Positions 1-56,706 of a DNA stretch of 56,706 nucleotides are shown piece by piece. Each line of letters opens with the position of its first letter. Position 1 is the stretch's first letter. Source of the stretch: an uncultured Clostridia bacterium. GTDB lineage: Bacteria > Bacillota > Clostridia > Christensenellales > UBA1242. The DNA lies in assembly GCA_944345545.1 (NCBI GenBank), contig CALVMK010000016.1:1-56706 (forward strand). Reading direction: 5' to 3'. A program made the position numbers and the translations under genes. The notes under the pieces were generated by a model, which made no database searches, was not told the origin of the DNA, and saw nothing but the letters and a program-made list of their open reading frames with translations.

Positions 1-242
1 TAAGCTTCCAAAACAGCATCACGAATCATTTCACGTGTTTCAGTGTTGATTGGGTGAACGATATCTTTGTATTCGCCGTCAGGAGTCTTTCTGCTAGGCA
101 TTGAGATAAATGGACCTTCATTACCCTCAATGACTTTGATGTCGTGAACAACAAAGCACTCATCAATTGTTATTGAAGCAACAGCTTTGAGCTTTCCGTC
201 ATCCTTTTTTACTAGCCTAATTCTGATGTCTGAAATTTTCAA
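1..242 (-). CDS. spoVG: SpoVG, N-terminal ~80 codons; the 3' end runs off the window edge
   Basis: Hand translation of the minus strand from TTG at 242-240 gives (M)[79 protein letters not shown], a typical SpoVG sequence. AAGGAAGG lies about 9 nt upstream. The ORF is truncated, so it is absent from the ORF track. Confidence 0.88.
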
Positions 243-370
243 GTGTTCGTACCTTCCTTTTTAAGTATTCGCTTTTCAAGCTATCTTCATTTTAATATCT
301 TATAATTAAAAAAGCAAATATTTTAAGCATATTTTTATCAAAACATAAATTTTTTACATAAATATTAAAT

Positions 371-1654
371 GTGAAAAGCTATCATTTTATAGGTATTGGT
401 GGAATAAGCATGAGTGCTCTTGCAATTCAATTAAAAAATAACGGCTATTATGTGCAAGGCTCAGACATAAAACCAACTGAAATAACAAAAAATTTGGAAA
501 AATTAGGAATTAAAATTTTTTATGGTCAAAAAAGAACAAATATAAAAAATTGCAATGAAATTATAATTTCTGGAGCAATTAATGAAAACAACTTAGAACT
601 TAATGAAGCATTAATTCAGGGTTTAAAAATTAAAACTCGTGCAGAACTTTTAGCTGAAGTTTCAAAAAATTATAAAAATGTCATAGCTATTAGTGGAGCA
701 CACGGAAAAACTTCCACAACAGAAATGGTGGCAGAAATTTTTATTGATGCAGGGTTAAAACCTACTGTTCATATTGGTGGCGTATCTTGTAAGTTTAATA
801 ACAATATACTATTAGGTAAAAAAATTTTTTTTATTTGCGAAGCTTGTGAATATAAAAATTCTTTTTTAAATCTACGTCCTAGCACAAGTGCAATATTAAA
901 TGTTGAAGCAGAACATTTAGATTTTTTTAAAACATTTTCAAATGTAAAAAAAAGTTTTGACAAGTTTGAAAGTCTTTCAAAAACATGTTTTAAAGTTGAT
1001 AAAAAAAGAAGTTTGGTTTATTGTAAAAAATTTTTTGTTCAAGCTAAAAATATTTATCATTTAGGCAATGGAAAATATGGATTTGATGTCTTTAAAAACA
1101 ATCAATACATTGGAAAAATTTATTTAAACGCTGTTGGAAAACATAATGTTTTAAACTCTTTGGTGGCAATTAGCATAGCTTTAAAATATAAAGTTCCCTT
1201 TAAAAAAATAAGTCAAACTTTGCAAAATTATAAAGGAGTTAAAAGACGTTATCAAATTATAACAGAAAAACCAAACTTTATTGTTTGTGATTATGCACAT
1301 CACCCCACAGAAATTAAAAAAATAATTATCTCAACTAAAAAGTTTAGAAAAGGCAAAATTATATTAGCATTTCAACCCCATACTTATTCAAGAACAGCCA
1401 CACTTTTTGATAATTTTGTCAAATCATTAAGTTTGGCAGACGAAGTTCATATCGTAAAAACTTATAGTGCTAGGGAAAATTTTTTTGAAAAAGGAAGTGC
1501 AAAAAATTTAGCTGATAGCATTAAAAACTCTTTTTATCATTCATCTATGTTAAACGCCTTTAAAAACATAAAAAAACACCTAAAACAAGGAGATACCCTT
1601 CTTATTTTAGGCGCTGGCAATATTGATGAACTTGCTGAAATGTTTTCTATTTAA
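371..1654 (+). CDS. murC: UDP-N-acetylmuramate--L-alanine ligase
   Basis: 427 aa with a GTG start. N-terminus HFIGIGGISMSALA and P-loop GAHGKTSTT are typical of the Mur ligase family and of MurC in particular. Confidence 0.92.
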   Translation: MKSYHFIGIGGISMSALAIQLKNNGYYVQGSDIKPTEITKNLEKLGIKIFYGQKRTNIKNCNEIIISGAINENNLELNEALIQGLKIKTRAELLAEVSKNYKNVIAISGAHGKTSTTEMVAEIFIDAGLKPTVHIGGVSCKFNNNILLGKKIFFICEACEYKNSFLNLRPSTSAILNVEAEHLDFFKTFSNVKKSFDKFESLSKTCFKVDKKRSLVYCKKFFVQAKNIYHLGNGKYGFDVFKNNQYIGKIYLNAVGKHNVLNSLVAISIALKYKVPFKKISQTLQNYKGVKRRYQIITEKPNFIVCDYAHHPTEIKKIIISTKKFRKGKIILAFQPHTYSRTATLFDNFVKSLSLADEVHIVKTYSARENFFEKGSAKNLADSIKNSFYHSSMLNAFKNIKKHLKQGDTLLILGAGNIDELAEMFSI

Positions 1655-2174
1655 CATTATTTATATAATTATTTAAACTTTCTTTTATCGTTTTTTGAGC
1701 GTCTTCATGTGAGCCCACTTCAAGAACTTTTACAACCTTGTTTTCAAGTTGTTTATAAACAGATAGGAAGTGTCTTAACTCTTCAATTATGTGTTTTGGA
1801 AGTTCTGATATATCTTTAAAACAATTAAATTGCGGATCGCCAAATGGTATGGCAATAACTTTTTCATCCGTTTCATCTCTATCTATTAAATAGATTATTC
1901 CTATTGGATAACATCTAACTAAGCTCATTTTTTCTATGGGTTCGCTGGAAAGTACGAAAACGTCAAGTGGGTCGCCGTCCCCAGATAGTGTTCTTGGTAT
2001 GAAACCATAATTCATAGGATAGTGCGTGCTTGTGTAAAGAATTCTATCTAAAATAATAAGCCCCGTTTCTTTATCTAGTTCATATTTATTTTTGCTTCCT
2101 TTTTCAATTTCTATGCAAGCAACAAAATCTTCTGGCTTTATTCTTTCAGCCTTTATATCATGTAGTATATTCAT
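1647..2174 (-). CDS. ppa: Family I inorganic pyrophosphatase
   Basis: 175 aa with the DGDPLDVFVL motif and a typical family I PPase length. AAGGAAG RBS. The 3' end overlaps murC convergently by 8 nt. Confidence 0.92.
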   Translation of the reverse strand: MNILHDIKAERIKPEDFVACIEIEKGSKNKYELDKETGLIILDRILYTSTHYPMNYGFIPRTLSGDGDPLDVFVLSSEPIEKMSLVRCYPIGIIYLIDRDETDEKVIAIPFGDPQFNCFKDISELPKHIIEELRHFLSVYKQLENKVVKVLEVGSHEDAQKTIKESLNNYINNVK

Positions 2175-2191
2175 ATTTCTTCCTTTTAAAT

Positions 2192-3214
<1,023 letters not shown>

Positions 3215-3255
3215 TTAACTTATTCTATACTTATAAAAAATTTTTTCAAAACATT

Positions 3256-4377
3256 TTACATCAAATTTTCAGGATTTAAGTCTAAAAGTTCACTTACAAC
3301 AAACTTCCCATTTTCTCTAACTAAAACATCATCAAAGTAGATTTTTCCGCCACCATACTCATCTCGTTGGCACAGAACTAAATCCCAATGAATCGCTGAT
3401 TTATTTCCATTTGAAGCGTCATCATAACAGCTTCCTGGTGTTAAATGAAAGGAGCCACAAATTTTTTCGTCAAATAAAATATCTAGCATTGGCTCTTTTA
3501 TATAAGGATTAACCCCAAGAGCAAATTCGCCAAAATATCTCGCCCCATCATCAGTGTTTAATATTTTATTTAACTCTTCTGTCGCATTTCCAGCTTCAGC
3601 CTTTACAATTTTGCCATTTTCAATTTCAAACTTTACATTTTCAAACTTCTTTCCATTGTATAATGTTGGTATGTTGTATTTAATCTTTCCATTCATGCTA
3701 GTTCTTAGTGGACTTGTGTAAACTTCACCATCAGGAACATTCATTTTGCCGTCGCATTTTATAGCTTTCTGCCCTTTTATTGAAAATTCTAAATCTGTTT
3801 CATTCCCAACTATTTTAACTTTATCTGTTTTTTCCATATATTCTACAAGTTTGTCCATTGCTTTGCTCATTTTTGCATAGTCTAATGTACAAACTTTATA
3901 GTAAAAATCTGTAAAGGCCTGCGTACTCATTCCTGCACTTTGTGCAAATGACGGTGTAGGAAAAGCAAGTAAAGACCATTTTGTGTTATTTACGCGTTCT
4001 TTCATTTCAACAGGTTCAGAATAGTATATATCATATATCTTTTTCGTTTCTGCAGGAATGTCGCTAGTTTCAAATTTATTATTAGATGCTTTTAATAAAA
4101 TAACAGCGTCCATATCTTGCATAATTGGCAAATCATATTTTTTGTTTAATTCTGCATATTCTTTATTCGCATTTTTTAAAAGTGCCTTTGATATAATTGA
4201 ATTTCTATCCCAAACAAACGGATAAGCTCCAACTTTCCAAATTTCTTCTATTAAAATTTCTAAAAAATCGTTAGGTATATCTCGAGCTTCAATAAGAACT
4301 TTTTCTCCTTTTTGAACATTACATGAATAGTTGACCAACATATTAGCAAGTTTAGTCATATTATCAGTATTTTTCAT
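3256..4377 (-). CDS. Aminopeptidase, M29 (AmpS/PepS) family
   Basis: 373 aa. Overall resemblance to the thermophilic aminopeptidase S family (N-terminal LANMLVNYS..VQKGEKVLI, C-terminal HWD...). Starts 2 nt after the upstream ORF stop, so likely co-transcribed. Confidence 0.82.
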   Translation of the reverse strand: MKNTDNMTKLANMLVNYSCNVQKGEKVLIEARDIPNDFLEILIEEIWKVGAYPFVWDRNSIISKALLKNANKEYAELNKKYDLPIMQDMDAVILLKASNNKFETSDIPAETKKIYDIYYSEPVEMKERVNNTKWSLLAFPTPSFAQSAGMSTQAFTDFYYKVCTLDYAKMSKAMDKLVEYMEKTDKVKIVGNETDLEFSIKGQKAIKCDGKMNVPDGEVYTSPLRTSMNGKIKYNIPTLYNGKKFENVKFEIENGKIVKAEAGNATEELNKILNTDDGARYFGEFALGVNPYIKEPMLDILFDEKICGSFHLTPGSCYDDASNGNKSAIHWDLVLCQRDEYGGGKIYFDDVLVRENGKFVVSELLDLNPENLM

Positions 4378-4379
4378 TA

Positions 4380-5189
4380 TTAAATCTCCCTAACATCAAT
4401 TATTGCCATTTTTGAAGAAGTTAAATCACCAACTTTAATATAAACATAACATCTTAAAAGGTTATACAACAACAATGAAAAAATTATAAAATTTCCTATA
4501 ATAAGTGCAAAAACAGCAAGCCATGACAAATTAACTAATAATCCTAACAATATTCCCCCAACAAATAATAAAATAAAGCCTAAGCCAAAAAGTAAACATT
4601 CTAACTTAATTTTGTTTAAATTCTTATCTTTAAAGCACTTTTTCTCTACATCTCCGTCAACATGAGCAGTGTTTGCCCCTACCCATCTATCTATCTTGCT
4701 TAAGTTTCCTGTGCCATTTGTCTTTAAAATATTTATAGCTTTATTGCTAAAAGTTTCAACTGTTATTTCTCCGTCAAAAAACTTAAATCCAAATAATTTA
4801 TAAACCAAACTTTTTATTAACTTAGAGAAAAAGGTTTTTAAAAAGTTGCTTTTTTTGCTATTTTTTATAACAACTATATCGTTTCCTTCACGTTGTTTTA
4901 TAACACTTTCTTTAATCTTATTGAAATCAATATCTTTTTCACCATCTCTAATTATAACAAGTGTCTGCCCATCTACTTTGCTTATTAAACTTTCAATCAT
5001 ATCTTCTTCTCTTGTTCCCTCGTTAAAGAAAAAAACTTTTGCTCTTTCATTTTCAGTAGTTTGCAAATTTAACTCACAACCTTTTTCAACAGCAAAAAAA
5101 ATCTGCCTTTCATCAGAAAAAATTTTAAAATTTTCTAAAAAGTTTTCTTTGAGTTTTCTTTTTTTAATAGGAATAATAAAAGTTATCAT
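4380..5189 (-). CDS. Uncharacterised protein with two C-terminal transmembrane helices
   Basis: 269 aa with AGAGG RBS, wedged between rpiB (8-nt gap) and the aminopeptidase (2-nt gap). The C-terminal LECLLFGLGFILLFVGGILLGLLV... and AVFALIIGNFIIFSLLLYNLL segments are hydrophobic. No recognisable catalytic motif. Confidence 0.6.
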   Translation of the reverse strand: MITFIIPIKKRKLKENFLENFKIFSDERQIFFAVEKGCELNLQTTENERAKVFFFNEGTREEDMIESLISKVDGQTLVIIRDGEKDIDFNKIKESVIKQREGNDIVVIKNSKKSNFLKTFFSKLIKSLVYKLFGFKFFDGEITVETFSNKAINILKTNGTGNLSKIDRWVGANTAHVDGDVEKKCFKDKNLNKIKLECLLFGLGFILLFVGGILLGLLVNLSWLAVFALIIGNFIIFSLLLYNLLRCYVYIKVGDLTSSKMAIIDVREI

Positions 5190-5197
5190 AATACCTC

Positions 5198-5629
5198 TTA
5201 AATCATATTATTTAATTTTTTAACTCGTATTGAATGTCTCCCTTTTTCAAAATCAGTTGTTAAAAAAGTTTTAACAATATTTATAGCCTTAATTCTATTC
5301 ATATATCTTCCTGGAAGAATTAAAACATTGGCATCGTTATGTCTTCTTGCCAAACTTGCAAAAGTAGAGTTCATGCAAAGAGCAGCCCTTATTTTAGGAT
5401 TTCTATTTGCCGCAATACTCATTCCTATTCCCGTTCCACAAATATAAATGCCAATATTTTGAGGACTTTCAAGAACTCTTTCATTGCCAGCCTTAGCAAA
5501 ATCTGGATAGTCTACTTTATCTTTTGAATAAGTTCCAACATCAATTGTAGTTATGTTTTCATTATTAAAAAATTCTTTAATTTGTTCTTTAAGTTGATAT
5601 CCTGCATGGTCACTTGCTAAAATTATCAT
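5198..5629 (-). CDS. rpiB: Ribose-5-phosphate isomerase B
   Basis: 143 aa with the MIILASDHAGY start and ICGTGIGMSIAANR motif of the RpiB/LacA/LacB family. AAGGAGA RBS. Confidence 0.92.
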   Translation of the reverse strand: MIILASDHAGYQLKEQIKEFFNNENITTIDVGTYSKDKVDYPDFAKAGNERVLESPQNIGIYICGTGIGMSIAANRNPKIRAALCMNSTFASLARRHNDANVLILPGRYMNRIKAINIVKTFLTTDFEKGRHSIRVKKLNNMI

Positions 5630-5714
5630 AAAATCTCCTTATATAATAAGATACTATAAAATAATTTTTTTAACAAATAATTTTTAAAAATAGCAATAAT
5701 TTTTTAGAAAAACA

Positions 5715-5741
5715 CACAATTTTAAAATTGTGCATAGTATA
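5715..5741 (+). promoter_or_regulatory. 18-bp perfect palindrome CACAATTTTAAAATTGTG abutting a CATAgtaTA element (sigma-K-like -10)
   Basis: The palindrome at 5715-5732 was read directly. CATAGTATA at 5733-5741 fits the mother-cell sigma-K -10 pattern CATAnnnTA, about 25 nt upstream of the ATG at 5767. The promoter assignment is inference. Confidence 0.3.
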
Positions 5742-5766
5742 TTACGAGATTTAAAGGAGGTAATTT

Positions 5767-6420
5767 ATGTCTTTTTACATCAATAACAACAACCCAAACA
5801 AACCGGGACCTATAAATTCAAGTGCACTTAGCAATGTTTGTGAAAAAGTTTTAATAGAGGCTAACAAGGTTTTTGACGCCTGCATAAACCGTGATACCGT
5901 TACAGGTGCAGTTATAACTCTTTCTAACTTTACACCAGCAAGTCCAACTGAGCCACTTACATATGTATCAGCTCAAAGCGACCCTGCTAATCCTGCCACA
6001 ATTTCAAATGTAACAATAGACAGAATAGAATCAAGACCTAATTATGCTAATGTAAGTGCCACTATAACTATTCCAATCACAGTGTCTTACTTAGATGCTA
6101 ACAGAGTTCCTGGCACAGCTACAGGCACAATTACAGTTGACAGGTCTGCAGTTTTATTTGTTCCACAAGTTGCATTGACCCCAGTTGAAGTTAAAGTTGT
6201 TGCTGCGGTGTCTAGTGAGATTGGTTCAATTTCTGGTTCTACTGCCACAATAACATATTGCATTCAAACTATTTTAAAGATTGTTAGCCAAGTAGATATT
6301 TTAGTTCCATCGTTTGGATATCCAGTATTGCCACCATGTCAGATGCCAAATCCAGCACAAACAGAATGCCCAGGATTCTTTGAGATGCCTATTTATCCAA
6401 CAGCTCAAAGACAAGGCTAA
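5767..6420 (+). CDS. Hypothetical Thr/Ser/Val/Pro-rich protein (beta-rich by composition), possibly spore-associated
   Basis: 217 aa with a strong AAAGGAGG RBS. No signal peptide and no recognised catalytic motif. Conserved-looking CEKVLIEANKVFDAC near the N-terminus and a Cys/Pro-rich C-terminus. Confidence 0.7.
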   Translation: MSFYINNNNPNKPGPINSSALSNVCEKVLIEANKVFDACINRDTVTGAVITLSNFTPASPTEPLTYVSAQSDPANPATISNVTIDRIESRPNYANVSATITIPITVSYLDANRVPGTATGTITVDRSAVLFVPQVALTPVEVKVVAAVSSEIGSISGSTATITYCIQTILKIVSQVDILVPSFGYPVLPPCQMPNPAQTECPGFFEMPIYPTAQRQG

Positions 6421-6455
6421 AAAACAAGCAAAAATAGTTAAAGGAAATTATAAAA

Positions 6456-6538
6456 AAATAGCATTGTAATTTTGACCTTGTCAAAATTATAACTTGCTAT
6501 CGCAAGTTATCTTTTGTTTACAAAAGACAATGCTATTT
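6456..6538. other. 83-nt element with four perfectly paired helices (nested palindromes, cloverleaf topology)
   Basis: Outer stem AAATAGCATTG (6456-6466) pairs with CAATGCTATTT (6528-6538). Inside are three abutting hairpins: TAATTTTGAC/GTCAAAATTA (loop CTT), TAACTTGC/GCAAGTTA (loop TATC) and TCTTTTG/CAAAAGA (loop TTTA). There are no mismatches and no unpaired junction nucleotides. Confidence 0.55.
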
Positions 6539-6601
6539 GGTAAGAACGAAACACTGCAAAAATAAAATTACAAATTTTTATAATTAAGCATTTCCTAAAA
6601 C

Positions 6602-6645
6602 AAAAAAAGACGCATTAGAAAAATAATTCTAATGCGCCTTTTTTG
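6602..6645. terminator. Bidirectional intrinsic terminator between the convergent 217-aa gene and cls
   Basis: CGCATTAGAA / TTCTAATGCG 10-bp stem, flanked by an A-run upstream and a T-run downstream. Confidence 0.72.
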
Positions 6646-6724
6646 TTAAATTTATAAATTTTTAATTAATTATCACCAAATATAAATTTATCATAAATTG
6701 ATAATTAAACTTTAAACACAAATT

Positions 6725-8158
6725 TTATAACAATGGTGAAAACATTCTAAAAAATGTTTGCCCAAGTTTACTTGTGAAAGGTTTTTGTTTAAAATAAGTA
6801 ATATCTATTGGTATGGAATTTTTAATGTCTTCTTCAATAATTTTAGCACAAGATTTTAAAAATTCTTTATTAAACATAAATGCATTTATTTCAAAATTTA
6901 AAGCAAACGACCTATTATCAGCATTGCATGTTCCAACTGAAATGCACACATCATCTATCATCAACAATTTACTATGCAAAAAACCATTATATAAATAAAT
7001 TTTCACTCCACATTCAACAAGTTCTCTAGCGAATGAAAGGGTTGCTAAATAAACAAATTTTTTATCAGGTTTTTTAGGAAGCATAACAACAACGTCAACT
7101 CCACTTTTTACTGCTTGTTTTAATGCCGACATAAAAATATCATCAGGAACAAGGTAAGGTGTTTGCAAAACAATTTTCTTTTTCGCCGTTGCTATCATTT
7201 TTATATAACTATCTTTTATATAATGAACTTTACTTTCTGGCCCACTACAAACAATTTGTGTAACCACATTTCCCTTTTTTTGCATTTTAGGAAAATAACC
7301 TAAAGCCACTAATTCAGAAGAAGTAATATGCCTTTTCTTACAAAAAAACCAATCATTGAAAAAAGCATTTTGCAGTCCATAAACAGCATTGCCCTCTATT
7401 CTTAAATGAGTATCACGCCAAGGAGATAATTTTTTCTTTAGCCCCATATGGTCATCGCGAATGTTAATTCCCCCAACATAACCAATATGACCGTCTATAA
7501 CCACTATTTTTCTATGGTTTCGATAATTCATTTTAAGGTTAATTAATCTTATTCCAAACAAGGGTGGGAAAAATTCCGCAACTTCTCCACCAGCTTTTTT
7601 TAATTTTCTAAAAAATCTTCTTTTAGATCTTATTGAACCTACACTATCAAAAATTAGTTTAACCTTAATTCCTTCACGAGCCTTGTCGCAAAGAATTTTC
7701 ATGATATCCTTTCCAACCCCCTCATCATCAAATATATAATATTCCATGTTTATTGAGTGCTTAGCAGAAAGAAGGTCTGCCTTTAAAGCTTCAATTTTTT
7801 CTTTGCCAAAAGTGTAAACTTTAATATCGTTATCAAAATAAGGTAAACTTTTACAAGCCCTTTCATTAAAACTAGCTATTTCTCTTTCATTTTCAGAAAG
7901 TTCTGGCAATCTTAAAAGTTCTTCCCAAACAAAATTTTCATAAGCATCTTCATATAGAATTTTTCTTTTTAACATTCTTCTGGTTTTAACACTTAAACCA
8001 CTACCAAAAATAATGTAAAAAATGAAACCCAAAATTGGCACAAAAGAAAGAATCACAAGCCAAGATATTATAACCTCTGGCTTGCGTCTTTCTATGAACA
8101 TCATTGTGCCGATTAAAACTATGTTAACAATTAAAACAATTAAAAATGCAAAATCCAT
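6725..8158 (-). CDS. cls: Cardiolipin synthase (PLD superfamily)
   Basis: 477 aa with two N-terminal TM helices and two HKD motifs (HRKIVVIDG...GGINI and HSKLLMIDD...GTCNADNRS). Starts 14 nt after the stop of the giant ORF, with a GAAGG RBS in the gap. Confidence 0.92.
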   Translation of the reverse strand: MDFAFLIVLIVNIVLIGTMMFIERRKPEVIISWLVILSFVPILGFIFYIIFGSGLSVKTRRMLKRKILYEDAYENFVWEELLRLPELSENEREIASFNERACKSLPYFDNDIKVYTFGKEKIEALKADLLSAKHSINMEYYIFDDEGVGKDIMKILCDKAREGIKVKLIFDSVGSIRSKRRFFRKLKKAGGEVAEFFPPLFGIRLINLKMNYRNHRKIVVIDGHIGYVGGINIRDDHMGLKKKLSPWRDTHLRIEGNAVYGLQNAFFNDWFFCKKRHITSSELVALGYFPKMQKKGNVVTQIVCSGPESKVHYIKDSYIKMIATAKKKIVLQTPYLVPDDIFMSALKQAVKSGVDVVVMLPKKPDKKFVYLATLSFARELVECGVKIYLYNGFLHSKLLMIDDVCISVGTCNADNRSFALNFEINAFMFNKEFLKSCAKIIEEDIKNSIPIDITYFKQKPFTSKLGQTFFRMFSPLL

Positions 8159-8172
8159 ATACCTTCTTATAT

Positions 8173-11100
8173 TTAATTACTACTGTTTTCAGCTCTTTTT
8201 AATTCATAAGTGTAGTTATAACCTTCACCATCAATATAAAATGAAAATCCATTACGACTTAAATCTATTAATATTTGTTCTCCTTCAGAAGTTACTTCTA
8301 TACTTTTAGTATCAACGATAACATCAGCATTTTTGCGCGTAATAATGTAGCTACCATTATTTGGAACAATAATACTTGGTGAAGTGCCAGTAATAAATGT
8401 TGCATTTTCTGGAATAGCATTTTCTAACTCCAAAATATTCCCTACTACTCTTAAAATTCGAACAAATTTAAAAATAGATACTTCTTCGCCTTCTGTTACT
8501 TGGTCCATATCTTGTGTCATGTAAGAGATATAATTATTTGCTGACAAAGTTTCACTTGCAATTCCAATGTCAGTTGTGGAAACTAATTTAAACCTAACAG
8601 TTTGTCCGCCAGAAATGGCTCCACCTAACAAATCTGAAATAGCATAATCGCCATCAGCTTTAATATACACATATTTTGTAGAAGAATTATTCCCAGTTAT
8701 TGTAATTTCATAATAGCCAACTGTTAAATTAACATTATTGAATCCTACAATTAAATTAGAATTTGGCATATTAATTATATCTGTAATAAGTTTATAATAA
8801 GTTTTTCCAGAACCTTCCACTTCTTCTGTTTCAAAATTGTAGATTATTGTTTCGCCATTATCTTCTACGACCACAGAACTTATTTGGTTATTTTGAATTA
8901 AACCACTAACTTCTTTATAAACTCTAATTGTTCCAGATAAAATTGAGATTGAAGCAACGTCTATTTCTGTGTCTTGTTCTAAATAGTAGTAAGAAGATAT
9001 GTTTTCACCAACTCCTGTAATGCTATAAATTTTTCCACCTGTTAATTCAATTGTTGTTCCATCTTTTATTTCAGTTAATTGATTTACAAAATTAGTTCCA
9101 TTCAAGCCGTCAAAATATAACCAATCTTGAACTGTATCGTTTAATGTTGCTTGAATTGCTGTAAGATATTTGTATTCTATAAGCTTTTCATTATCATTAT
9201 TTGCAATAAACAGATAATCTTTAGCACTGAAAGTTTCTGGCATTAAAGAGATGTCTATTTTATTTATTACAAAATAAGATATTCTTGAATATAGTTCTTC
9301 TTGTGTTTGAGTCCCCATATCTTGACCATTTGGGGTAAAGAATTCTAGTGGTAAACTTGAAGTATTATTCATGTAAAGATAATAATAATACACTTCACTT
9401 GTTGTTGGTTTAACTTTTAAACTATAAACTTTACCTATTGAATCTTCAAATTCTAGTGTTGTGCCTTCTTTCATTATAGAAGATGTGCCAATAATTGGGT
9501 TTTGTGTTACGTCTGGATTTAAAGCTGATAAGAAATCTTTTCTGCTATCTGTTTGATAAATTGACTTATTATCATAAGCTGAACCATCAAATTCTTTAGC
9601 AATGTTTATAAATTGAACTTTAATGCTATTAGAGTTTTCAAAGCTTTCAACAAACATGTAATTTGTGTTTGGACTTATTGATTCCAATTCTGTTGAAACA
9701 GCTAAATAATTTGTTAATTTTATTTCTTGAGAAGAAGTATTCCCAATTTGGTCCATATTAAAGCTAGATAATGTTCCATTATTTTTAACAATATAGTTCT
9801 CTTTAGTTAGTCCATTTGAACCATTATATTCTAATTTATAGAATGAGTATGTTGGTATATTACTACCATCAGCATTATAAATATAGTTTACATTCTTTAT
9901 ATAGGTGTAATTATCTGCGTCAGCACCATTAGGAACAATTTTATAACTACAATTTGAATTATTGTTATTTTTTGTGAAATTTATTAAATCGCCAATGTTA
10001 ACCAATGATTGATCGCTTATTATTGGACTTAATGAGTTTTCAAATGTTTCTATTCCACCAATTACAAAACTCTTTTTATATTTTAATTGAACATTTATTA
10101 ATTTTATGTACGAAGCAGGGTTCACAGAATTGTTTTTTTCTTCTGCAACAAGAAGCCAACTGTGGTTTTTCCCAACTTCAGTGTTTGCATTGTCTATGCT
10201 TGGTGTTATGTAGCCTTCACTTTCAAAATCTATATTTTCAAATATTGATTGATTTAAAACTAACCCAGTGAAGACAGTTTCATATCTTGTTATTGATTCA
10301 TAAGCATCTTCATTTGCAAACGCATTTTCAAGGTCTAAAGCCAAGCCACCAATTTCTACTGCTGTGTCTGAAACATATCCAACATATTTTGAATACTGTT
10401 TGTCGTCCCCAATATAAGCATCTACCTTAAACACTGCTATTTCATCAGTATTAAAATCTGCGTTTTCTGAACCTATGTTCATATCGTCTATCACAATGCT
10501 TCCACTAGCTGTTGTGCTGTAATTTGTTATGATAAGTCTGTAGTCATAATTTAAACCTGTGATGATTTCATTTCCATAAATTGATTTTAATGCCAAATTA
10601 ATTTTATAATTGTAGTTTGATATATTGGTTTCATCAATTGAATAAGGAGTTGAATCTTCACCTTCAGCACTTAAATTATTTAAAGTTAAATGATAACCAT
10701 TTGCATCAAACTTAAACTTGAACTCTGCACTATCAATAACCGTTCCTGAAGTTTTAGAAACAGCTTGAATTATTGCACTAACTTCTTGATTTTTTAATAT
10801 TGTTCTATCAGTTATTGTATACAAATCTATGTTTAAATTAGTAGTGTTTTGCGTGTCTGCAGTAATTGAAGTTGAATCTTTAAAAAGTGTTATTAAGTTG
10901 TAATTATATTGCCATTTTTCAATATTTCCACCTGTTGTTCTATCGGGGAAAAGCCCATTTAGTTGAATAACCTTATCATTAGGTGTTTCAACTTCATAAG
11001 AACAACTTTCATATAAAACTTCAACAACTTGCCCTTCACTATCAAGCCCTGTTGACCTTCTTTGAACTGTGTATACCCCAACAGATGGAGCTGTAAGGGT

Positions 11101-14100
11101 GTTCTCAGTGAGCACTAATGCAACAGTGCCCACCTCGATTGAATTTGCTTTATCATCATCTTTGCCAACATAGTCTACATAAGCTCTTACAGAAACCACA
11201 ATAGCATTAGTTTTAACATCAAAACCTGCATCAGTTATGATGTTGCCATTTTGGTCTATTGTTGCAAGACCTGCACCAAAACCTTCAATAGTGCTATCTG
11301 TGTTTATTTCAAAGAAAATTTTATTGCCTTGACCATAATAAGAGTTTAACAATGAAACAACATTTCCATCTTTGCCTACAACTTGATAATTTTCTGTCCA
11401 TAAACTAAGTGGTATTGTGTAAATTATTCCATTTCCTTCATCTTTTGGCTCGCAAGATGCAGCATCAATTTGCTTATAACGCAATGTTCCTGTGTTACCG
11501 TTTGTATCAACACCATAAGGATTTGGTGTTACGGTGTAACCAATACTGCTTGCATTGTAGCTATCGCTTTTTGCAAATTTTGTAACATACCCTTTAAAGA
11601 TTGAAGACAAAGTAGTTTTTGTGTTTACATTAAATTGTTGAACTGATTTAATATCTATTTTATCGCTTGCAGCAATATCATTATTTTCGTCAGCAGACAA
11701 TTCTGTAATTTGGAAATCATTTATTGTTAATGTTGAAATTTTATTATCTTCATCATAACTTGAAGAACTACCGTTATATTCAATTTGTGAATTAGGATTA
11801 TAATGTGTTATTTCTATTTTATATTTTCCACTAATTTCATTTTGAGTGTAAGTTGTTTTGTTTAAAATTGTTGATAGTGAAACATGAACATAATGAGAAT
11901 AGTTTTCTTTAACTGTAATCACATAAGGTGTTGTTGTTAATTTCTCGTTATTAGCATTATAAACTTCAAAATAGATATTTTTATTTGTTGAATTAGCAAA
12001 GTCTGCACTTATCAACAAGCTTATTGTGTCAGAATAAAGCGTTGTTGCTTTTACTTTTAACATATCAGTGTTAGATAAAGGTTTATCGCTTAATTCAAAG
12101 CCCCAAACATCATTTAAACTCAATTCATTTCTTAACGATTTAACTTGAACTCCATCATAATCTAATATGAAACCAACTTGTTTTACTCCTTGCGTAGAAT
12201 CTTTCACATTTAATGTAACAGTTTTTTCTTCGTCTGATAATGAACTATTTAAAGATGCAATATTTATTGTGCTTAACATTACCTTTTTATCTTTATTTAT
12301 TAAATTAGTAAGGTTTACTGAATTTTTAACACTGTAATTTTCATTTTGTTCTTTATATAAATAATTTATATCAAACTCTTCTGGTAAATAGTCAAATGAT
12401 TCATCAACATCAACGTTTTCAAGAACTACAAAGTTTTGGCTGTTAAATTCAAGTTTATAGTTGTTTTTGCTTGAAGCTATTGCAGTGTATGTTACATTTT
12501 CTCCATCTTTTTTGCCATAAACAAATGCAACTTTTTCTTCAGTTGTTGTTCCTCCAGTTACTAAACTCTTGTTAACATCTAATTGTAAATAAAGTTCTTC
12601 TTTTGTAGTATTTAAACACATTATCTTATAAGCTGTTGTGCCGTTTACAGTTTCTTTATATGTGTATAAAATTGGCGTATTATTTTCGCTTACGCTTCCC
12701 GTTATACTCATTTCTGTGATTTTAATATATGTACCTTCAGCTTGTAAATCGTATAAAGAGAAGTCTACGCTTTCAAAGTTTTTGAAATCACTTAAAAATA
12801 CTATTTGTCCATCTCCACCATTTAATTCACTGTTATGAATTGTTGTGTTTCCTGTGATAGAAACAGAACCTTGTCTTTTAATTTCAACGGATATGTTAAG
12901 GCTTCCACTTTCTAAATTAACGCCAGATAAATCTATTGAATAATCTTTATTCCCAACTGCAGAACTGCCAAGTGAATTACCAGATTTTATATCTGAAATG
13001 CTAATAAAGTTAGAAACATCAAAATTTTGATTATCTAAAACATTATTTGATGTTGCTGGCGTAACAGAAACTGCATAACGTTGTTTTAAATAAATACTTG
13101 TAGAAATTAATACTTCTTCTGTTTCACCATTTTTATCAGCTTCAAGCATAATCTCTAATGTAAGCGGAATTGACATTGCTCCATCATAGAATTTGGAATC
13201 CATAACATTAAAGGTTGCTCTGTTTTGAACGCCTTCAGTTTTTACTAAAGCCCCTGTGTCTTCATTGCTTGAATTTAACGCTTTAAATGTAGATATTGGG
13301 TCTCCACTATCTGAAAGATTATTGTAATAGCTAACTAGCACAAAGTAGTCTGCATCTAAATTGCTGAGATAAGACTGTCTTTCAGCTACGGCTGTGTTAA
13401 TATAGTCATCATAATCTAACAATCTTATTGAAGAGCCTTCCCAAATCTCTGAACCTTGAACTTGCGCCCCAGTTGAATCTATAATTTGAACAATGTTTGT
13501 GCTAGATGTTTTTGCTTTTAATGTAACATAATATCTTAATGTGTATCCAAAAACATCAGTTATGTCAATATAACCTTCAATATCGCCATAATGTGCAACA
13601 GTGCTTCCTTCAACAAATTGAACAACATTGTTTCCTGTGCTTGCCATTTTTAAATAGTTTTTCAAATTTGAACTTAATGTGTAAGTAAAGTTAGTAGCTT
13701 GGTTAGTTAAATTTGTTCCGTTTTTATGTTTTATAACAACACGACTTGAATCGCCAGACTTTGCTATTGTTAATGGCAAGGTTGTTATGCTGTCACCTTG
13801 TCCTACTAATGTGCTATCTTCATAATACAAGTAAAGCGGTGTTGATTGAGAGTTTTGAGTTGATGTAGCACTTTCTGCGTTAGTTAAAGTATATTGCCAA
13901 TCAGGTAATATTTTTATCATTATATAAGCAGAAGTTGTTTGAACGTCATTGTCTGCTATTTGAACAGAATAAGTTACCTTGTAAACAACATAATTGCCTT
14001 CATTTTCTGCTCCATCTGCTAAAATATTGAAATCGTAAGTTATTCCCCCATTTTCTGTTATTTGTTGAATTGGGGCTACCCTTGATGGTGGATAGTTATA

Positions 14101-17100
14101 TTGTCCACCTACAGTTGCAAGGTATCTTAACACATAATTATCGCCAGAACCAACAGCTGGGAAAGGAATATTGCCATTTTTTTGGTCTTCAAATTGTGTG
14201 TAGTCATAATCTAACGTAGCAACTAAATATAGAGATATGCTTATACTTCTTGTTGTGTCTTTTGTGAAATAATCTTGGGTGTAATTTTGCCCGTTATATT
14301 TAGTAATTTCCCAAATATTATTTTCCCCAGCAACCCCTAAAATTCCTAAGCTTGTTTCATTTGCTTCCAATGTTTCCATAAAGCCAGATGAAACAGTTTT
14401 ACCATTACCAATTTTAAAATCAAAAACAGCTTTATAATTATAGGTTACAAAATCATTTACATAGCTAAGGTTAAAAGTTATTGTTTGTATTCCCGAAGAT
14501 GCTTCGCTAAAATCAAGTTCTGTTTCTCCCATTGTGCTGTAACCATTATTTGTAGCATCTAAAGCACTTGCATATTTTGAATAATCAACAAGGTCGCCTC
14601 TGTAATACACACTTATTCTTGTTTTAACTTCGCTAGTTCCAACGGTTGCTATATCACTGAATAACAAAGGTTGATTATTGTTTGTAATTGTGAAATACTT
14701 ATCAAAACTGTTATCTCCAGTTGCATAAGGGTCTATTCTCTCACTAGGAATACTGGTTGCGTTAGAGAAATTTAATAAGAGTTTTATTGTTTGTCCAGCA
14801 TAGGTTTTATCTAAAGTTATGCTATCTAAGAATGTTGAACCATTATCTATAGATATTTTAGCGTTTTCTTTTGCTGTAATTACTGTGTTATCAGCAAGTG
14901 TTGATTTACCTTGGAAAGTTAAAAGTTGATAACTACTTGAGAAGATTTTTTGTTGTTCAGCTGATAAAATGAATATTTCCATCATTTTGCTATCAGTAGA
15001 AACTTCTGTATCGCCAAAATAATTTATTTCATAAGAAAGCAAGTTCCCTATATTTTTGTCCAGTCTAACACTATAAGTCTCACGTTCTATTCCGTCAACT
15101 TTAATTATAAATGATAACACAATTGAATTCACGCTTGCCCCGCTAGTCTTCCAACTAAGCGTTATAGAAGTTGAATTTAATTTGCCACTTTCATCAATTG
15201 AATTTGTTTCCATGTAACTTTTCCAGCTTGTACCAGAAAGAACTATTTCTATTGATTCTTCTGTTAAACTAATGTCTTCGCCATCTTTATTTTTAACTAC
15301 AACTCTGTTTGCATCTCCAAATAAAGCCTTATCAGCAAAGTTTAATACAAAACTATTTCCTTCTTCAGCAGAAAGGTAAACATATTCTACATCTCTAGCC
15401 TCTCCACTAGCGTTTGGATAATTTAGTGTTACAGTTTTATCTGGCACAACTTCAAATTGAACATAAGCGTTATATTCAACACCAGATATTGTTATTGTGG
15501 CTTGAATAATAACTTTTGTTGCACTTGAAACAGGTTTTGTATCAACGGTTATCTCTGGAGCTTCGCCATCAACGTAAGTTTTATATAAACTTTCTATTGC
15601 TTCGCCACCTTCTAAAACATATAGTCCTAATTCATTATCCGTTTCTGTGCTTCCGCCATAATATTTATCGCCTGTGGTTATGATAGTAAACAAAGAATTT
15701 TCTTCTGCTACAATTTCTCCAACATGGCTTGTTGCTAAAACTTGACTTGCTACAATGTTTTTACCTGTTTCATTAGAATAAATTATTTCATCTATTACTA
15801 ATGGTTCTTGCGCAGAAGTGTTAGTTACAATGTTTGGATATACTGTTAAAATAAAGTTATAAACAAATTTTTCTTCCCCAGCACTTGTTAATGGCAATTT
15901 TAATGTAATGCTGTAAGTTTTGCTAGACTTTAACTGTGGTAATGTTAAGTCGGCTAATGTTGAGCCTTCACTTCCTTCTTTCACAGCAAGTGTAATATCG
16001 CCAGATTTTCCACCTGTTGATAAATCTATAACTTCAATTTCTACATCATTCCAATCAGTAACTTGAATTGGGCTACCGCCTTCTTCTATACTAAGTATTT
16101 CGTTTAAATTTAATGTTCTATCGGAGTAAGTATAATAGGTTGCATCTTGTTTATATAAGTAGTTAGCTTTTTCATTTAGTGTGGCTGAAATGTTAGATTT
16201 AAACACAACATCTATTTCTTTATATGCCGTATTTTTTCCATACAATGTGTATAACACAACTTTAAAAGTTAAATCACTAACTAATTTCTCGCCTTCTTTA
16301 AGTGAAATTATCCCACTTGTTTTATCAAAATCTAACTTATCAATTTGGTTTACATCATAAATGTGATATCTAAGCAAATCACTCTTAGTTACTATTCCAC
16401 CGCTAACAACAGCTAAAGTAACTCTGTCGCTCATGCTTAAAACATAGTTTGTGTCTATTTCAATTTCCGATTCATTATAATTGCTGTTTAAATCATCAGT
16501 TTTAAAAGCTAATTCTTCATAAGCATAGTTAACAATTATTTTGTAAAGTGCAGAAGAACCAATATAATTTTCCCCTAAATATGCTTCTGCTCTAACAACA
16601 ATTGTAAGCATAGAACTTGGCAAATATTTTATTGTTAAATCACCATTTTCAGTTAACCCCAAGAAACCTTCAATGTTTGTGCCCGTTATTTCAATGTTTC
16701 CCACAAATAAACTGTCAATATAAAATTTTAAATCAGGTTCTGGTTTTACATCTTCATAAACACCATTTGTTTCTACTTGAAGAACAAATCTTTTACCTGC
16801 TTCATAATTAGGTATGTTTTCAGTAAAGGTTTCATTCAAATTCAAGTGAATGTCGCTATTAGATTCAAATTCTAAATATTCAGCAACATTTGCTCCAACT
16901 GGATTAGCTCCGTAAATATATGGATAATAAACATTTAATTTTGCACTTGGAACTATTTTTATTCTGTAACTAAAAATTTCAGTTTGAGTGGCTTCAACAT
17001 AACAAATAATCTTTATAAATTTTTCAGTGCCATAAGTATAGGTTGATAAAATTCCAGTTGAAGCATTAAATGTGGCATAGGCATTTGGATTTAATGTTCC

Positions 17101-20100
17101 ATCTTCATTTTCAATCTTAAATGAAAAATTCGTTTTATAATAATCTGATATGCCATACCCATCTATTTCAAATAGGTTATAAAGGTCATATTCTTTTCCG
17201 CCGTCATAACTATCATAAATGTTTTCGTCTTCAATATATTGTTTATTATTAATCAAATAAATATTTTTATTAACTTTATTAATTAAATTTGCATAATCTG
17301 CTGTTTGATTTACATCGTTTGAAGTTTTATATTTAACATATTCATATTCACCCGGCAAAATGAGAGCATTAAATTGAATATCCCCAACACCATTTTGTGT
17401 TATTGTAAATGTAGATTGATTAACATTTGATATGCCTGTATTGATTGTTATACTGTTATCATCTGTTGAATAAATTGATGGATTTCCTACAAAAGATAAA
17501 CTATATTCCCCTACATTATCTTCATGCGTTAAAGATTTGCCAGTTGAGTCTTTAAATATTCCTAATATGCTATCAAAATTATATTTATAACCAGAAACTA
17601 AAACTAAATGAAGATTATCATTTTCTGTTTCTAGATTATAATTTGCAAAAGCAGTATGAGAAAGTACTCCGTCAGCAGTTGAAATTTTTGTGTTGTTTTC
17701 TGCACTTATGTCTGGAGTAACAACATTAGGAGAAATTGTTAATTGCATTTTTTCAATTAAAATTAAATCACCACTGCCAACTGAACCATAAAGTATGTAA
17801 AGTTGTAATGTTTCTTTTTCAATCAATTCTTTTAAAATTTTGATTTTTGCGCCAGAGTTTTCATCATTTATTATTTCAAATGTACCATATGTTTCATCTG
17901 TTATTATAGAATTGCCATCAAAAGAAAGGTAAATTGAACTAAAATTGGTTAAAGCGTCCCCTTTGTTAGCAATGTTCTTTATAAGACCAATAATTGAAGA
18001 ATCTGTTCCGTAAATAGATATTTCTTCATTCACCCCTGTTGTTAGATAGTGGGTGCCTAAATTTAATGTGCCATCTTGTTCGTAAACACAATTCTTTTTA
18101 TCAACGCTTACATTTGCATTTACATTAAAGTAAAGATTTTGCTTAAACCCATATCCTACATTATTAGGATCGTTTCCAGAATATAATGTAATAATTTGTT
18201 GTCCAATTCTGTCTGCACCAAAGTACAATGTTAAAGTTTTAGAGTCGTCTGATATAATCGCACTAGATAACCCATTTTCTAAATTAATAGCATTACCGTT
18301 TTCATCACATACATTAATTAACCTTGTTGAACCAAATTCATGTTCCCACTTTAAGTCCACAATTATATTATTATCTGAGTATACTCCTCTATATACAGGG
18401 TTATCACCAACACTTTCAGCACCAGATTGAATAGTGGTCTCATTTATCGTAGAATTAGCTAAAACTATTGCAGGCTCAATTGTAACATTAATAACTTGGT
18501 TTATTGAAGATATGCCTGGAACTGTTGCTACTAATTTAAAACTATAAGAAGTTCCAAAATTTTCTAAAATCTCAATGTCGCCGTTTAATTCTATCCATTC
18601 GTTATTTGTTTTTAAATCTGGAGAACTAAACTTGGTTACTTCATTTAAAACATATTGTTGTTCATCTAATGTGTAATATATTTCAAATATTATATTAGAA
18701 CCTATTAAATCTATAGTTCTTGCTTTTACCCCTAAAGTTTGAATATTAACCGTCATTTTAGAAGAATCATATATTTCGCTTACACCATCATAGTCATTTT
18801 TGTCGAACAAATATTCCTGACTTTGAGAAGTTTTATCATAAACTTCATAATATTTTATTCTGCTCACATATCCGTTTTGCGAGCCATTATTAAAATAAAG
18901 GGTTGCCGTTGGATATTCACTAATTAAAGCAGAAGATTTTGTTGATGTTGAAACATTTACTTCAAAATTTCCATCTTCATCTGGGGCTGTAACACTGGCG
19001 TTATTTACAATGTCAACTCCATCTGTAGTTTGCATTATAATGTTTCCATATTTATCATAAACAACAACATTATATCGCCCAGTTGTTTCATCAAAAATTG
19101 TTGCTTCCAAATCTCCGTTAAAATTATTTAAACTGTAGGTTGTGCCAATCTCAGTTGCTATTTTTGTATCGCTTACTGGTGTAGTATCCACTCCACTAAT
19201 TTCAATTTTTTCTACAATTCGATTGTCAACTTCTGTTTTGATAATTGACTCTTCTTTTCCAAACTCAATTTTTGCAGGATTTCCGTCATAAACTTCAAAA
19301 TTCTTTGTTAAAGCTGTATTGTTATAGTCTAAAGCATTTACAGACACTGTTTTACTTTCTGTTTTTTGATATGTCAACTCGAACTTTAGTTCTATATCTT
19401 GAGAAACATTCCTAGCAATCATAGGAATATAAATTGCTTTAACTCCATTGCCTAAATCTCTAATATTACCAGCCGAAATGTTTGTTTTAGTGTATGTTAT
19501 AACACTTGTTGGGACTCCTGTTGAAGCATTAGAAAACTGAATATTTATTAAATTGCTGTTCCATGCATTTATAAATATATCTTGTTCAACTGCCTGTTCC
19601 TTTTCTTCTATTCCAGAATAAAATCTTATTTCCAAAACAAAGGCAGGGTCTTGAGTGTTATTTCCTTTAAAAGCATATTTATTGCTATAACTATCATCAT
19701 TTTGGTTTTTTACGCCATCTATATCATAGTTTAAATTGTAATCTATTACGTTTTCTGCTGTTATTTCACCTTTTATTTCGTTTAATGTAATGCTATCAGT
19801 AATAGCAAGCACTTCAACTTTTTTAAGTGTTTTTGTTATTGTAAACTCAAGTGGTTGATTGCTTAATTCATTGTCTATATTTTTTACAATTGTTACTATT
19901 TGATATTCCCCTTGATTTAAAATAGGAGCACCAAGATAATCTGTTTGAATAACAACAGCAATAACATTAAATGTGCCTACGCCAAGAGTTTCAAACTCTC
20001 CATCAATGCTTTCTATTTCAGCAGCTGATGTTTTTGTTCCTAAACCATAACTAGCAAACAGCGAATCAAAATTAAACAAACTATCATCAGTTGCCACTAA

Positions 20101-21609
20101 GCCAGAAATCATTTTTGTTATGTCTTCACCTTCAACAGTTGTATAGGCTATATATTTAACCGTTGTGTAAGAGCCTTGTGTTATGTTTATGTTGTTGTAA
20201 AGATTGTAACTTTGATGAACTATATCTTCTTCATTTTGCGCATCTTCATAAGTTAAAGTTATTGGGGCTTCATTCTTCCATGTAAGTTTTGTTGTTTCAA
20301 TTCCCGCAGTAGACCAATAAGGTGTTTTTTTGACGGCATCTTCATCTTCTATGATTCCCTTATCTCCAAATATTCTTACTTCTATATTGAAATAAAAATC
20401 TGGATTATTAACTGCAACCGTCCAATAACTTTTGTTGTAATCAGTAAGATTTATTTGTGGGTAATAATATGTTTTAATTTCTCCGTCTTCCTTGACAACA
20501 ACAGAATCACTGTATTCAACAATTTTAACTTCATCTCCTGTTGAGCCTTCTGGGTATAAAATTCTAATACCCATGTCTGCAATTTTATACGCCATGTCTG
20601 CACTTGTATCTGTTGATAAAACATTTATTCCAAGTGAATTATCATTTTCATTGTTAGAATTAGCATAAATTACGCTAGTTTTATTAAACGGAAGTTGCTT
20701 TCCGCTGGTTTGAGAAATTTCAAATCCTGAAATTGTTTGTGTAACAAATGACACATTAATTTCAGCAGATTTTCCAAGTGTTTCATTAGAAGCCTGTGTA
20801 ATCAAATCACCTTCTTCTTCATACATAGCTTCATATTCTTGTTGCAACTGTGAATTTTTAAAACAATAAGCCTTGATAGTTATAGGAATTTCTGTTTCTG
20901 TAGGTTTTAATGCTTTAAATGTTCTTTTGCCGTTTACATAACCTAAGTCTTGAATATAATCATTAACATTTCCTTGAGCAATTGTGAAAGCATAATAAAC
21001 AGATTTTTGCTCTGTTGTGCTTCCAAACATATATGCACTGCTTTCTGGAGTGAACTGTGGCTCTACTGTAAAGGTTGAATTAACAGCAAAAGTGTCCGCT
21101 TGATTTCCGCTAGACTTTGCAACAACATTTAAAGAATAAACAGGAACATCTATGTTGATTGTGGTTTCCGCTTGAGTAACTCCAACTACATCTGTTCGTG
21201 CAACAATAGTAGAACTTCCACCCTTGTTCCAATTCCCTTCTGTTTCATCATAATATTCTTGAGAAACAATAACCTTAAAAGGCTCACCAATGTTTGCATA
21301 TTGTGGTATGCTTATAACACCATTAGACAACCTTCCATTGCTAACAGATATACTTTGATTTTTAAAAGAAAGTGTTACTCTTTTTTCAGTTACATTTTGA
21401 GTTGATGTTTGCACTTCTATTTCAAAAGAAACATTTCCATCATTATCTAATGAGCCAACTTCATTATAAACGCTTTGCTCAAAAAAGATATTTTCAGGTT
21501 TAACTTTTTCTTGGTCAAAATAACCCACTGCATACAAAATGCCGTAAGTTATTCCAAAAACTCCAATTAATGAAAAAAATACAATTAAAAAAATTTTAAA
21601 AAATCTCAT
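8173..21609 (-). CDS. Giant (about 4478 aa) membrane-anchored, repeat-poor extracellular protein, probably beta-rich by composition
   Basis: Uninterrupted 13.4 kb reading frame in DNA where AT-rich stop codons are otherwise frequent. The track ORF starts at a TTG at 21654. The ATG at 21609 has GGAGA 6 nt upstream and lies downstream of the predicted transcription start, so it is preferred. One N-terminal hydrophobic anchor (FFKIFLIVFFSLIGVFGITYGILYAVGYF). The rest is Asn/Thr/Ser/Ile/Tyr/Glu-rich with few Cys and no C-terminal LPXTG. Confidence 0.9.
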   Translation of the reverse strand: MRFFKIFLIVFFSLIGVFGITYGILYAVGYFDQEKVKPENIFFEQSVYNEVGSLDNDGNVSFEIEVQTSTQNVTEKRVTLSFKNQSISVSNGRLSNGVISIPQYANIGEPFKVIVSQEYYDETEGNWNKGGSSTIVARTDVVGVTQAETTINIDVPVYSLNVVAKSSGNQADTFAVNSTFTVEPQFTPESSAYMFGSTTEQKSVYYAFTIAQGNVNDYIQDLGYVNGKRTFKALKPTETEIPITIKAYCFKNSQLQQEYEAMYEEEGDLITQASNETLGKSAEINVSFVTQTISGFEISQTSGKQLPFNKTSVIYANSNNENDNSLGINVLSTDTSADMAYKIADMGIRILYPEGSTGDEVKIVEYSDSVVVKEDGEIKTYYYPQINLTDYNKSYWTVAVNNPDFYFNIEVRIFGDKGIIEDEDAVKKTPYWSTAGIETTKLTWKNEAPITLTYEDAQNEEDIVHQSYNLYNNINITQGSYTTVKYIAYTTVEGEDITKMISGLVATDDSLFNFDSLFASYGLGTKTSAAEIESIDGEFETLGVGTFNVIAVVIQTDYLGAPILNQGEYQIVTIVKNIDNELSNQPLEFTITKTLKKVEVLAITDSITLNEIKGEITAENVIDYNLNYDIDGVKNQNDDSYSNKYAFKGNNTQDPAFVLEIRFYSGIEEKEQAVEQDIFINAWNSNLINIQFSNASTGVPTSVITYTKTNISAGNIRDLGNGVKAIYIPMIARNVSQDIELKFELTYQKTESKTVSVNALDYNNTALTKNFEVYDGNPAKIEFGKEESIIKTEVDNRIVEKIEISGVDTTPVSDTKIATEIGTTYSLNNFNGDLEATIFDETTGRYNVVVYDKYGNIIMQTTDGVDIVNNASVTAPDEDGNFEVNVSTSTKSSALISEYPTATLYFNNGSQNGYVSRIKYYEVYDKTSQSQEYLFDKNDYDGVSEIYDSSKMTVNIQTLGVKARTIDLIGSNIIFEIYYTLDEQQYVLNEVTKFSSPDLKTNNEWIELNGDIEILENFGTSYSFKLVATVPGISSINQVINVTIEPAIVLANSTINETTIQSGAESVGDNPVYRGVYSDNNIIVDLKWEHEFGSTRLINVCDENGNAINLENGLSSAIISDDSKTLTLYFGADRIGQQIITLYSGNDPNNVGYGFKQNLYFNVNANVSVDKKNCVYEQDGTLNLGTHYLTTGVNEEISIYGTDSSIIGLIKNIANKGDALTNFSSIYLSFDGNSIITDETYGTFEIINDENSGAKIKILKELIEKETLQLYILYGSVGSGDLILIEKMQLTISPNVVTPDISAENNTKISTADGVLSHTAFANYNLETENDNLHLVLVSGYKYNFDSILGIFKDSTGKSLTHEDNVGEYSLSFVGNPSIYSTDDNSITINTGISNVNQSTFTITQNGVGDIQFNALILPGEYEYVKYKTSNDVNQTADYANLINKVNKNIYLINNKQYIEDENIYDSYDGGKEYDLYNLFEIDGYGISDYYKTNFSFKIENEDGTLNPNAYATFNASTGILSTYTYGTEKFIKIICYVEATQTEIFSYRIKIVPSAKLNVYYPYIYGANPVGANVAEYLEFESNSDIHLNLNETFTENIPNYEAGKRFVLQVETNGVYEDVKPEPDLKFYIDSLFVGNIEITGTNIEGFLGLTENGDLTIKYLPSSMLTIVVRAEAYLGENYIGSSALYKIIVNYAYEELAFKTDDLNSNYNESEIEIDTNYVLSMSDRVTLAVVSGGIVTKSDLLRYHIYDVNQIDKLDFDKTSGIISLKEGEKLVSDLTFKVVLYTLYGKNTAYKEIDVVFKSNISATLNEKANYLYKQDATYYTYSDRTLNLNEILSIEEGGSPIQVTDWNDVEIEVIDLSTGGKSGDITLAVKEGSEGSTLADLTLPQLKSSKTYSITLKLPLTSAGEEKFVYNFILTVYPNIVTNTSAQEPLVIDEIIYSNETGKNIVASQVLATSHVGEIVAEENSLFTIITTGDKYYGGSTETDNELGLYVLEGGEAIESLYKTYVDGEAPEITVDTKPVSSATKVIIQATITISGVEYNAYVQFEVVPDKTVTLNYPNASGEARDVEYVYLSAEEGNSFVLNFADKALFGDANRVVVKNKDGEDISLTEESIEIVLSGTSWKSYMETNSIDESGKLNSTSITLSWKTSGASVNSIVLSFIIKVDGIERETYSVRLDKNIGNLLSYEINYFGDTEVSTDSKMMEIFILSAEQQKIFSSSYQLLTFQGKSTLADNTVITAKENAKISIDNGSTFLDSITLDKTYAGQTIKLLLNFSNATSIPSERIDPYATGDNSFDKYFTITNNNQPLLFSDIATVGTSEVKTRISVYYRGDLVDYSKYASALDATNNGYSTMGETELDFSEASSGIQTITFNLSYVNDFVTYNYKAVFDFKIGNGKTVSSGFMETLEANETSLGILGVAGENNIWEITKYNGQNYTQDYFTKDTTRSISISLYLVATLDYDYTQFEDQKNGNIPFPAVGSGDNYVLRYLATVGGQYNYPPSRVAPIQQITENGGITYDFNILADGAENEGNYVVYKVTYSVQIADNDVQTTSAYIMIKILPDWQYTLTNAESATSTQNSQSTPLYLYYEDSTLVGQGDSITTLPLTIAKSGDSSRVVIKHKNGTNLTNQATNFTYTLSSNLKNYLKMASTGNNVVQFVEGSTVAHYGDIEGYIDITDVFGYTLRYYVTLKAKTSSTNIVQIIDSTGAQVQGSEIWEGSSIRLLDYDDYINTAVAERQSYLSNLDADYFVLVSYYNNLSDSGDPISTFKALNSSNEDTGALVKTEGVQNRATFNVMDSKFYDGAMSIPLTLEIMLEADKNGETEEVLISTSIYLKQRYAVSVTPATSNNVLDNQNFDVSNFISISDIKSGNSLGSSAVGNKDYSIDLSGVNLESGSLNISVEIKRQGSVSITGNTTIHNSELNGGDGQIVFLSDFKNFESVDFSLYDLQAEGTYIKITEMSITGSVSENNTPILYTYKETVNGTTAYKIMCLNTTKEELYLQLDVNKSLVTGGTTTEEKVAFVYGKKDGENVTYTAIASSKNNYKLEFNSQNFVVLENVDVDESFDYLPEEFDINYLYKEQNENYSVKNSVNLTNLINKDKKVMLSTINIASLNSSLSDEEKTVTLNVKDSTQGVKQVGFILDYDGVQVKSLRNELSLNDVWGFELSDKPLSNTDMLKVKATTLYSDTISLLISADFANSTNKNIYFEVYNANNEKLTTTPYVITVKENYSHYVHVSLSTILNKTTYTQNEISGKYKIEITHYNPNSQIEYNGSSSSYDEDNKISTLTINDFQITELSADENNDIAASDKIDIKSVQQFNVNTKTTLSSIFKGYVTKFAKSDSYNASSIGYTVTPNPYGVDTNGNTGTLRYKQIDAASCEPKDEGNGIIYTIPLSLWTENYQVVGKDGNVVSLLNSYYGQGNKIFFEINTDSTIEGFGAGLATIDQNGNIITDAGFDVKTNAIVVSVRAYVDYVGKDDDKANSIEVGTVALVLTENTLTAPSVGVYTVQRRSTGLDSEGQVVEVLYESCSYEVETPNDKVIQLNGLFPDRTTGGNIEKWQYNYNLITLFKDSTSITADTQNTTNLNIDLYTITDRTILKNQEVSAIIQAVSKTSGTVIDSAEFKFKFDANGYHLTLNNLSAEGEDSTPYSIDETNISNYNYKINLALKSIYGNEIITGLNYDYRLIITNYSTTASGSIVIDDMNIGSENADFNTDEIAVFKVDAYIGDDKQYSKYVGYVSDTAVEIGGLALDLENAFANEDAYESITRYETVFTGLVLNQSIFENIDFESEGYITPSIDNANTEVGKNHSWLLVAEEKNNSVNPASYIKLINVQLKYKKSFVIGGIETFENSLSPIISDQSLVNIGDLINFTKNNNNSNCSYKIVPNGADADNYTYIKNVNYIYNADGSNIPTYSFYKLEYNGSNGLTKENYIVKNNGTLSSFNMDQIGNTSSQEIKLTNYLAVSTELESISPNTNYMFVESFENSNSIKVQFINIAKEFDGSAYDNKSIYQTDSRKDFLSALNPDVTQNPIIGTSSIMKEGTTLEFEDSIGKVYSLKVKPTTSEVYYYYLYMNNTSSLPLEFFTPNGQDMGTQTQEELYSRISYFVINKIDISLMPETFSAKDYLFIANNDNEKLIEYKYLTAIQATLNDTVQDWLYFDGLNGTNFVNQLTEIKDGTTIELTGGKIYSITGVGENISSYYYLEQDTEIDVASISILSGTIRVYKEVSGLIQNNQISSVVVEDNGETIIYNFETEEVEGSGKTYYKLITDIINMPNSNLIVGFNNVNLTVGYYEITITGNNSSTKYVYIKADGDYAISDLLGGAISGGQTVRFKLVSTTDIGIASETLSANNYISYMTQDMDQVTEGEEVSIFKFVRILRVVGNILELENAIPENATFITGTSPSIIVPNNGSYIITRKNADVIVDTKSIEVTSEGEQILIDLSRNGFSFYIDGEGYNYTYELKRAENSSN

Positions 21610-21658
21610 TTTGTTTCTCCAAGATTTATTTAGATTATTTGCAATATTAGACAAATTA

Positions 21659-21687
21659 ATTATATATTTTACATTTTTTTAAGTCAA
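21659..21687 (-). promoter_or_regulatory. Consensus sigma-A promoter for the giant gene
   Basis: Minus strand reads TTGACT (21687-21682), a 17-nt spacer, then TATAAT (21664-21659). Confidence 0.62.
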
Positions 21688-21739
21688 ATGAATATGTAAT
21701 TAAAATTATTATATTTTAATAATATTTTATAAAGCAAAA

Positions 21740-21768
21740 TTGACAACTTTACGCCTATGTGTTATACT
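21740..21768 (+). promoter_or_regulatory. Near-consensus extended -10 sigma-A promoter for the 861-aa gene
   Basis: TTGACA (21740-21745), 17-nt spacer ending in TGt, then TATACT (21763-21768). It overlaps the first codons of the track ORF start at 21759, which argues against that start. Confidence 0.62.
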
Positions 21769-21791
21769 TAACTTGTAATAAAGGAGAAAAT

Positions 21792-24377
21792 ATGGAGTTA
21801 GGTTTTTTTGTTCCTGTTAAAAGTGCTCAAAAAGGCGATAATTCAGTTGTTGGAAATCAAGCAGTTATATTTAATGACAAATATAACGAAACTATTTTTA
21901 TAAGCTCAAGAAAAGAAGATGAGCCTAGAATTTTAGTAGATTTAAACAAAAAAACAATGTCAATAGACTTTTCACATTGCTTAAATGGCTATGAAAGGTT
22001 AATGAGTGTAAATGGAGCTTCTAGTTACCACATAGGTAATGGTATTTTTACGTTTCCAATTAAAAGCGTAACTATTGACGGAAAAGAAAATTTTTCATTT
22101 GAAATTGATAGCATTAAACATACATTTGAAGTTGGTTCGCAATCTTTTTCAATAACCGACCAAAGCAAAAATAAAACAGTTTTAAGCTCTCTAACAAGCG
22201 ATTTTTATAATGTAAATTTTAGTCAAGATGTTTTAAAAAATTTAACACCTTCTAAAAAATGCACTTTGCCACAAATTAGAGTAACAGCTTTACCAATTCA
22301 AATGGCAGAATTTTTAGAAAAAAATAAAGAATTAGCCACACAAAGCGGACTAGAAACTCTTAACATTAAAAACATTCATCTTGTTAAAATAAATAACAAT
22401 ATTATGCTTGCTCGTGGCAACAGTTTAGTTCCTATTGCTGATGCAAAAAACATTAATAGTTCTGTTTTTTTTGCAAAAGTTGGTGAAGATTATCATGTAA
22501 CCTTTGGAATGAGTTTAAATGCTTCAGGACACATAGTAGATGCAGTTGGGGCTTCAAAACTCACAGAACAAGATGCAACTGAATTAAAGGCTTTTTTAGG
22601 TCATACTGGCAAAATTCTTAGCCAAGATGAATATGCTTCTTTAAAAATTCAAGCAAAAAAACTTACTGTTTATAATGAAACAACAAAAAAAGCTGAAACT
22701 ATTTCTCCAATGCCACAACCACAAAGAAATTTTGAGAGCACAGAACAAACAAATATAGAGAGCGAAAATCAACCCGCTTCAAACAATTTACCAACATTAC
22801 AAGTGCACGCTCATGATAAAAACAAACATGACGATGATAATGGAGATAGCGAACATGGTTTGGCAATAATGGAAAACACTCAAACAAACCAAAATTCAGC
22901 TGACACACAAGTTGAGCCTCCACCTTTTGAAAACGCTCCAGAGGCTTCCACTGAAGCTAACACTCCTAACGCAGAAAATAACGCTTCTGAAGAAAATTTG
23001 CCACCAATTACAGATGATGTTCCAAACCCAGAAGCTTCTGCTCAACCTGAAGTTACAAATTCTCAACAACCTTCAGCTACTCAAACCGCTCAAGCAAGCC
23101 CAGCAAGGTCAGCTCCTAAAAAAGATTTTAAAAAAGACGCAGCTAAAATAAGTGGAGTTCTTTCTAAATTCTTAGGCTTTGGGCTAGTTGTTGCAGCAGT
23201 GGCAACACCAGGGGCTATTGCTATGTTAGCGGTAGGCACAACATTTTTTTTAACAGGATATACATCTGACGATTTTGTTGATATTGTAGAAGCACTTTTA
23301 AGATATTCTCAACGACCAAGAGCTGACCGTCAACCAAGACAACAAACAATGCAAAACGCTCAGCAGGCTCAAGAACAAAATCTCGAAAACGCTCAATCGC
23401 ATGAACAGAATTTGGAACAAACTGACGACCTTGAAGGAAATAATCCTTCTCAAAACGAAGAAATGCTCGCACTAGAAGGTAAAGAAAAATTATTGCTTAC
23501 AGGAAGAGACTTAGAATTAGAAAATAGTGATGATGACCAAAAGCTTTTAACAGGAAAATCACTTGAGTCCGCTACTAATGATGAAGAAATTTTTGATAAA
23601 GAAACAAAAGATTTAAAAGATGCAATTCAAGATAGTTTTAAAAAGTTGTCTGAACTTCATAACAACACCGTTAATGAAGAACGTAAAGTTATTGAAAGAA
23701 CGGAAAAGGCTTTACAACAAGAACAAACAATATTAGACCAAAAAAGTGTTGAATATAAAAACATTTATGAAAACCCAAGTTCAACAGAAGAACAAAGAAA
23801 TGTTGCTGCTGAAGGGTTAAAAAACATACAAGCTCAAAAAGAACAATTAGCTATTAAAAAAGCAACTTTTGAAAAACAAAAAGCGGAAATAGAAAAAATT
23901 GTTAATGAAGAATTTAAACCTTTAGTTTTAGATTTAGAAAAACAACAACATGATATTGAAGATAGCATTAGCGACATAATAACACAAGAAAATGGCGGAA
24001 CAAAAGTTGCTGATGGAACATATTTTTATGAAGGTTTTGACTCTTCTGCAAGAGAACGCAAAAAACAAGAAAAACGTAACAAAGAACAATTAGAACAGGC
24101 TTCTGCCCAATTATTAAACGAAGAACTTCTTGAAGAAGATGCTAAAGCTGAAAAAGATGAAATTGAAAATGATAAACAAACAAAAACATCTTCATTAGAA
24201 GAAGACAAAGCAAAACTTAAAGATAAAATGCTTGACCTTAAACAAAAACAAGATAAAATGCTAGATAAAGAAAAAGGTCCTTATGCAAAAATTAAAGGTG
24301 TTGTTGAAAAAATTAAAGGTCTTTTTAAAAGTAGTTCTCATACTCAAAACAACTCTAACGAACAAAATTTTGATTAA
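21792..24377 (+). CDS. Hypothetical 861-aa protein: globular N-domain, Pro/Gln/Asn/Glu-rich linker, internal hydrophobic hairpin, long charged C-terminal region
   Basis: ATG at 21792 is preceded by AAAGGAGAAAAT. No N-terminal signal peptide. Hydrophobic stretch ISGVLSKFLGFGLVVAAVATPGAIAMLAVGTTFFLTGY in mid-protein. The C-terminal ~350 aa are E/K/Q-rich and look coiled-coil. Confidence 0.8.
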   Translation: MELGFFVPVKSAQKGDNSVVGNQAVIFNDKYNETIFISSRKEDEPRILVDLNKKTMSIDFSHCLNGYERLMSVNGASSYHIGNGIFTFPIKSVTIDGKENFSFEIDSIKHTFEVGSQSFSITDQSKNKTVLSSLTSDFYNVNFSQDVLKNLTPSKKCTLPQIRVTALPIQMAEFLEKNKELATQSGLETLNIKNIHLVKINNNIMLARGNSLVPIADAKNINSSVFFAKVGEDYHVTFGMSLNASGHIVDAVGASKLTEQDATELKAFLGHTGKILSQDEYASLKIQAKKLTVYNETTKKAETISPMPQPQRNFESTEQTNIESENQPASNNLPTLQVHAHDKNKHDDDNGDSEHGLAIMENTQTNQNSADTQVEPPPFENAPEASTEANTPNAENNASEENLPPITDDVPNPEASAQPEVTNSQQPSATQTAQASPARSAPKKDFKKDAAKISGVLSKFLGFGLVVAAVATPGAIAMLAVGTTFFLTGYTSDDFVDIVEALLRYSQRPRADRQPRQQTMQNAQQAQEQNLENAQSHEQNLEQTDDLEGNNPSQNEEMLALEGKEKLLLTGRDLELENSDDDQKLLTGKSLESATNDEEIFDKETKDLKDAIQDSFKKLSELHNNTVNEERKVIERTEKALQQEQTILDQKSVEYKNIYENPSSTEEQRNVAAEGLKNIQAQKEQLAIKKATFEKQKAEIEKIVNEEFKPLVLDLEKQQHDIEDSISDIITQENGGTKVADGTYFYEGFDSSARERKKQEKRNKEQLEQASAQLLNEELLEEDAKAEKDEIENDKQTKTSSLEEDKAKLKDKMLDLKQKQDKMLDKEKGPYAKIKGVVEKIKGLFKSSSHTQNNSNEQNFD

Positions 24378-24391
24378 TAGCAACAAAAAAA

Positions 24392-24427
24392 CTTCCTTTT
24401 TCATATATACAAAAAGGAGGTTTTTTT
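24392..24427 (+). terminator. Intrinsic-terminator-like hairpin whose 3' arm contains the RBS of the next gene
   Basis: CTTCCTTTTT (24392-24401) pairs with AAAAAGGAGG (24411-24420) in a 10-bp stem with one G-U. The loop is CATATATAC. A T7 run follows and is directly followed by the ATG at 24428. Confidence 0.55.
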
Positions 24428-24730
24428 ATGCTTTTTATAAAAGAAAATTTAAGCACAATTCCAAACAAAAAATTCACTAAAGAAGAACTTATTCAAGCTG
24501 TTAGACAGGATATAATTGGAGAGCTTGAAGCTATCAACCAATATGATTACCACCAAATGTCAACCGATAACATCGTCGCCAAAAAAATTCTTAGCACAAT
24601 TAGAGATGAAGAAAAAGTTCATGTGGGAGAGTTATTTACCCTTTTAAGATATTTAGACCCCACAGAAGCTGACTTCTTTTTAGAAGGTGAAAGTGAAGCA
24701 AAAAAAATTATTGAAAGCTTAAAACAATAA
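24428..24730 (+). CDS. Encapsulated-ferritin-like (EncFtn/ferritin-like superfamily) protein, no shell gene nearby
   Basis: 100 aa. GELEAINQYDYH ... IRDEEKVHVGELFTLLRYLDP resembles, from memory, the EncFtn signature (EELEAVDWY ... DEEKEH, with the ExxH iron ligands). AAGGAGG RBS. Confidence 0.68.
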   Translation: MLFIKENLSTIPNKKFTKEELIQAVRQDIIGELEAINQYDYHQMSTDNIVAKKILSTIRDEEKVHVGELFTLLRYLDPTEADFFLEGESEAKKIIESLKQ

Positions 24731-24951
24731 CAAATGTATGTTATTTAATAAATAATGTAACAAAAATTAATTACTTTTTATTTTTACAACATTTAAAATC
24801 TAAAAATTTATAGAATTTATAAACTAATATTTGAAAATTTGACAATTTATATTTTTTTTATACATTTTTTTGTTTAAACGAATAAAATAGCAAACTCTGA
24901 ACAATATAAGTTTAGCTAAAAACTAGCTAAATTTAATAAAAGGAGAGTGCT

Positions 24952-25497
24952 ATGAACAAAAAATTTAAGCTTATTGGAACTGTTGCCTCACTTTGCCTTG
25001 CTATTTGCCTTATGGGAATAGGTGTTTATGCTGCAAGCTCCGTTTCATTAAATGTTACTTCAAATGTAACCTTTAATGCGGAATCTGTTTTCGTGGGCTA
25101 TAAAGGTAAAATTGAAAGAGCTACAACTGGCGACTTTGATTCTCCAGAAGAACTTGTTGCCGAACATGCAGATTGGGTTACAAACGGTTCTACAGGGGCA
25201 GCTTCTTCTGGTGCATTAACAGCTTGGAACCCAGCAGAAGTAAGTTTTGAAGAAGGTAAACAATTTATTAGATACACAATTACTTTCCAAAACAATTCTG
25301 GTTTTAACATTAAAGTAGTTTCTTCTAATGTTCCAACCACAGCAGACGGTGTTACAGCAACAGAAAACGCTACTGCTTTAAAATCTATCGCTCCAGATGC
25401 AACTGCTGTTTGGACTTTAACATTAGAATTAACAGACGTTTCTGGCTCAGTTAATTTAGAAGTAAACCCAACTTTTACAATTACTCAAGCTGTATAA
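24952..25497 (+). CDS. Small secreted or anchored protein, probably beta-rich, with a TasA/CalY-style (SipW-class) signal region
   Basis: 181 aa with AAAGGAGAG RBS. The N-terminus MNKKFKLIGTVASLCLAICLMGIGVYAASS has the K-rich n-region, hydrophobic core and G.G.YA end. The mature part is Thr/Ser/Val/Asn-rich. Confidence 0.72.
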   Translation: MNKKFKLIGTVASLCLAICLMGIGVYAASSVSLNVTSNVTFNAESVFVGYKGKIERATTGDFDSPEELVAEHADWVTNGSTGAASSGALTAWNPAEVSFEEGKQFIRYTITFQNNSGFNIKVVSSNVPTTADGVTATENATALKSIAPDATAVWTLTLELTDVSGSVNLEVNPTFTITQAV

Positions 25498-25520
25498 ATT
25501 TAGTAAAAAAAATAAAAAAT

Positions 25521-25547
25521 AGCTACAATTATTTGTAGCTTTTTTTA
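25521..25547 (+). terminator. Intrinsic terminator
   Basis: AGCTACAA / TTGTAGCT stem, TTAT loop, T7 run. Confidence 0.72.
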
Positions 25548-25779
25548 TATAAATTATATTTTTATTTCTTACAAAAATTATTTTTTTAATAATTTGTTTT
25601 CCCTTTATTTAAAAGACTTTTAAATATTTTTTTTATAATTTAAAATATTTTTAATTTTTAAAAATCATTAATAAAAATTAATATTATTGTTTATTTTTGT
25701 AAAATCTGCTTAATTTTTTATATTATTTTTACTTACTTATTTTTTTATTTAATACTTAATAAAATAATTAATTAAATAA

Positions 25780-27228
25780 TTAGCCAATAATTATATTGTC
25801 TTCAAACCAAGAATAAAAAAATGTCTGCAAATTTTTTCCAGATACTTTTTCAAAACATTCAATCATATCTTGCGGTGTTACAGTTTTATACATGTTATTT
25901 TTATAGTAATATTTTAAACATTTTATATATGTTTTCTCACCAAGAAATTCATAAAGCGTGTCGTGCATCAAATAAGCTTTAACATAAGCCGTGTAAACAT
26001 ATTCTTGCTCGTTTGAAAATTCGTTTAATGCTCTATTAAAAGATGTGTCAACATCACCTAGAACACTTGTGTATATTTTTTCAAAAACATTGTAATTACT
26101 TTGATTTCTAAGTGTTATTTGACTTCTTGAAGTGTTGTATTCTTGATTTATATCATAAAAAAGTGCCGTGCTAAATTCTGCCAAACCTTCATCTAGCCAA
26201 CCATAATTAAATTGGTCATTTCCAACAACTCCATACCACCATTGATGTGCTATTTCATGTATTATAACTGTAGTGTAAGTTTCATAATTAGCTAAGTTGT
26301 CTGAAATTAAAACTAAATTTGGAAATTCCATTCCACCGTGAACAAAACTAGCTTCCACAACATTTAAAACATTATATGGATAATCTCCAAATAAATTGCT
26401 AAAGGTTTGAACTGATAAAACACTGGTTTGCAAACTTTTTTCAGGATTTTCGTCATCATAATAGTAGTAATTTATAGTTGTATCACCAACATTTGATGAT
26501 ATAACATTAAAATTTTCACTTAAAACAAAAACAAAATCTCTTACCTTTTCAGCATTAAAACTTACTACCTTATTTCCATCTTCCACACTTTCACTCACCT
26601 TTTCCCCTGTTGCCGCTATAACATATTTTTCTGAAAAAACTATTTTTACACTATAGTTAGAAATTTCGCTGTAAAAAGGGTCTCCATTTGAGTTATACCC
26701 ATTTAGGTCAAATGCTCCGTTTTCATAAACACATAAAATGGGAACTGCATTACCAAAATTTATTGTGTTTTCTCCAACTCCAATTCTATGATTAATTTCT
26801 GGAAGAGTTGTTTCAAACTCTAAATTTATATTAACATCTTCATTAGGGGCAAGTGGACTAGAAAGCTCAACTTTTAAAATGTTTTCATCATCACCTATTA
26901 AACTATAGCCATAATTTGAACTTGTTATTTCTATATCTCCATAGCTCTTACCGTTATAATAAGCTCTATTATAATTTGCTAAACTTACCACGCCTTGATT
27001 TGACCCCTCTCTAAAAGCGTTGGGATATAAATGAAAACAAACATGATTAAGCTCAACCCCTGTATTGTTTACATAATTTACGCTCATTTCACCAGCTAAT
27101 TTGTTTTCTTGGTCATCATAAGCTAGCTTTATTTCATAAAAGGTATATTCTGTTTGCCTTTCTTCCCCACAACCAAATAAAATTAAACTTAGCATTACGG
27201 GCATTATTAATAAAAAAATTTTTTTCAT
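25780..27228 (-). CDS. M1-family zinc metallopeptidase, lipoprotein
   Basis: 482 aa. Lipobox LILFGC in the signal peptide. HEIAHQWWYG followed 18 residues later by E (HExxH-18-E gluzincin motif). Confidence 0.88.
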   Translation of the reverse strand: MKKIFLLIMPVMLSLILFGCGEERQTEYTFYEIKLAYDDQENKLAGEMSVNYVNNTGVELNHVCFHLYPNAFREGSNQGVVSLANYNRAYYNGKSYGDIEITSSNYGYSLIGDDENILKVELSSPLAPNEDVNINLEFETTLPEINHRIGVGENTINFGNAVPILCVYENGAFDLNGYNSNGDPFYSEISNYSVKIVFSEKYVIAATGEKVSESVEDGNKVVSFNAEKVRDFVFVLSENFNVISSNVGDTTINYYYYDDENPEKSLQTSVLSVQTFSNLFGDYPYNVLNVVEASFVHGGMEFPNLVLISDNLANYETYTTVIIHEIAHQWWYGVVGNDQFNYGWLDEGLAEFSTALFYDINQEYNTSRSQITLRNQSNYNVFEKIYTSVLGDVDTSFNRALNEFSNEQEYVYTAYVKAYLMHDTLYEFLGEKTYIKCLKYYYKNNMYKTVTPQDMIECFEKVSGKNLQTFFYSWFEDNIIIG

Positions 27229-27272
27229 AATGTAAGTTATGCCGTCTTGTCCAGCAAAATGACAAATAAGCT

Positions 27273-27300
27273 TTGACTTTTTTTTCTTTTATGATAAAAT
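27273..27300 (+). promoter_or_regulatory. Candidate extended -10 sigma-A promoter for dnaB-dnaI
   Basis: TTGACT (27273-27278), 16-nt spacer ending TGa, then TAAAAT (27295-27300). Confidence 0.42.
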
Positions 27301-27319
27301 AAATTCCACGAGGTTCATT

Positions 27320-28759
27320 ATGGCATTTTGCAAGTTTTCATCGGAATATGTAATTAGTAAAGAAACACAAATAGATAATCTATTTATTAATGAATTTTTG
27401 CCTTACGCACCAGCAGAATGCGTAAAGGTTTATATCTATGGCTTATATAAATGCTCAAGTGCAAGTGCGTACGACAATACTATTGAAAATTTTGCAAAAG
27501 TTCTAAATTTAACTGAAGAAGAAATTGAAGATGCTTTTCTTTATTGGCAAGAACAAGGGCTTGTTCAAGTTTTAAATACATGTCCCATTGAAATTAGATT
27601 TATGCCTTTGAAAAATGTTATTAACAACACAAAAAAATATAAACCAGAAGAGTTTGCGACCTTTAACCGTCAAGTTCAAGAAATTTTAGAAGGCAGACAA
27701 ATCACTCCAACAGAATACGATGAATATTATTATCTTCTAAAAACATTACATTTTCAACCAGAAGCATTGTTAATGATTATCAAGTTTTGCACGCAAATTA
27801 AAGGTGCTAATGTTGGATATAAGTACATAATAACAGTTGCAAAAAATTGGGCTAATGAAGGAATAACAACAACAAAAAGCGTTGAAGAAAAACTAATTAA
27901 TTATGAACAATCAGGCTCTGACATAGAAAAAATATTAAAAATTTGCGGAATAAAACGTTTGGCAACCTTGGAAGAACGTGAATTGTTTTTAAAATGGACA
28001 AAAGAATTAGGCTTTGAAATTAAAACTTTAGAATATGTTGCAAATCTTATGAAATCTAGCAAAGTCAATTTTGAAAAATTAGATGCTCGTCTTACTAAAT
28101 ATTATGAAATGAAAAAACTATCGGTTAAAGAAATTGAAGACTATGAAACACAAAAAGCTGATATGTTTAAACTTGCAAAAGATATTAATAAAAAAATGGG
28201 ACTTTATTATGAAAACCTAGAACCAATTGTTGATAGTTACATTTCAAAATGGCTTAACCTTGGGCATAATAATTCTTCTTTGTTGGCACTAGCAGATTAC
28301 TGCTTTAAAAATTCTATTAGAACGTTGGAAGGTTTAGATAGCACAATTTTAAAACTTTACAAGCTTGGCATAGTTAGTGTTGAATCGATTTCGCAATATA
28401 TGAACGAACTTATTTCATTAGACAAGGAAATCAAAGAAATTCTTGAAAAGCTTGGAATTTCAAGACTTGTTACAAATCAAGACAGAACATATTACAAAAC
28501 TTGGACTCAAATTTGGAACATATCTCCAATGCTCATAGATGTTGGCGTAGAAATGTCTATTGGAAAATTTCAACCAATTCAATATATGAACAAACTTCTT
28601 TCAAATTGGCATACGTCGAATGTAAAAACTGAAGAAGAAGCAAGAAAACATGTTTTGCAGGATAAGGAAATAAAAGTAACTTCAAATAAAAAAGGTAGAA
28701 GTTACAAAAAAGAAGAATTAGATGCTCTTTTTGATAGCTTAGAGGAGATTGAACTATAA
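27320..28759 (+). CDS. dnaB: Replication initiation / membrane attachment protein (Bacillus-type DnaB, DnaD-like domains; not the helicase)
   Basis: 479 aa. The size, the repeated DnaD-like helical modules (...LFLKWTKELGF..., ...TYYKTWTQIWN...) and a 1-nt stop/start overlap with a DnaI-like loader mirror the B. subtilis dnaB-dnaI operon. Confidence 0.78.
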   Translation: MAFCKFSSEYVISKETQIDNLFINEFLPYAPAECVKVYIYGLYKCSSASAYDNTIENFAKVLNLTEEEIEDAFLYWQEQGLVQVLNTCPIEIRFMPLKNVINNTKKYKPEEFATFNRQVQEILEGRQITPTEYDEYYYLLKTLHFQPEALLMIIKFCTQIKGANVGYKYIITVAKNWANEGITTTKSVEEKLINYEQSGSDIEKILKICGIKRLATLEERELFLKWTKELGFEIKTLEYVANLMKSSKVNFEKLDARLTKYYEMKKLSVKEIEDYETQKADMFKLAKDINKKMGLYYENLEPIVDSYISKWLNLGHNNSSLLALADYCFKNSIRTLEGLDSTILKLYKLGIVSVESISQYMNELISLDKEIKEILEKLGISRLVTNQDRTYYKTWTQIWNISPMLIDVGVEMSIGKFQPIQYMNKLLSNWHTSNVKTEEEARKHVLQDKEIKVTSNKKGRSYKKEELDALFDSLEEIEL

Positions 28760-29667
28760 TGGAAAAATATATTAAAAACATTTTAGCGGAACGAAAAATT
28801 AATGCTGAAAAAAAAGCTGATTCGGCATTAAATAATGCGTTAAAAGATTCCACATTTAAAAAACTATATAGCGAATATAATGAGCAAATAATTAACAAGG
28901 CAAAAAGTGAAGTTTATAACACAGCCTTTGATAATAAAAATTTAGAAAAAATAGAAAACAATTTAAAAAATAGACTAAAAGAACTTAACATTAATTACAA
29001 CGATTTTACTCCGCATTATCATTGCAATAAGTGCAAGGACACTGGAATTTTTGAAAATCAAGAATGTGAATGCGTTAATCAAATAAAATCAAATGAACTA
29101 TTAAAGCGTTGTGGGCTAAACTTTAAACCACATAGTTTTGAAGATAGCAAATTTGACATATTTGACAACCCAAGTCTTCTTAAAAATTTATACACAGCCA
29201 TGAAAAAGTGGTGCCAAACAACAACAGAAGTTAAAAATATTATTATTAGTGGAAATAGTGGGGTTGGTAAAAGTTTTTTACTTGAATGTATGCTAACTGA
29301 GCTTTTAAAAGAAAAAAAATATGTTTTATATACAACCGCCTTTTCGCTATCTCAAGATTTGTTAAAATATCATACAACTTTTGATTCATCAAAAGAAGAA
29401 ATCATATCTCCTTATCTAAAATGCGACATTTTAATAATAGACGATTTAGGAACAGAACCAATTTTTAAAAACGTTAATGAAGAATATTTATACTTAATTT
29501 TAAATCAAAGAGTTTTTGAAAAAAAGCCAATTCTAATATCAACAAACTTGACCTTACCAGAAATCCAAGAACGATATGGAGAAAGAATTTTATCACGTTT
29601 AATTAATAAAAATCTTTCAAAACTATTTAGAATTGAAAACACCGATTTAAGATTAAAAAAATTTTAG
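28759..29667 (+). CDS. dnaI: Primosomal helicase loader DnaI (DnaC/IstB-like AAA+ ATPase)
   Basis: 302 aa. N-terminal zinc-binding Cys cluster HYHCNKCKDTG..ECEC, Walker A GNSGVGKSFL, Walker B ILIIDDLG. Confidence 0.85.
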   Translation: MEKYIKNILAERKINAEKKADSALNNALKDSTFKKLYSEYNEQIINKAKSEVYNTAFDNKNLEKIENNLKNRLKELNINYNDFTPHYHCNKCKDTGIFENQECECVNQIKSNELLKRCGLNFKPHSFEDSKFDIFDNPSLLKNLYTAMKKWCQTTTEVKNIIISGNSGVGKSFLLECMLTELLKEKKYVLYTTAFSLSQDLLKYHTTFDSSKEEIISPYLKCDILIIDDLGTEPIFKNVNEEYLYLILNQRVFEKKPILISTNLTLPEIQERYGERILSRLINKNLSKLFRIENTDLRLKKF

Positions 29668-29729
29668 TCAAGTTAAAAATTTATTAAATAAAAAATCTTT
29701 TAATTTAATAAATCAACTTGACTTTTTTT
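29666..29729 (+). terminator. Long AT-rich hairpin terminator after dnaI
   Basis: AGTCAAGTT (29666-29674) pairs with AACTTGACT (29715-29723), with further internal pairing, followed by a T6 run. Confidence 0.6.
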
Positions 29730-29765
29730 ATTTTTAATGTAATTTAATTAAAAATTTTTTTAATT

Positions 29766-31034
29766 TTAAATACTAATATAAGGTTCTACTTTGATTTTAA
29801 ATAAAATTTTTTCTAAATAATTGCTAGGGTCATCTAAAGAATTTAAAAAGCTTTTAAATTTTGCAGGGCAATAAGTTAAAAAGGAATTATATGCTTGAAC
29901 CAAATCTAACTTTTCAGCCACCATAAAGTCTTGAGCTACTTTAAACTCTTTCTTTATTTGCTCATTAATTTTTTGTTTTAGTTTAGATGAAACATAGGAT
30001 AGTTCTGGTTGCAAACTATTTTCATTTTGAGATGGCTGACTTACTTGGTCAACATCCATAACTAGCTTTAAAACACTTTCAAATACGGGAACATTATTAA
30101 CAAAATAAAATTGCGAATTTAAAGTTTTGTTTTTTAGTTTAAAGGTTATAGTTGCATCATCATAAAAATCATCATTTACGCCTTCAACAGTAAGGTATGT
30201 TTCATTTAAACCTTGATTAAGCCAATTAACTCCTTTTAGTTCTTCTGTGGTTAAAACTTTTTGTATTATTCCATTTTTATAAACAGCTGTTCTTCCTTCA
30301 TTTAGAATTGTTGTTTTTTTCTGTTGTTCTTCACTTCCACTTTGAGTACCGCCTTGTTCTCCTGCAGAACCCCTACTCGCTGAACTTCCACTTGCAGAGC
30401 TTCCACCTGAAGTAGATAAACCCTGTTCTCCCTCAGATAATTCAACATAACCTAGCACAGATATTTTTGTTGGAGAAAAATATCCTTGATAAAATGTTTC
30501 AATGTTGCTATCTGTGTTATAAATTTTTTCTTTACTATATGTAATTAACTCTTCTATGTTTAAATCTGAAGCAGAGTTTAAGTTTAGTGTTGCATTTAAA
30601 AAATCTTTTGCACTTTCATTGGTGCAAATTAAAGATGTATTGTTCCCAATATCAGCACTTCGTGTAAGGGCATCTAAAACAAGAACTAAATTGTTTTTTG
30701 AAATTTCTTCATTAACTACAATTAATTCAGTTAAGTTTAAAGCAATTTTTTTACCAGCATAATTAGAAATTTTTTGAAGAGCTTCAGCAAGGTTTGGAGC
30801 AGTTGCAGTAAATAATTTATAATTTTCAGTGTAACTTGTATTAGGGGTTGGGACAAAAATAACAGTGCTAAGTTCTATGCCTTCTGGTGATTGGTCTATT
30901 CCTATTCTAGTTATAATTGCCCTTAATGATGTATCTGCAGGCATTAATAAAGCAAATGGAGTGTAAAAAATTAAAATAAACAAACCAATAATTAATATGG
31001 GATTTTTAATTAAATTTTTAAAAAATTTTTTCAT
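29766..31034 (-). CDS. Germinant receptor C subunit (Ger(x)C family), atypical N-terminus
   Basis: 422 aa, third gene of the operon with a 4-nt overlap with the B subunit. RIGIDQSPEG... is the conserved start of GerxC mature domains. There is no lipobox cysteine in the N-terminal hydrophobic segment. Contains a Gly/Ser-rich insert GGSSASGSSASRGSAGEQGGTQSGSEEQQKK. Confidence 0.83.
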   Translation of the reverse strand: MKKFFKNLIKNPILIIGLFILIFYTPFALLMPADTSLRAIITRIGIDQSPEGIELSTVIFVPTPNTSYTENYKLFTATAPNLAEALQKISNYAGKKIALNLTELIVVNEEISKNNLVLVLDALTRSADIGNNTSLICTNESAKDFLNATLNLNSASDLNIEELITYSKEKIYNTDSNIETFYQGYFSPTKISVLGYVELSEGEQGLSTSGGSSASGSSASRGSAGEQGGTQSGSEEQQKKTTILNEGRTAVYKNGIIQKVLTTEELKGVNWLNQGLNETYLTVEGVNDDFYDDATITFKLKNKTLNSQFYFVNNVPVFESVLKLVMDVDQVSQPSQNENSLQPELSYVSSKLKQKINEQIKKEFKVAQDFMVAEKLDLVQAYNSFLTYCPAKFKSFLNSLDDPSNYLEKILFKIKVEPYISI

Positions 31035-32134
31035 TTTTTCACCTTTTTATTATAAATTTTTTTATTTTTATCAAAATTTATTTGGAATATTAAATAAATC
31101 GGCAAAATTAAAAAAATTAATAAACCTAAATATTTACCATAATTTGCTAAATATAAATGAATTTTTTGAGACGAATAAAAGAACAGCAAAAACACAATTA
31201 TAGTTCCAAGAACAAATAAAATATAATTTTGAATTTTATTTGTGTAAGTACAAATTTTTGAAAAGCTTTCGTTTAAACAGTAAAACAAAACTCCACCCTG
31301 ATAAAAAATGATAAACATAACAACTAATAATGCTATTAAATTTAGTTTTTCTATGTTTTCAACTTGATTTGTAAAGGCTATAATATCAGTTATGGCATTA
31401 TTGTGCATAAAAGAAGTGTTTTTATATACTTGGTAAAATATAAAATAAAAAATTAATAACACAACAAAACACAACCAAACATAATTCATTATAGTTTTAC
31501 CAAAACCATTTTTTACTTTTATTTTATCTATTATCATAAGAAAAAATATAAAATCACCAAACCAAAAAATGTTTTTAAATGATGTGTTTAAGATTGTTGT
31601 AATAGATAAATTTTCAAAAATGGGCAATGTAAATTGGGATATTGATGATGCTCCTAAAACTAAACAACAAATAAATCCAAAAACAATAAATATGTAAAAA
31701 AATTCTGCTGTTCTTGCAAGAGAATTTAATCCTTTATAAGATAATGCACAAATTATTGGCAAAAAAATTAATAAAAATTTTTCTATCTTGGCATTTTCAA
31801 AAATCGCTTCTCTTAAATAAATAAAATTATCATAAATTAAATGAACCACAGCTATTAAAAAATAAACAAAAAATAAAAAATAAATAATTTTTGTTATAAT
31901 TTTTCCTAAAAATTTACTTAAAATATCGAAAAAACTTAAGTTTATATATTTTTCTTTTAATTTTATAAAAACAAATAAAAACAATACTTCCATGCTTAAA
32001 AGCATTAAAAATATAATCATTGCAAAATAGCCAACATCTTTATAAAGTAAGGACGGCAATGCTAAAATTTTTGATGAAAGCATCATTAAAAAGCAAAGTA
32101 TGCCCGCTTGTCTTGCTGTTATGTCTTGTCTCAT
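31031..32134 (-). CDS. Germinant receptor B subunit (spore germination permease, APC superfamily)
   Basis: 367 aa polytopic membrane protein. N-terminal ITARQAGILCFLMMLSSKILALPS is typical of GerAB/GerKB proteins. 4-nt overlaps on both sides. Confidence 0.88.
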   Translation of the reverse strand: MRQDITARQAGILCFLMMLSSKILALPSLLYKDVGYFAMIIFLMLLSMEVLFLFVFIKLKEKYINLSFFDILSKFLGKIITKIIYFLFFVYFLIAVVHLIYDNFIYLREAIFENAKIEKFLLIFLPIICALSYKGLNSLARTAEFFYIFIVFGFICCLVLGASSISQFTLPIFENLSITTILNTSFKNIFWFGDFIFFLMIIDKIKVKNGFGKTIMNYVWLCFVVLLIFYFIFYQVYKNTSFMHNNAITDIIAFTNQVENIEKLNLIALLVVMFIIFYQGGVLFYCLNESFSKICTYTNKIQNYILFVLGTIIVFLLFFYSSQKIHLYLANYGKYLGLLIFLILPIYLIFQINFDKNKKIYNKKVKK

Positions 32135-33567
32135 TTTGATAACCTCACTTTGTTTTTAGTTTTTGTTACTTTTGGCCTTTCACACATGTCTGTTATGCTA
32201 GCCTTTGTTAATGCATCTTTTAAATCAGAATTAATTTTAGGTGAAAATGGTGCTAAATAAGGAGTGTCATAAAAATTTAAAGCATTCATCTCGTTTATAA
32301 AATAAATCATACCTGCAACTACTCCTAAAAGCCCTAATGTACCGCCCAAAAAAATGAATATAACTCTTAAAACTGTAAGTTGGGGAGCTTGATCTGGAAC
32401 GGTGTACACAGCTATCATACTCATTGCAATTATTATTACTGCAGGAGATGAAATAAGCCCCGCTTTTACACCAGTATCACCTAGTATCAAAGCACCTACT
32501 ATAGATGTTGCTATTCCTAAATATCTAGGCAACCTTAAACTAACTTCATATAAAATTTGAAACAAAATTAAAATAAACACCATTTCTATAAAAGGAGAAA
32601 ACGGTAGCCCTTGAGTGCTGTTTGCAACTGTTATTAAATATTTTAGTGGTAAGGCTTTATAATGATATAATCTAAAAGATAAAAAAACTCCAGGCAAAAT
32701 ACATGTTAAAACTATTCCAAGCGCCCTTATGATTCTCATAAATGTTACATATAAAGGATTTGAATAATAATCATTTGAAGCTTGCAAATCTTCTAAAAAC
32801 ACAAATGGCAGTGTTAAAACTATTGGAGACCCGTCAACCATAATAGCTATTCTTCCCTCTAACATTTTCGCCGCAACAATATCTGGTTTTTCTGTTGCAC
32901 CAATTTGCTTAAAAAGTAGCCCCCTACCTTCTTGCAAAAAGCTTAAAATATAATGCGAATCTACTATTCCATCAATGTCTATAGATTCAAGTTTTTTGCT
33001 TATTTTTTTTATTAAATTTTCATCAGCTATTCCCTTTAATGAAAATAAACATACCTTAGTTTTTGTATATCTTCCAACTTCAAAATTTTTAATGCATAGC
33101 TTTTCCGTTTTAAACCTTAATCTTAACAGTGCGATATTAGACTTGATGTCTTCAACAAAGCCTTCTCTTGGTCCTCTTATTACTGATGATGTTGGCGGTT
33201 CAGCAGGCGTTCTTACAGGAGCTTTTTCCATGTCTGTAACAAGGGCACACTTTTCTCCTTCTAAAAATATTATTAAATTGTTTTGAGTAAGCTTTGTTAT
33301 TACATCGTCTTCCGTTTCAACCCTTTCAAGCTCAAAAATTTTTAATATTTCATTTTCTAATATTTTAAAAGTTACTTTTTCTTTTTTATCATAGTCTTGC
33401 AAAGGAGACATAACAGAGTTTACAAAAATTTCTTTATCCATCATGCTTTTAATAAAAATCATACCAATTTCCGTTTGCCCTACTTTTAATTTACGTGTGC
33501 AAACATCAAAGCTATTATTTAACTTTGATTTATAATAGTTTAAATTTTCTTCTACATGAAAAAACAT
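32131..33567 (-). CDS. Germinant receptor A subunit (GerAA/GerKA family)
   Basis: 478 aa. Conserved PAEPPTSSVIRGPREGFVE block and C-terminal TM region typical of GerA-family A subunits. GAGG RBS. Confidence 0.92.
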   Translation of the reverse strand: MFFHVEENLNYYKSKLNNSFDVCTRKLKVGQTEIGMIFIKSMMDKEIFVNSVMSPLQDYDKKEKVTFKILENEILKIFELERVETEDDVITKLTQNNLIIFLEGEKCALVTDMEKAPVRTPAEPPTSSVIRGPREGFVEDIKSNIALLRLRFKTEKLCIKNFEVGRYTKTKVCLFSLKGIADENLIKKISKKLESIDIDGIVDSHYILSFLQEGRGLLFKQIGATEKPDIVAAKMLEGRIAIMVDGSPIVLTLPFVFLEDLQASNDYYSNPLYVTFMRIIRALGIVLTCILPGVFLSFRLYHYKALPLKYLITVANSTQGLPFSPFIEMVFILILFQILYEVSLRLPRYLGIATSIVGALILGDTGVKAGLISSPAVIIIAMSMIAVYTVPDQAPQLTVLRVIFIFLGGTLGLLGVVAGMIYFINEMNALNFYDTPYLAPFSPKINSDLKDALTKASITDMCERPKVTKTKNKVRLSK

Positions 33568-33590
33568 ACTAACCTCGCAGTTAGTATGTT
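33563..33590 (-). promoter_or_regulatory. Terminator-like hairpin enclosing the gerAA RBS and start codon
   Basis: Minus-strand RNA reads AACATACTAA-CTGCGAGG-TTAGTATGTT followed by TTTT. The loop holds the GAGG Shine-Dalgarno and the 3' arm holds the ATG (33567-33565). It lies 15 nt downstream of the upstream gene's stop codon (33605-33607), in the 37-nt intergenic gap. Confidence 0.5.
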
Positions 33591-33604
33591 TTTAATTATT
33601 CTTT

Positions 33605-34519
33605 TTATGCGTTTTCCCAAATAACTTTGTCAGAATTTAGCGTATAATCAAAACTATTTCCCACAGCCATCAACTCTAGCTTTGATAAATCATTAGTCAA
33701 GTATTCAGTCAAATTTATACTATGCTCAACCTTGTCGTCTTCTATATTTATAGTTTTAGTAAGCTCTGTTCCATCGTAATAAGCAACCACAAGAAATTTG
33801 TGCCAACTAGAATTAAAACTTAAAATTTTATCTACATTGTTAAATTCAACATTAGTAGGTGCTTGCAATTTTTCATTTTTTAAATATTCAATAGGCGCAG
33901 AAAAATCACTTTGTTCATATTCTCCACCAAGGGCAACAATCCTTAAAGAATAGCAACCTTTAGAAAGCCCAGAAAGGTCGAAATACCTTTTCCCCATTTC
34001 GCCAAAATATTTGCTTTCTGTAATTTTTGCAATAGAACCATCTTGTGAAATCCCGTAAATTAATTCATAGTTTGTTGCTCCTGTAACAGTTGAAAAAACA
34101 AGTCTATCATTTTCTTTATCTAAATACACAGAAGGTGTTTCTAGTTTTATGTTCACAACAAATTCAACGTTTTCACAATAATCGCTTATAGAAGCATTAG
34201 TTTTTCCAACAACTCTGCAAGCAACTTTATAAACACCAGCATCTTCAAAATAATTAGTAGCGGATATGAAGTTGTTTAAAGAAACCAAATTTTGCCTTTT
34301 CCCATTTTTAGTGATAGAAAAAACATACTTTTCTGCGTTAACGTTTTTATCTACTTGTAAAAGTATTTCACCATTAGGCAAGTTATCAACAACCATAAGG
34401 TTTGTAGGTGTTTGCAACTTTCTATTTATTTCTGCAAGAAAAAATATAGTTATTATCAAAGCGATAGTAACCAAAAAGCAAACAACACCAACAATAATAG
34501 TTTTAGCTTTATTAGACAT
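33605..34519 (-). CDS. Membrane-anchored protein with three FN3-like repeats
   Basis: 304 aa with an N-terminal TM helix (IIVGVVCFLVTIALIITIFFLA). Three modules of roughly 85-95 aa each open with L(Q/E)(T/A)P(T/S) (LQTPTNL, LETPSVY, LQAPTNV) and include TGATNYELIY-type strands. Confidence 0.7.
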   Translation of the reverse strand: MSNKAKTIIVGVVCFLVTIALIITIFFLAEINRKLQTPTNLMVVDNLPNGEILLQVDKNVNAEKYVFSITKNGKRQNLVSLNNFISATNYFEDAGVYKVACRVVGKTNASISDYCENVEFVVNIKLETPSVYLDKENDRLVFSTVTGATNYELIYGISQDGSIAKITESKYFGEMGKRYFDLSGLSKGCYSLRIVALGGEYEQSDFSAPIEYLKNEKLQAPTNVEFNNVDKILSFNSSWHKFLVVAYYDGTELTKTINIEDDKVEHSINLTEYLTNDLSKLELMAVGNSFDYTLNSDKVIWENA

Positions 34520-34753
34520 AATTCACAAAATAAGTAAGATAAAACAATAAAAGTTTTATATAAACTTATTATCTCCAAAAATAGTATAAAATACACCACA
34601 AAAAAAGTCAAACAAAGAATAAAAATTTATTTGCAATTAACAATTTTAAAAGAAAAATGTTTATTTTAAAACTAAAATTTAAAAAAACAGCACTTAAAAA
34701 TAATTAAAAACAAAAAAGAGATAAATAAATTTATAAAAACTAATAAAAAAGTG

Positions 34754-34782
34754 TTGACAAAAAACAATGCAAATGATAATAT
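34754..34782 (+). promoter_or_regulatory. Candidate extended -10 sigma-A promoter upstream of the tRNA-Asn locus
   Basis: TTGACA (34754-34759), 17-nt spacer ending TGa, then TAATAT (34777-34782). Confidence 0.5.
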
Positions 34783-34853
34783 TACTAATGCTTGAAGAAA
34801 AAAACAAATAAATGTTTAAAAAATCAGCAAGCAAAATGTAAGAAGTAATATTT

Positions 34854-34942
34854 TTCAGTAGCTCAGCGGTGGAGCACTCGGCTGGGCACCAAGAAAACGA
34901 AGTTTTCTGCGTACGAAGCGAAGCGTAGTTAAACCGATAGGT
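34854..34942 (+). pseudogene. Truncated tRNA-Asn-like fragment with a G+C-rich insertion at the anticodon loop
   Basis: 34854-34883 is identical to nt 4-33 of the intact tRNA-Asn 141 nt downstream. A 44-45-nt G+C-rich insert follows (GGCACCAAGAAAACGAAGTTTTCTGCGTACGAAGCGAAGCGTAG). Then GTTAAACCGATAGGT matches the anticodon-loop and 3' stem segment with one extra A. No T-arm or 3' acceptor follows. Confidence 0.6.
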
Positions 34943-34991
34943 ATCGGTTAACATAACGTAAAGCTAAACGGAAAAATTACTTATTCAATAA

Positions 34992-35066
34992 TCCTCAGTA
35001 GCTCAGCGGTGGAGCACTCGGCTGTTAACCGATAGGTCGTAGGTTCGAATCCTACCTGGGGAGCCA
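34992..35066 (+). tRNA. tRNA-Asn (GTT)
   Basis: 75 nt. Acceptor TCCTCAG/CTGGGGA, D-arm GCTC..GAGC, anticodon loop CTGTTAA, T-arm GTAGG-TTCGAAT-CCTAC, encoded CCA. Confidence 0.95.
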
Positions 35067-35133
35067 ATCCAATTTAAATACGAACTTATTTGAATTCATT
35101 TATTTTGAAGATAAGTTCGCATTGATTATCAAA

Positions 35134-35165
35134 AGAAACTAAACTGTTATTAGTTTCTTTTTTTA
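35134..35165 (+). terminator. Intrinsic terminator downstream of tRNA-Asn
   Basis: AGAAACTA / TAGTTTCT stem followed by a T7 run. Confidence 0.7.
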
Positions 35166-35344
35166 TTTGGTAATTTGGTAAGTTTTAGCCCCGCTAAAGC
35201 GGGGCGAATAGGATCTATATTCTTATTTGAATAATCTACGATATAAAACTATACTTTAGTTCTTCTATACGCACTTTTAATTACACATTTTAAATATGCT
35301 ACTATTTAAATAAATTTACGCATTTAGCTTATATTTGTTTTACT

Positions 35345-35507
35345 TTGTTTTTCTATCTTGAAGAATTTTTATATATCAAGCTAAAAATTTTTTTAGAAAT
35401 TTTGATGGGCATTTGCAAATTGCAAATGCACACAATCAAAATTATATCTAAAAAAATTTTCTTTACGCTTGAATTATAAAAACTTCTTCATTGTACTAGA
35501 AAAACAA
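35345..35507. repeat. Imperfect palindrome of about 160 bp centred near 35419
   Basis: Matched inverted blocks: TTGTTTTTCTA / TAGAAAAACAA, TGAAGAA..TTTTATA..TCAAGC / GCTTGA..TATAAAA..TTCTTCA, AAAATTTTTTTAGA / TCTAAAAAAATTTT, AATTTTGAT / ATCAAAATT, and the core GCATTTGCAA-A-TTGCAAATGC. Confidence 0.75.
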
Positions 35508-35571
35508 AACAACACCTAAAAACTTTGCTAAATGCTTAAAATTCTACTAAATAACTACATATTAACAAAGT

Positions 35572-36255
35572 TTAATTAATAGGCCCGCCCAAATCGTCAA
35601 ACATAGTTTCAAAATCAAGCTTTCTAGATGGAACGTTCTTTTTAAAATCTTGATAGTACCCACTAATAACTTTTTCGTAATTCTCAAAAATAAAAGTTAG
35701 GGTTGCTTTCTGCAAATAACTACTTTGTAAAACACTTTCCACAATTTTATTTAAATCGTATTTTTTACAATCAAAATTACAATTTAATTTTAAGTGTTTA
35801 AATTTTTTAGAGAGAGTTTCTAAAGCGTCTTTGTTCTCTTTCTCTATCTCTTTATTATCATTCTCTTTCTCATTGTAATTATAATTTTCATTACCTTTAT
35901 AATTATCATTATAATTAAGGTCGTTCTCATTTAACCCATTTAATTCATTTGGTTGTTTATTGGTTGTTTCTTGCTTATTTTTACTTGCATTGCTGTTTCC
36001 TTTTGGAGCTCCGCCAAGGCGTCCATTTTCTACACAATTATCATATCTTTTAATACTTTTATCTATTTGTGGCTTGGCTTGTTTAAAAATAATTTTAACA
36101 ACAAAATCAACGTTCTCATTTTCTTGCGGTTCTATACCATTCAAACCGTATTCACAAATTACTTTATATGCTCTAGCTTTCAATACATGCGTAGGCAATA
36201 GCTCTATTGCGTCCATAAAAGAGCGATAAAATGCAAAGCTTTCTCTACTCTTCAT
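35572..36255 (-). CDS. Phage/element replisome-organizer-like protein (DUF4373/Lin1244-type N-terminal domain)
   Basis: 227 aa. The N-terminus SFAFYRSFMDAIELLP...ICEYGLNG and the GRLGGAPKGNSNA motif are, from memory, characteristic of small phage/ICE replication-organizer N-domains. An Asn-rich linker follows. Confidence 0.55.
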   Translation of the reverse strand: MKSRESFAFYRSFMDAIELLPTHVLKARAYKVICEYGLNGIEPQENENVDFVVKIIFKQAKPQIDKSIKRYDNCVENGRLGGAPKGNSNASKNKQETTNKQPNELNGLNENDLNYNDNYKGNENYNYNEKENDNKEIEKENKDALETLSKKFKHLKLNCNFDCKKYDLNKIVESVLQSSYLQKATLTFIFENYEKVISGYYQDFKKNVPSRKLDFETMFDDLGGPIN

Positions 36256-36502
36256 TTATCTTCTCCTTTTTAAAATCTATTAAAGGGCAAAGAGCAATCA
36301 AATCAATTATATTTAAATATGAATTATTTATTAAGTCGAATAAATATTCTCTATCTTCTTCCTTTACATCATATGTATTAAGAAAACTTTCTAAATTTCT
36401 TTGAAATTTATCTTCATCCTCTCTATACTCTTTGTTGTTTTTATATAAAAAGTCATTTATAAAAATATACCATTCTTTAATTGCTTTTTGTTTATCACTC
36501 AT
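36245..36502 (-). CDS. Hypothetical 85-aa element protein
   Basis: ORF overlaps both neighbours (8 nt upstream, 11 nt downstream) in a same-strand gene chain. No recognisable motif. Confidence 0.55.
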   Translation of the reverse strand: MSDKQKAIKEWYIFINDFLYKNNKEYREDEDKFQRNLESFLNTYDVKEEDREYLFDLINNSYLNIIDLIALCPLIDFKKEKINEE

Positions 36503-36893
36503 TGTTTTTATTCCTCTCTTTTAGTTGTATTTTAAGTTTTTCTATGCAGTCTAAAACCCATTCTTTTTTTGTTTTAAAACCTAAAAGTTTTAAATTTTCA
36601 ATTTTTAAGCAGTTGCAACCGCTTTTATTTAGGCGAACAGACAATTTGTAGTATAAACCCTCGTCTTTATTTCTACTGGCTTTCTTAGTGCCTAAAATTA
36701 GGTCTATTTCTTTTTTATTGTATATATCTAGTATATTACAATCCAACATTTCACAAATAGTAACCGCTTGCTCAGGTGTTGGCAAACATTTATAATTAGC
36801 AAGTTTACTAATATAACTTTTATCAACGCCTAAATGCTCGGCTAAATCTTTTTGTTGTAACCCTTTACTTTGTAATAATTCTTTAAGTAGCAC
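36495..36893 (-). CDS. XRE-family helix-turn-helix protein
   Basis: 132 aa with a GTG start 7 nt after GGAGG. The N-terminus LQQKDLAEHLGVDKSYISKLANYK is a classic HTH_3 motif. Confidence 0.8.
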   Translation of the reverse strand: MLLKELLQSKGLQQKDLAEHLGVDKSYISKLANYKCLPTPEQAVTICEMLDCNILDIYNKKEIDLILGTKKASRNKDEGLYYKLSVRLNKSGCNCLKIENLKLLGFKTKKEWVLDCIEKLKIQLKERNKNNE

Positions 36894-37063
36894 TATGCTT
36901 CCTCCTTTTCTTTATTTTTAAATACTATCAAGTTATTTTTAAGAATTTCATAGTCCTCTTGCTTTTCTTTTTCTTTAATAAGTACTATAATATCAAGAGC
37001 TGTATCTGTAATAGTTAAAAGCATATTTTTTAAATCTCTTATTTGATTATCGCTAAATTTCAT
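36893..37063 (-). CDS. Unlisted 56-aa ORF, translationally coupled on both sides
   Basis: Hand translation: MKFSDNQIRDLKNMLLTITDTALDIIVLIKEKEKQEDYEILKNNLIVFKNKEKEEA. Its ATG overlaps the upstream TGA (ATGA) and its TAG overlaps the downstream GTG. It is below the ORF-track size cutoff. Confidence 0.45.
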   Translation of the reverse strand: MKFSDNQIRDLKNMLLTITDTALDIIVLIKEKEKQEDYEILKNNLIVFKNKEKEEA

Positions 37064-37266
37064 TTTTTCACTCCATTATTTAAATTTTCATTTTGTGTAG
37101 CTATGTAAGTTAAAAAATCGTCAACAAAAAATTCACAAATTGAGTTTTTGAATTTTTCAACCCTTTCATCTTCTACTAAATCAAACAAAGGTTCAATGTC
37201 AGAATACTCGCCATCTACCTTTTTTAATTGTGTAGCTATACAAATATTTTGTTGCTTTGTTTTCAT
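37060..37266 (-). CDS. Hypothetical 68-aa acidic element protein
   Basis: ORF begins 7 nt after the cro-like gene stop. No motif recognised. Confidence 0.55.
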   Translation of the reverse strand: MKTKQQNICIATQLKKVDGEYSDIEPLFDLVEDERVEKFKNSICEFFVDDFLTYIATQNENLNNGVKK

Positions 37267-37267
37267 A

Positions 37268-37282
37268 GTGAATTTAATTCAC
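37268..37282. promoter_or_regulatory. Operator-like palindrome GTGAATTTAATTCAC (copy 1)
   Basis: Perfect 15-bp palindrome between the cro-like gene stop and the next ORF. It is identical to the copy at 37507-37521. Confidence 0.55.
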
Positions 37283-37483
37283 CTTTTTAAGCAAAAAAAT
37301 TTCATTAAAACTAGCAATGTTTAATACATTGCATAATTTTTGAACTTCACTTGCTTTAAATTCAACAACATTGTTTATCTTTTTATTAAAGCTTACACTT
37401 GAAATTCCTAGAAGTTTAGCTAATTCTTTCTGAGTAAAACCGTTTTTGACTATTAAAGACTTTAATTCTAATGTGTTAACCAT
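37274..37483 (-). CDS. Cro-like XRE-family HTH protein (69 aa)
   Basis: ATG at 37483 is preceded by AAAGGAGGGAAAC. The track ORF start at 37540 lies inside the promoter/operator region. The HTH is FTQKELAKLLGISSVSFNKKIN. Confidence 0.75.
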   Translation of the reverse strand: MVNTLELKSLIVKNGFTQKELAKLLGISSVSFNKKINNVVEFKASEVQKLCNVLNIASFNEIFLLKKVN

Positions 37484-37506
37484 GTTTCCCTCCTTTTCAT
37501 AAAATA

Positions 37507-37558
37507 GTGAATTTAATTCACATTCACAATATAACACCAAAGGTGAATTTAAGTCAAC
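37507..37558. promoter_or_regulatory. Operator copies 2 and 3 in the divergent switch region
   Basis: GTGAATTTAATTCAC at 37507-37521 (perfect) and GTGAATTTAAGTCAAC at 37543-37558 (degenerate right half, overlapping the leftward -35). Confidence 0.55.
37529..37557 (-). promoter_or_regulatory. Leftward (cro-side) promoter
   Basis: Minus strand reads TTGACT (37557-37552), 17-nt spacer, then TTATAT (37534-37529). Confidence 0.5.
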
Positions 37559-37575
37559 AAATTTTTAAATATTTA

Positions 37576-37604
37576 TTGATTTTTTTTTAAGAATAGTTTA
37601 TAAT
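37576..37604 (+). promoter_or_regulatory. Rightward (repressor/integrase) promoter
   Basis: TTGATT (37576-37581), 17-nt spacer, then TATAAT (37599-37604), about 25 nt before the GGAGAG RBS of the 107-aa gene. Confidence 0.6.
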
Positions 37605-37630
37605 GATTAATATTTAATTAATGGAGAGAT

Positions 37631-37954
37631 ATGGAAACTATTGGAAGTAAAATAAAAAAACTACGCATATATCATAACTTGACACAAGAAGAACTATCAA
37701 AGAAGATAGGATATACTTCAAGAACAACAATAAATAAAATTGAAAACGATTTGGTAGACCTTCCGTTATCAAAAGTGGTAGCTTTTGCGGAAGCATTAGG
37801 AACTACTCCAACATATCTATTAGGAATTGAAAATAACGACTATGCCGACGGCACCGTTATTCTATTTTCACAAGGAAACAAACAAGTTTATAACCTAACC
37901 CAAGAACAGTTCGACATTATATCTTCTATGCTAAAACAATTTAACAAGGGGTAG
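37631..37954 (+). CDS. cI-like XRE-family repressor without a peptidase domain
   Basis: 107 aa. The HTH is LTQEELSKKIGYTSRTTINKIENDL. Divergent from the cro-like gene and followed 2 nt later by the recombinase gene. Confidence 0.8.
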   Translation: METIGSKIKKLRIYHNLTQEELSKKIGYTSRTTINKIENDLVDLPLSKVVAFAEALGTTPTYLLGIENNDYADGTVILFSQGNKQVYNLTQEQFDIISSMLKQFNKG

Positions 37955-37956
37955 AA

Positions 37957-39468
37957 ATGAATATAGTAATTTATGCAAGGTATAGCTCCGAAAAACAAAC
38001 AGAACAAAGCATAGAAGGTCAACTTAGAGTATGTAAAGAATATGCTAAAAAACATAGCTATACAATTTTAAAAGAGTATATTGACCGAGAAAAAACAGGG
38101 CAAAACGACAAACGCCCTGCATTCTTAGAAATGATAGAAGATGCAAAAAAACAAGAGTTTAATTACATACTAGTTTATAAATTAGATAGGTTTAGCCGTG
38201 ACAAATACGACAACGCCATATATAAACACCAACTAAAACAATACAATGTAAAAGTTATTTCAGCAACTGAAAATATAGACGACTCTCCAGAAGGCGAACT
38301 ATTAGAAGGCATATTAGAAATATTTGCTTCTATGTATATTAAAGATTTAAGTCAAAAGACTAAAAGAGGTATGAGAGAAAGTATATTAAAGGGCAATACC
38401 ATAGGCGGTATAGCGCTCTATGGTTATAAGGTAGTAGATAAAAAAATAGTTATAGATCAAGAAAAAGCTGCAGCGATTAGATATTTGTTTGAAGAATATG
38501 CCAACGGCAAAAGTAAAAAGAAGATTATAGAAGAATTAAATAATAAAGGATATAGAACTAGACAAGGCAAAAAACTAACCGTACATAATTTTCAAAACAA
38601 CTTAAAGAACAAAAAGTATACGGGAGTTTTTGACAATGGCGAACTAATAAATAAAAACTACTACCCTGCCATAATATCAAAAGATTTGTTTGATAAGGTT
38701 CAACTAAAACTAGAAGAACATAAACGAGCCCCAGCAACTCAAAAGGCAAAGATTGAATATGTTTTAACAGGAAAAGCTTTTTGCGGATATTGTGGCGCAA
38801 ATTTATTTGGTATAAGCGGAACTAGCAGAACGGGAAAATCGCACACTTACTATTATTGCTCTGCAAAAAGAAATTTTCATAGCTGTAAAAAATCTAACGA
38901 ACGAAAAGATGAACTAGAAAAACTTGTTGTTGAACAAACTCTTAAATATGTTTTACAAAAAGAACAAATTGATAAAATTATTGATAACATCTTACAAAAA
39001 CAAAATGAAAATGCCTTTTCAAAACAAATTTCGGAACTTGAAAAACAAATAGCGCAAATAGAAAATGATTTAGATAAATGTTTCAACATATTTTGGAACG
39101 CAAACCCGGAACTTCAAAAACGAATTAATGAAAAAGCAGAAAGCTTGCAATTACAAAAGCAAGATTTAGAAGCAAACATAAAAAAATTAAAACTAGCAAG
39201 CAGTATAAAACAAAGTAAACAAGACATTGCAAAGTTGTTTACCAAATATTTAAACGGAAACGTTTCAAATATAGACTATCAAAGAAAGATTATACAAAGC
39301 TTTGTAAACTCAGTTTTTGTATTTGACGATAAAATAGTTATATACTATAATTTATTTGGTAACAAAAAGATTACCTTTGAAGAAGCTATAAAAAATTTAT
39401 CACAACGCAGGCTAGGCAAAGAGGTTCTTATTTTAAATAATGTAGGGAGCCAATTGGGACTTACGTAA
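37957..39468 (+). CDS. Large serine recombinase (integrase)
   Basis: 503 aa. Resolvase-type N-terminus IVIYARYSSEKQ (catalytic Ser). Recombinase domain. Zinc-ribbon cysteines CGYCGANL...YYYCSAKRNFHSC. Coiled-coil C-terminal region. Confidence 0.93.
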   Translation: MNIVIYARYSSEKQTEQSIEGQLRVCKEYAKKHSYTILKEYIDREKTGQNDKRPAFLEMIEDAKKQEFNYILVYKLDRFSRDKYDNAIYKHQLKQYNVKVISATENIDDSPEGELLEGILEIFASMYIKDLSQKTKRGMRESILKGNTIGGIALYGYKVVDKKIVIDQEKAAAIRYLFEEYANGKSKKKIIEELNNKGYRTRQGKKLTVHNFQNNLKNKKYTGVFDNGELINKNYYPAIISKDLFDKVQLKLEEHKRAPATQKAKIEYVLTGKAFCGYCGANLFGISGTSRTGKSHTYYYCSAKRNFHSCKKSNERKDELEKLVVEQTLKYVLQKEQIDKIIDNILQKQNENAFSKQISELEKQIAQIENDLDKCFNIFWNANPELQKRINEKAESLQLQKQDLEANIKKLKLASSIKQSKQDIAKLFTKYLNGNVSNIDYQRKIIQSFVNSVFVFDDKIVIYYNLFGNKKITFEEAIKNLSQRRLGKEVLILNNVGSQLGLT

Positions 39469-39524
39469 GTCCTTTTTTTATTGTTTTGAAACTACGAACG
39501 TAGCAAGAACCACGCAAGCTTTCC
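39456..39524 (+). repeat. 69-nt direct repeat, copy 1 (recombinase 3' end, terminator and about 45 nt beyond)
   Basis: GGGACTTACGTAAGTCCTTTTTTTATTGTTTTGAAACTACGAACGTAGCAAGAACCACGCAAGCTTTCC. It matches 39576-39644 with 3 substitutions. Confidence 0.88.
39457..39479 (+). terminator. Intrinsic terminator overlapping the recombinase stop codon
   Basis: Perfect 16-nt palindrome GGACTTACGTAAGTCC followed by T7. Confidence 0.7.
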
Positions 39525-39575
39525 ATTGGGTTCTTCTAGGTTCGCATTGGTTTGAATTCTACTTAAAAAGAAATA

Positions 39576-39644
39576 GGGACTCACGTAAGTCCTTTTTTTA
39601 TTGTCTTGAAACTACGAACGTAGTAAGAACCACGCAAGCTTTCC
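39576..39644 (+). repeat. 69-nt direct repeat, copy 2
   Basis: Same sequence 120 nt downstream, with substitutions at 39581, 39605 and 39624. The 51-nt interval between the copies contains the candidate att core GTTCGCATTG. Confidence 0.88.
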
Positions 39645-39724
39645 CTTAAACTATTCTAAGTTTTAATTAAAATGCCAACTTAATAATTTTGTTTATATTA
39701 AATTTTTGCATTAAAAAAAGAGCT

Positions 39725-40255
39725 CTAATTAAGCTCTTTTTTATTTCTTTTCACTATAAATAGTGGCAAAAATGTTGCAAAGCCAGCAATTCCTACTACA
39801 AACAAAACTATGTCAACTATAATCATTGTCTTCATTGGCGCATAGTCGTCCTCTTGCATTAAAACAAACAAATTATCATTTTTATCGTTATATATTATTT
39901 CAATATCCTTATTTTCATAATAATTATTACTTAAATTAACTTGTGTAGTTATTCCACCAAAAGGTATTATATTGATTGTAAATTCTTCTAACAAAGACGA
40001 TTCACCTGTAATATTATCTTTAATATTTATTTTTAATTGTAAATTGTCATAAGTCTTTAATGATAAATTTTTAAATGTTAGCTCTAATCTTTCACTATCT
40101 TCATAGTATATAGTTTCCTCTTTTAACCAAAATACGTTTGAATCTGGACCATTTACAAATAGCAAATTAATAGTTGTTATACCAAAATATAACATTAATA
40201 TTCCAAAAATAATTGTTAAGACTAAATATTTTTTAAAATCTTGTTTTTTTAGCAT
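39725..40255 (-). CDS. Hypothetical bitopic membrane protein
   Basis: 176 aa with TM helices at both ends (YLVLTIIFGILMLYFGITTINLLF and MIIVDIVLFVVGIAGFATFLPLFIV) flanking an Asn/Glu-rich domain. AAGGAGAATG RBS region. Confidence 0.62.
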   Translation of the reverse strand: MLKKQDFKKYLVLTIIFGILMLYFGITTINLLFVNGPDSNVFWLKEETIYYEDSERLELTFKNLSLKTYDNLQLKINIKDNITGESSLLEEFTINIIPFGGITTQVNLSNNYYENKDIEIIYNDKNDNLFVLMQEDDYAPMKTMIIVDIVLFVVGIAGFATFLPLFIVKRNKKELN

Positions 40256-40487
40256 ATTTCATTCTCCTTAATAATATTTGGGCTTTATTTAAGTTTAACA
40301 CTTTAAAAATTCCTTATTAAAATAACTCCGTCACTTATTGTATTTGAACTTGCAATCTTTTTTTACATTTTTAATCTTGATTTAGGGTTTTACAACTATG
40401 CCACACTTAGTTTTAATTTCTAATTTAGTTTAATACGAAATAAAATAAACGTCAAGTTTTAAAAAATAAAAAATGTAAACAAGATGT

Positions 40488-41606
40488 CTACATTTTTATA
40501 TCTTTAATTTTACTTTGCTTTGCAACATTTAAACATATTCCTATAGCACTCATAAACACAATTAAACTTGTTGAACCCGCACTAATAAATGGCAATGGAA
40601 GCCCCGTTGGTGGAATACTTCCTGTTACTACTGCTATGTTTAATATGGTTTGTACAGCTATAACACTTGCCACCCCTGCAACTAACAACATGGCATACCT
40701 TGTTTTTGCTCGTCTTGCTATTGTTATTAAACTTATTACTAATATCACAAATACTAAGATTATAAACATAGCCCCAACAAAGCCTAATTCTTCACCTATT
40801 ATGGAAAATATGAAATCTGATTCTGCAAACGGTAAAAAACTATATTTTTGTCTAGAATTAAAAAGCCCAACCCCAAATAATCCACCAGCACCTAAGCCGT
40901 ATAATGATTGTATTAATTGAAAGCCTTCGTCTAAAGGTGATGCCCATGGATTTAAAAATGCCATCAACCTTTTAACTCTATATGGCTCCATAAATATTAA
41001 TGCTGGCACAGCTAGTGCCCCAGGAATAGCTAAAAAAGTAAAGTGTTTTGCACTTATTCCACCTAGAAACAACATTATTATAAGCACTAAGCCTATACAC
41101 ATTGTTATGCTCATGTTTGGCTCTAAAATAACAAGTCCACAAAATAAGCCACCAACAAACAATGGGGCAAGCAAAGTTTTAAATTTCTTTACTTTATTAT
41201 AGTTTTCAGATAAATGAACGGCACAAAAAAACACTAGAACAAATTTTGCTATTTCACTTGGTTGAAGAGTAAAAAGACCTAAACCTATCCACCGTTTTGC
41301 CCCGTAATTTTCAATTCCAATTCCAGGAATAAAAACTAAGACAAGCAAAATAACACTGCCTATAACAGCAAGCCACTTAAATTTTTTTAGTTTTTCATGA
41401 TTTATAAAGGTGCAAACAAACATACTTAGTAAGCCAAGCGCAACACCTATTATCTGCTTTATTAAAAAATAATACTCATTACCAAAGTTTTTCCCAGAAG
41501 AATAATAACTTGCACTATAAACCAATATGCAACCAAAAATGCTTAAAAACAATACGCAAGCAATTACTATTATTTCTGTTTTACCTAGCCATGTTTTTCT
41601 TTTCAT
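40488..41606 (-). CDS. spoVE: SEDS-family peptidoglycan polymerase (FtsW/RodA/SpoVE)
   Basis: 372 aa polytopic protein in the murD-downstream position occupied by spoVE in spore formers. Conserved SEFAK-like SEIAKF and PLPFISAGSTS motifs. 1-nt stop/start overlap with murD. Confidence 0.88.
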   Translation of the reverse strand: MKRKTWLGKTEIIVIACVLFLSIFGCILVYSASYYSSGKNFGNEYYFLIKQIIGVALGLLSMFVCTFINHEKLKKFKWLAVIGSVILLVLVFIPGIGIENYGAKRWIGLGLFTLQPSEIAKFVLVFFCAVHLSENYNKVKKFKTLLAPLFVGGLFCGLVILEPNMSITMCIGLVLIIMLFLGGISAKHFTFLAIPGALAVPALIFMEPYRVKRLMAFLNPWASPLDEGFQLIQSLYGLGAGGLFGVGLFNSRQKYSFLPFAESDFIFSIIGEELGFVGAMFIILVFVILVISLITIARRAKTRYAMLLVAGVASVIAVQTILNIAVVTGSIPPTGLPLPFISAGSTSLIVFMSAIGICLNVAKQSKIKDIKM

Positions 41607-42895
41607 TAATCACCCATTTTTAGCTTTCTTACTAAACTTGCAAAATAATCTCCTCGTTGCTTATAGCTTGTAAATTCATCAAAACTAGCACACGCAGGAG
41701 ATAGCAATACAACACTGCCTGGTCTTGACATTTCATAAGCTTTAAAAAATGCTTTACTTAAATTTTCTTCATAAGCTATTCTTTCAGCTTTAGCACTGCT
41801 TAATATTTCTAATCCGCATTCCCCAAAACATACAACGCCACTTAACTTGTTTTCAAATATTGGAGAAAAGTCTAAATTTTTTCCACGTCCCCCTAGCATT
41901 AAAATTATGTTTTTGTTTTTAAAAGCTTGCAAGGCACATAATGTGCTAGATATGTTTGTAGACTTACTATCATCAACAAACATTACATCATCTATGACAT
42001 CAACAAGCTCTAGCCTATGTTTTAAAGGTTTGAAATTTATAATTGCTTTTTTTATTGCACCATTTTTAATTTTACCAAGTTTAGCTAAGGTTATGCACGC
42101 TAAAACATTTTCTAAGTTTTTATCTCCAAGTAAATTTATCTCATTGACATTTATTATCTTTTCTTTTTTATAACAAACAAAATTATCTTTTATGTAAGCA
42201 CCGTTTACCTTTCCATGTTTTGAAAAAAGTATTGCATTTGAGTAGTTTTTTGATAAATTATATGAAATTTCATCATCAGCATTAAAAACTTTATATTTAG
42301 CACCATTTAAAAGCTTTAGTTTTAAAGCTATGTAGTTTTCCATTGTTTTGTGCCTATCTAAATGGTCTTGGACTACATTTAATAGAACAGATGCAAAAGA
42401 AGATATATTAGTTGTTGTTTCCATTTGAAAACTACTAACTTCGCAGACAGCATAGTCGCCTTTGTGCATTTCTTTAACTACGCTTGTAACAGGAGTTCCA
42501 ACATTTCCAAACAATTTACTGTTTTTCCCAGCTTGCAAAAAAATAGAGTTAAGCAAATTTACGCAAGTGGTTTTACCATTTGTTCCAGTTATACAAAAAA
42601 GTTTAGCTTTTAAATTTTCTAACCCTAATTCTAATTCGCTTTTTAAATGAACATCTTTTTCTTTTAAAAAATTTATGTTTGAAGAATTTATATCTACCCC
42701 AGGACTTATTACAGCAAAATCTATGGTAGAAGTGTTTAAATTAGTTAGATTTTTTATCATTGTTGCTCTTTCTACAACACTTTTTTTATCATCATATGCA
42801 TACAATAGTGCTCCGTTATCGGCAAGAAAATTTATAGCAGACTTTCCGCTTGTCCCAAGGCCATAAACTAAAACTATTTTTTTATCGTATTTCAT
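41606..42895 (-). CDS. murD: UDP-N-acetylmuramoylalanine--D-glutamate ligase
   Basis: The start is placed at the ATG at 42895 (MKYDKKIVLVYGLGTSGKS), preceded by GGGGG and overlapping the mraY stop by 1 nt. The longer track ORF start lacks an RBS. P-loop GTNGKTT. Confidence 0.92.
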   Translation of the reverse strand: MKYDKKIVLVYGLGTSGKSAINFLADNGALLYAYDDKKSVVERATMIKNLTNLNTSTIDFAVISPGVDINSSNINFLKEKDVHLKSELELGLENLKAKLFCITGTNGKTTCVNLLNSIFLQAGKNSKLFGNVGTPVTSVVKEMHKGDYAVCEVSSFQMETTTNISSFASVLLNVVQDHLDRHKTMENYIALKLKLLNGAKYKVFNADDEISYNLSKNYSNAILFSKHGKVNGAYIKDNFVCYKKEKIINVNEINLLGDKNLENVLACITLAKLGKIKNGAIKKAIINFKPLKHRLELVDVIDDVMFVDDSKSTNISSTLCALQAFKNKNIILMLGGRGKNLDFSPIFENKLSGVVCFGECGLEILSSAKAERIAYEENLSKAFFKAYEMSRPGSVVLLSPACASFDEFTSYKQRGDYFASLVRKLKMGD

Positions 42896-43902
42896 TATAC
42901 CCCCAAGGTAAAATATGCTATCAAACAGCTTAAACAAGCTAGTAAGATGGTTATAACTATATATACGATAACAATCTTGTTTTCATGCACTCCTTTTTTT
43001 TCAAAATGATGGTGTAATGGTGCCATTAAAAATACACGTTTCTTTGTTCTTTTATAATGCAACACTTGAATAATGTCGGATAATGATGTTAAAACATATA
43101 AAAGCCCTATTATTGGCACATATAAAATTAGTCTTGAAAAAATGGCAATCGCAGAAATAAAACCCCCTATAGCCAAAGAACCTGTATCGCCCATAAAAAC
43201 ACACGCAGGGTGAGCATTTAAAACTAAAAATACAAGCAGTCCACCAAGCAAACAGGCACTAACCAACAATAAATTATTTTGCTCTGCAATGAAGTTTAAA
43301 CTTTGCCCTGTTGTTACACTTAAATGTAACGCTATTAAGCCCATAAAACCTATGAGATAGAAAAAACTTACTCCCCCAGCTAGTCCATCTAAACCATCAA
43401 GCAAGTTTACACTGTTTGTAATTGCTAAAAACACAAACACACAAAATGGAATGTACAAAATGCCTAAAGCTAAAGTTAAGTTTGTAAACGGAACTATTAC
43501 GCTTGTCCCAACTAAATTTGAATAATATGCAAAAAAAGCAATTAGAATTGCTAGTCCAACTTGTCCAAAAGCCTTTTGATAAGCTCTTAAACCTAAATTT
43601 TGTTTATATCTAACTTTAATAAAATCATCTAAAAACCCTAAAATGCCAAAACCAAGCATGGACGCTAGCGTTATAATTGCTAAAGTGTAATCTTTAGTAA
43701 AAACAAATAAACTTGTAAGAACTGCAGAAATTATAAATATCAATCCGCCCATTGTGGGAGTGCCTTGCTTTTTTTCATGAGCTTCAACATAGTGCAGTAT
43801 TGTTTGTGAAGCATGCATTTTTCTTAATAGTTTCATTATAAACGGCGAAATAAGTCCTGCAACAGCAAAACTTATCAAAAAAGCTATTAATATGTTTGTC
43901 AT
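42895..43902 (-). CDS. mraY: Phospho-N-acetylmuramoyl-pentapeptide transferase
   Basis: 335 aa polytopic protein. NLLDGLDGLAGG and MGDTGSLAIGG motifs. 4-nt overlap with murE. Confidence 0.95.
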   Translation of the reverse strand: MTNILIAFLISFAVAGLISPFIMKLLRKMHASQTILHYVEAHEKKQGTPTMGGLIFIISAVLTSLFVFTKDYTLAIITLASMLGFGILGFLDDFIKVRYKQNLGLRAYQKAFGQVGLAILIAFFAYYSNLVGTSVIVPFTNLTLALGILYIPFCVFVFLAITNSVNLLDGLDGLAGGVSFFYLIGFMGLIALHLSVTTGQSLNFIAEQNNLLLVSACLLGGLLVFLVLNAHPACVFMGDTGSLAIGGFISAIAIFSRLILYVPIIGLLYVLTSLSDIIQVLHYKRTKKRVFLMAPLHHHFEKKGVHENKIVIVYIVITILLACLSCLIAYFTLGV

Positions 43903-45323
43903 AATATTTTTTCTATCTCCTCAAAATCATTATATGGCGTCTTTACACCATTTATATCTTGATATAACTCCGCCCCTTTTCCTAGAAGTGCTATAACTCC
44001 GCCGTCTTGCACTAAAGTTAATGCATATTTGATTGCTTCTCTTCTATCTACTATTTTTATGTGATTATCTTTTTTCATGCCTTTTTCTATATCGTCTAAT
44101 ATTTTACTTGGGTCTTCAAATCTAGGGTTATCACTTGTTATAACAACGTAATTAGAATATTTTTCAGCTATTGAGCCCATTATAGACCTTTTGCCAGTAT
44201 CCCTGTTTCCCCCACAACCAAAAACACAAATTAACTTTTCAAAATACACATCTTTTATAGTTTTTAAAACGTTTTCCATTCCGTCAGGAGTATGCGCAAA
44301 ATCAATTATGACTGTGATATCTTTTGAAAGATTAATAACACTAAATCTTCCAAGCGGGGCTTTGACCTTTTTTAATCCGCGAATTATAGTCTTTTCATTA
44401 ATCCCCAAAGCATAACAGGTGGATATGCCTGCCAATATGTTATAAACGTTAAACTGACCAACAAGGTTACATTCCACTTTAAAAACGCTGTCAAGAGCAT
44501 TAACTACAAACTTAGAACAACTTAAACTTTTTTCTATATCAAGAGCAAACACATCACTTGGGTTGTTTAGCCCATAGCTTATTGTGGGCACATTTATTTT
44601 GCTTAAATTGTTTCTTATCCTGCTATCGTCTATGTTCACAACAGCTGTTTTTACATGTTTTGAATTTAAAAAGCTTATTTTAGTTTTTTCATAATGCTTC
44701 ATTGTATTAAAAAAATCTAAATGGTCTTGTGTAATGTTTGTTATAACGCCAACTTCAAAAGTTATTCCGTCTAGTTTGTTTAAATATATTGCATGAGCTG
44801 AAGCTTCCATTACCACATAATCAACTTTCATATCAACCATTTTACGCAGTGTAGCAAAAAGCTCTGTTGGGTCTGGAGTTGTTAAATTGGTTTTATAGCT
44901 TCTTCCATTAATAAATGTTCCTTGCGTTCCAATAACTCCAACTTTATAACCTGCTTCTTTTAAAATACTCTTAATAATGAATGTAGATGTTGTTTTGCCA
45001 TTAGTTCCTGTAATGCCAATAAATTTTAAACTTTTTTCAGGATTTTGATAAAATTTTGCACAAAACTTAGATAGTGCCGACCTAGTGTTTTTTACTAAAA
45101 CTTGTGGAATGTTTACCTGTTGCAACTTTTCAACAACAATAGCACTAGCCCCTAGGCTAGAAACTTCTCGAGCAAAATTATGTCCATCAAAATTTTCACC
45201 CTTTAAACAAAAGTATAAACTTCCTTTTTTTACTTCAGCACTTTTAAATGTAAGACTATTAATCTCAACATTTTTATCTCCAACTATTTCGCCATCATCA
45301 CCAATTAAATCGTTTAATAACAT
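43899..45323 (-). CDS. murE: UDP-N-acetylmuramoyl-L-alanyl-D-glutamate--2,6-diaminopimelate ligase
   Basis: The start is placed at the ATG at 45323 (MLLNDLIGD..., GGAGAG upstream). The track GTG at 45368 lacks an RBS. P-loop GTNGKTT. The DNPR motif (TSDNPRFEDP) is associated with meso-DAP specificity. Confidence 0.92.
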   Translation of the reverse strand: MLLNDLIGDDGEIVGDKNVEINSLTFKSAEVKKGSLYFCLKGENFDGHNFAREVSSLGASAIVVEKLQQVNIPQVLVKNTRSALSKFCAKFYQNPEKSLKFIGITGTNGKTTSTFIIKSILKEAGYKVGVIGTQGTFINGRSYKTNLTTPDPTELFATLRKMVDMKVDYVVMEASAHAIYLNKLDGITFEVGVITNITQDHLDFFNTMKHYEKTKISFLNSKHVKTAVVNIDDSRIRNNLSKINVPTISYGLNNPSDVFALDIEKSLSCSKFVVNALDSVFKVECNLVGQFNVYNILAGISTCYALGINEKTIIRGLKKVKAPLGRFSVINLSKDITVIIDFAHTPDGMENVLKTIKDVYFEKLICVFGCGGNRDTGKRSIMGSIAEKYSNYVVITSDNPRFEDPSKILDDIEKGMKKDNHIKIVDRREAIKYALTLVQDGGVIALLGKGAELYQDINGVKTPYNDFEEIEKIL

Positions 45324-45504
45324 AATCTCTCCAATAAAAATATATTCATTTTTTTGTTTTAAGTTCACAACGCTCTTTTGTTATGAATATTTTAATATGA
45401 CTAAAAACTTTTTATATGCACAAATTAAAAACAGACAAAAATTTACAAAAAGCTTGGCAAAAAAGCATATGTGTGTTAAAATGTTTTTGCTTAAAAGGAA
45501 ATTT

Positions 45505-46440
45505 ATGAGAAAAATAGACTTAGAACGCCGTCATGGAAACATTATGAGAAATAGCTTTGATTTAAGTTTAATTAATAGAGAAGCAAAAGATAATTTAATA
45601 GAATTGATAAATACATCTGAATATTTATATAAAAGTCAAATAAGACACATAGTAAAAGAAATAGAAGAATTAAAAACAAGAATTGTTTTACTAGCTGGTC
45701 CGTCTTCTTCTGGAAAAACAACAACTTCACATTTAATAAGAACGAGTTTGCAAGAAAAAGGAATAGATAGTTTTGTAGTTTCTTTAGATGACTTTTTTAA
45801 AAATAGAGAAGACACTCCACGTCTGCCAGATGGGAGCTATGATTTTGAAAGCATAAACGCAATAGACTTAGAATATTTAAACAAGTTCATTGATGAAATA
45901 TTAGAAAAAAGGCAATCTAAAATGCCAATTTTCGATTTTATAACTGGAAAAAGAAAAGACCAGCTTATAGATGTGAATTTAAAAGAAAATACTGTTGTTA
46001 TTTTTGAAGGTATACATGCATTAAATCCAATGCTGATAAATGACCATGAAAATGATATATATAAAATTTACATATGTTTAAACAGCAATTTTTTTATTGG
46101 TGATGGCATAATAATTCCAGCAAAAAGATTAAGACAAATGAGACGCCTTATAAGAGATTATAATTTTAGAGGACATAGTTTATCTAAAACTTTTGAGCTA
46201 TGGAGTAATGTTTTGCGTGGTGAAGACATGTATATTAAGCCTTTTAAAACAACAGCTAATTACATTTTAGATTCAACCCACATGTATGAACCATTAGTTT
46301 ACGCAACCTATCTATCCCCACTTTTAAAAGATATGCAAGAAAAAGATGCCAAAGAATTATACTCTATGCTTCAAAAATGTGGAAAATTAAATAAAGATAT
46401 TGTTCCAGAAGGCAGTTTGTTAAACGAGTTTATAAAATAG
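45505..46440 (+). CDS. P-loop kinase of the uridine kinase / phosphoribulokinase family
   Basis: The start is placed at the ATG at 45505 (MRKIDLERR..., AAAGGA upstream). The upstream 140 codons of the track ORF lie antisense to murE and in the intergenic region, and look non-coding. Walker A GPSSSGKTTT and the IFEGIHALNP block are typical of Udk/PRK-family proteins. Confidence 0.72.
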   Translation: MRKIDLERRHGNIMRNSFDLSLINREAKDNLIELINTSEYLYKSQIRHIVKEIEELKTRIVLLAGPSSSGKTTTSHLIRTSLQEKGIDSFVVSLDDFFKNREDTPRLPDGSYDFESINAIDLEYLNKFIDEILEKRQSKMPIFDFITGKRKDQLIDVNLKENTVVIFEGIHALNPMLINDHENDIYKIYICLNSNFFIGDGIIIPAKRLRQMRRLIRDYNFRGHSLSKTFELWSNVLRGEDMYIKPFKTTANYILDSTHMYEPLVYATYLSPLLKDMQEKDAKELYSMLQKCGKLNKDIVPEGSLLNEFIK

Positions 46441-46613
46441 CAATATAATTAAAACTTATGAATTATTATTTTCATATTTAAGCAAACTTATTAAAAATGC
46501 AATATTTACTATTAACAACTGAAAAAAATAAAATTTGTAATTTGAGATAATTTTTTTTAACATAAAAATCATTAAATAAAAAGCTAAATTTAAAAAATTA
46601 ATATTTAGCTTTT

Positions 46614-47786
46614 TTATTTTATATTTGTTAAACAAACAAGCGTTTCAACATGATGGGTTTGTGGAAACATATCAAAAGGCCTAATATAAGTTATCTTATA
46701 ATTACTTATTAACAAGCTTAAATCTCTTGCTAATGTTGCAGGATTACAGGAAAGATATATAATTTTTTTCGGTTTTTTATCTAATAAACTTTTTATTACC
46801 TTTTTATTAACTCCAGCTCGTGGAGGGTCTAAAACACAAATGTCAAAATTAAGCTTATTAAGCTCAACTGCTGAATCTCCATTTATGTTTGTTAAGTTAT
46901 CTAGCTTATTTTCCTTTTTTAACTTTTCTGCATTGTTTGTTGAAATTTTATTAATCTCTATTCCAGTTACATGTTTTGCTTTTTTTGATATTATTGCACT
47001 TAAAAGTCCACTTCCAGAATAGGCATCAACAACTTCTTCTCCGCCGTCAATAAAGTTCAAAATTTGCTGATATACTATATTTTTTACTTCATCATTTATT
47101 TGATAAAATGAATTATTTGTAAAAGGATAAACAATATTGAATTCTTTTTTCAAAAAATAATTTTCACCAAGGCTAAATATCAATTTTTCATTAAAATATA
47201 CCTTAATGCTAAAATCAACAAATATTTTTTTAATTTCTTTTTCTAATTCTTTTATAAAAGCATAATTTTTACTGCTTAGTTTAATAGTTATTATAACTTT
47301 TTTTTCACTATTTTGAATTATTACTTCTTTAAAATTGTTTTTATTTATTTTAGTTAAAGCATTCACTACTAAATTAATTTCTTTACTTGCAATTTTACAT
47401 TCATTGATTTGAATTATATCATGTGAATTATATCTTAAAAATCCAAGTATTCCATTTTCGCACTTTAATGTTATTTTGTTTCTATAATAAAAAATTTTTT
47501 CACTTGGATAACAGCTTAAAACTTCACAATCAATTTTAAATTTTTTTAATATATTTTTAATTTTTTGTGTTTTAAATTCTAAACTTTGATTATATTCTAA
47601 ATGCTGAAGGTCGCACCCACCACACTCTTTATAATATTTGCAAATTGGCTCTATTCGGTATTCGCTTCTTTTTATCAATTCACCTTCAACAATTTCTTCT
47701 CCAGGCAAATAAAAAGGCACAAAAACAGCTTTATTGTTTTCATGCGCAATACCTTCTCCATTCATTCCTATATCATCTATATGCAC
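46614..47786 (-). CDS. 23S rRNA (uracil-5-)-methyltransferase, RumA/RlmCD family
   Basis: 390 aa. 4Fe-4S Cys cluster CKYYKECGGCDLQH, SAM motif DAYSGSGLLS, catalytic YLSCNPATLARD. Confidence 0.85.
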   Translation of the reverse strand: MHIDDIGMNGEGIAHENNKAVFVPFYLPGEEIVEGELIKRSEYRIEPICKYYKECGGCDLQHLEYNQSLEFKTQKIKNILKKFKIDCEVLSCYPSEKIFYYRNKITLKCENGILGFLRYNSHDIIQINECKIASKEINLVVNALTKINKNNFKEVIIQNSEKKVIITIKLSSKNYAFIKELEKEIKKIFVDFSIKVYFNEKLIFSLGENYFLKKEFNIVYPFTNNSFYQINDEVKNIVYQQILNFIDGGEEVVDAYSGSGLLSAIISKKAKHVTGIEINKISTNNAEKLKKENKLDNLTNINGDSAVELNKLNFDICVLDPPRAGVNKKVIKSLLDKKPKKIIYLSCNPATLARDLSLLISNYKITYIRPFDMFPQTHHVETLVCLTNIK

Positions 47787-47822
47787 AAAATAAGTGTAAC
47801 ATATTTTCTTTATTTTTGCAAA

Positions 47823-48161
47823 CTAATTGCTTATTGCATTAACAGCATTAAGCATTAAGTTGTTAACGCTTTTATTTTCTAACTTATACAAAATTATTTT
47901 TCCTTCACGCCTTGCTGAAACAATTCCTTTATCTTTTAAAAGTTTTAATTGATGGCTTAGTGTTGTTTGATTAATTTCTAAAAGTAAAGATAAATCACTA
48001 ACACACATATCCGTCATTGAAAGACAAGATATAATCTTAACTCTTGTATAATCAGAAAAATTAGAAAAATAGTCGGCAAGTTTTTCCGTAATGCTTTTAG
48101 ATGGCATGTAGGTTAATATTTCCTTTTTAACAGAATCTTTCAATAACAAAAATTTGCTCAT
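47823..48161 (-). CDS. ArsR/SmtB-family metalloregulator (112 aa)
   Basis: The start is placed at the ATG at 48161 (MSKFLLLKD..., GAGGT upstream). The longer track ORF runs through the divergent promoter region. Winged HTH ...RVKIISCLSMTDMCVSDLSLLLEINQTTLSHQLKLLKDKGIV. Has a CVS in place of the canonical CVC metal site. Confidence 0.85.
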   Translation of the reverse strand: MSKFLLLKDSVKKEILTYMPSKSITEKLADYFSNFSDYTRVKIISCLSMTDMCVSDLSLLLEINQTTLSHQLKLLKDKGIVSARREGKIILYKLENKSVNNLMLNAVNAISN

Positions 48162-48184
48162 TTTTACCTCGACCTTGAATTTAT

Positions 48185-48208
48185 TGAACATTTTTAAATT
48201 TAAGTTCA
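48185..48208. promoter_or_regulatory. Candidate ArsR/SmtB operator (TGAAC-N14-GTTCA)
   Basis: TGAAC at 48185-48189 and GTTCA at 48204-48208 form an AT-rich imperfect inverted repeat in the divergent intergenic region. It resembles the TGAA...TTCA half-sites of SmtB/CzrA-type operators (from memory). Confidence 0.3.
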
Positions 48209-48315
48209 TATATACACACTGTACATATTTGCACTGGGCAAGGTCAACTTTTAAAGGTGCAAATTTTAAGGATAAAACTTGAATTTGATAAAATTTTGTA
48301 GAAAGGAGGTAGGTT

Positions 48316-48510
48316 ATGAACTTTTCCCAAGACATTTTGCTTGTTTTGCTTCTATCAATTTTCGCTCAGAGTACAGGAACAGAACTAGCCAATAACACAA
48401 ACTTTCTTCTTCTGTTGCTCTTAGCCCTTTACGGTCAAAATGGCATGAACAATGGTTGCGGATGTGGCTGTGGTTGCAGTTCGTGCAGTGGCAACAATAG
48501 ATTTTTCTAA
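48316..48510 (+). CDS. 64-aa hydrophobic peptide with a C-terminal Gly-Cys repeat
   Basis: Near-perfect RBS GAAAGGAGGTAGGTT before the ATG. Sequence: MNFSQDILLVLLLSIFAQSTGTELANNTNFLLLLLLALYGQNGMNNGCGCGCGCSSCSGNNRFF. The GCGCGCGC run is encoded by alternating synonymous codons (ggt tgc gga tgt ggc tgt ggt tgc), so it is not a DNA microsatellite. Confidence 0.65.
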   Translation: MNFSQDILLVLLLSIFAQSTGTELANNTNFLLLLLLALYGQNGMNNGCGCGCGCSSCSGNNRFF

Positions 48511-49100
48511 TTTTTTAAAAATTCAAGCTTGTTTTTTATTCTATGTAAAGAATTGTCCACGCTTTTATAATTTTTGCCCACCATTTTTGAAATTGTTTGA
48601 TATGAATTACCTTTTAAATAAAGAGTAAGCACTTTTAGCTCTAAGGGCGTAAGTGCTCTTTTTATTTTTTCTAAAATCTCTTTATAATTCTCTTTTTCAA
48701 TCATTTCATCATCAGGTGAAAGTTTGTTAGATGGTATTATCAAAAGTGCTTCTTCTTCTCCAACGCCTTCTTTATATCCACCTTGTGCATCAAGAGAAAC
48801 ATAACTGTTTAAAATTTTATTTTTTTGCCTGTTCGCTTGTTTTACTGCACTTTGAATTTGACGCTTAATGCAAAGATAAGCAAAAGTTTTAAAACTAGCA
48901 TTTTTTTCGCTAAATTTTTGACATGCTTTATATAGCCCAATCATTCCTTCTTGAATCAAATCATCAAGCTCGGCACCTAGCAAAAAATAACTACGTGCAA
49001 CACTGCTGACCATAGGTTTAAACTTAGAAAACAAAATTTCTTCTGCTTCTTCGCTTCCTCCTTGAATCATCTTCACAAGTTCTTCATCAGTCCTTTGCAT
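48507..49100 (-). CDS. sigH: RNA polymerase sigma-H factor
   Basis: 197 aa. ARSYFLLGAELDDLIQEGMIGLYKA...FKTFAYLCIKRQIQSAVKQANRQKNKILNSYVSLD closely parallels B. subtilis SigH. It occupies the conserved position downstream of rlmB. Confidence 0.88.
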   Translation of the reverse strand: MQRTDEELVKMIQGGSEEAEEILFSKFKPMVSSVARSYFLLGAELDDLIQEGMIGLYKACQKFSEKNASFKTFAYLCIKRQIQSAVKQANRQKNKILNSYVSLDAQGGYKEGVGEEEALLIIPSNKLSPDDEMIEKENYKEILEKIKRALTPLELKVLTLYLKGNSYQTISKMVGKNYKSVDNSLHRIKNKLEFLKN

Positions 49101-49121
49101 TTTACCTCTTTTAATTTAAAA

Positions 49122-49835
49122 TTAACTTCTTCTTTGTCTTAAAACTTCAAATAGTACTATTCCTGTTGCCACACTTGCATTTAAAGAATTTATTTTCCCC
49201 ATCATTGGCATAGATATTATTCCATCACATTTTTCTTTTGTAAGCCTTGATATTCCATTTCCTTCACTGCCAATTACAATAGCAATAGGACCATTTAAGT
49301 TAGTTTTATAAATATCATTTCCGCCAGCTTCCGCTGCCCAAACCCACAGACCTTGTTTTTTAAGTTTGTCTATTTCATTATTAATGTTGGAAACTCTTGC
49401 AATCATCACATTGCTTGTTGCCCCAGTGCTTGTTTTTATAACTGTTTCATTCACAGGAACTGCTCTATCTTTAGGAATTATTATTCCATGAACGCCTGCA
49501 CATTCCGCACTTCTAATTATTGCACCAAAATTATGAGTATCATTTATTCCATCTAATATTAAAATAAAAGGCAAAGAAGAGTTAGCACTTTGCAAAATTT
49601 CTTCTACAGTTGAATATTTAAACTCCACTGTTTCAGCAACAATTCCTTGATTTTTGCCAAACTTTTTATCAAGTGCTAATTTTGGTAAATATTCAATTTT
49701 AATTTTTTTATTTCTAGCAATGCTTGCAAGCTTTTGCACTTCATAATCTTTAGCTCCAATTTGTAAGCAAATTTTATTAATAGTTGTTTCATTATTTAAA
49801 GCTTCTCTAATGCTGTTTTTTGTTGTTAAAATCAT
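49122..49835 (-). CDS. rlmB: 23S rRNA (guanosine-2'-O-)-methyltransferase RlmB (SpoU/TrmH family)
   Basis: 237 aa. The NFGAIIRSAE, IVIGSEGNGIS and SLNASVATGIVLFE motifs are typical of SpoU methylases. Confidence 0.88.
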   Translation of the reverse strand: MILTTKNSIREALNNETTINKICLQIGAKDYEVQKLASIARNKKIKIEYLPKLALDKKFGKNQGIVAETVEFKYSTVEEILQSANSSLPFILILDGINDTHNFGAIIRSAECAGVHGIIIPKDRAVPVNETVIKTSTGATSNVMIARVSNINNEIDKLKKQGLWVWAAEAGGNDIYKTNLNGPIAIVIGSEGNGISRLTKEKCDGIISMPMMGKINSLNASVATGIVLFEVLRQRRS

Positions 49836-50398
49836 TTTACCCTACTTTTAACTAAAAGACTATTCATTGTAAAATCTACTAATTTTCCACCCTTTTTAGT
49901 TGAAATTTTAATGTTATTATCATAGTTAACATAAAAAAGGTTTTTAACCACTTTTGGCGCTTCTCCAATTTGAAAAACTATGTAATTTACTGCTAAAAAT
50001 CTTTTTAATGTTTCATTTATTAAAGTTATAACATACATGTTTATTGCATAGTTTTCCATGCTATATGTATATATAATTGCACTATTATAAGTTAGCGCTG
50101 ATGATAAACACATTTCAAGCACTAAACTTGTTTTAGAAGAATTTAAGTCTAAACAAATTCTACCATATGGTTTTAAAACAAATTTGCCATCTGTTTTGTT
50201 GTAAGCACTTCTTTTGTTTTTAAAATTTTCAATTATTTTTAAAATCTCTTCAAAACTTAAATGGGAGGCAGACACTCTATCGTCTATCTCCCTAGCTTTT
50301 TCATACATTTTTTTACTATTAATTAAACCAGCTTTTAAAGCAATTAAAAACTTGTTTAATTCATATTCTCTTATGCTGATTTTATCTTTCAAGCTCAT
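49832..50398 (-). CDS. Hypothetical 188-aa protein inserted in the mrnC-rlmB-sigH cluster
   Basis: ORF with a 4-nt overlap onto rlmB. No motif recognised. Confidence 0.55.
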   Translation of the reverse strand: MSLKDKISIREYELNKFLIALKAGLINSKKMYEKAREIDDRVSASHLSFEEILKIIENFKNKRSAYNKTDGKFVLKPYGRICLDLNSSKTSLVLEMCLSSALTYNSAIIYTYSMENYAINMYVITLINETLKRFLAVNYIVFQIGEAPKVVKNLFYVNYDNNIKISTKKGGKLVDFTMNSLLVKSRVK

Positions 50399-50516
50399 TC
50401 TCCGAATCTAAATCTGGAAAATACTCATTAGGCAATTCAAAAACAACTTTTGCTGTTCCAGCAAGCATCTCGTTTATTTCCTTAACCACATTATCATTTT
50501 TGTAAAATTCTTGCAT
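50382..50516 (-). CDS. Unlisted 44-aa acidic ORF with a strong RBS
   Basis: Hand translation: MQEFYKNDNVVKEINEMLAGTAKVVFELPNEYFPDLDSENELER. AAGGAG lies 6 nt upstream of the ATG at 50516. It overlaps the start of the 188-aa ORF by 17 nt. Confidence 0.35.
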   Translation of the reverse strand: MQEFYKNDNVVKEINEMLAGTAKVVFELPNEYFPDLDSENELER

Positions 50517-50555
50517 AAAAAACTCCTTGCTTATAATTTATCACTTTTTGTAAGT

Positions 50556-50912
50556 TTATGTCAAATTTTCAAGCGATTTATTTAAAATCTGTTCAAGCCT
50601 TTCAAAATTTTTTTCTAAATATAAATAACCTATTAACGCTTCAAAAGATGTTGCTCTTTTATACTCAACCAGTTTAGCATTTTTGGGTGCATCATGAGTT
50701 TTAGCGTTTCTTGCTTTTCTTACTATGTCCTTTTCTATATCATTTAATATCGGCTCTATTTTTGTTAAAGCTTCACTTTGTGCACTAGCCTTACAATAGC
50801 TAGAACATAACTTGTGCATTGCCCCGGCAGAAACATTTTCGTTTGCAAATTTATTTCTTATAAATAAAGTGTGCACAGCATCTCCAACAAAGGCTAGAAT
50901 TAAACTGTTCAT
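50556..50912 (-). CDS. mrnC: Mini-ribonuclease III
   Basis: 118 aa. LAFVGDAVHTLFIR and FEALIGYLYL are hallmarks of Mini-III. ATGA overlap with hisS. Confidence 0.88.
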   Translation of the reverse strand: MNSLILAFVGDAVHTLFIRNKFANENVSAGAMHKLCSSYCKASAQSEALTKIEPILNDIEKDIVRKARNAKTHDAPKNAKLVEYKRATSFEALIGYLYLEKNFERLEQILNKSLENLT

Positions 50913-52177
50913 AAAACGCTTTTAATCTCCTGTAAGCTTACTTTTTTAGTTTCTCCAGTTATCATGTTTTTTACTCCAAAAATTTCGCTTGACACTTCAT
51001 CTTCACCTACAACAATTATATATGGTACGCCAATTTTGTTTGCAACATTCATTCTTGATTTGAAACTCTTTGAATATAACACTTCACATGGAATATTTAT
51101 TTTTCTAAGTTCACTTGCCATTTTAAAACAATAATTTACTGTTTCGCCTAAGGGCAATATAGCCACTTTTGAATAACTTGGTGTTTGGAAATCCAATTTA
51201 TTTAGTTCTTTTAAAAGCACAAACAACCTTGTAAGCCCCATTCCAAATCCAACACCTGGCATTTTGGAAGAAGAAAAATATCCCGTTAAGTTTTCATATC
51301 TTCCCCCACCACCAATGCTTATTGCATTGAATTCTTTTAGCCTTCCTTCAAAAACTGTTCCAGTGTAATAATCTAGTCCCCTAATTATATTTAAATCTAA
51401 TCTTACGTTATTAATGTTTAACGATTTAAGTAGCTCAAAAACTCTTTCAAGTTCTATCACACCTTGTTTATAGGTTTCATTGTCAATTCCACAAGTTTTT
51501 AAGTTTTCTAATTTTTTTATTTCAAAAACTTCAAAAATTTTATCAGTTTTATCTTCAGCTAAGTTTTGAACTTCTTTATAACAAAGTTCTTTTCCCATTT
51601 TTTCAAACTTATCTAAAAGCCCTAATATTTCATTTTGTTTGTCTTGCAAATTTAATTCTTGCAACAACCCAAAAAGAATTTTTCTGTTTGATATTAAAAT
51701 CTCGGCATCAACTTTTAAAGCAGAATATATTTGACTTAAAATACTTATCACTTCGGCATCAGCTTCAATAGGAAGTTCGCCATCCCCAATAATATCTGCA
51801 TCACATTGATAAAACTCTCTCAATCTTCCTTTTTGTGGTCTTTCACCACGATAAACTTTTCCTATTTGATATCTCCTAAAAGGAAAAGTTAAATCGTTTT
51901 TGTATAATGAAACATATTTAGCAAGGGGAACTGTTAAATCAAAACGCATGGTCATATCTGTTTCCCCTTTTGAAAATCTAAAAATTTGCTTTTCTGTTTC
52001 TCCGCCAGCTTTTGCAAGTAAAATTTCAGATAGTTCAAGAACTGGTGTGTCAGTACAGCATAATCCATTCAGTTTTAACACGTTTTCAATTTTTTCTTTC
52101 ATATCATTAAAAACTTTTTGCTCTTTTGGCAAAAGTTCTAAAAAGCCTGACATTGTTCTTGGTTTTATTGTTTGCAT
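50909..52177 (-). CDS. hisS: Histidine--tRNA ligase
   Basis: 422 aa class II synthetase. Has MRFDLTVPLAKYV, RRYQIGKVYRGERPQKGRLREFYQCD (motif 2) and GGGGRYENL (motif 3). GGGAGA RBS. Confidence 0.88.
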   Translation of the reverse strand: MQTIKPRTMSGFLELLPKEQKVFNDMKEKIENVLKLNGLCCTDTPVLELSEILLAKAGGETEKQIFRFSKGETDMTMRFDLTVPLAKYVSLYKNDLTFPFRRYQIGKVYRGERPQKGRLREFYQCDADIIGDGELPIEADAEVISILSQIYSALKVDAEILISNRKILFGLLQELNLQDKQNEILGLLDKFEKMGKELCYKEVQNLAEDKTDKIFEVFEIKKLENLKTCGIDNETYKQGVIELERVFELLKSLNINNVRLDLNIIRGLDYYTGTVFEGRLKEFNAISIGGGGRYENLTGYFSSSKMPGVGFGMGLTRLFVLLKELNKLDFQTPSYSKVAILPLGETVNYCFKMASELRKINIPCEVLYSKSFKSRMNVANKIGVPYIIVVGEDEVSSEIFGVKNMITGETKKVSLQEIKSVL

Positions 52178-52210
52178 AAAATTTCTCCCAGTTTTCGATA
52201 TTTTAACCCT

Positions 52211-52422
52211 TTATCCACACTTTTGTCAACAAAAACAAATGTTCAAAAAATTTTATGAGTTGCATATATTTAAAAGGAAAAATGAATATAATGTGAACAA
52301 AAAGGGGTGAGTTATCCACATTTCCACAGAGTTATCACCTTTTATTTTTATAAATTTTAATGAATAAACATACAAAATAAGGGGTTTTTTACAAAACTTC
52401 CCTAGTTATCCACATTTCCACA
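52211..52422 (+). promoter_or_regulatory. Cluster of DnaA boxes
   Basis: Perfect TTATCCACA at 52211-52219, 52312-52320 and 52406-52414, all in the same orientation. Each of the last two is directly followed by TTTCCACA, giving an 18-nt direct repeat GTTATCCACATTTCCACA. Near-boxes TTATCACC (52332-52339) and, on the other strand, TTGTTCACA (52291-52299). Confidence 0.7.
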
Positions 52423-52528
52423 ATCATTTATAAAACTTTTTTACAAAACTTTTTTAAAAAATTTAATCTAAATAAACATCTGTTTTATAATAATTTTCTA
52501 ATCTTTTTCCCTTCAGTTATTAATTTGC

Positions 52529-52558
52529 TTGACTAAATAATATTGTTAGACGTATACT
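52529..52558 (+). promoter_or_regulatory. Candidate sigma-A promoter for the MetRS-like gene
   Basis: TTGACT (52529-52534), 18-nt spacer, then TATACT (52553-52558). Confidence 0.35.
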
Positions 52559-52584
52559 TTTCTTAATTTATTAAAAGGACTTTT

Positions 52585-54564
52585 ATGAACGAATATAAGC
52601 TTAAAAACAGACCAAATTTCCCTAAACGTGCAGTTGTTACATCTGGCATGCCATACGGCAACAAAAATTTACATTGTGGACACATCAGCACTTTTATTCA
52701 TAGCGATTTTTATGCAAGATTTTTGCGTGATAGAATAGGCAAGGATAATGTTATTTATGTTTGCGGAACTGATTGTTATGGCTCTCCCATTTTAGAAGGT
52801 TATAGAAAGTTAGTAGAAAACAAAAAGTTTGATGGAAGCATAGTTGATTATGTAAAAAACAATCATAATCTTCAAAGTGATGTTTTAAAGGCATATGATA
52901 TATCTTTAAACATTTTTGGAGCTTCTGCTTTTGGCGAAGCAAAAAGTTATCACGACCAAACAAGCGAATGGGTATTCAATAAACTTTTAGAAAGTGGCAA
53001 ACTTGAAATTTTATCCACTTTGCAATTTTATGACACTGCAAAACAAACCTTTTTAAATGGTAGACAAGTTGTGGGGAAATGCCCTTTTGAAAATTGTGCT
53101 AGCGAGCATGCCTACGCAGACGAATGCGACCAAGGTCATCAATATATGCCAGAAGAATTAATTGACCCAGTGAGCACTCTATCAGGTGAAAAGCCAATTT
53201 TAAAAAGTATTGAAAACTATTACTTAGATCTTGGAAGTTACACAGACCTTTTAAAAGAATGGTTAAACGATTTAGAACAAAACACGCCAACAAGAAATTA
53301 TATAATAAAAGAGATAAGAGAGTTTTTAAAAAAACCTGAAATATACATTAAAAATGAATATAAAGAGCAGTTTAACAAGCTTACAAATCTTGGAACCTAT
53401 GAAATTATTGAAGAAAAAAATAAGTCTTCATTCACTATTGTTTTTAACAAATTAACAGACAGAGAAAAAGCTTGTGACATTTTAACCAAGCAAGGAATTA
53501 GATACAGAACAGGAAAAACACTTGTTCCGTTTAGACTTACAGGAAATATTGAATGGGGCGTAAAAGTTCCTGAAACAAAACAATTAAAAAACCTAACCTT
53601 TTGGGTATGGCCAGAAAGCCTTTGGGCACCTATAAGTTTTACAAAAGCTTATCTTAAAGACGATAAAGAAGAATGGAAAAAATGGTGGTGCAGTGATGAA
53701 AGCAAAGTTTACCAATTTATTGGAGAAGACAACATATATTTCTATGGTCCTGCTCAAAGTGGTATTTGGCTTGCATGCCAAGGGAAAAATCCAAGTGCAA
53801 AAGTTAAAGATGGCGACTTAAAATTTACACAAATTATAGCAAATAAACACACATTATTTTTAGGTCGTAAAGCATCAAGCAGTTCAGAAACTCCTCCACC
53901 AATGGCATTTGACTTATTAAATTATTATACGCCAGAACAAATAAGAGCCCACATGCTTGGTGCCAATGTTGGAAACAATAATGTTCCATTTAGCCCAAAA
54001 CAATTTAATCCTAATGCCAATGATGATGAACAAGACCCTGTTTTAAAAGAAGGTAATTTGTTTACTAACGTGTTAAACAGAGCTGTGAGAAGTGTATTTT
54101 ACATTTTAGGAGAAAACTATAATTGGACAATTCCTAATCTTCATGTAAGCGAAAAAGTAAAGGACGAAGGCGATAACATGATATTAGATTGCGAAAGGCT
54201 TGCTTATGATGAAAAGATACATGTGGTAATGAATAAGCTTGACGGATATATAAGAAATATAAACAAACATTTTGTAAAATTATCTAAGGATTACAAATGG
54301 AATTCACCAGAAGCAAATCAAGGAATTGTTGATGTTCTTAACATGATAAAAGTTGCAACTCTTATTAGTCATGCAATAGTTCCAAGCGGAACAGAAATGA
54401 TTGTGGACTATTTGAATATAGACAAAGAAAAGTTTTTTAATTGGGAAAATTGTTTTGAAGAATTATCTTATTTTTATAATAATGAAGAACAACATAAAAT
54501 AAAAGAGCTTCTTCCAAGAGTAGATTTCTTTAAAAAACACCCTTCACAATTAATGCAAGATTAA
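52585..54564 (+). CDS. metG: Class I aminoacyl-tRNA synthetase of MetRS type, with divergent signature motifs
   Basis: 659 aa. MPYGNKNLHCGH...ARFLRDRIGKDNVIYVCGTDCYGSPI aligns by eye with the MetRS HIGH region. Zinc knuckle GKCPFENCASEHAYADECDQGH. The KMSKS position reads GRKASSS. Confidence 0.7.
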   Translation: MNEYKLKNRPNFPKRAVVTSGMPYGNKNLHCGHISTFIHSDFYARFLRDRIGKDNVIYVCGTDCYGSPILEGYRKLVENKKFDGSIVDYVKNNHNLQSDVLKAYDISLNIFGASAFGEAKSYHDQTSEWVFNKLLESGKLEILSTLQFYDTAKQTFLNGRQVVGKCPFENCASEHAYADECDQGHQYMPEELIDPVSTLSGEKPILKSIENYYLDLGSYTDLLKEWLNDLEQNTPTRNYIIKEIREFLKKPEIYIKNEYKEQFNKLTNLGTYEIIEEKNKSSFTIVFNKLTDREKACDILTKQGIRYRTGKTLVPFRLTGNIEWGVKVPETKQLKNLTFWVWPESLWAPISFTKAYLKDDKEEWKKWWCSDESKVYQFIGEDNIYFYGPAQSGIWLACQGKNPSAKVKDGDLKFTQIIANKHTLFLGRKASSSSETPPPMAFDLLNYYTPEQIRAHMLGANVGNNNVPFSPKQFNPNANDDEQDPVLKEGNLFTNVLNRAVRSVFYILGENYNWTIPNLHVSEKVKDEGDNMILDCERLAYDEKIHVVMNKLDGYIRNINKHFVKLSKDYKWNSPEANQGIVDVLNMIKVATLISHAIVPSGTEMIVDYLNIDKEKFFNWENCFEELSYFYNNEEQHKIKELLPRVDFFKKHPSQLMQD

Positions 54565-54593
54565 AAAAACCGAGTTAACACTCGGTTTTTTTT
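54563..54593. terminator. Bidirectional intrinsic terminator between the MetRS-like gene and trpS
   Basis: ACCGAGT / ACTCGGT stem flanked by A7 and T8 runs. Confidence 0.8.
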
Positions 54594-55578
54594 ACACTCC
54601 AATAGCTTTTCGCACTCTGCAAATAGTTTCTTTAGCAATTATTCTTGCTTTTTCAGCTCCACTTTTTAAAATTTTATCTATTTCTTCTTTGTTAGCCAAT
54701 ATAGAAATATATTTTTCTCTTAAAGGGGTCAAATATTCATTAGCCTTTTCAAATACAATTTTTTTAACTTCTCCCCAACCAATGCCTTGGTTAAATCTTT
54801 TTGTCATCTCTTCAACTTCTTGAGAATTTGCAAATAATTTGTATAACTCAAACAACATATGAGATGTTGGTTTTGGGTCTGTTGGCAAACTACTATCAGT
54901 AACAACGCTATATATTTTTTTCTTTAAAACTTCTGGGCTAGCAAAAAGTTCAATTGCATTTCCATAACTTTTACTCATTTTTCTACCATCAATCCCACAA
55001 ATAGTTTTAACTTCTTCTCTTATCATTTCTTTTGGTATGGTAAATGTTTCACCATATTTATTATTAAAATATCTAGCTATTTCTTTCGCCATTTCAATAT
55101 GTTGCTTTTGATCTTGTCCAACAGGCACCAAATTAGTATTAAACAACAAAATATCAGCAGTCATCAAAATTGGATAATTATATAATCCCATATTAATTCC
55201 CGCATCAACATCTAAACCTTCTTCCTCGTTTTTTTGAACTTGAGCTTTATATGCATGAGCTCTATTCATCATACCTTTTGGGGTAACATTGCAAAGTATC
55301 CAATTTAGTTCAAAAACTTCTGGAATATCGCTTTGTCTATAAAAAATAATTTTATCAGGGTCTAAACCACATGCAAGCCAAGTTGCAGCGACCTCATAAG
55401 TATGAATTTTCATTTCTTCTGCATTTTTTATAGTGTTTAAAGCATGATAATCGGCAATAAAATAAAAGCATTGTTCTTCATTTTTAGCCAAGTCTAACGC
55501 AGGCAAAATAGCGCCAAAATAATTAGCAATATGAGGTGTGCCAGTTGGCTTTATGCCAGTAAGTAAAATATCTTTCAT
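54592..55578 (-). CDS. trpS: Tryptophan--tRNA ligase
   Basis: The start is placed at the ATG at 55578 (MKDILLTGIKPTGTPHIANY, AAGGAG upstream). KMSKS is intact (GRKMSKSYGN). 328 aa, typical of TrpRS. Confidence 0.92.
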   Translation of the reverse strand: MKDILLTGIKPTGTPHIANYFGAILPALDLAKNEEQCFYFIADYHALNTIKNAEEMKIHTYEVAATWLACGLDPDKIIFYRQSDIPEVFELNWILCNVTPKGMMNRAHAYKAQVQKNEEEGLDVDAGINMGLYNYPILMTADILLFNTNLVPVGQDQKQHIEMAKEIARYFNNKYGETFTIPKEMIREEVKTICGIDGRKMSKSYGNAIELFASPEVLKKKIYSVVTDSSLPTDPKPTSHMLFELYKLFANSQEVEEMTKRFNQGIGWGEVKKIVFEKANEYLTPLREKYISILANKEEIDKILKSGAEKARIIAKETICRVRKAIGV

Positions 55579-55684
55579 AAAACTCCTTCTCGGGAATTTT
55601 AGCACAAACTTATAAAAAAGACAAAATTATTTTAGACAAAAAAATAAAATGTTTTATCATTTTAGAAAAAATTTGAGAAAAACC

Positions 55685-55713
55685 TTGACATAAAGAAAAA
55701 TATATTATAAAAT
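55685..55713 (+). promoter_or_regulatory. Sigma-A promoter for the tRNA-Met / tRNA-Glu transcription unit
   Basis: TTGACA (55685-55690), 17-nt spacer, then TAAAAT (55708-55713), about 14 nt before the tRNA. Confidence 0.6.
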
Positions 55714-55726
55714 CATAGAGCAATTT

Positions 55727-55803
55727 GGCGGTGTAGCTCAGTTGGTTAGAGCGTACGGTTCATACCCGTAAGGTCAGTGGTTCGAATCTACTCACCGCTA
55801 CCA
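55727..55803 (+). tRNA. tRNA-Met (CAT), elongator type
   Basis: 77 nt. GGCGGTG/CACCGCT acceptor, anticodon loop TTCATAC, T-arm AGTGG-TTCGAAT-CTACT, encoded CCA. Lacks the initiator features (no 1:72 mismatch, no GGG/CCC anticodon stem). Close to B. subtilis elongator tRNA-Met from memory. Confidence 0.88.
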
Positions 55804-55834
55804 TTCTTTGTTTAAACAAAGAAGAGCAAAAAAT

Positions 55835-55866
55835 AACGGGCAAATAAGCCCGCAAGGTCGACAAAA
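55835..55866 (+). repeat. 32-nt direct repeat, copy 1
   Basis: AACGGGCAAATAAGCCCGCAAGGTCGACAAAA. It repeats at 55988-56019 with one substitution. Confidence 0.88.
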
Positions 55867-55987
55867 TTAGTTCCTACTCTGCGTAGAGGCCGCTTCGCCC
55901 GCCAGTTGCGACCAAGATCACACGCGTAGTTGGAACCTGCGTTTGGTCGCTGAGGAAAGGTTTGCGACCGCTAAGCGAAATTTGACC
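55867..55987 (+). other. 121-nt G+C-rich island between the two 32-nt repeats
   Basis: Visibly G+C-rich relative to its surroundings. Contains the internal pairing GCGACCAA...TTGGTCGC (8 bp) enclosing ACGC...GCGT, and a repeated TTGCGACC. Confidence 0.5.
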
Positions 55988-56019
55988 AACGGGCAAATGA
56001 GCCCGCAAGGTCGACAAAA
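55988..56019 (+). repeat. 32-nt direct repeat, copy 2
   Basis: AACGGGCAAATGAGCCCGCAAGGTCGACAAAA, ending 6 nt before tRNA-Glu. Confidence 0.88.
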
Positions 56020-56025
56020 ATTTCT

Positions 56026-56100
56026 GGTCCCGTGGTCAAGCGGTTAAGACATCGCCCTTTCACGGCGGTATCAGGGGTTCGATTCCCCTCGGGATCACCA
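56026..56100 (+). tRNA. tRNA-Glu (TTC)
   Basis: 75 nt. GGTCCCG/CGGGATC acceptor, GTCAAGCGGTTAAGAC D-arm, anticodon loop CTTTCAC, T-arm AGGGG-TTCGATT-CCCCT, encoded CCA. Confidence 0.93.
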
Positions 56101-56111
56101 AAAAGTTAAAG

Positions 56112-56138
56112 ACAGTTAGTTTAACTAACTGTTTTTTT
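56112..56138 (+). terminator. Intrinsic terminator after tRNA-Glu
   Basis: ACAGTTAGTT / AACTAACTGT stem followed by T7. Confidence 0.75.
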
Positions 56139-56140
56139 AT

Positions 56141-56250
56141 TCACAGAACAGGAATCGAACGGGAGGATTAGCAAAGGCAACGGTGTTTGCGTTTACCCGC
56201 CCCAGCGTGGTAGCGAGCCATGCTTCTTGCGTTATACTTTCGTAGCGGAG
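56141..56250 (+). other. 110-nt G+C-rich island between duplicated tRNA-Glu 3' ends
   Basis: Visibly G+C-rich: TCACAGAACAGGAATCGAACGGGAGG...CCCGCCCCAGCGTGGTAGCGAGCC...CGTAGCGGAG. No complete tRNA cloverleaf could be drawn on either strand. Confidence 0.5.
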
Positions 56251-56316
56251 CGATTGCCCTCGGGATCACCAAAACTTAAAGACAGTTAGTTTAGTTTAAC
56301 TAGCTGTTTTTTATTA
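56251..56316 (+). repeat. Diverged duplicate of the tRNA-Glu 3' end plus its terminator
   Basis: CGATTGCCCTCGGGATCACCAAAACTTAAAGACAGTTAGTTTAGTTTAACTAGCTGTTTTTT parallels 56080-56139. Differences are a few substitutions and a 5-nt loop insertion. Confidence 0.82.
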
Positions 56317-56706
56317 AAAAAGTATTGTTAGTAAATGAAAATATTTTGGATATCTAAAATTGCTTAACCTTAAAATATAAATTTGTAATTAGTTGTTTAT
56401 TTAAAGTACACTTTATTAGAATTTACGAATGTTAATGATTGCGGTAATAAATTCTATGCTACTCCAAAAATATAAAAGCTAACCCAAAGATTTAAACAAA
56501 AAAAAGAACGACATGTTGTCGTTCTTCTTATTGGTTGCGGGGGTACGCCACATATAACATTCGCGACTTTAAGTATAATAAGTAAAAAGAACTAGCAGAC
56601 GCTAGTTCTTTTGTGCAGCATTTAATATTTTTACTTATTGCTATTAATATAACTTAGCTTTCTTTCCATGCCTTTTTTATTTCTTCTATCTCCTCTCTTG
56701 TTTTGC

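Follow-up and report, generated by a model that had tools for sequence, protein, structure and literature searches.

The window, by which we mean the whole 56,706-nucleotide stretch of DNA that was analysed, carries a single giant coding sequence (8173..21609, minus strand) that encodes, from its ATG, a protein of 4478 aa with a calculated mass of 497 kDa and a pI of 4.3. The stop codon is TAA (8175..8173), and if an upstream TTG is included the full open reading frame spans 8173..21654 (minus strand; 4493 codons), or 23.8% of the window. The first-pass annotation had described one intact 13.4 kb frame, and this is indeed what we find: the other five frames across it contain 276–595 stops, about one per 8–16 codons, and an independent assembly (L021) keeps the frame at 4477 aa and 99.3% nucleotide identity, with all indels in-frame and a dN/dS of 0.25. 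Intact relatives of 4008–4605 aa occur in many other MAGs and contigs, and no assembly or sequencing error splitting the frame was seen in independent assemblies. Since the gene contains no TGA codon, the choice of genetic code is irrelevant to it. The protein has eight cysteines and is rich in Ser, Asn, Thr and Ile (about 9% each) and in Tyr (6.6%), the composition remarked on at first reading. We conclude that the 13.4 kb frame is a real gene, passed on vertically, in an uncultured Clostridia bacterium of the gut.

The sigma-A-type promoter recognised earlier upstream of this gene (21659..21687, minus strand; TTGACT at 21687..21682, a 17-nt spacer, TATAAT at 21664..21659) matches 11 of 12 consensus positions. 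The pattern TTGAC[AT]-N16-18-TATAAT is present 33–159 nt 5' of the ATG in 19 of 19 loci, against a background of 28 occurrences on both strands of 826 kb of locus sequence. Transcription is expected to start near 21652, coinciding with the TTG at 21654, which would leave a 5' UTR of about 43 nt (21610..21652, minus strand) whose RBS, GGAG (21620..21617), is spaced 7 nt from the ATG at 21609. Promoter and 5' UTR are invariant across seven close loci despite proteins that are only 33–60% identical, and the 5' UTR is strongly conserved in L002–L005, L012 and L019. The TTG is not conserved, and all homologues begin MR(F/Y)(F/L)K at the ATG, which upholds the earlier preference for 21609 as the start. 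Because a sigma-A consensus promoter stands at all 19 loci, expression should be vegetative rather than spore-specific, and on the strength of the promoter the gene is probably highly expressed in vegetative cells.

Directly downstream lies cls (6725..8158, minus strand), whose 477-aa product is a cardiolipin synthase with PLDc_N and two PLD/HKD domains (Pfam) and scores 461 bits against TIGR04265 bac_cardiolipin (cut-off 290). The junction of 14 nt (8159..8172, minus strand) carries the cls RBS, AAGAAGG, much as first described, and junctions of about 12–30 nt are found in L005, L007, L012, L018, L019, L020 and L021. We found no terminator-like site between the two genes, and cls is followed by a strong intrinsic terminator with an 18-bp stem and a T-run (6603..6644, minus strand; terminator on both strands), in agreement with the co-expression proposed at the outset. 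Far from being absent in relatives, the adjacency persists in 9 of 12 lineages with a visible 3' flank, down to 23–26% identity of the giant protein. The cls orthologues co-diverge with the giant gene (98, 84, 80, 74 and 50–54% identity), while the gene 5' of the giant gene alternates between clpX and the partner gene described below, and the genes beyond cls vary too. To judge from this arrangement, giant gene and cls are a conserved two-gene, bicistronic unit. Three of the 12 lineages (L008, L013 and L014/15) have lost the adjacency, and since the transmembrane helix of the giant protein is equally conserved in them, any coupling to cardiolipin is not obligatory in cis; the linkage could also be inherited gene order.

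On the other side of the giant gene, a divergently transcribed partner gene (21792..24377, plus strand; 861 aa) is conserved beside it in L001–L006, L019 and L021. Its promoter-like site (21740..21768, plus strand; TTGACA-17-TATACT with a TG extension) lies back to back with the giant-gene promoter. The partner protein consists, in order, of an N-terminal domain of about 310 aa, an acidic, Pro-rich linker, a hydrophobic stretch of about 38 aa whose central Pro-Gly makes a membrane hairpin possible, and a coiled-coil tail; it matched nothing in Pfam, NCBIfam or PDB, and a remote homologue is found in L009/L010 (hhalign probability 88.7%, E 2.6e-6). The wider setting is core genome, with tig-clpP-clpX upstream and rpmG-secE-nusG downstream. 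Sporulation of the host is probable, given a GerA-type germinant receptor operon and spoVE/ftsW in the window.

The giant protein has one hydrophobic segment, at its N-terminus, as the first-pass annotation had noted. Residues 1–30 (21520..21609, minus strand) comprise a basic N-terminus (MRFFK), a transmembrane helix, which AlphaFold2 models as continuous over aa 2–27, and a juxtamembrane G-x-F. The flank preceding the helix is basic and the flank after it acidic, remote homologues have long K/R-rich N-termini, and the segment is predicted to be an N-in/C-out signal anchor. It is the best-conserved part of the protein, with 33–93% identity to the 17 relatives compared, against 15–55% for aa 416–1190. 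A motif scan found no LPXTG-type (sortase) or RTX motif, and a Pfam search returned neither a wall-binding domain nor any other domain, so the early impression that LPXTG and choline- or SLH-type wall anchors are missing stands. The first 30 residues probably hold the protein in the membrane. We infer that the segment is retained as an anchor rather than cleaved as a signal peptide, although the L/A-x-G with which it ends (aa 27–29) could be recognised, weakly, by signal peptidase I.

From the composition, what follows the helix had been guessed to be a long row of beta-sandwich modules that have diverged from one another. Modelling supports this guess with high confidence between aa 38 and about 1050: the AlphaFold2 model of aa 1–1190 (pLDDT 84.8) consists of the transmembrane helix and about eight all-beta sandwich modules, predicted to form a chain of Ig-like modules each unique in sequence. 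The first module, D1 (21139..21498, minus strand; aa 38–157; pLDDT about 90–97), ends in V-x-V-D-V-P-V and has the highest conservation of the extracellular modules. It recurs in P0054, a surface protein otherwise unrelated, where it follows Flg_new and LRR_5 domains; Flg_new and the BspA-type LRR are domain types usually found outside the cell. About six further modules follow (18460..21138, minus strand; aa 158 to about 1050; pLDDT mostly 80–95), and then, after a low-confidence loop, a less certain eighth (18040..18366, minus strand; aa about 1082–1190). The model is thus confident for the first 1050 or so residues, about a quarter of the protein, beyond which the chain of such modules probably continues. 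Three tiles of the stalk region (10810..18459, minus strand; aa 1051–3600), which aligns collinearly with all full-length relatives, had no sequence relatives in PDB. The hypervariable distal region, presumably the tip (8176..10809, minus strand; aa 3601–4478), is set off by a drop in identity among relatives; AlphaFold2 gave a low-confidence, beta-rich C-terminal model (pLDDT 44; below 50 for most of aa 3770–4290), and a search for its relatives among other proteins found none, a weak negative. The failure to see exact repeats by eye was borne out by BLASTP self-comparison of the protein, by Tandem Repeats Finder and a second repeat search on the DNA, and by aligning single modules with the profile of the whole family in hhalign, and no module resembled another in sequence; tile HMMs gave a weak excess of marginal hits.

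Among 1.84 billion proteins the family has 61 cluster representatives, all from uncultured Clostridia/Christensenellales, without a match to Pfam, NCBIfam or PDB sequences, and length varies from 3267 to 4605 aa; no adhesin family already described was matched by the giant protein in domain searches. Conservation declines steadily from the transmembrane helix to the hypervariable last 880 or so residues, where identity is 34% in the closest species and, of 17 relatives aligned, 14 have no more than 12%.

How does such a protein compare with known systems? Foldseek matched the modelled first quarter to tandem Ig-like arrays (E 1e-20 to 1e-8), with a nuclear pore complex chain at the top, presumably gp210, followed by ciliary central-apparatus chains, which we take to be hydin-type, the Sap S-layer assembly domain, cadherins and alpha-2-macroglobulins. 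The nuclear pore and ciliary chains, the best structural matches, are likewise very long Ig-fold chains that are unrecognisable as repeats in sequence, and gp210/Pom152 is an Ig-like chain fixed to the membrane by a single helix. They belong, however, to another domain of life, compartment and function, and the TM-scores to them are low (0.08–0.14) since the match is to the arrayed-domain pattern only, which is not evidence of common descent. The B. anthracis S-layer proteins Sap and EA1 share with our protein a monoderm Bacillota origin and an expected strong promoter, and the match is to the six-domain Ig-like Sap assembly region (9g93, 6qx4; E about 1e-10 to 1e-11), whereas the giant protein lacks an SLH domain, is about five times longer, has a membrane rather than a wall anchor and ends in a hypervariable region. 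The RTX adhesins of Gram-negative bacteria (MpIBP, LapA, SiiE) are also strongly acidic megaproteins held on the cell by a cell-proximal N-terminus; tandem Ig-like beta-sandwich modules make up a long extender that projects outwards, and specificity resides in the distal C-terminal region (PMC5550230, PMC7493085). We found no sequence homology to them, and they differ in using type I secretion with C-terminal GGxGxD repeats, which the giant protein does not have, in being retained in an outer-membrane pore rather than by a cytoplasmic-membrane helix, and in having near-identical extender repeats where our modules are mutually dissimilar. Gram-positive giants, such as Giant1-5 of A. kunkeei (PMC12863079) and the LPXTG and serine-rich-repeat adhesins, are Bacillota proteins of 3000–10000 aa with elongated stalks, implicated in adhesion or aggregation. 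Their signal peptide is cleaved, their binding domain is N-terminal (in Giant1-4, a beta-solenoid), their sequence contains internal repeats, and they attach C-terminally through SH3b-like/DUF5776 domains, LPXTG or a C-terminal transmembrane segment. Ebh is a further giant of this kind. Here the polarity is reversed, with an N-terminal anchor and a C-terminal tip, no repeats and no Pfam match.

We favour, with somewhat better than even confidence, a strongly expressed vegetative surface megaprotein or fibre of about 497 kDa with a conserved base, a variable tip and linkage to cls. Could it instead be an abundant envelope coat or scaffold, that is, an S-layer-like lattice, a brush or a wall/membrane spacer whose Ig-like modules pack laterally and bind no external ligand? 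Every lineage has a near-consensus promoter, which is suggestive of very high expression, and a gene of 13.4 kb with such a promoter fits a structural coat made in abundance better than an adhesin made rarely; the vertically inherited core-genome locus among housekeeping clusters and the Foldseek match to Sap and to ring- or lattice-forming Ig arrays point the same way. Nevertheless we consider a coat unlikely: domain scans found no SLH, CWB2 or other S-layer anchoring domain, the spread in length and the hypervariable distal region are unlike a ruler or lattice subunit, and we know of no S-layer subunit of 497 kDa. More doubtful still is a secreted protein, released or held non-covalently by the wall after cleavage of a Sec signal peptide. 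Signal peptides usually diverge fast, whereas this N-terminal segment is 50–93% identical in 15 of 17 relatives; position -3 is mostly Leu among homologues, the modelled helix is unbroken, and no wall-binding domain able to retain a released protein was detected. On the other hand, the nearly invariant Gly29, with A/L-x in front of it, is reminiscent of a weak cleavage site of the AxA type, the helix could be broken at Gly19 and Gly23 into h- and c-regions, and the A. kunkeei giants, with Sec signal peptides and without a transmembrane segment, are found in culture supernatant (PMC12863079).

The first-pass annotation had listed a spore surface fibre among its candidates. While the host probably sporulates, a spore-surface or exosporium fibre produced during sporulation now seems very improbable: the promoters are of sigma-A rather than sigma-E/K/F/G type in 19 of 19 loci, the neighbours are housekeeping genes, and an N-in/C-out membrane anchor misfits deposition on the spore by the mother cell. 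We give least credence of all to the idea of a WapA- or Rhs-like protein, either a polymorphic toxin or an agent of contact-dependent inhibition, whose variable C-terminus would be a toxin domain. A hypervariable C-terminus on a conserved stalk recalls such systems, but no toxin, Rhs/YD or LXG domain was detected in the family members scanned, the downstream gene is the conserved cls or an unrelated gene and never a small variable immunity ORF, and the variable part is beta-rich and about 880 aa long rather than a swapped cassette of 100–150 aa.

How might a surface megaprotein of the kind we favour work? The N-terminal helix would stay in the membrane as an N-in/C-out anchor. With an Ig-like module about 4–5 nm long, the whole protein might comprise some 30 modules and form a fibre of about 120–150 nm, whose conserved proximal modules would cross the peptidoglycan wall and whose fast-evolving distal end would mediate contact with the environment, by adhering to other cells or to glycans of the host or of food, or by shielding the surface. 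Cls, translated from the shared transcript, would supply cardiolipin, which could aid Sec-dependent export of the 4450-residue passenger or, alternatively, provide a lipid environment for the unusually conserved helix. In E. coli cardiolipin stabilises SecYEG and is needed for PMF-stimulated secretion (PMC7156725; bioRxiv 10.1101/202184); by analogy with this precedent, which comes from E. coli and not from Clostridia, cardiolipin may help in export or anchoring here. More generally, giant surface proteins of this kind are familiar, and the present one founds a family among them that is undescribed.

Our analysis shows that the giant gene is real and under purifying selection. According to the ORF listing, a single open reading frame on the minus strand (8173..21654) runs for 4493 codons from a TTG, or 4478 from the ATG at 21609. 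It takes up 23.8% of the window, whereas over this stretch each of the five remaining frames is interrupted by 276-595 stops, about one per 8-16 codons; so long an open frame cannot have arisen by chance at about 30% GC. Since the frame contains no TGA at all, this result is independent of the genetic code. In an independent metagenome assembly (locus L021) the gene is intact, with 4477 aa and 99.3% nucleotide identity; 47 residue positions differ from the window protein, three of these in two in-frame indels, and the genes differ at 49 synonymous and 47 non-synonymous positions (dN/dS = 0.25). Many unrelated MAGs and contigs carry relatives of 4008-4605 aa as uninterrupted single ORFs; only the copy at L001 is broken, and its contig has 2.4x coverage. 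The first-pass annotation had proposed just such a single frame and had allowed that assembly errors might split it; with the frame intact here, in L021 and in the relatives, and with L021 at the dN/dS stated, we reject an assembly artefact or a pseudogene. Cargo of a mobile element or phage is rejected as well, given the housekeeping context and a giant-gene GC content that matches its flanks.

The predicted product has a mass of 497 kDa, a pI of 4.3 and a net charge of -292, with about 9% each of Ser, Asn, Thr and Ile, 6.6% Tyr and only 8 Cys. Its sole hydrophobic segment is aa 1-30, and its C-terminus (...ELKRAENSSN) is polar. A regular-expression search of the protein found no LPxTG, NPxTG, LPx[AS]G or LAxTG sorting motif, in line with the single N-terminal anchor without LPXTG that had been read from the sequence, and the GGxGxD motif of RTX proteins occurs nowhere in it. 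Exact internal repeats, which had not been detected by eye, were not found by computation either: BLASTP of the protein against itself gave no match at E<=10, Tandem Repeats Finder and a second DNA repeat search returned trivial matches only, and five modules compared with the full family profile by hhalign matched nothing but themselves. When 67 tile HMMs were run against the protein there was a weak excess of marginal matches (best E 2.5e-4 at Z=1), none of them individually significant.

What kind of fold would such a chain adopt? From a family alignment of 57 sequences, AlphaFold2 modelled aa 1-1190 at a mean pLDDT of 84.8; in this model a helix at aa 2-27 is followed by consecutive all-beta modules. 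From the strand pattern we read approximate module boundaries of 38-157, 158-290, 291-415, 420-595, 596-775, 778-890, 895-1047 and 1082-1190, which makes some eight modules with a mean length of about 140 aa. When the model was compared with the PDB by Foldseek, 154 structures matched at E<=0.001. Long Ig-like arrays headed the list: a nuclear pore complex chain, listed first among the leading matches and taken by us to be gp210, hydin-type chains of the ciliary central apparatus and the Sap S-layer assembly domain, together with cadherins and desmogleins, alpha-2-macroglobulins, complement proteins and contactins. Their TM-scores are low, which is usual when flexible chains of several domains are compared. 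Over aa 38 to about 1050 these matches and the model establish a predicted fold class, the tandem array of Ig-like beta-sandwiches with 7-9 strands per module, and not homology. The chain of diverged beta-sandwich modules suggested in the first-pass annotation thus stands for this region; for aa 3290-4478 the AlphaFold2 model, built from an 8-sequence alignment, is beta-rich and, at pLDDT 44, unusable. Extrapolating the module density from the roughly one quarter of the protein that is modelled confidently, the whole chain would comprise some 30 modules and extend to about 120-150 nm.

Conservation falls off steadily along the chain from the N- to the C-terminus. Compared with 17 relatives, the window protein is 33-93% identical in the transmembrane segment (aa 1-30), 33-78% in the first extracellular module (D1), 14-69% in modules D2-D3, 10-55% in aa 416-3600 and 0-34% in aa 3601-4478. 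The best-conserved piece is the transmembrane helix, and such conservation is unusual for a mere export signal. Its N-side flank is basic (MRFFK in the window, long K/R-rich extensions in remote homologues) and its C-side flank acidic, which fits an N-in/C-out orientation. A type II signal anchor would keep its N-terminal transmembrane helix uncleaved behind a positive cytoplasmic flank; the positive-inside pattern and the continuous predicted helix speak for one, while a weak A/L-x-G site at aa 27-29 may allow cleavage. A lipoprotein was rejected, as the L-A-G motif has no Cys after it.

We searched for the family exhaustively, running an HMMER profile of aa 1-1070 (from a shortened alignment) against 1.84 billion cluster representatives. 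It matched 61 proteins, the giant family plus one outlier, the metagenome protein P0054; 60 of the 61 align from or near their own N-terminus, and 12 are 2528-4605 aa long, the rest being fragments. In P0054 (842 aa) the first module (giant aa 38-140) recurs at residues 553-650, preceded by Flg_new repeats, an S26 signal-peptidase domain and BspA-type LRR_5 repeats in a protein that is otherwise unrelated, so the module occurs outside the giant family too. Ten giant-gene loci lie in GTDB species genomes, all of them uncultured Clostridia MAGs, among which are one Candidatus Caccopulliclostridium gallistercoris, one Christensenellales and one from sheep colon. The window's own genes for Mur ligases, MraY, FtsW/SpoVE, a DnaB_2 replication-initiation protein with a DnaI-like ATPase and a GerA operon indicate that the host is a walled, probably sporulating member of the Bacillota, and from general knowledge of that phylum it is presumably monoderm.

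The family is dark to sequence searches. No Pfam family, including Big_1/2/3/5, Cadherin-like and DUF11, reached threshold for the window protein, nor did Pfam match any giant homologue scanned; NCBIfam did not match the window protein, neither the whole protein nor four family-profile tiles had a significant match among PDB sequences, and an exact-sequence database look-up returned no record. An indexed homologue search returned the protein P0001 alone for aa 1-1000 and nothing for aa 3600-4478, both weak negatives, since this index missed relatives above 3000 aa (P0002, P0003 and others) that exhaustive HMMER found, so that its negatives for the giant protein are unreliable. In the literature searched we found no published description of the family. 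An already well-described adhesin family, which would have undercut the first-pass annotation, did not emerge from Pfam, NCBIfam or PDB sequences; the observation made in that annotation and most of the interpretation given there stand.

The gene is preceded by a promoter, TTGACT-17-TATAAT at 21687..21659 on the minus strand, that agrees with the consensus at 11/12 positions. The expected transcription start coincides with the TTG at 21654, which is moreover not conserved, and we reject translation from this codon; a GGAG stands 7 nt 5' of the ATG at 21609, the start that had been favoured. The textbook promoter proved general: in 19/19 loci the giant ATG is preceded, at a distance of 33-159 nt, by the strict pattern TTGAC[AT]-N16-18-TATAAT, of which both strands of the 826 kb of locus sequence contain only 28 instances. 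Seven loci with giant proteins only 33-60% identical have an invariant promoter and 5'UTR. The 5'UTR of about 43 nt (TTGTCTAATATTGCAAATAAT..TAAATAAATCTTGGAG, window 21610..21652) is nearly invariant in L002-L005, L012 and L019. This exceeds what a ribosome-binding site needs, and the stretch may be a regulatory or mRNA-stabilising leader.

Downstream lies cls (6725..8158, minus strand), whose product, with a TIGR04265 score of 461.3 bits against a cut-off of 290 and the Pfam domains PLDc_N, PLDc and two stretches of PLDc_2, is a predicted ClsA-type bacterial cardiolipin synthase; enzymes of this type have two PLD/HKD domains and a membrane domain at the N-terminus. It starts 14 nt past the giant stop codon with its own ribosome-binding site; no terminator-like site lies between the two genes, and a terminator with an 18-bp stem follows cls at 6644..6603. 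Among 12 lineages with a visible 3' flank, giant gene and cls are adjacent in nine (window/L021, L012, L005, L019, L007, L020, L018, L016/17 and L009), and are not adjacent in L008, L013 and L014/15; of the nine junctions, seven measure about 12-30 nt and the other two about 200 nt. The adjacency is thus present in most of these lineages, and the layout would be consistent with the co-expression of the two genes that had been proposed. Orthologues of cls co-diverge with the giant gene (98, 84, 80, 74 and 50-54% identity), and the pair is the most persistent linkage in the neighbourhood. At L013 the giant gene is flanked by Flg_new (637 aa) and Flg_new_2 (293 aa) proteins at L013 3901..5814 and 19325..20206, both carrying Listeria-Bacteroides repeats; such repeats usually signal surface proteins.

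Comparison of the loci suggests that the likely ancestral order was tig-clpP-clpX, the giant gene, cls, one or two genes and then rpmG-secE-nusG-rplK-rplA. In the window clade the upstream side now consists of dnaI-dnaB, an M1 peptidase, a hypothetical gene, a rubrerythrin-like gene and a divergent partner gene, and in the window the side downstream of cls has likewise changed. Elsewhere in the window, 48507..52177 (minus strand) encodes a class II tRNA synthetase (best Pfam match histidyl-tRNA synthetase), a mini-RNase III, a 188-aa ORF, a SpoU-type rRNA methylase and a sigma-70-family factor that we take to be sigH-like; B. subtilis has its corresponding genes in this order. Whereas cls is followed by rpmG-secE-nusG in relatives, in the window this link is broken, which suggests a local rearrangement.

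The partner gene (21792..24377, plus strand, 861 aa) is transcribed divergently from the giant gene, its promoter at 21740..21768 standing back-to-back with that of the giant gene, which it adjoins throughout the window clade. Its product begins with a domain of about 310 aa, which an acidic linker rich in Pro joins to a hydrophobic stretch; this stretch, about 38 aa long with Pro-Gly at its centre, may form a membrane hairpin and is followed by a coiled-coil tail. Genes at the same position in L009 and L010 have a partner-like architecture and are remote homologues by hhalign (probability 88.7%, E 2.6e-6). The partner protein matched nothing in Pfam or NCBIfam, its profile gave only coiled-coil noise against PDB sequences, and an indexed homologue search with the N-terminal domain returned nothing, a weak negative.

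Farther along, a complete germinant receptor operon of GerA type occupies 29766..33567 (minus strand), with GerAA at 32131..33567, a GerAB-like permease at 31031..32134 and GerAC at 29766..31034; a complete operon indicates a spore-forming host. Between it and an ftsW/spoVE-murD-mraY-murE cluster, beside a tRNA-Asn gene (34992..35066), a small island (34992..40400) encodes a DUF6291 protein (35572..36255, minus), two HTH_3 regulators (36495..36893, minus; 37631..37954, plus) and a large serine recombinase (37957..39468, plus), and looks like the remnant of an integrated element.

How does the giant protein compare with known systems? By analogy it would work most like an RTX adhesin, which combines an anchor at the cell-proximal end, an extender of Ig-like modules and specificity in the distal region (PMC5550230, PMC7493085). 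However, RTX adhesins carry C-terminal GGxGxD nonapeptide repeats as their T1SS signal and an extender of many near-identical tandem BIg repeats, while the giant protein has neither GGxGxD nor self-similarity and a host that is presumably monoderm. Sortase-anchored LPXTG adhesins have a C-terminal sorting motif, hydrophobic stretch and basic tail, whereas its C-terminus is polar, its only hydrophobic segment is aa 1-30 and no sorting motif was found; S-layer proteins of the Sap/EA1 type begin with SLH domains, whereas its N-terminus is a predicted transmembrane helix without SLH in Pfam. The A. kunkeei proteins Giant1-5 have a Sec signal peptide, an N-terminal beta-solenoid (Giant1-4), internal repeats and C-terminal DUF5776/SH3b-like domains (PMC12863079). 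The giant protein gave no DUF5776 hit and has no repeats, its N-terminal model shows beta-sandwich modules that match Ig arrays, and the exhaustive HMMER search with aa 1-1070 brought up its own family alone. It is rather a mirror image of such Gram-positive giants, which run from signal peptide through N-terminal binding domain and sequence repeats to a C-terminal wall anchor. Closest in architecture are non-repetitive eukaryotic Ig arrays (gp210, hydin), a likeness that is surely convergence.

We regard the giant protein as the founder of a new family that sequence searches do not see, though its kind, that of giant Ig-like surface proteins, is known; its surface role is predicted from sequence and model. 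Of four other readings, the one to which we give most weight is an abundant coat or scaffold, as promoter strength and a core-genome location would suggest, though a variable length and a variable tip speak against it. Next comes a protein that is cleaved and released; the weak site at aa 27-29 would allow cleavage, but the N-terminal segment is conserved and Pfam scans found no wall-binding domain. We give less weight to a fibre of the spore, for which the vegetative type of the promoter is unfavourable, and least to a polymorphic toxin. Toxins of that kind (WapA, Rhs, LXG) pair a C-terminal toxin with an adjacent immunity gene, whereas Pfam scans of the giant protein revealed no toxin, Rhs or LXG domain and the gene downstream is cls or an unrelated gene, not an immunity gene.

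Our working model of a surface fibre builds on what the giant gene displays: an N-terminal helix followed by Ig-like modules, conservation that declines from base to tip, a sigma-A promoter close to consensus at every locus examined, and an arrangement with cls as the second of two cistrons. We propose that the helix stays uncleaved as an anchor, that the conserved proximal modules span the wall, that the chain forms a long acidic fibre and that the fast-evolving distal 880 or so residues carry the interaction with the surroundings. For cls we can only speculate. The most concrete idea is that cardiolipin aids export of the 4450-residue passenger, which would be an extreme Sec substrate; in E. 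coli this lipid stabilises SecYEG, and optimal translocation with stimulation by the PMF requires it (PMC7156725; bioRxiv 10.1101/202184). Alternatively, the conserved helix, with basic and aromatic residues in its MRFFK cap, might have cardiolipin as its lipid surroundings. In the three lineages that have lost the adjacency of cls the helix is unchanged. A bolder version, which we consider improbable, would join the giant protein, a co-transcribed cls and the hairpin/coiled-coil partner into one dedicated envelope module, by which a monoderm would export a fibre of about 0.5 MDa to its surface and anchor it straight in the cytoplasmic membrane in a lipid-dependent way. The ultra-conserved helix, with MRFFK as its basic and aromatic cytoplasmic cap, would be seated in locally made cardiolipin, and sortase, SLH and CWB wall anchoring would be bypassed. 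Among described bacterial Ig-like megaproteins the fibre would then be the first whose modules are all unique and have orthologues throughout an entire order.

More generally, the combination of a highly conserved N-terminal membrane helix, mutually different modules and a conserved consensus-promoter operon with a cardiolipin synthase is unusual. Giant surface proteins influence attachment, aggregation and recognition in gut bacteria, and to our knowledge the well-studied ones are repetitive and anchored via the wall or the outer membrane. Here the polarity is reversed with respect to other Gram-positive giants, the membrane helix being N-terminal and the variable tip C-terminal. The gene takes up 13 kb of a small AT-rich genome, yet goes unseen by Pfam, NCBIfam and PDB sequence searches. 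A new domain family can be seeded with the alignment and the high-confidence model obtained here. In a little-known group of Clostridia from animal guts the gene appears to belong to the core genome and to be strongly expressed. Together these features offer a concrete, testable case of how a monoderm cell exports and holds a passenger of about 4450 residues, and of whether membrane lipid synthesis is tuned to this task.
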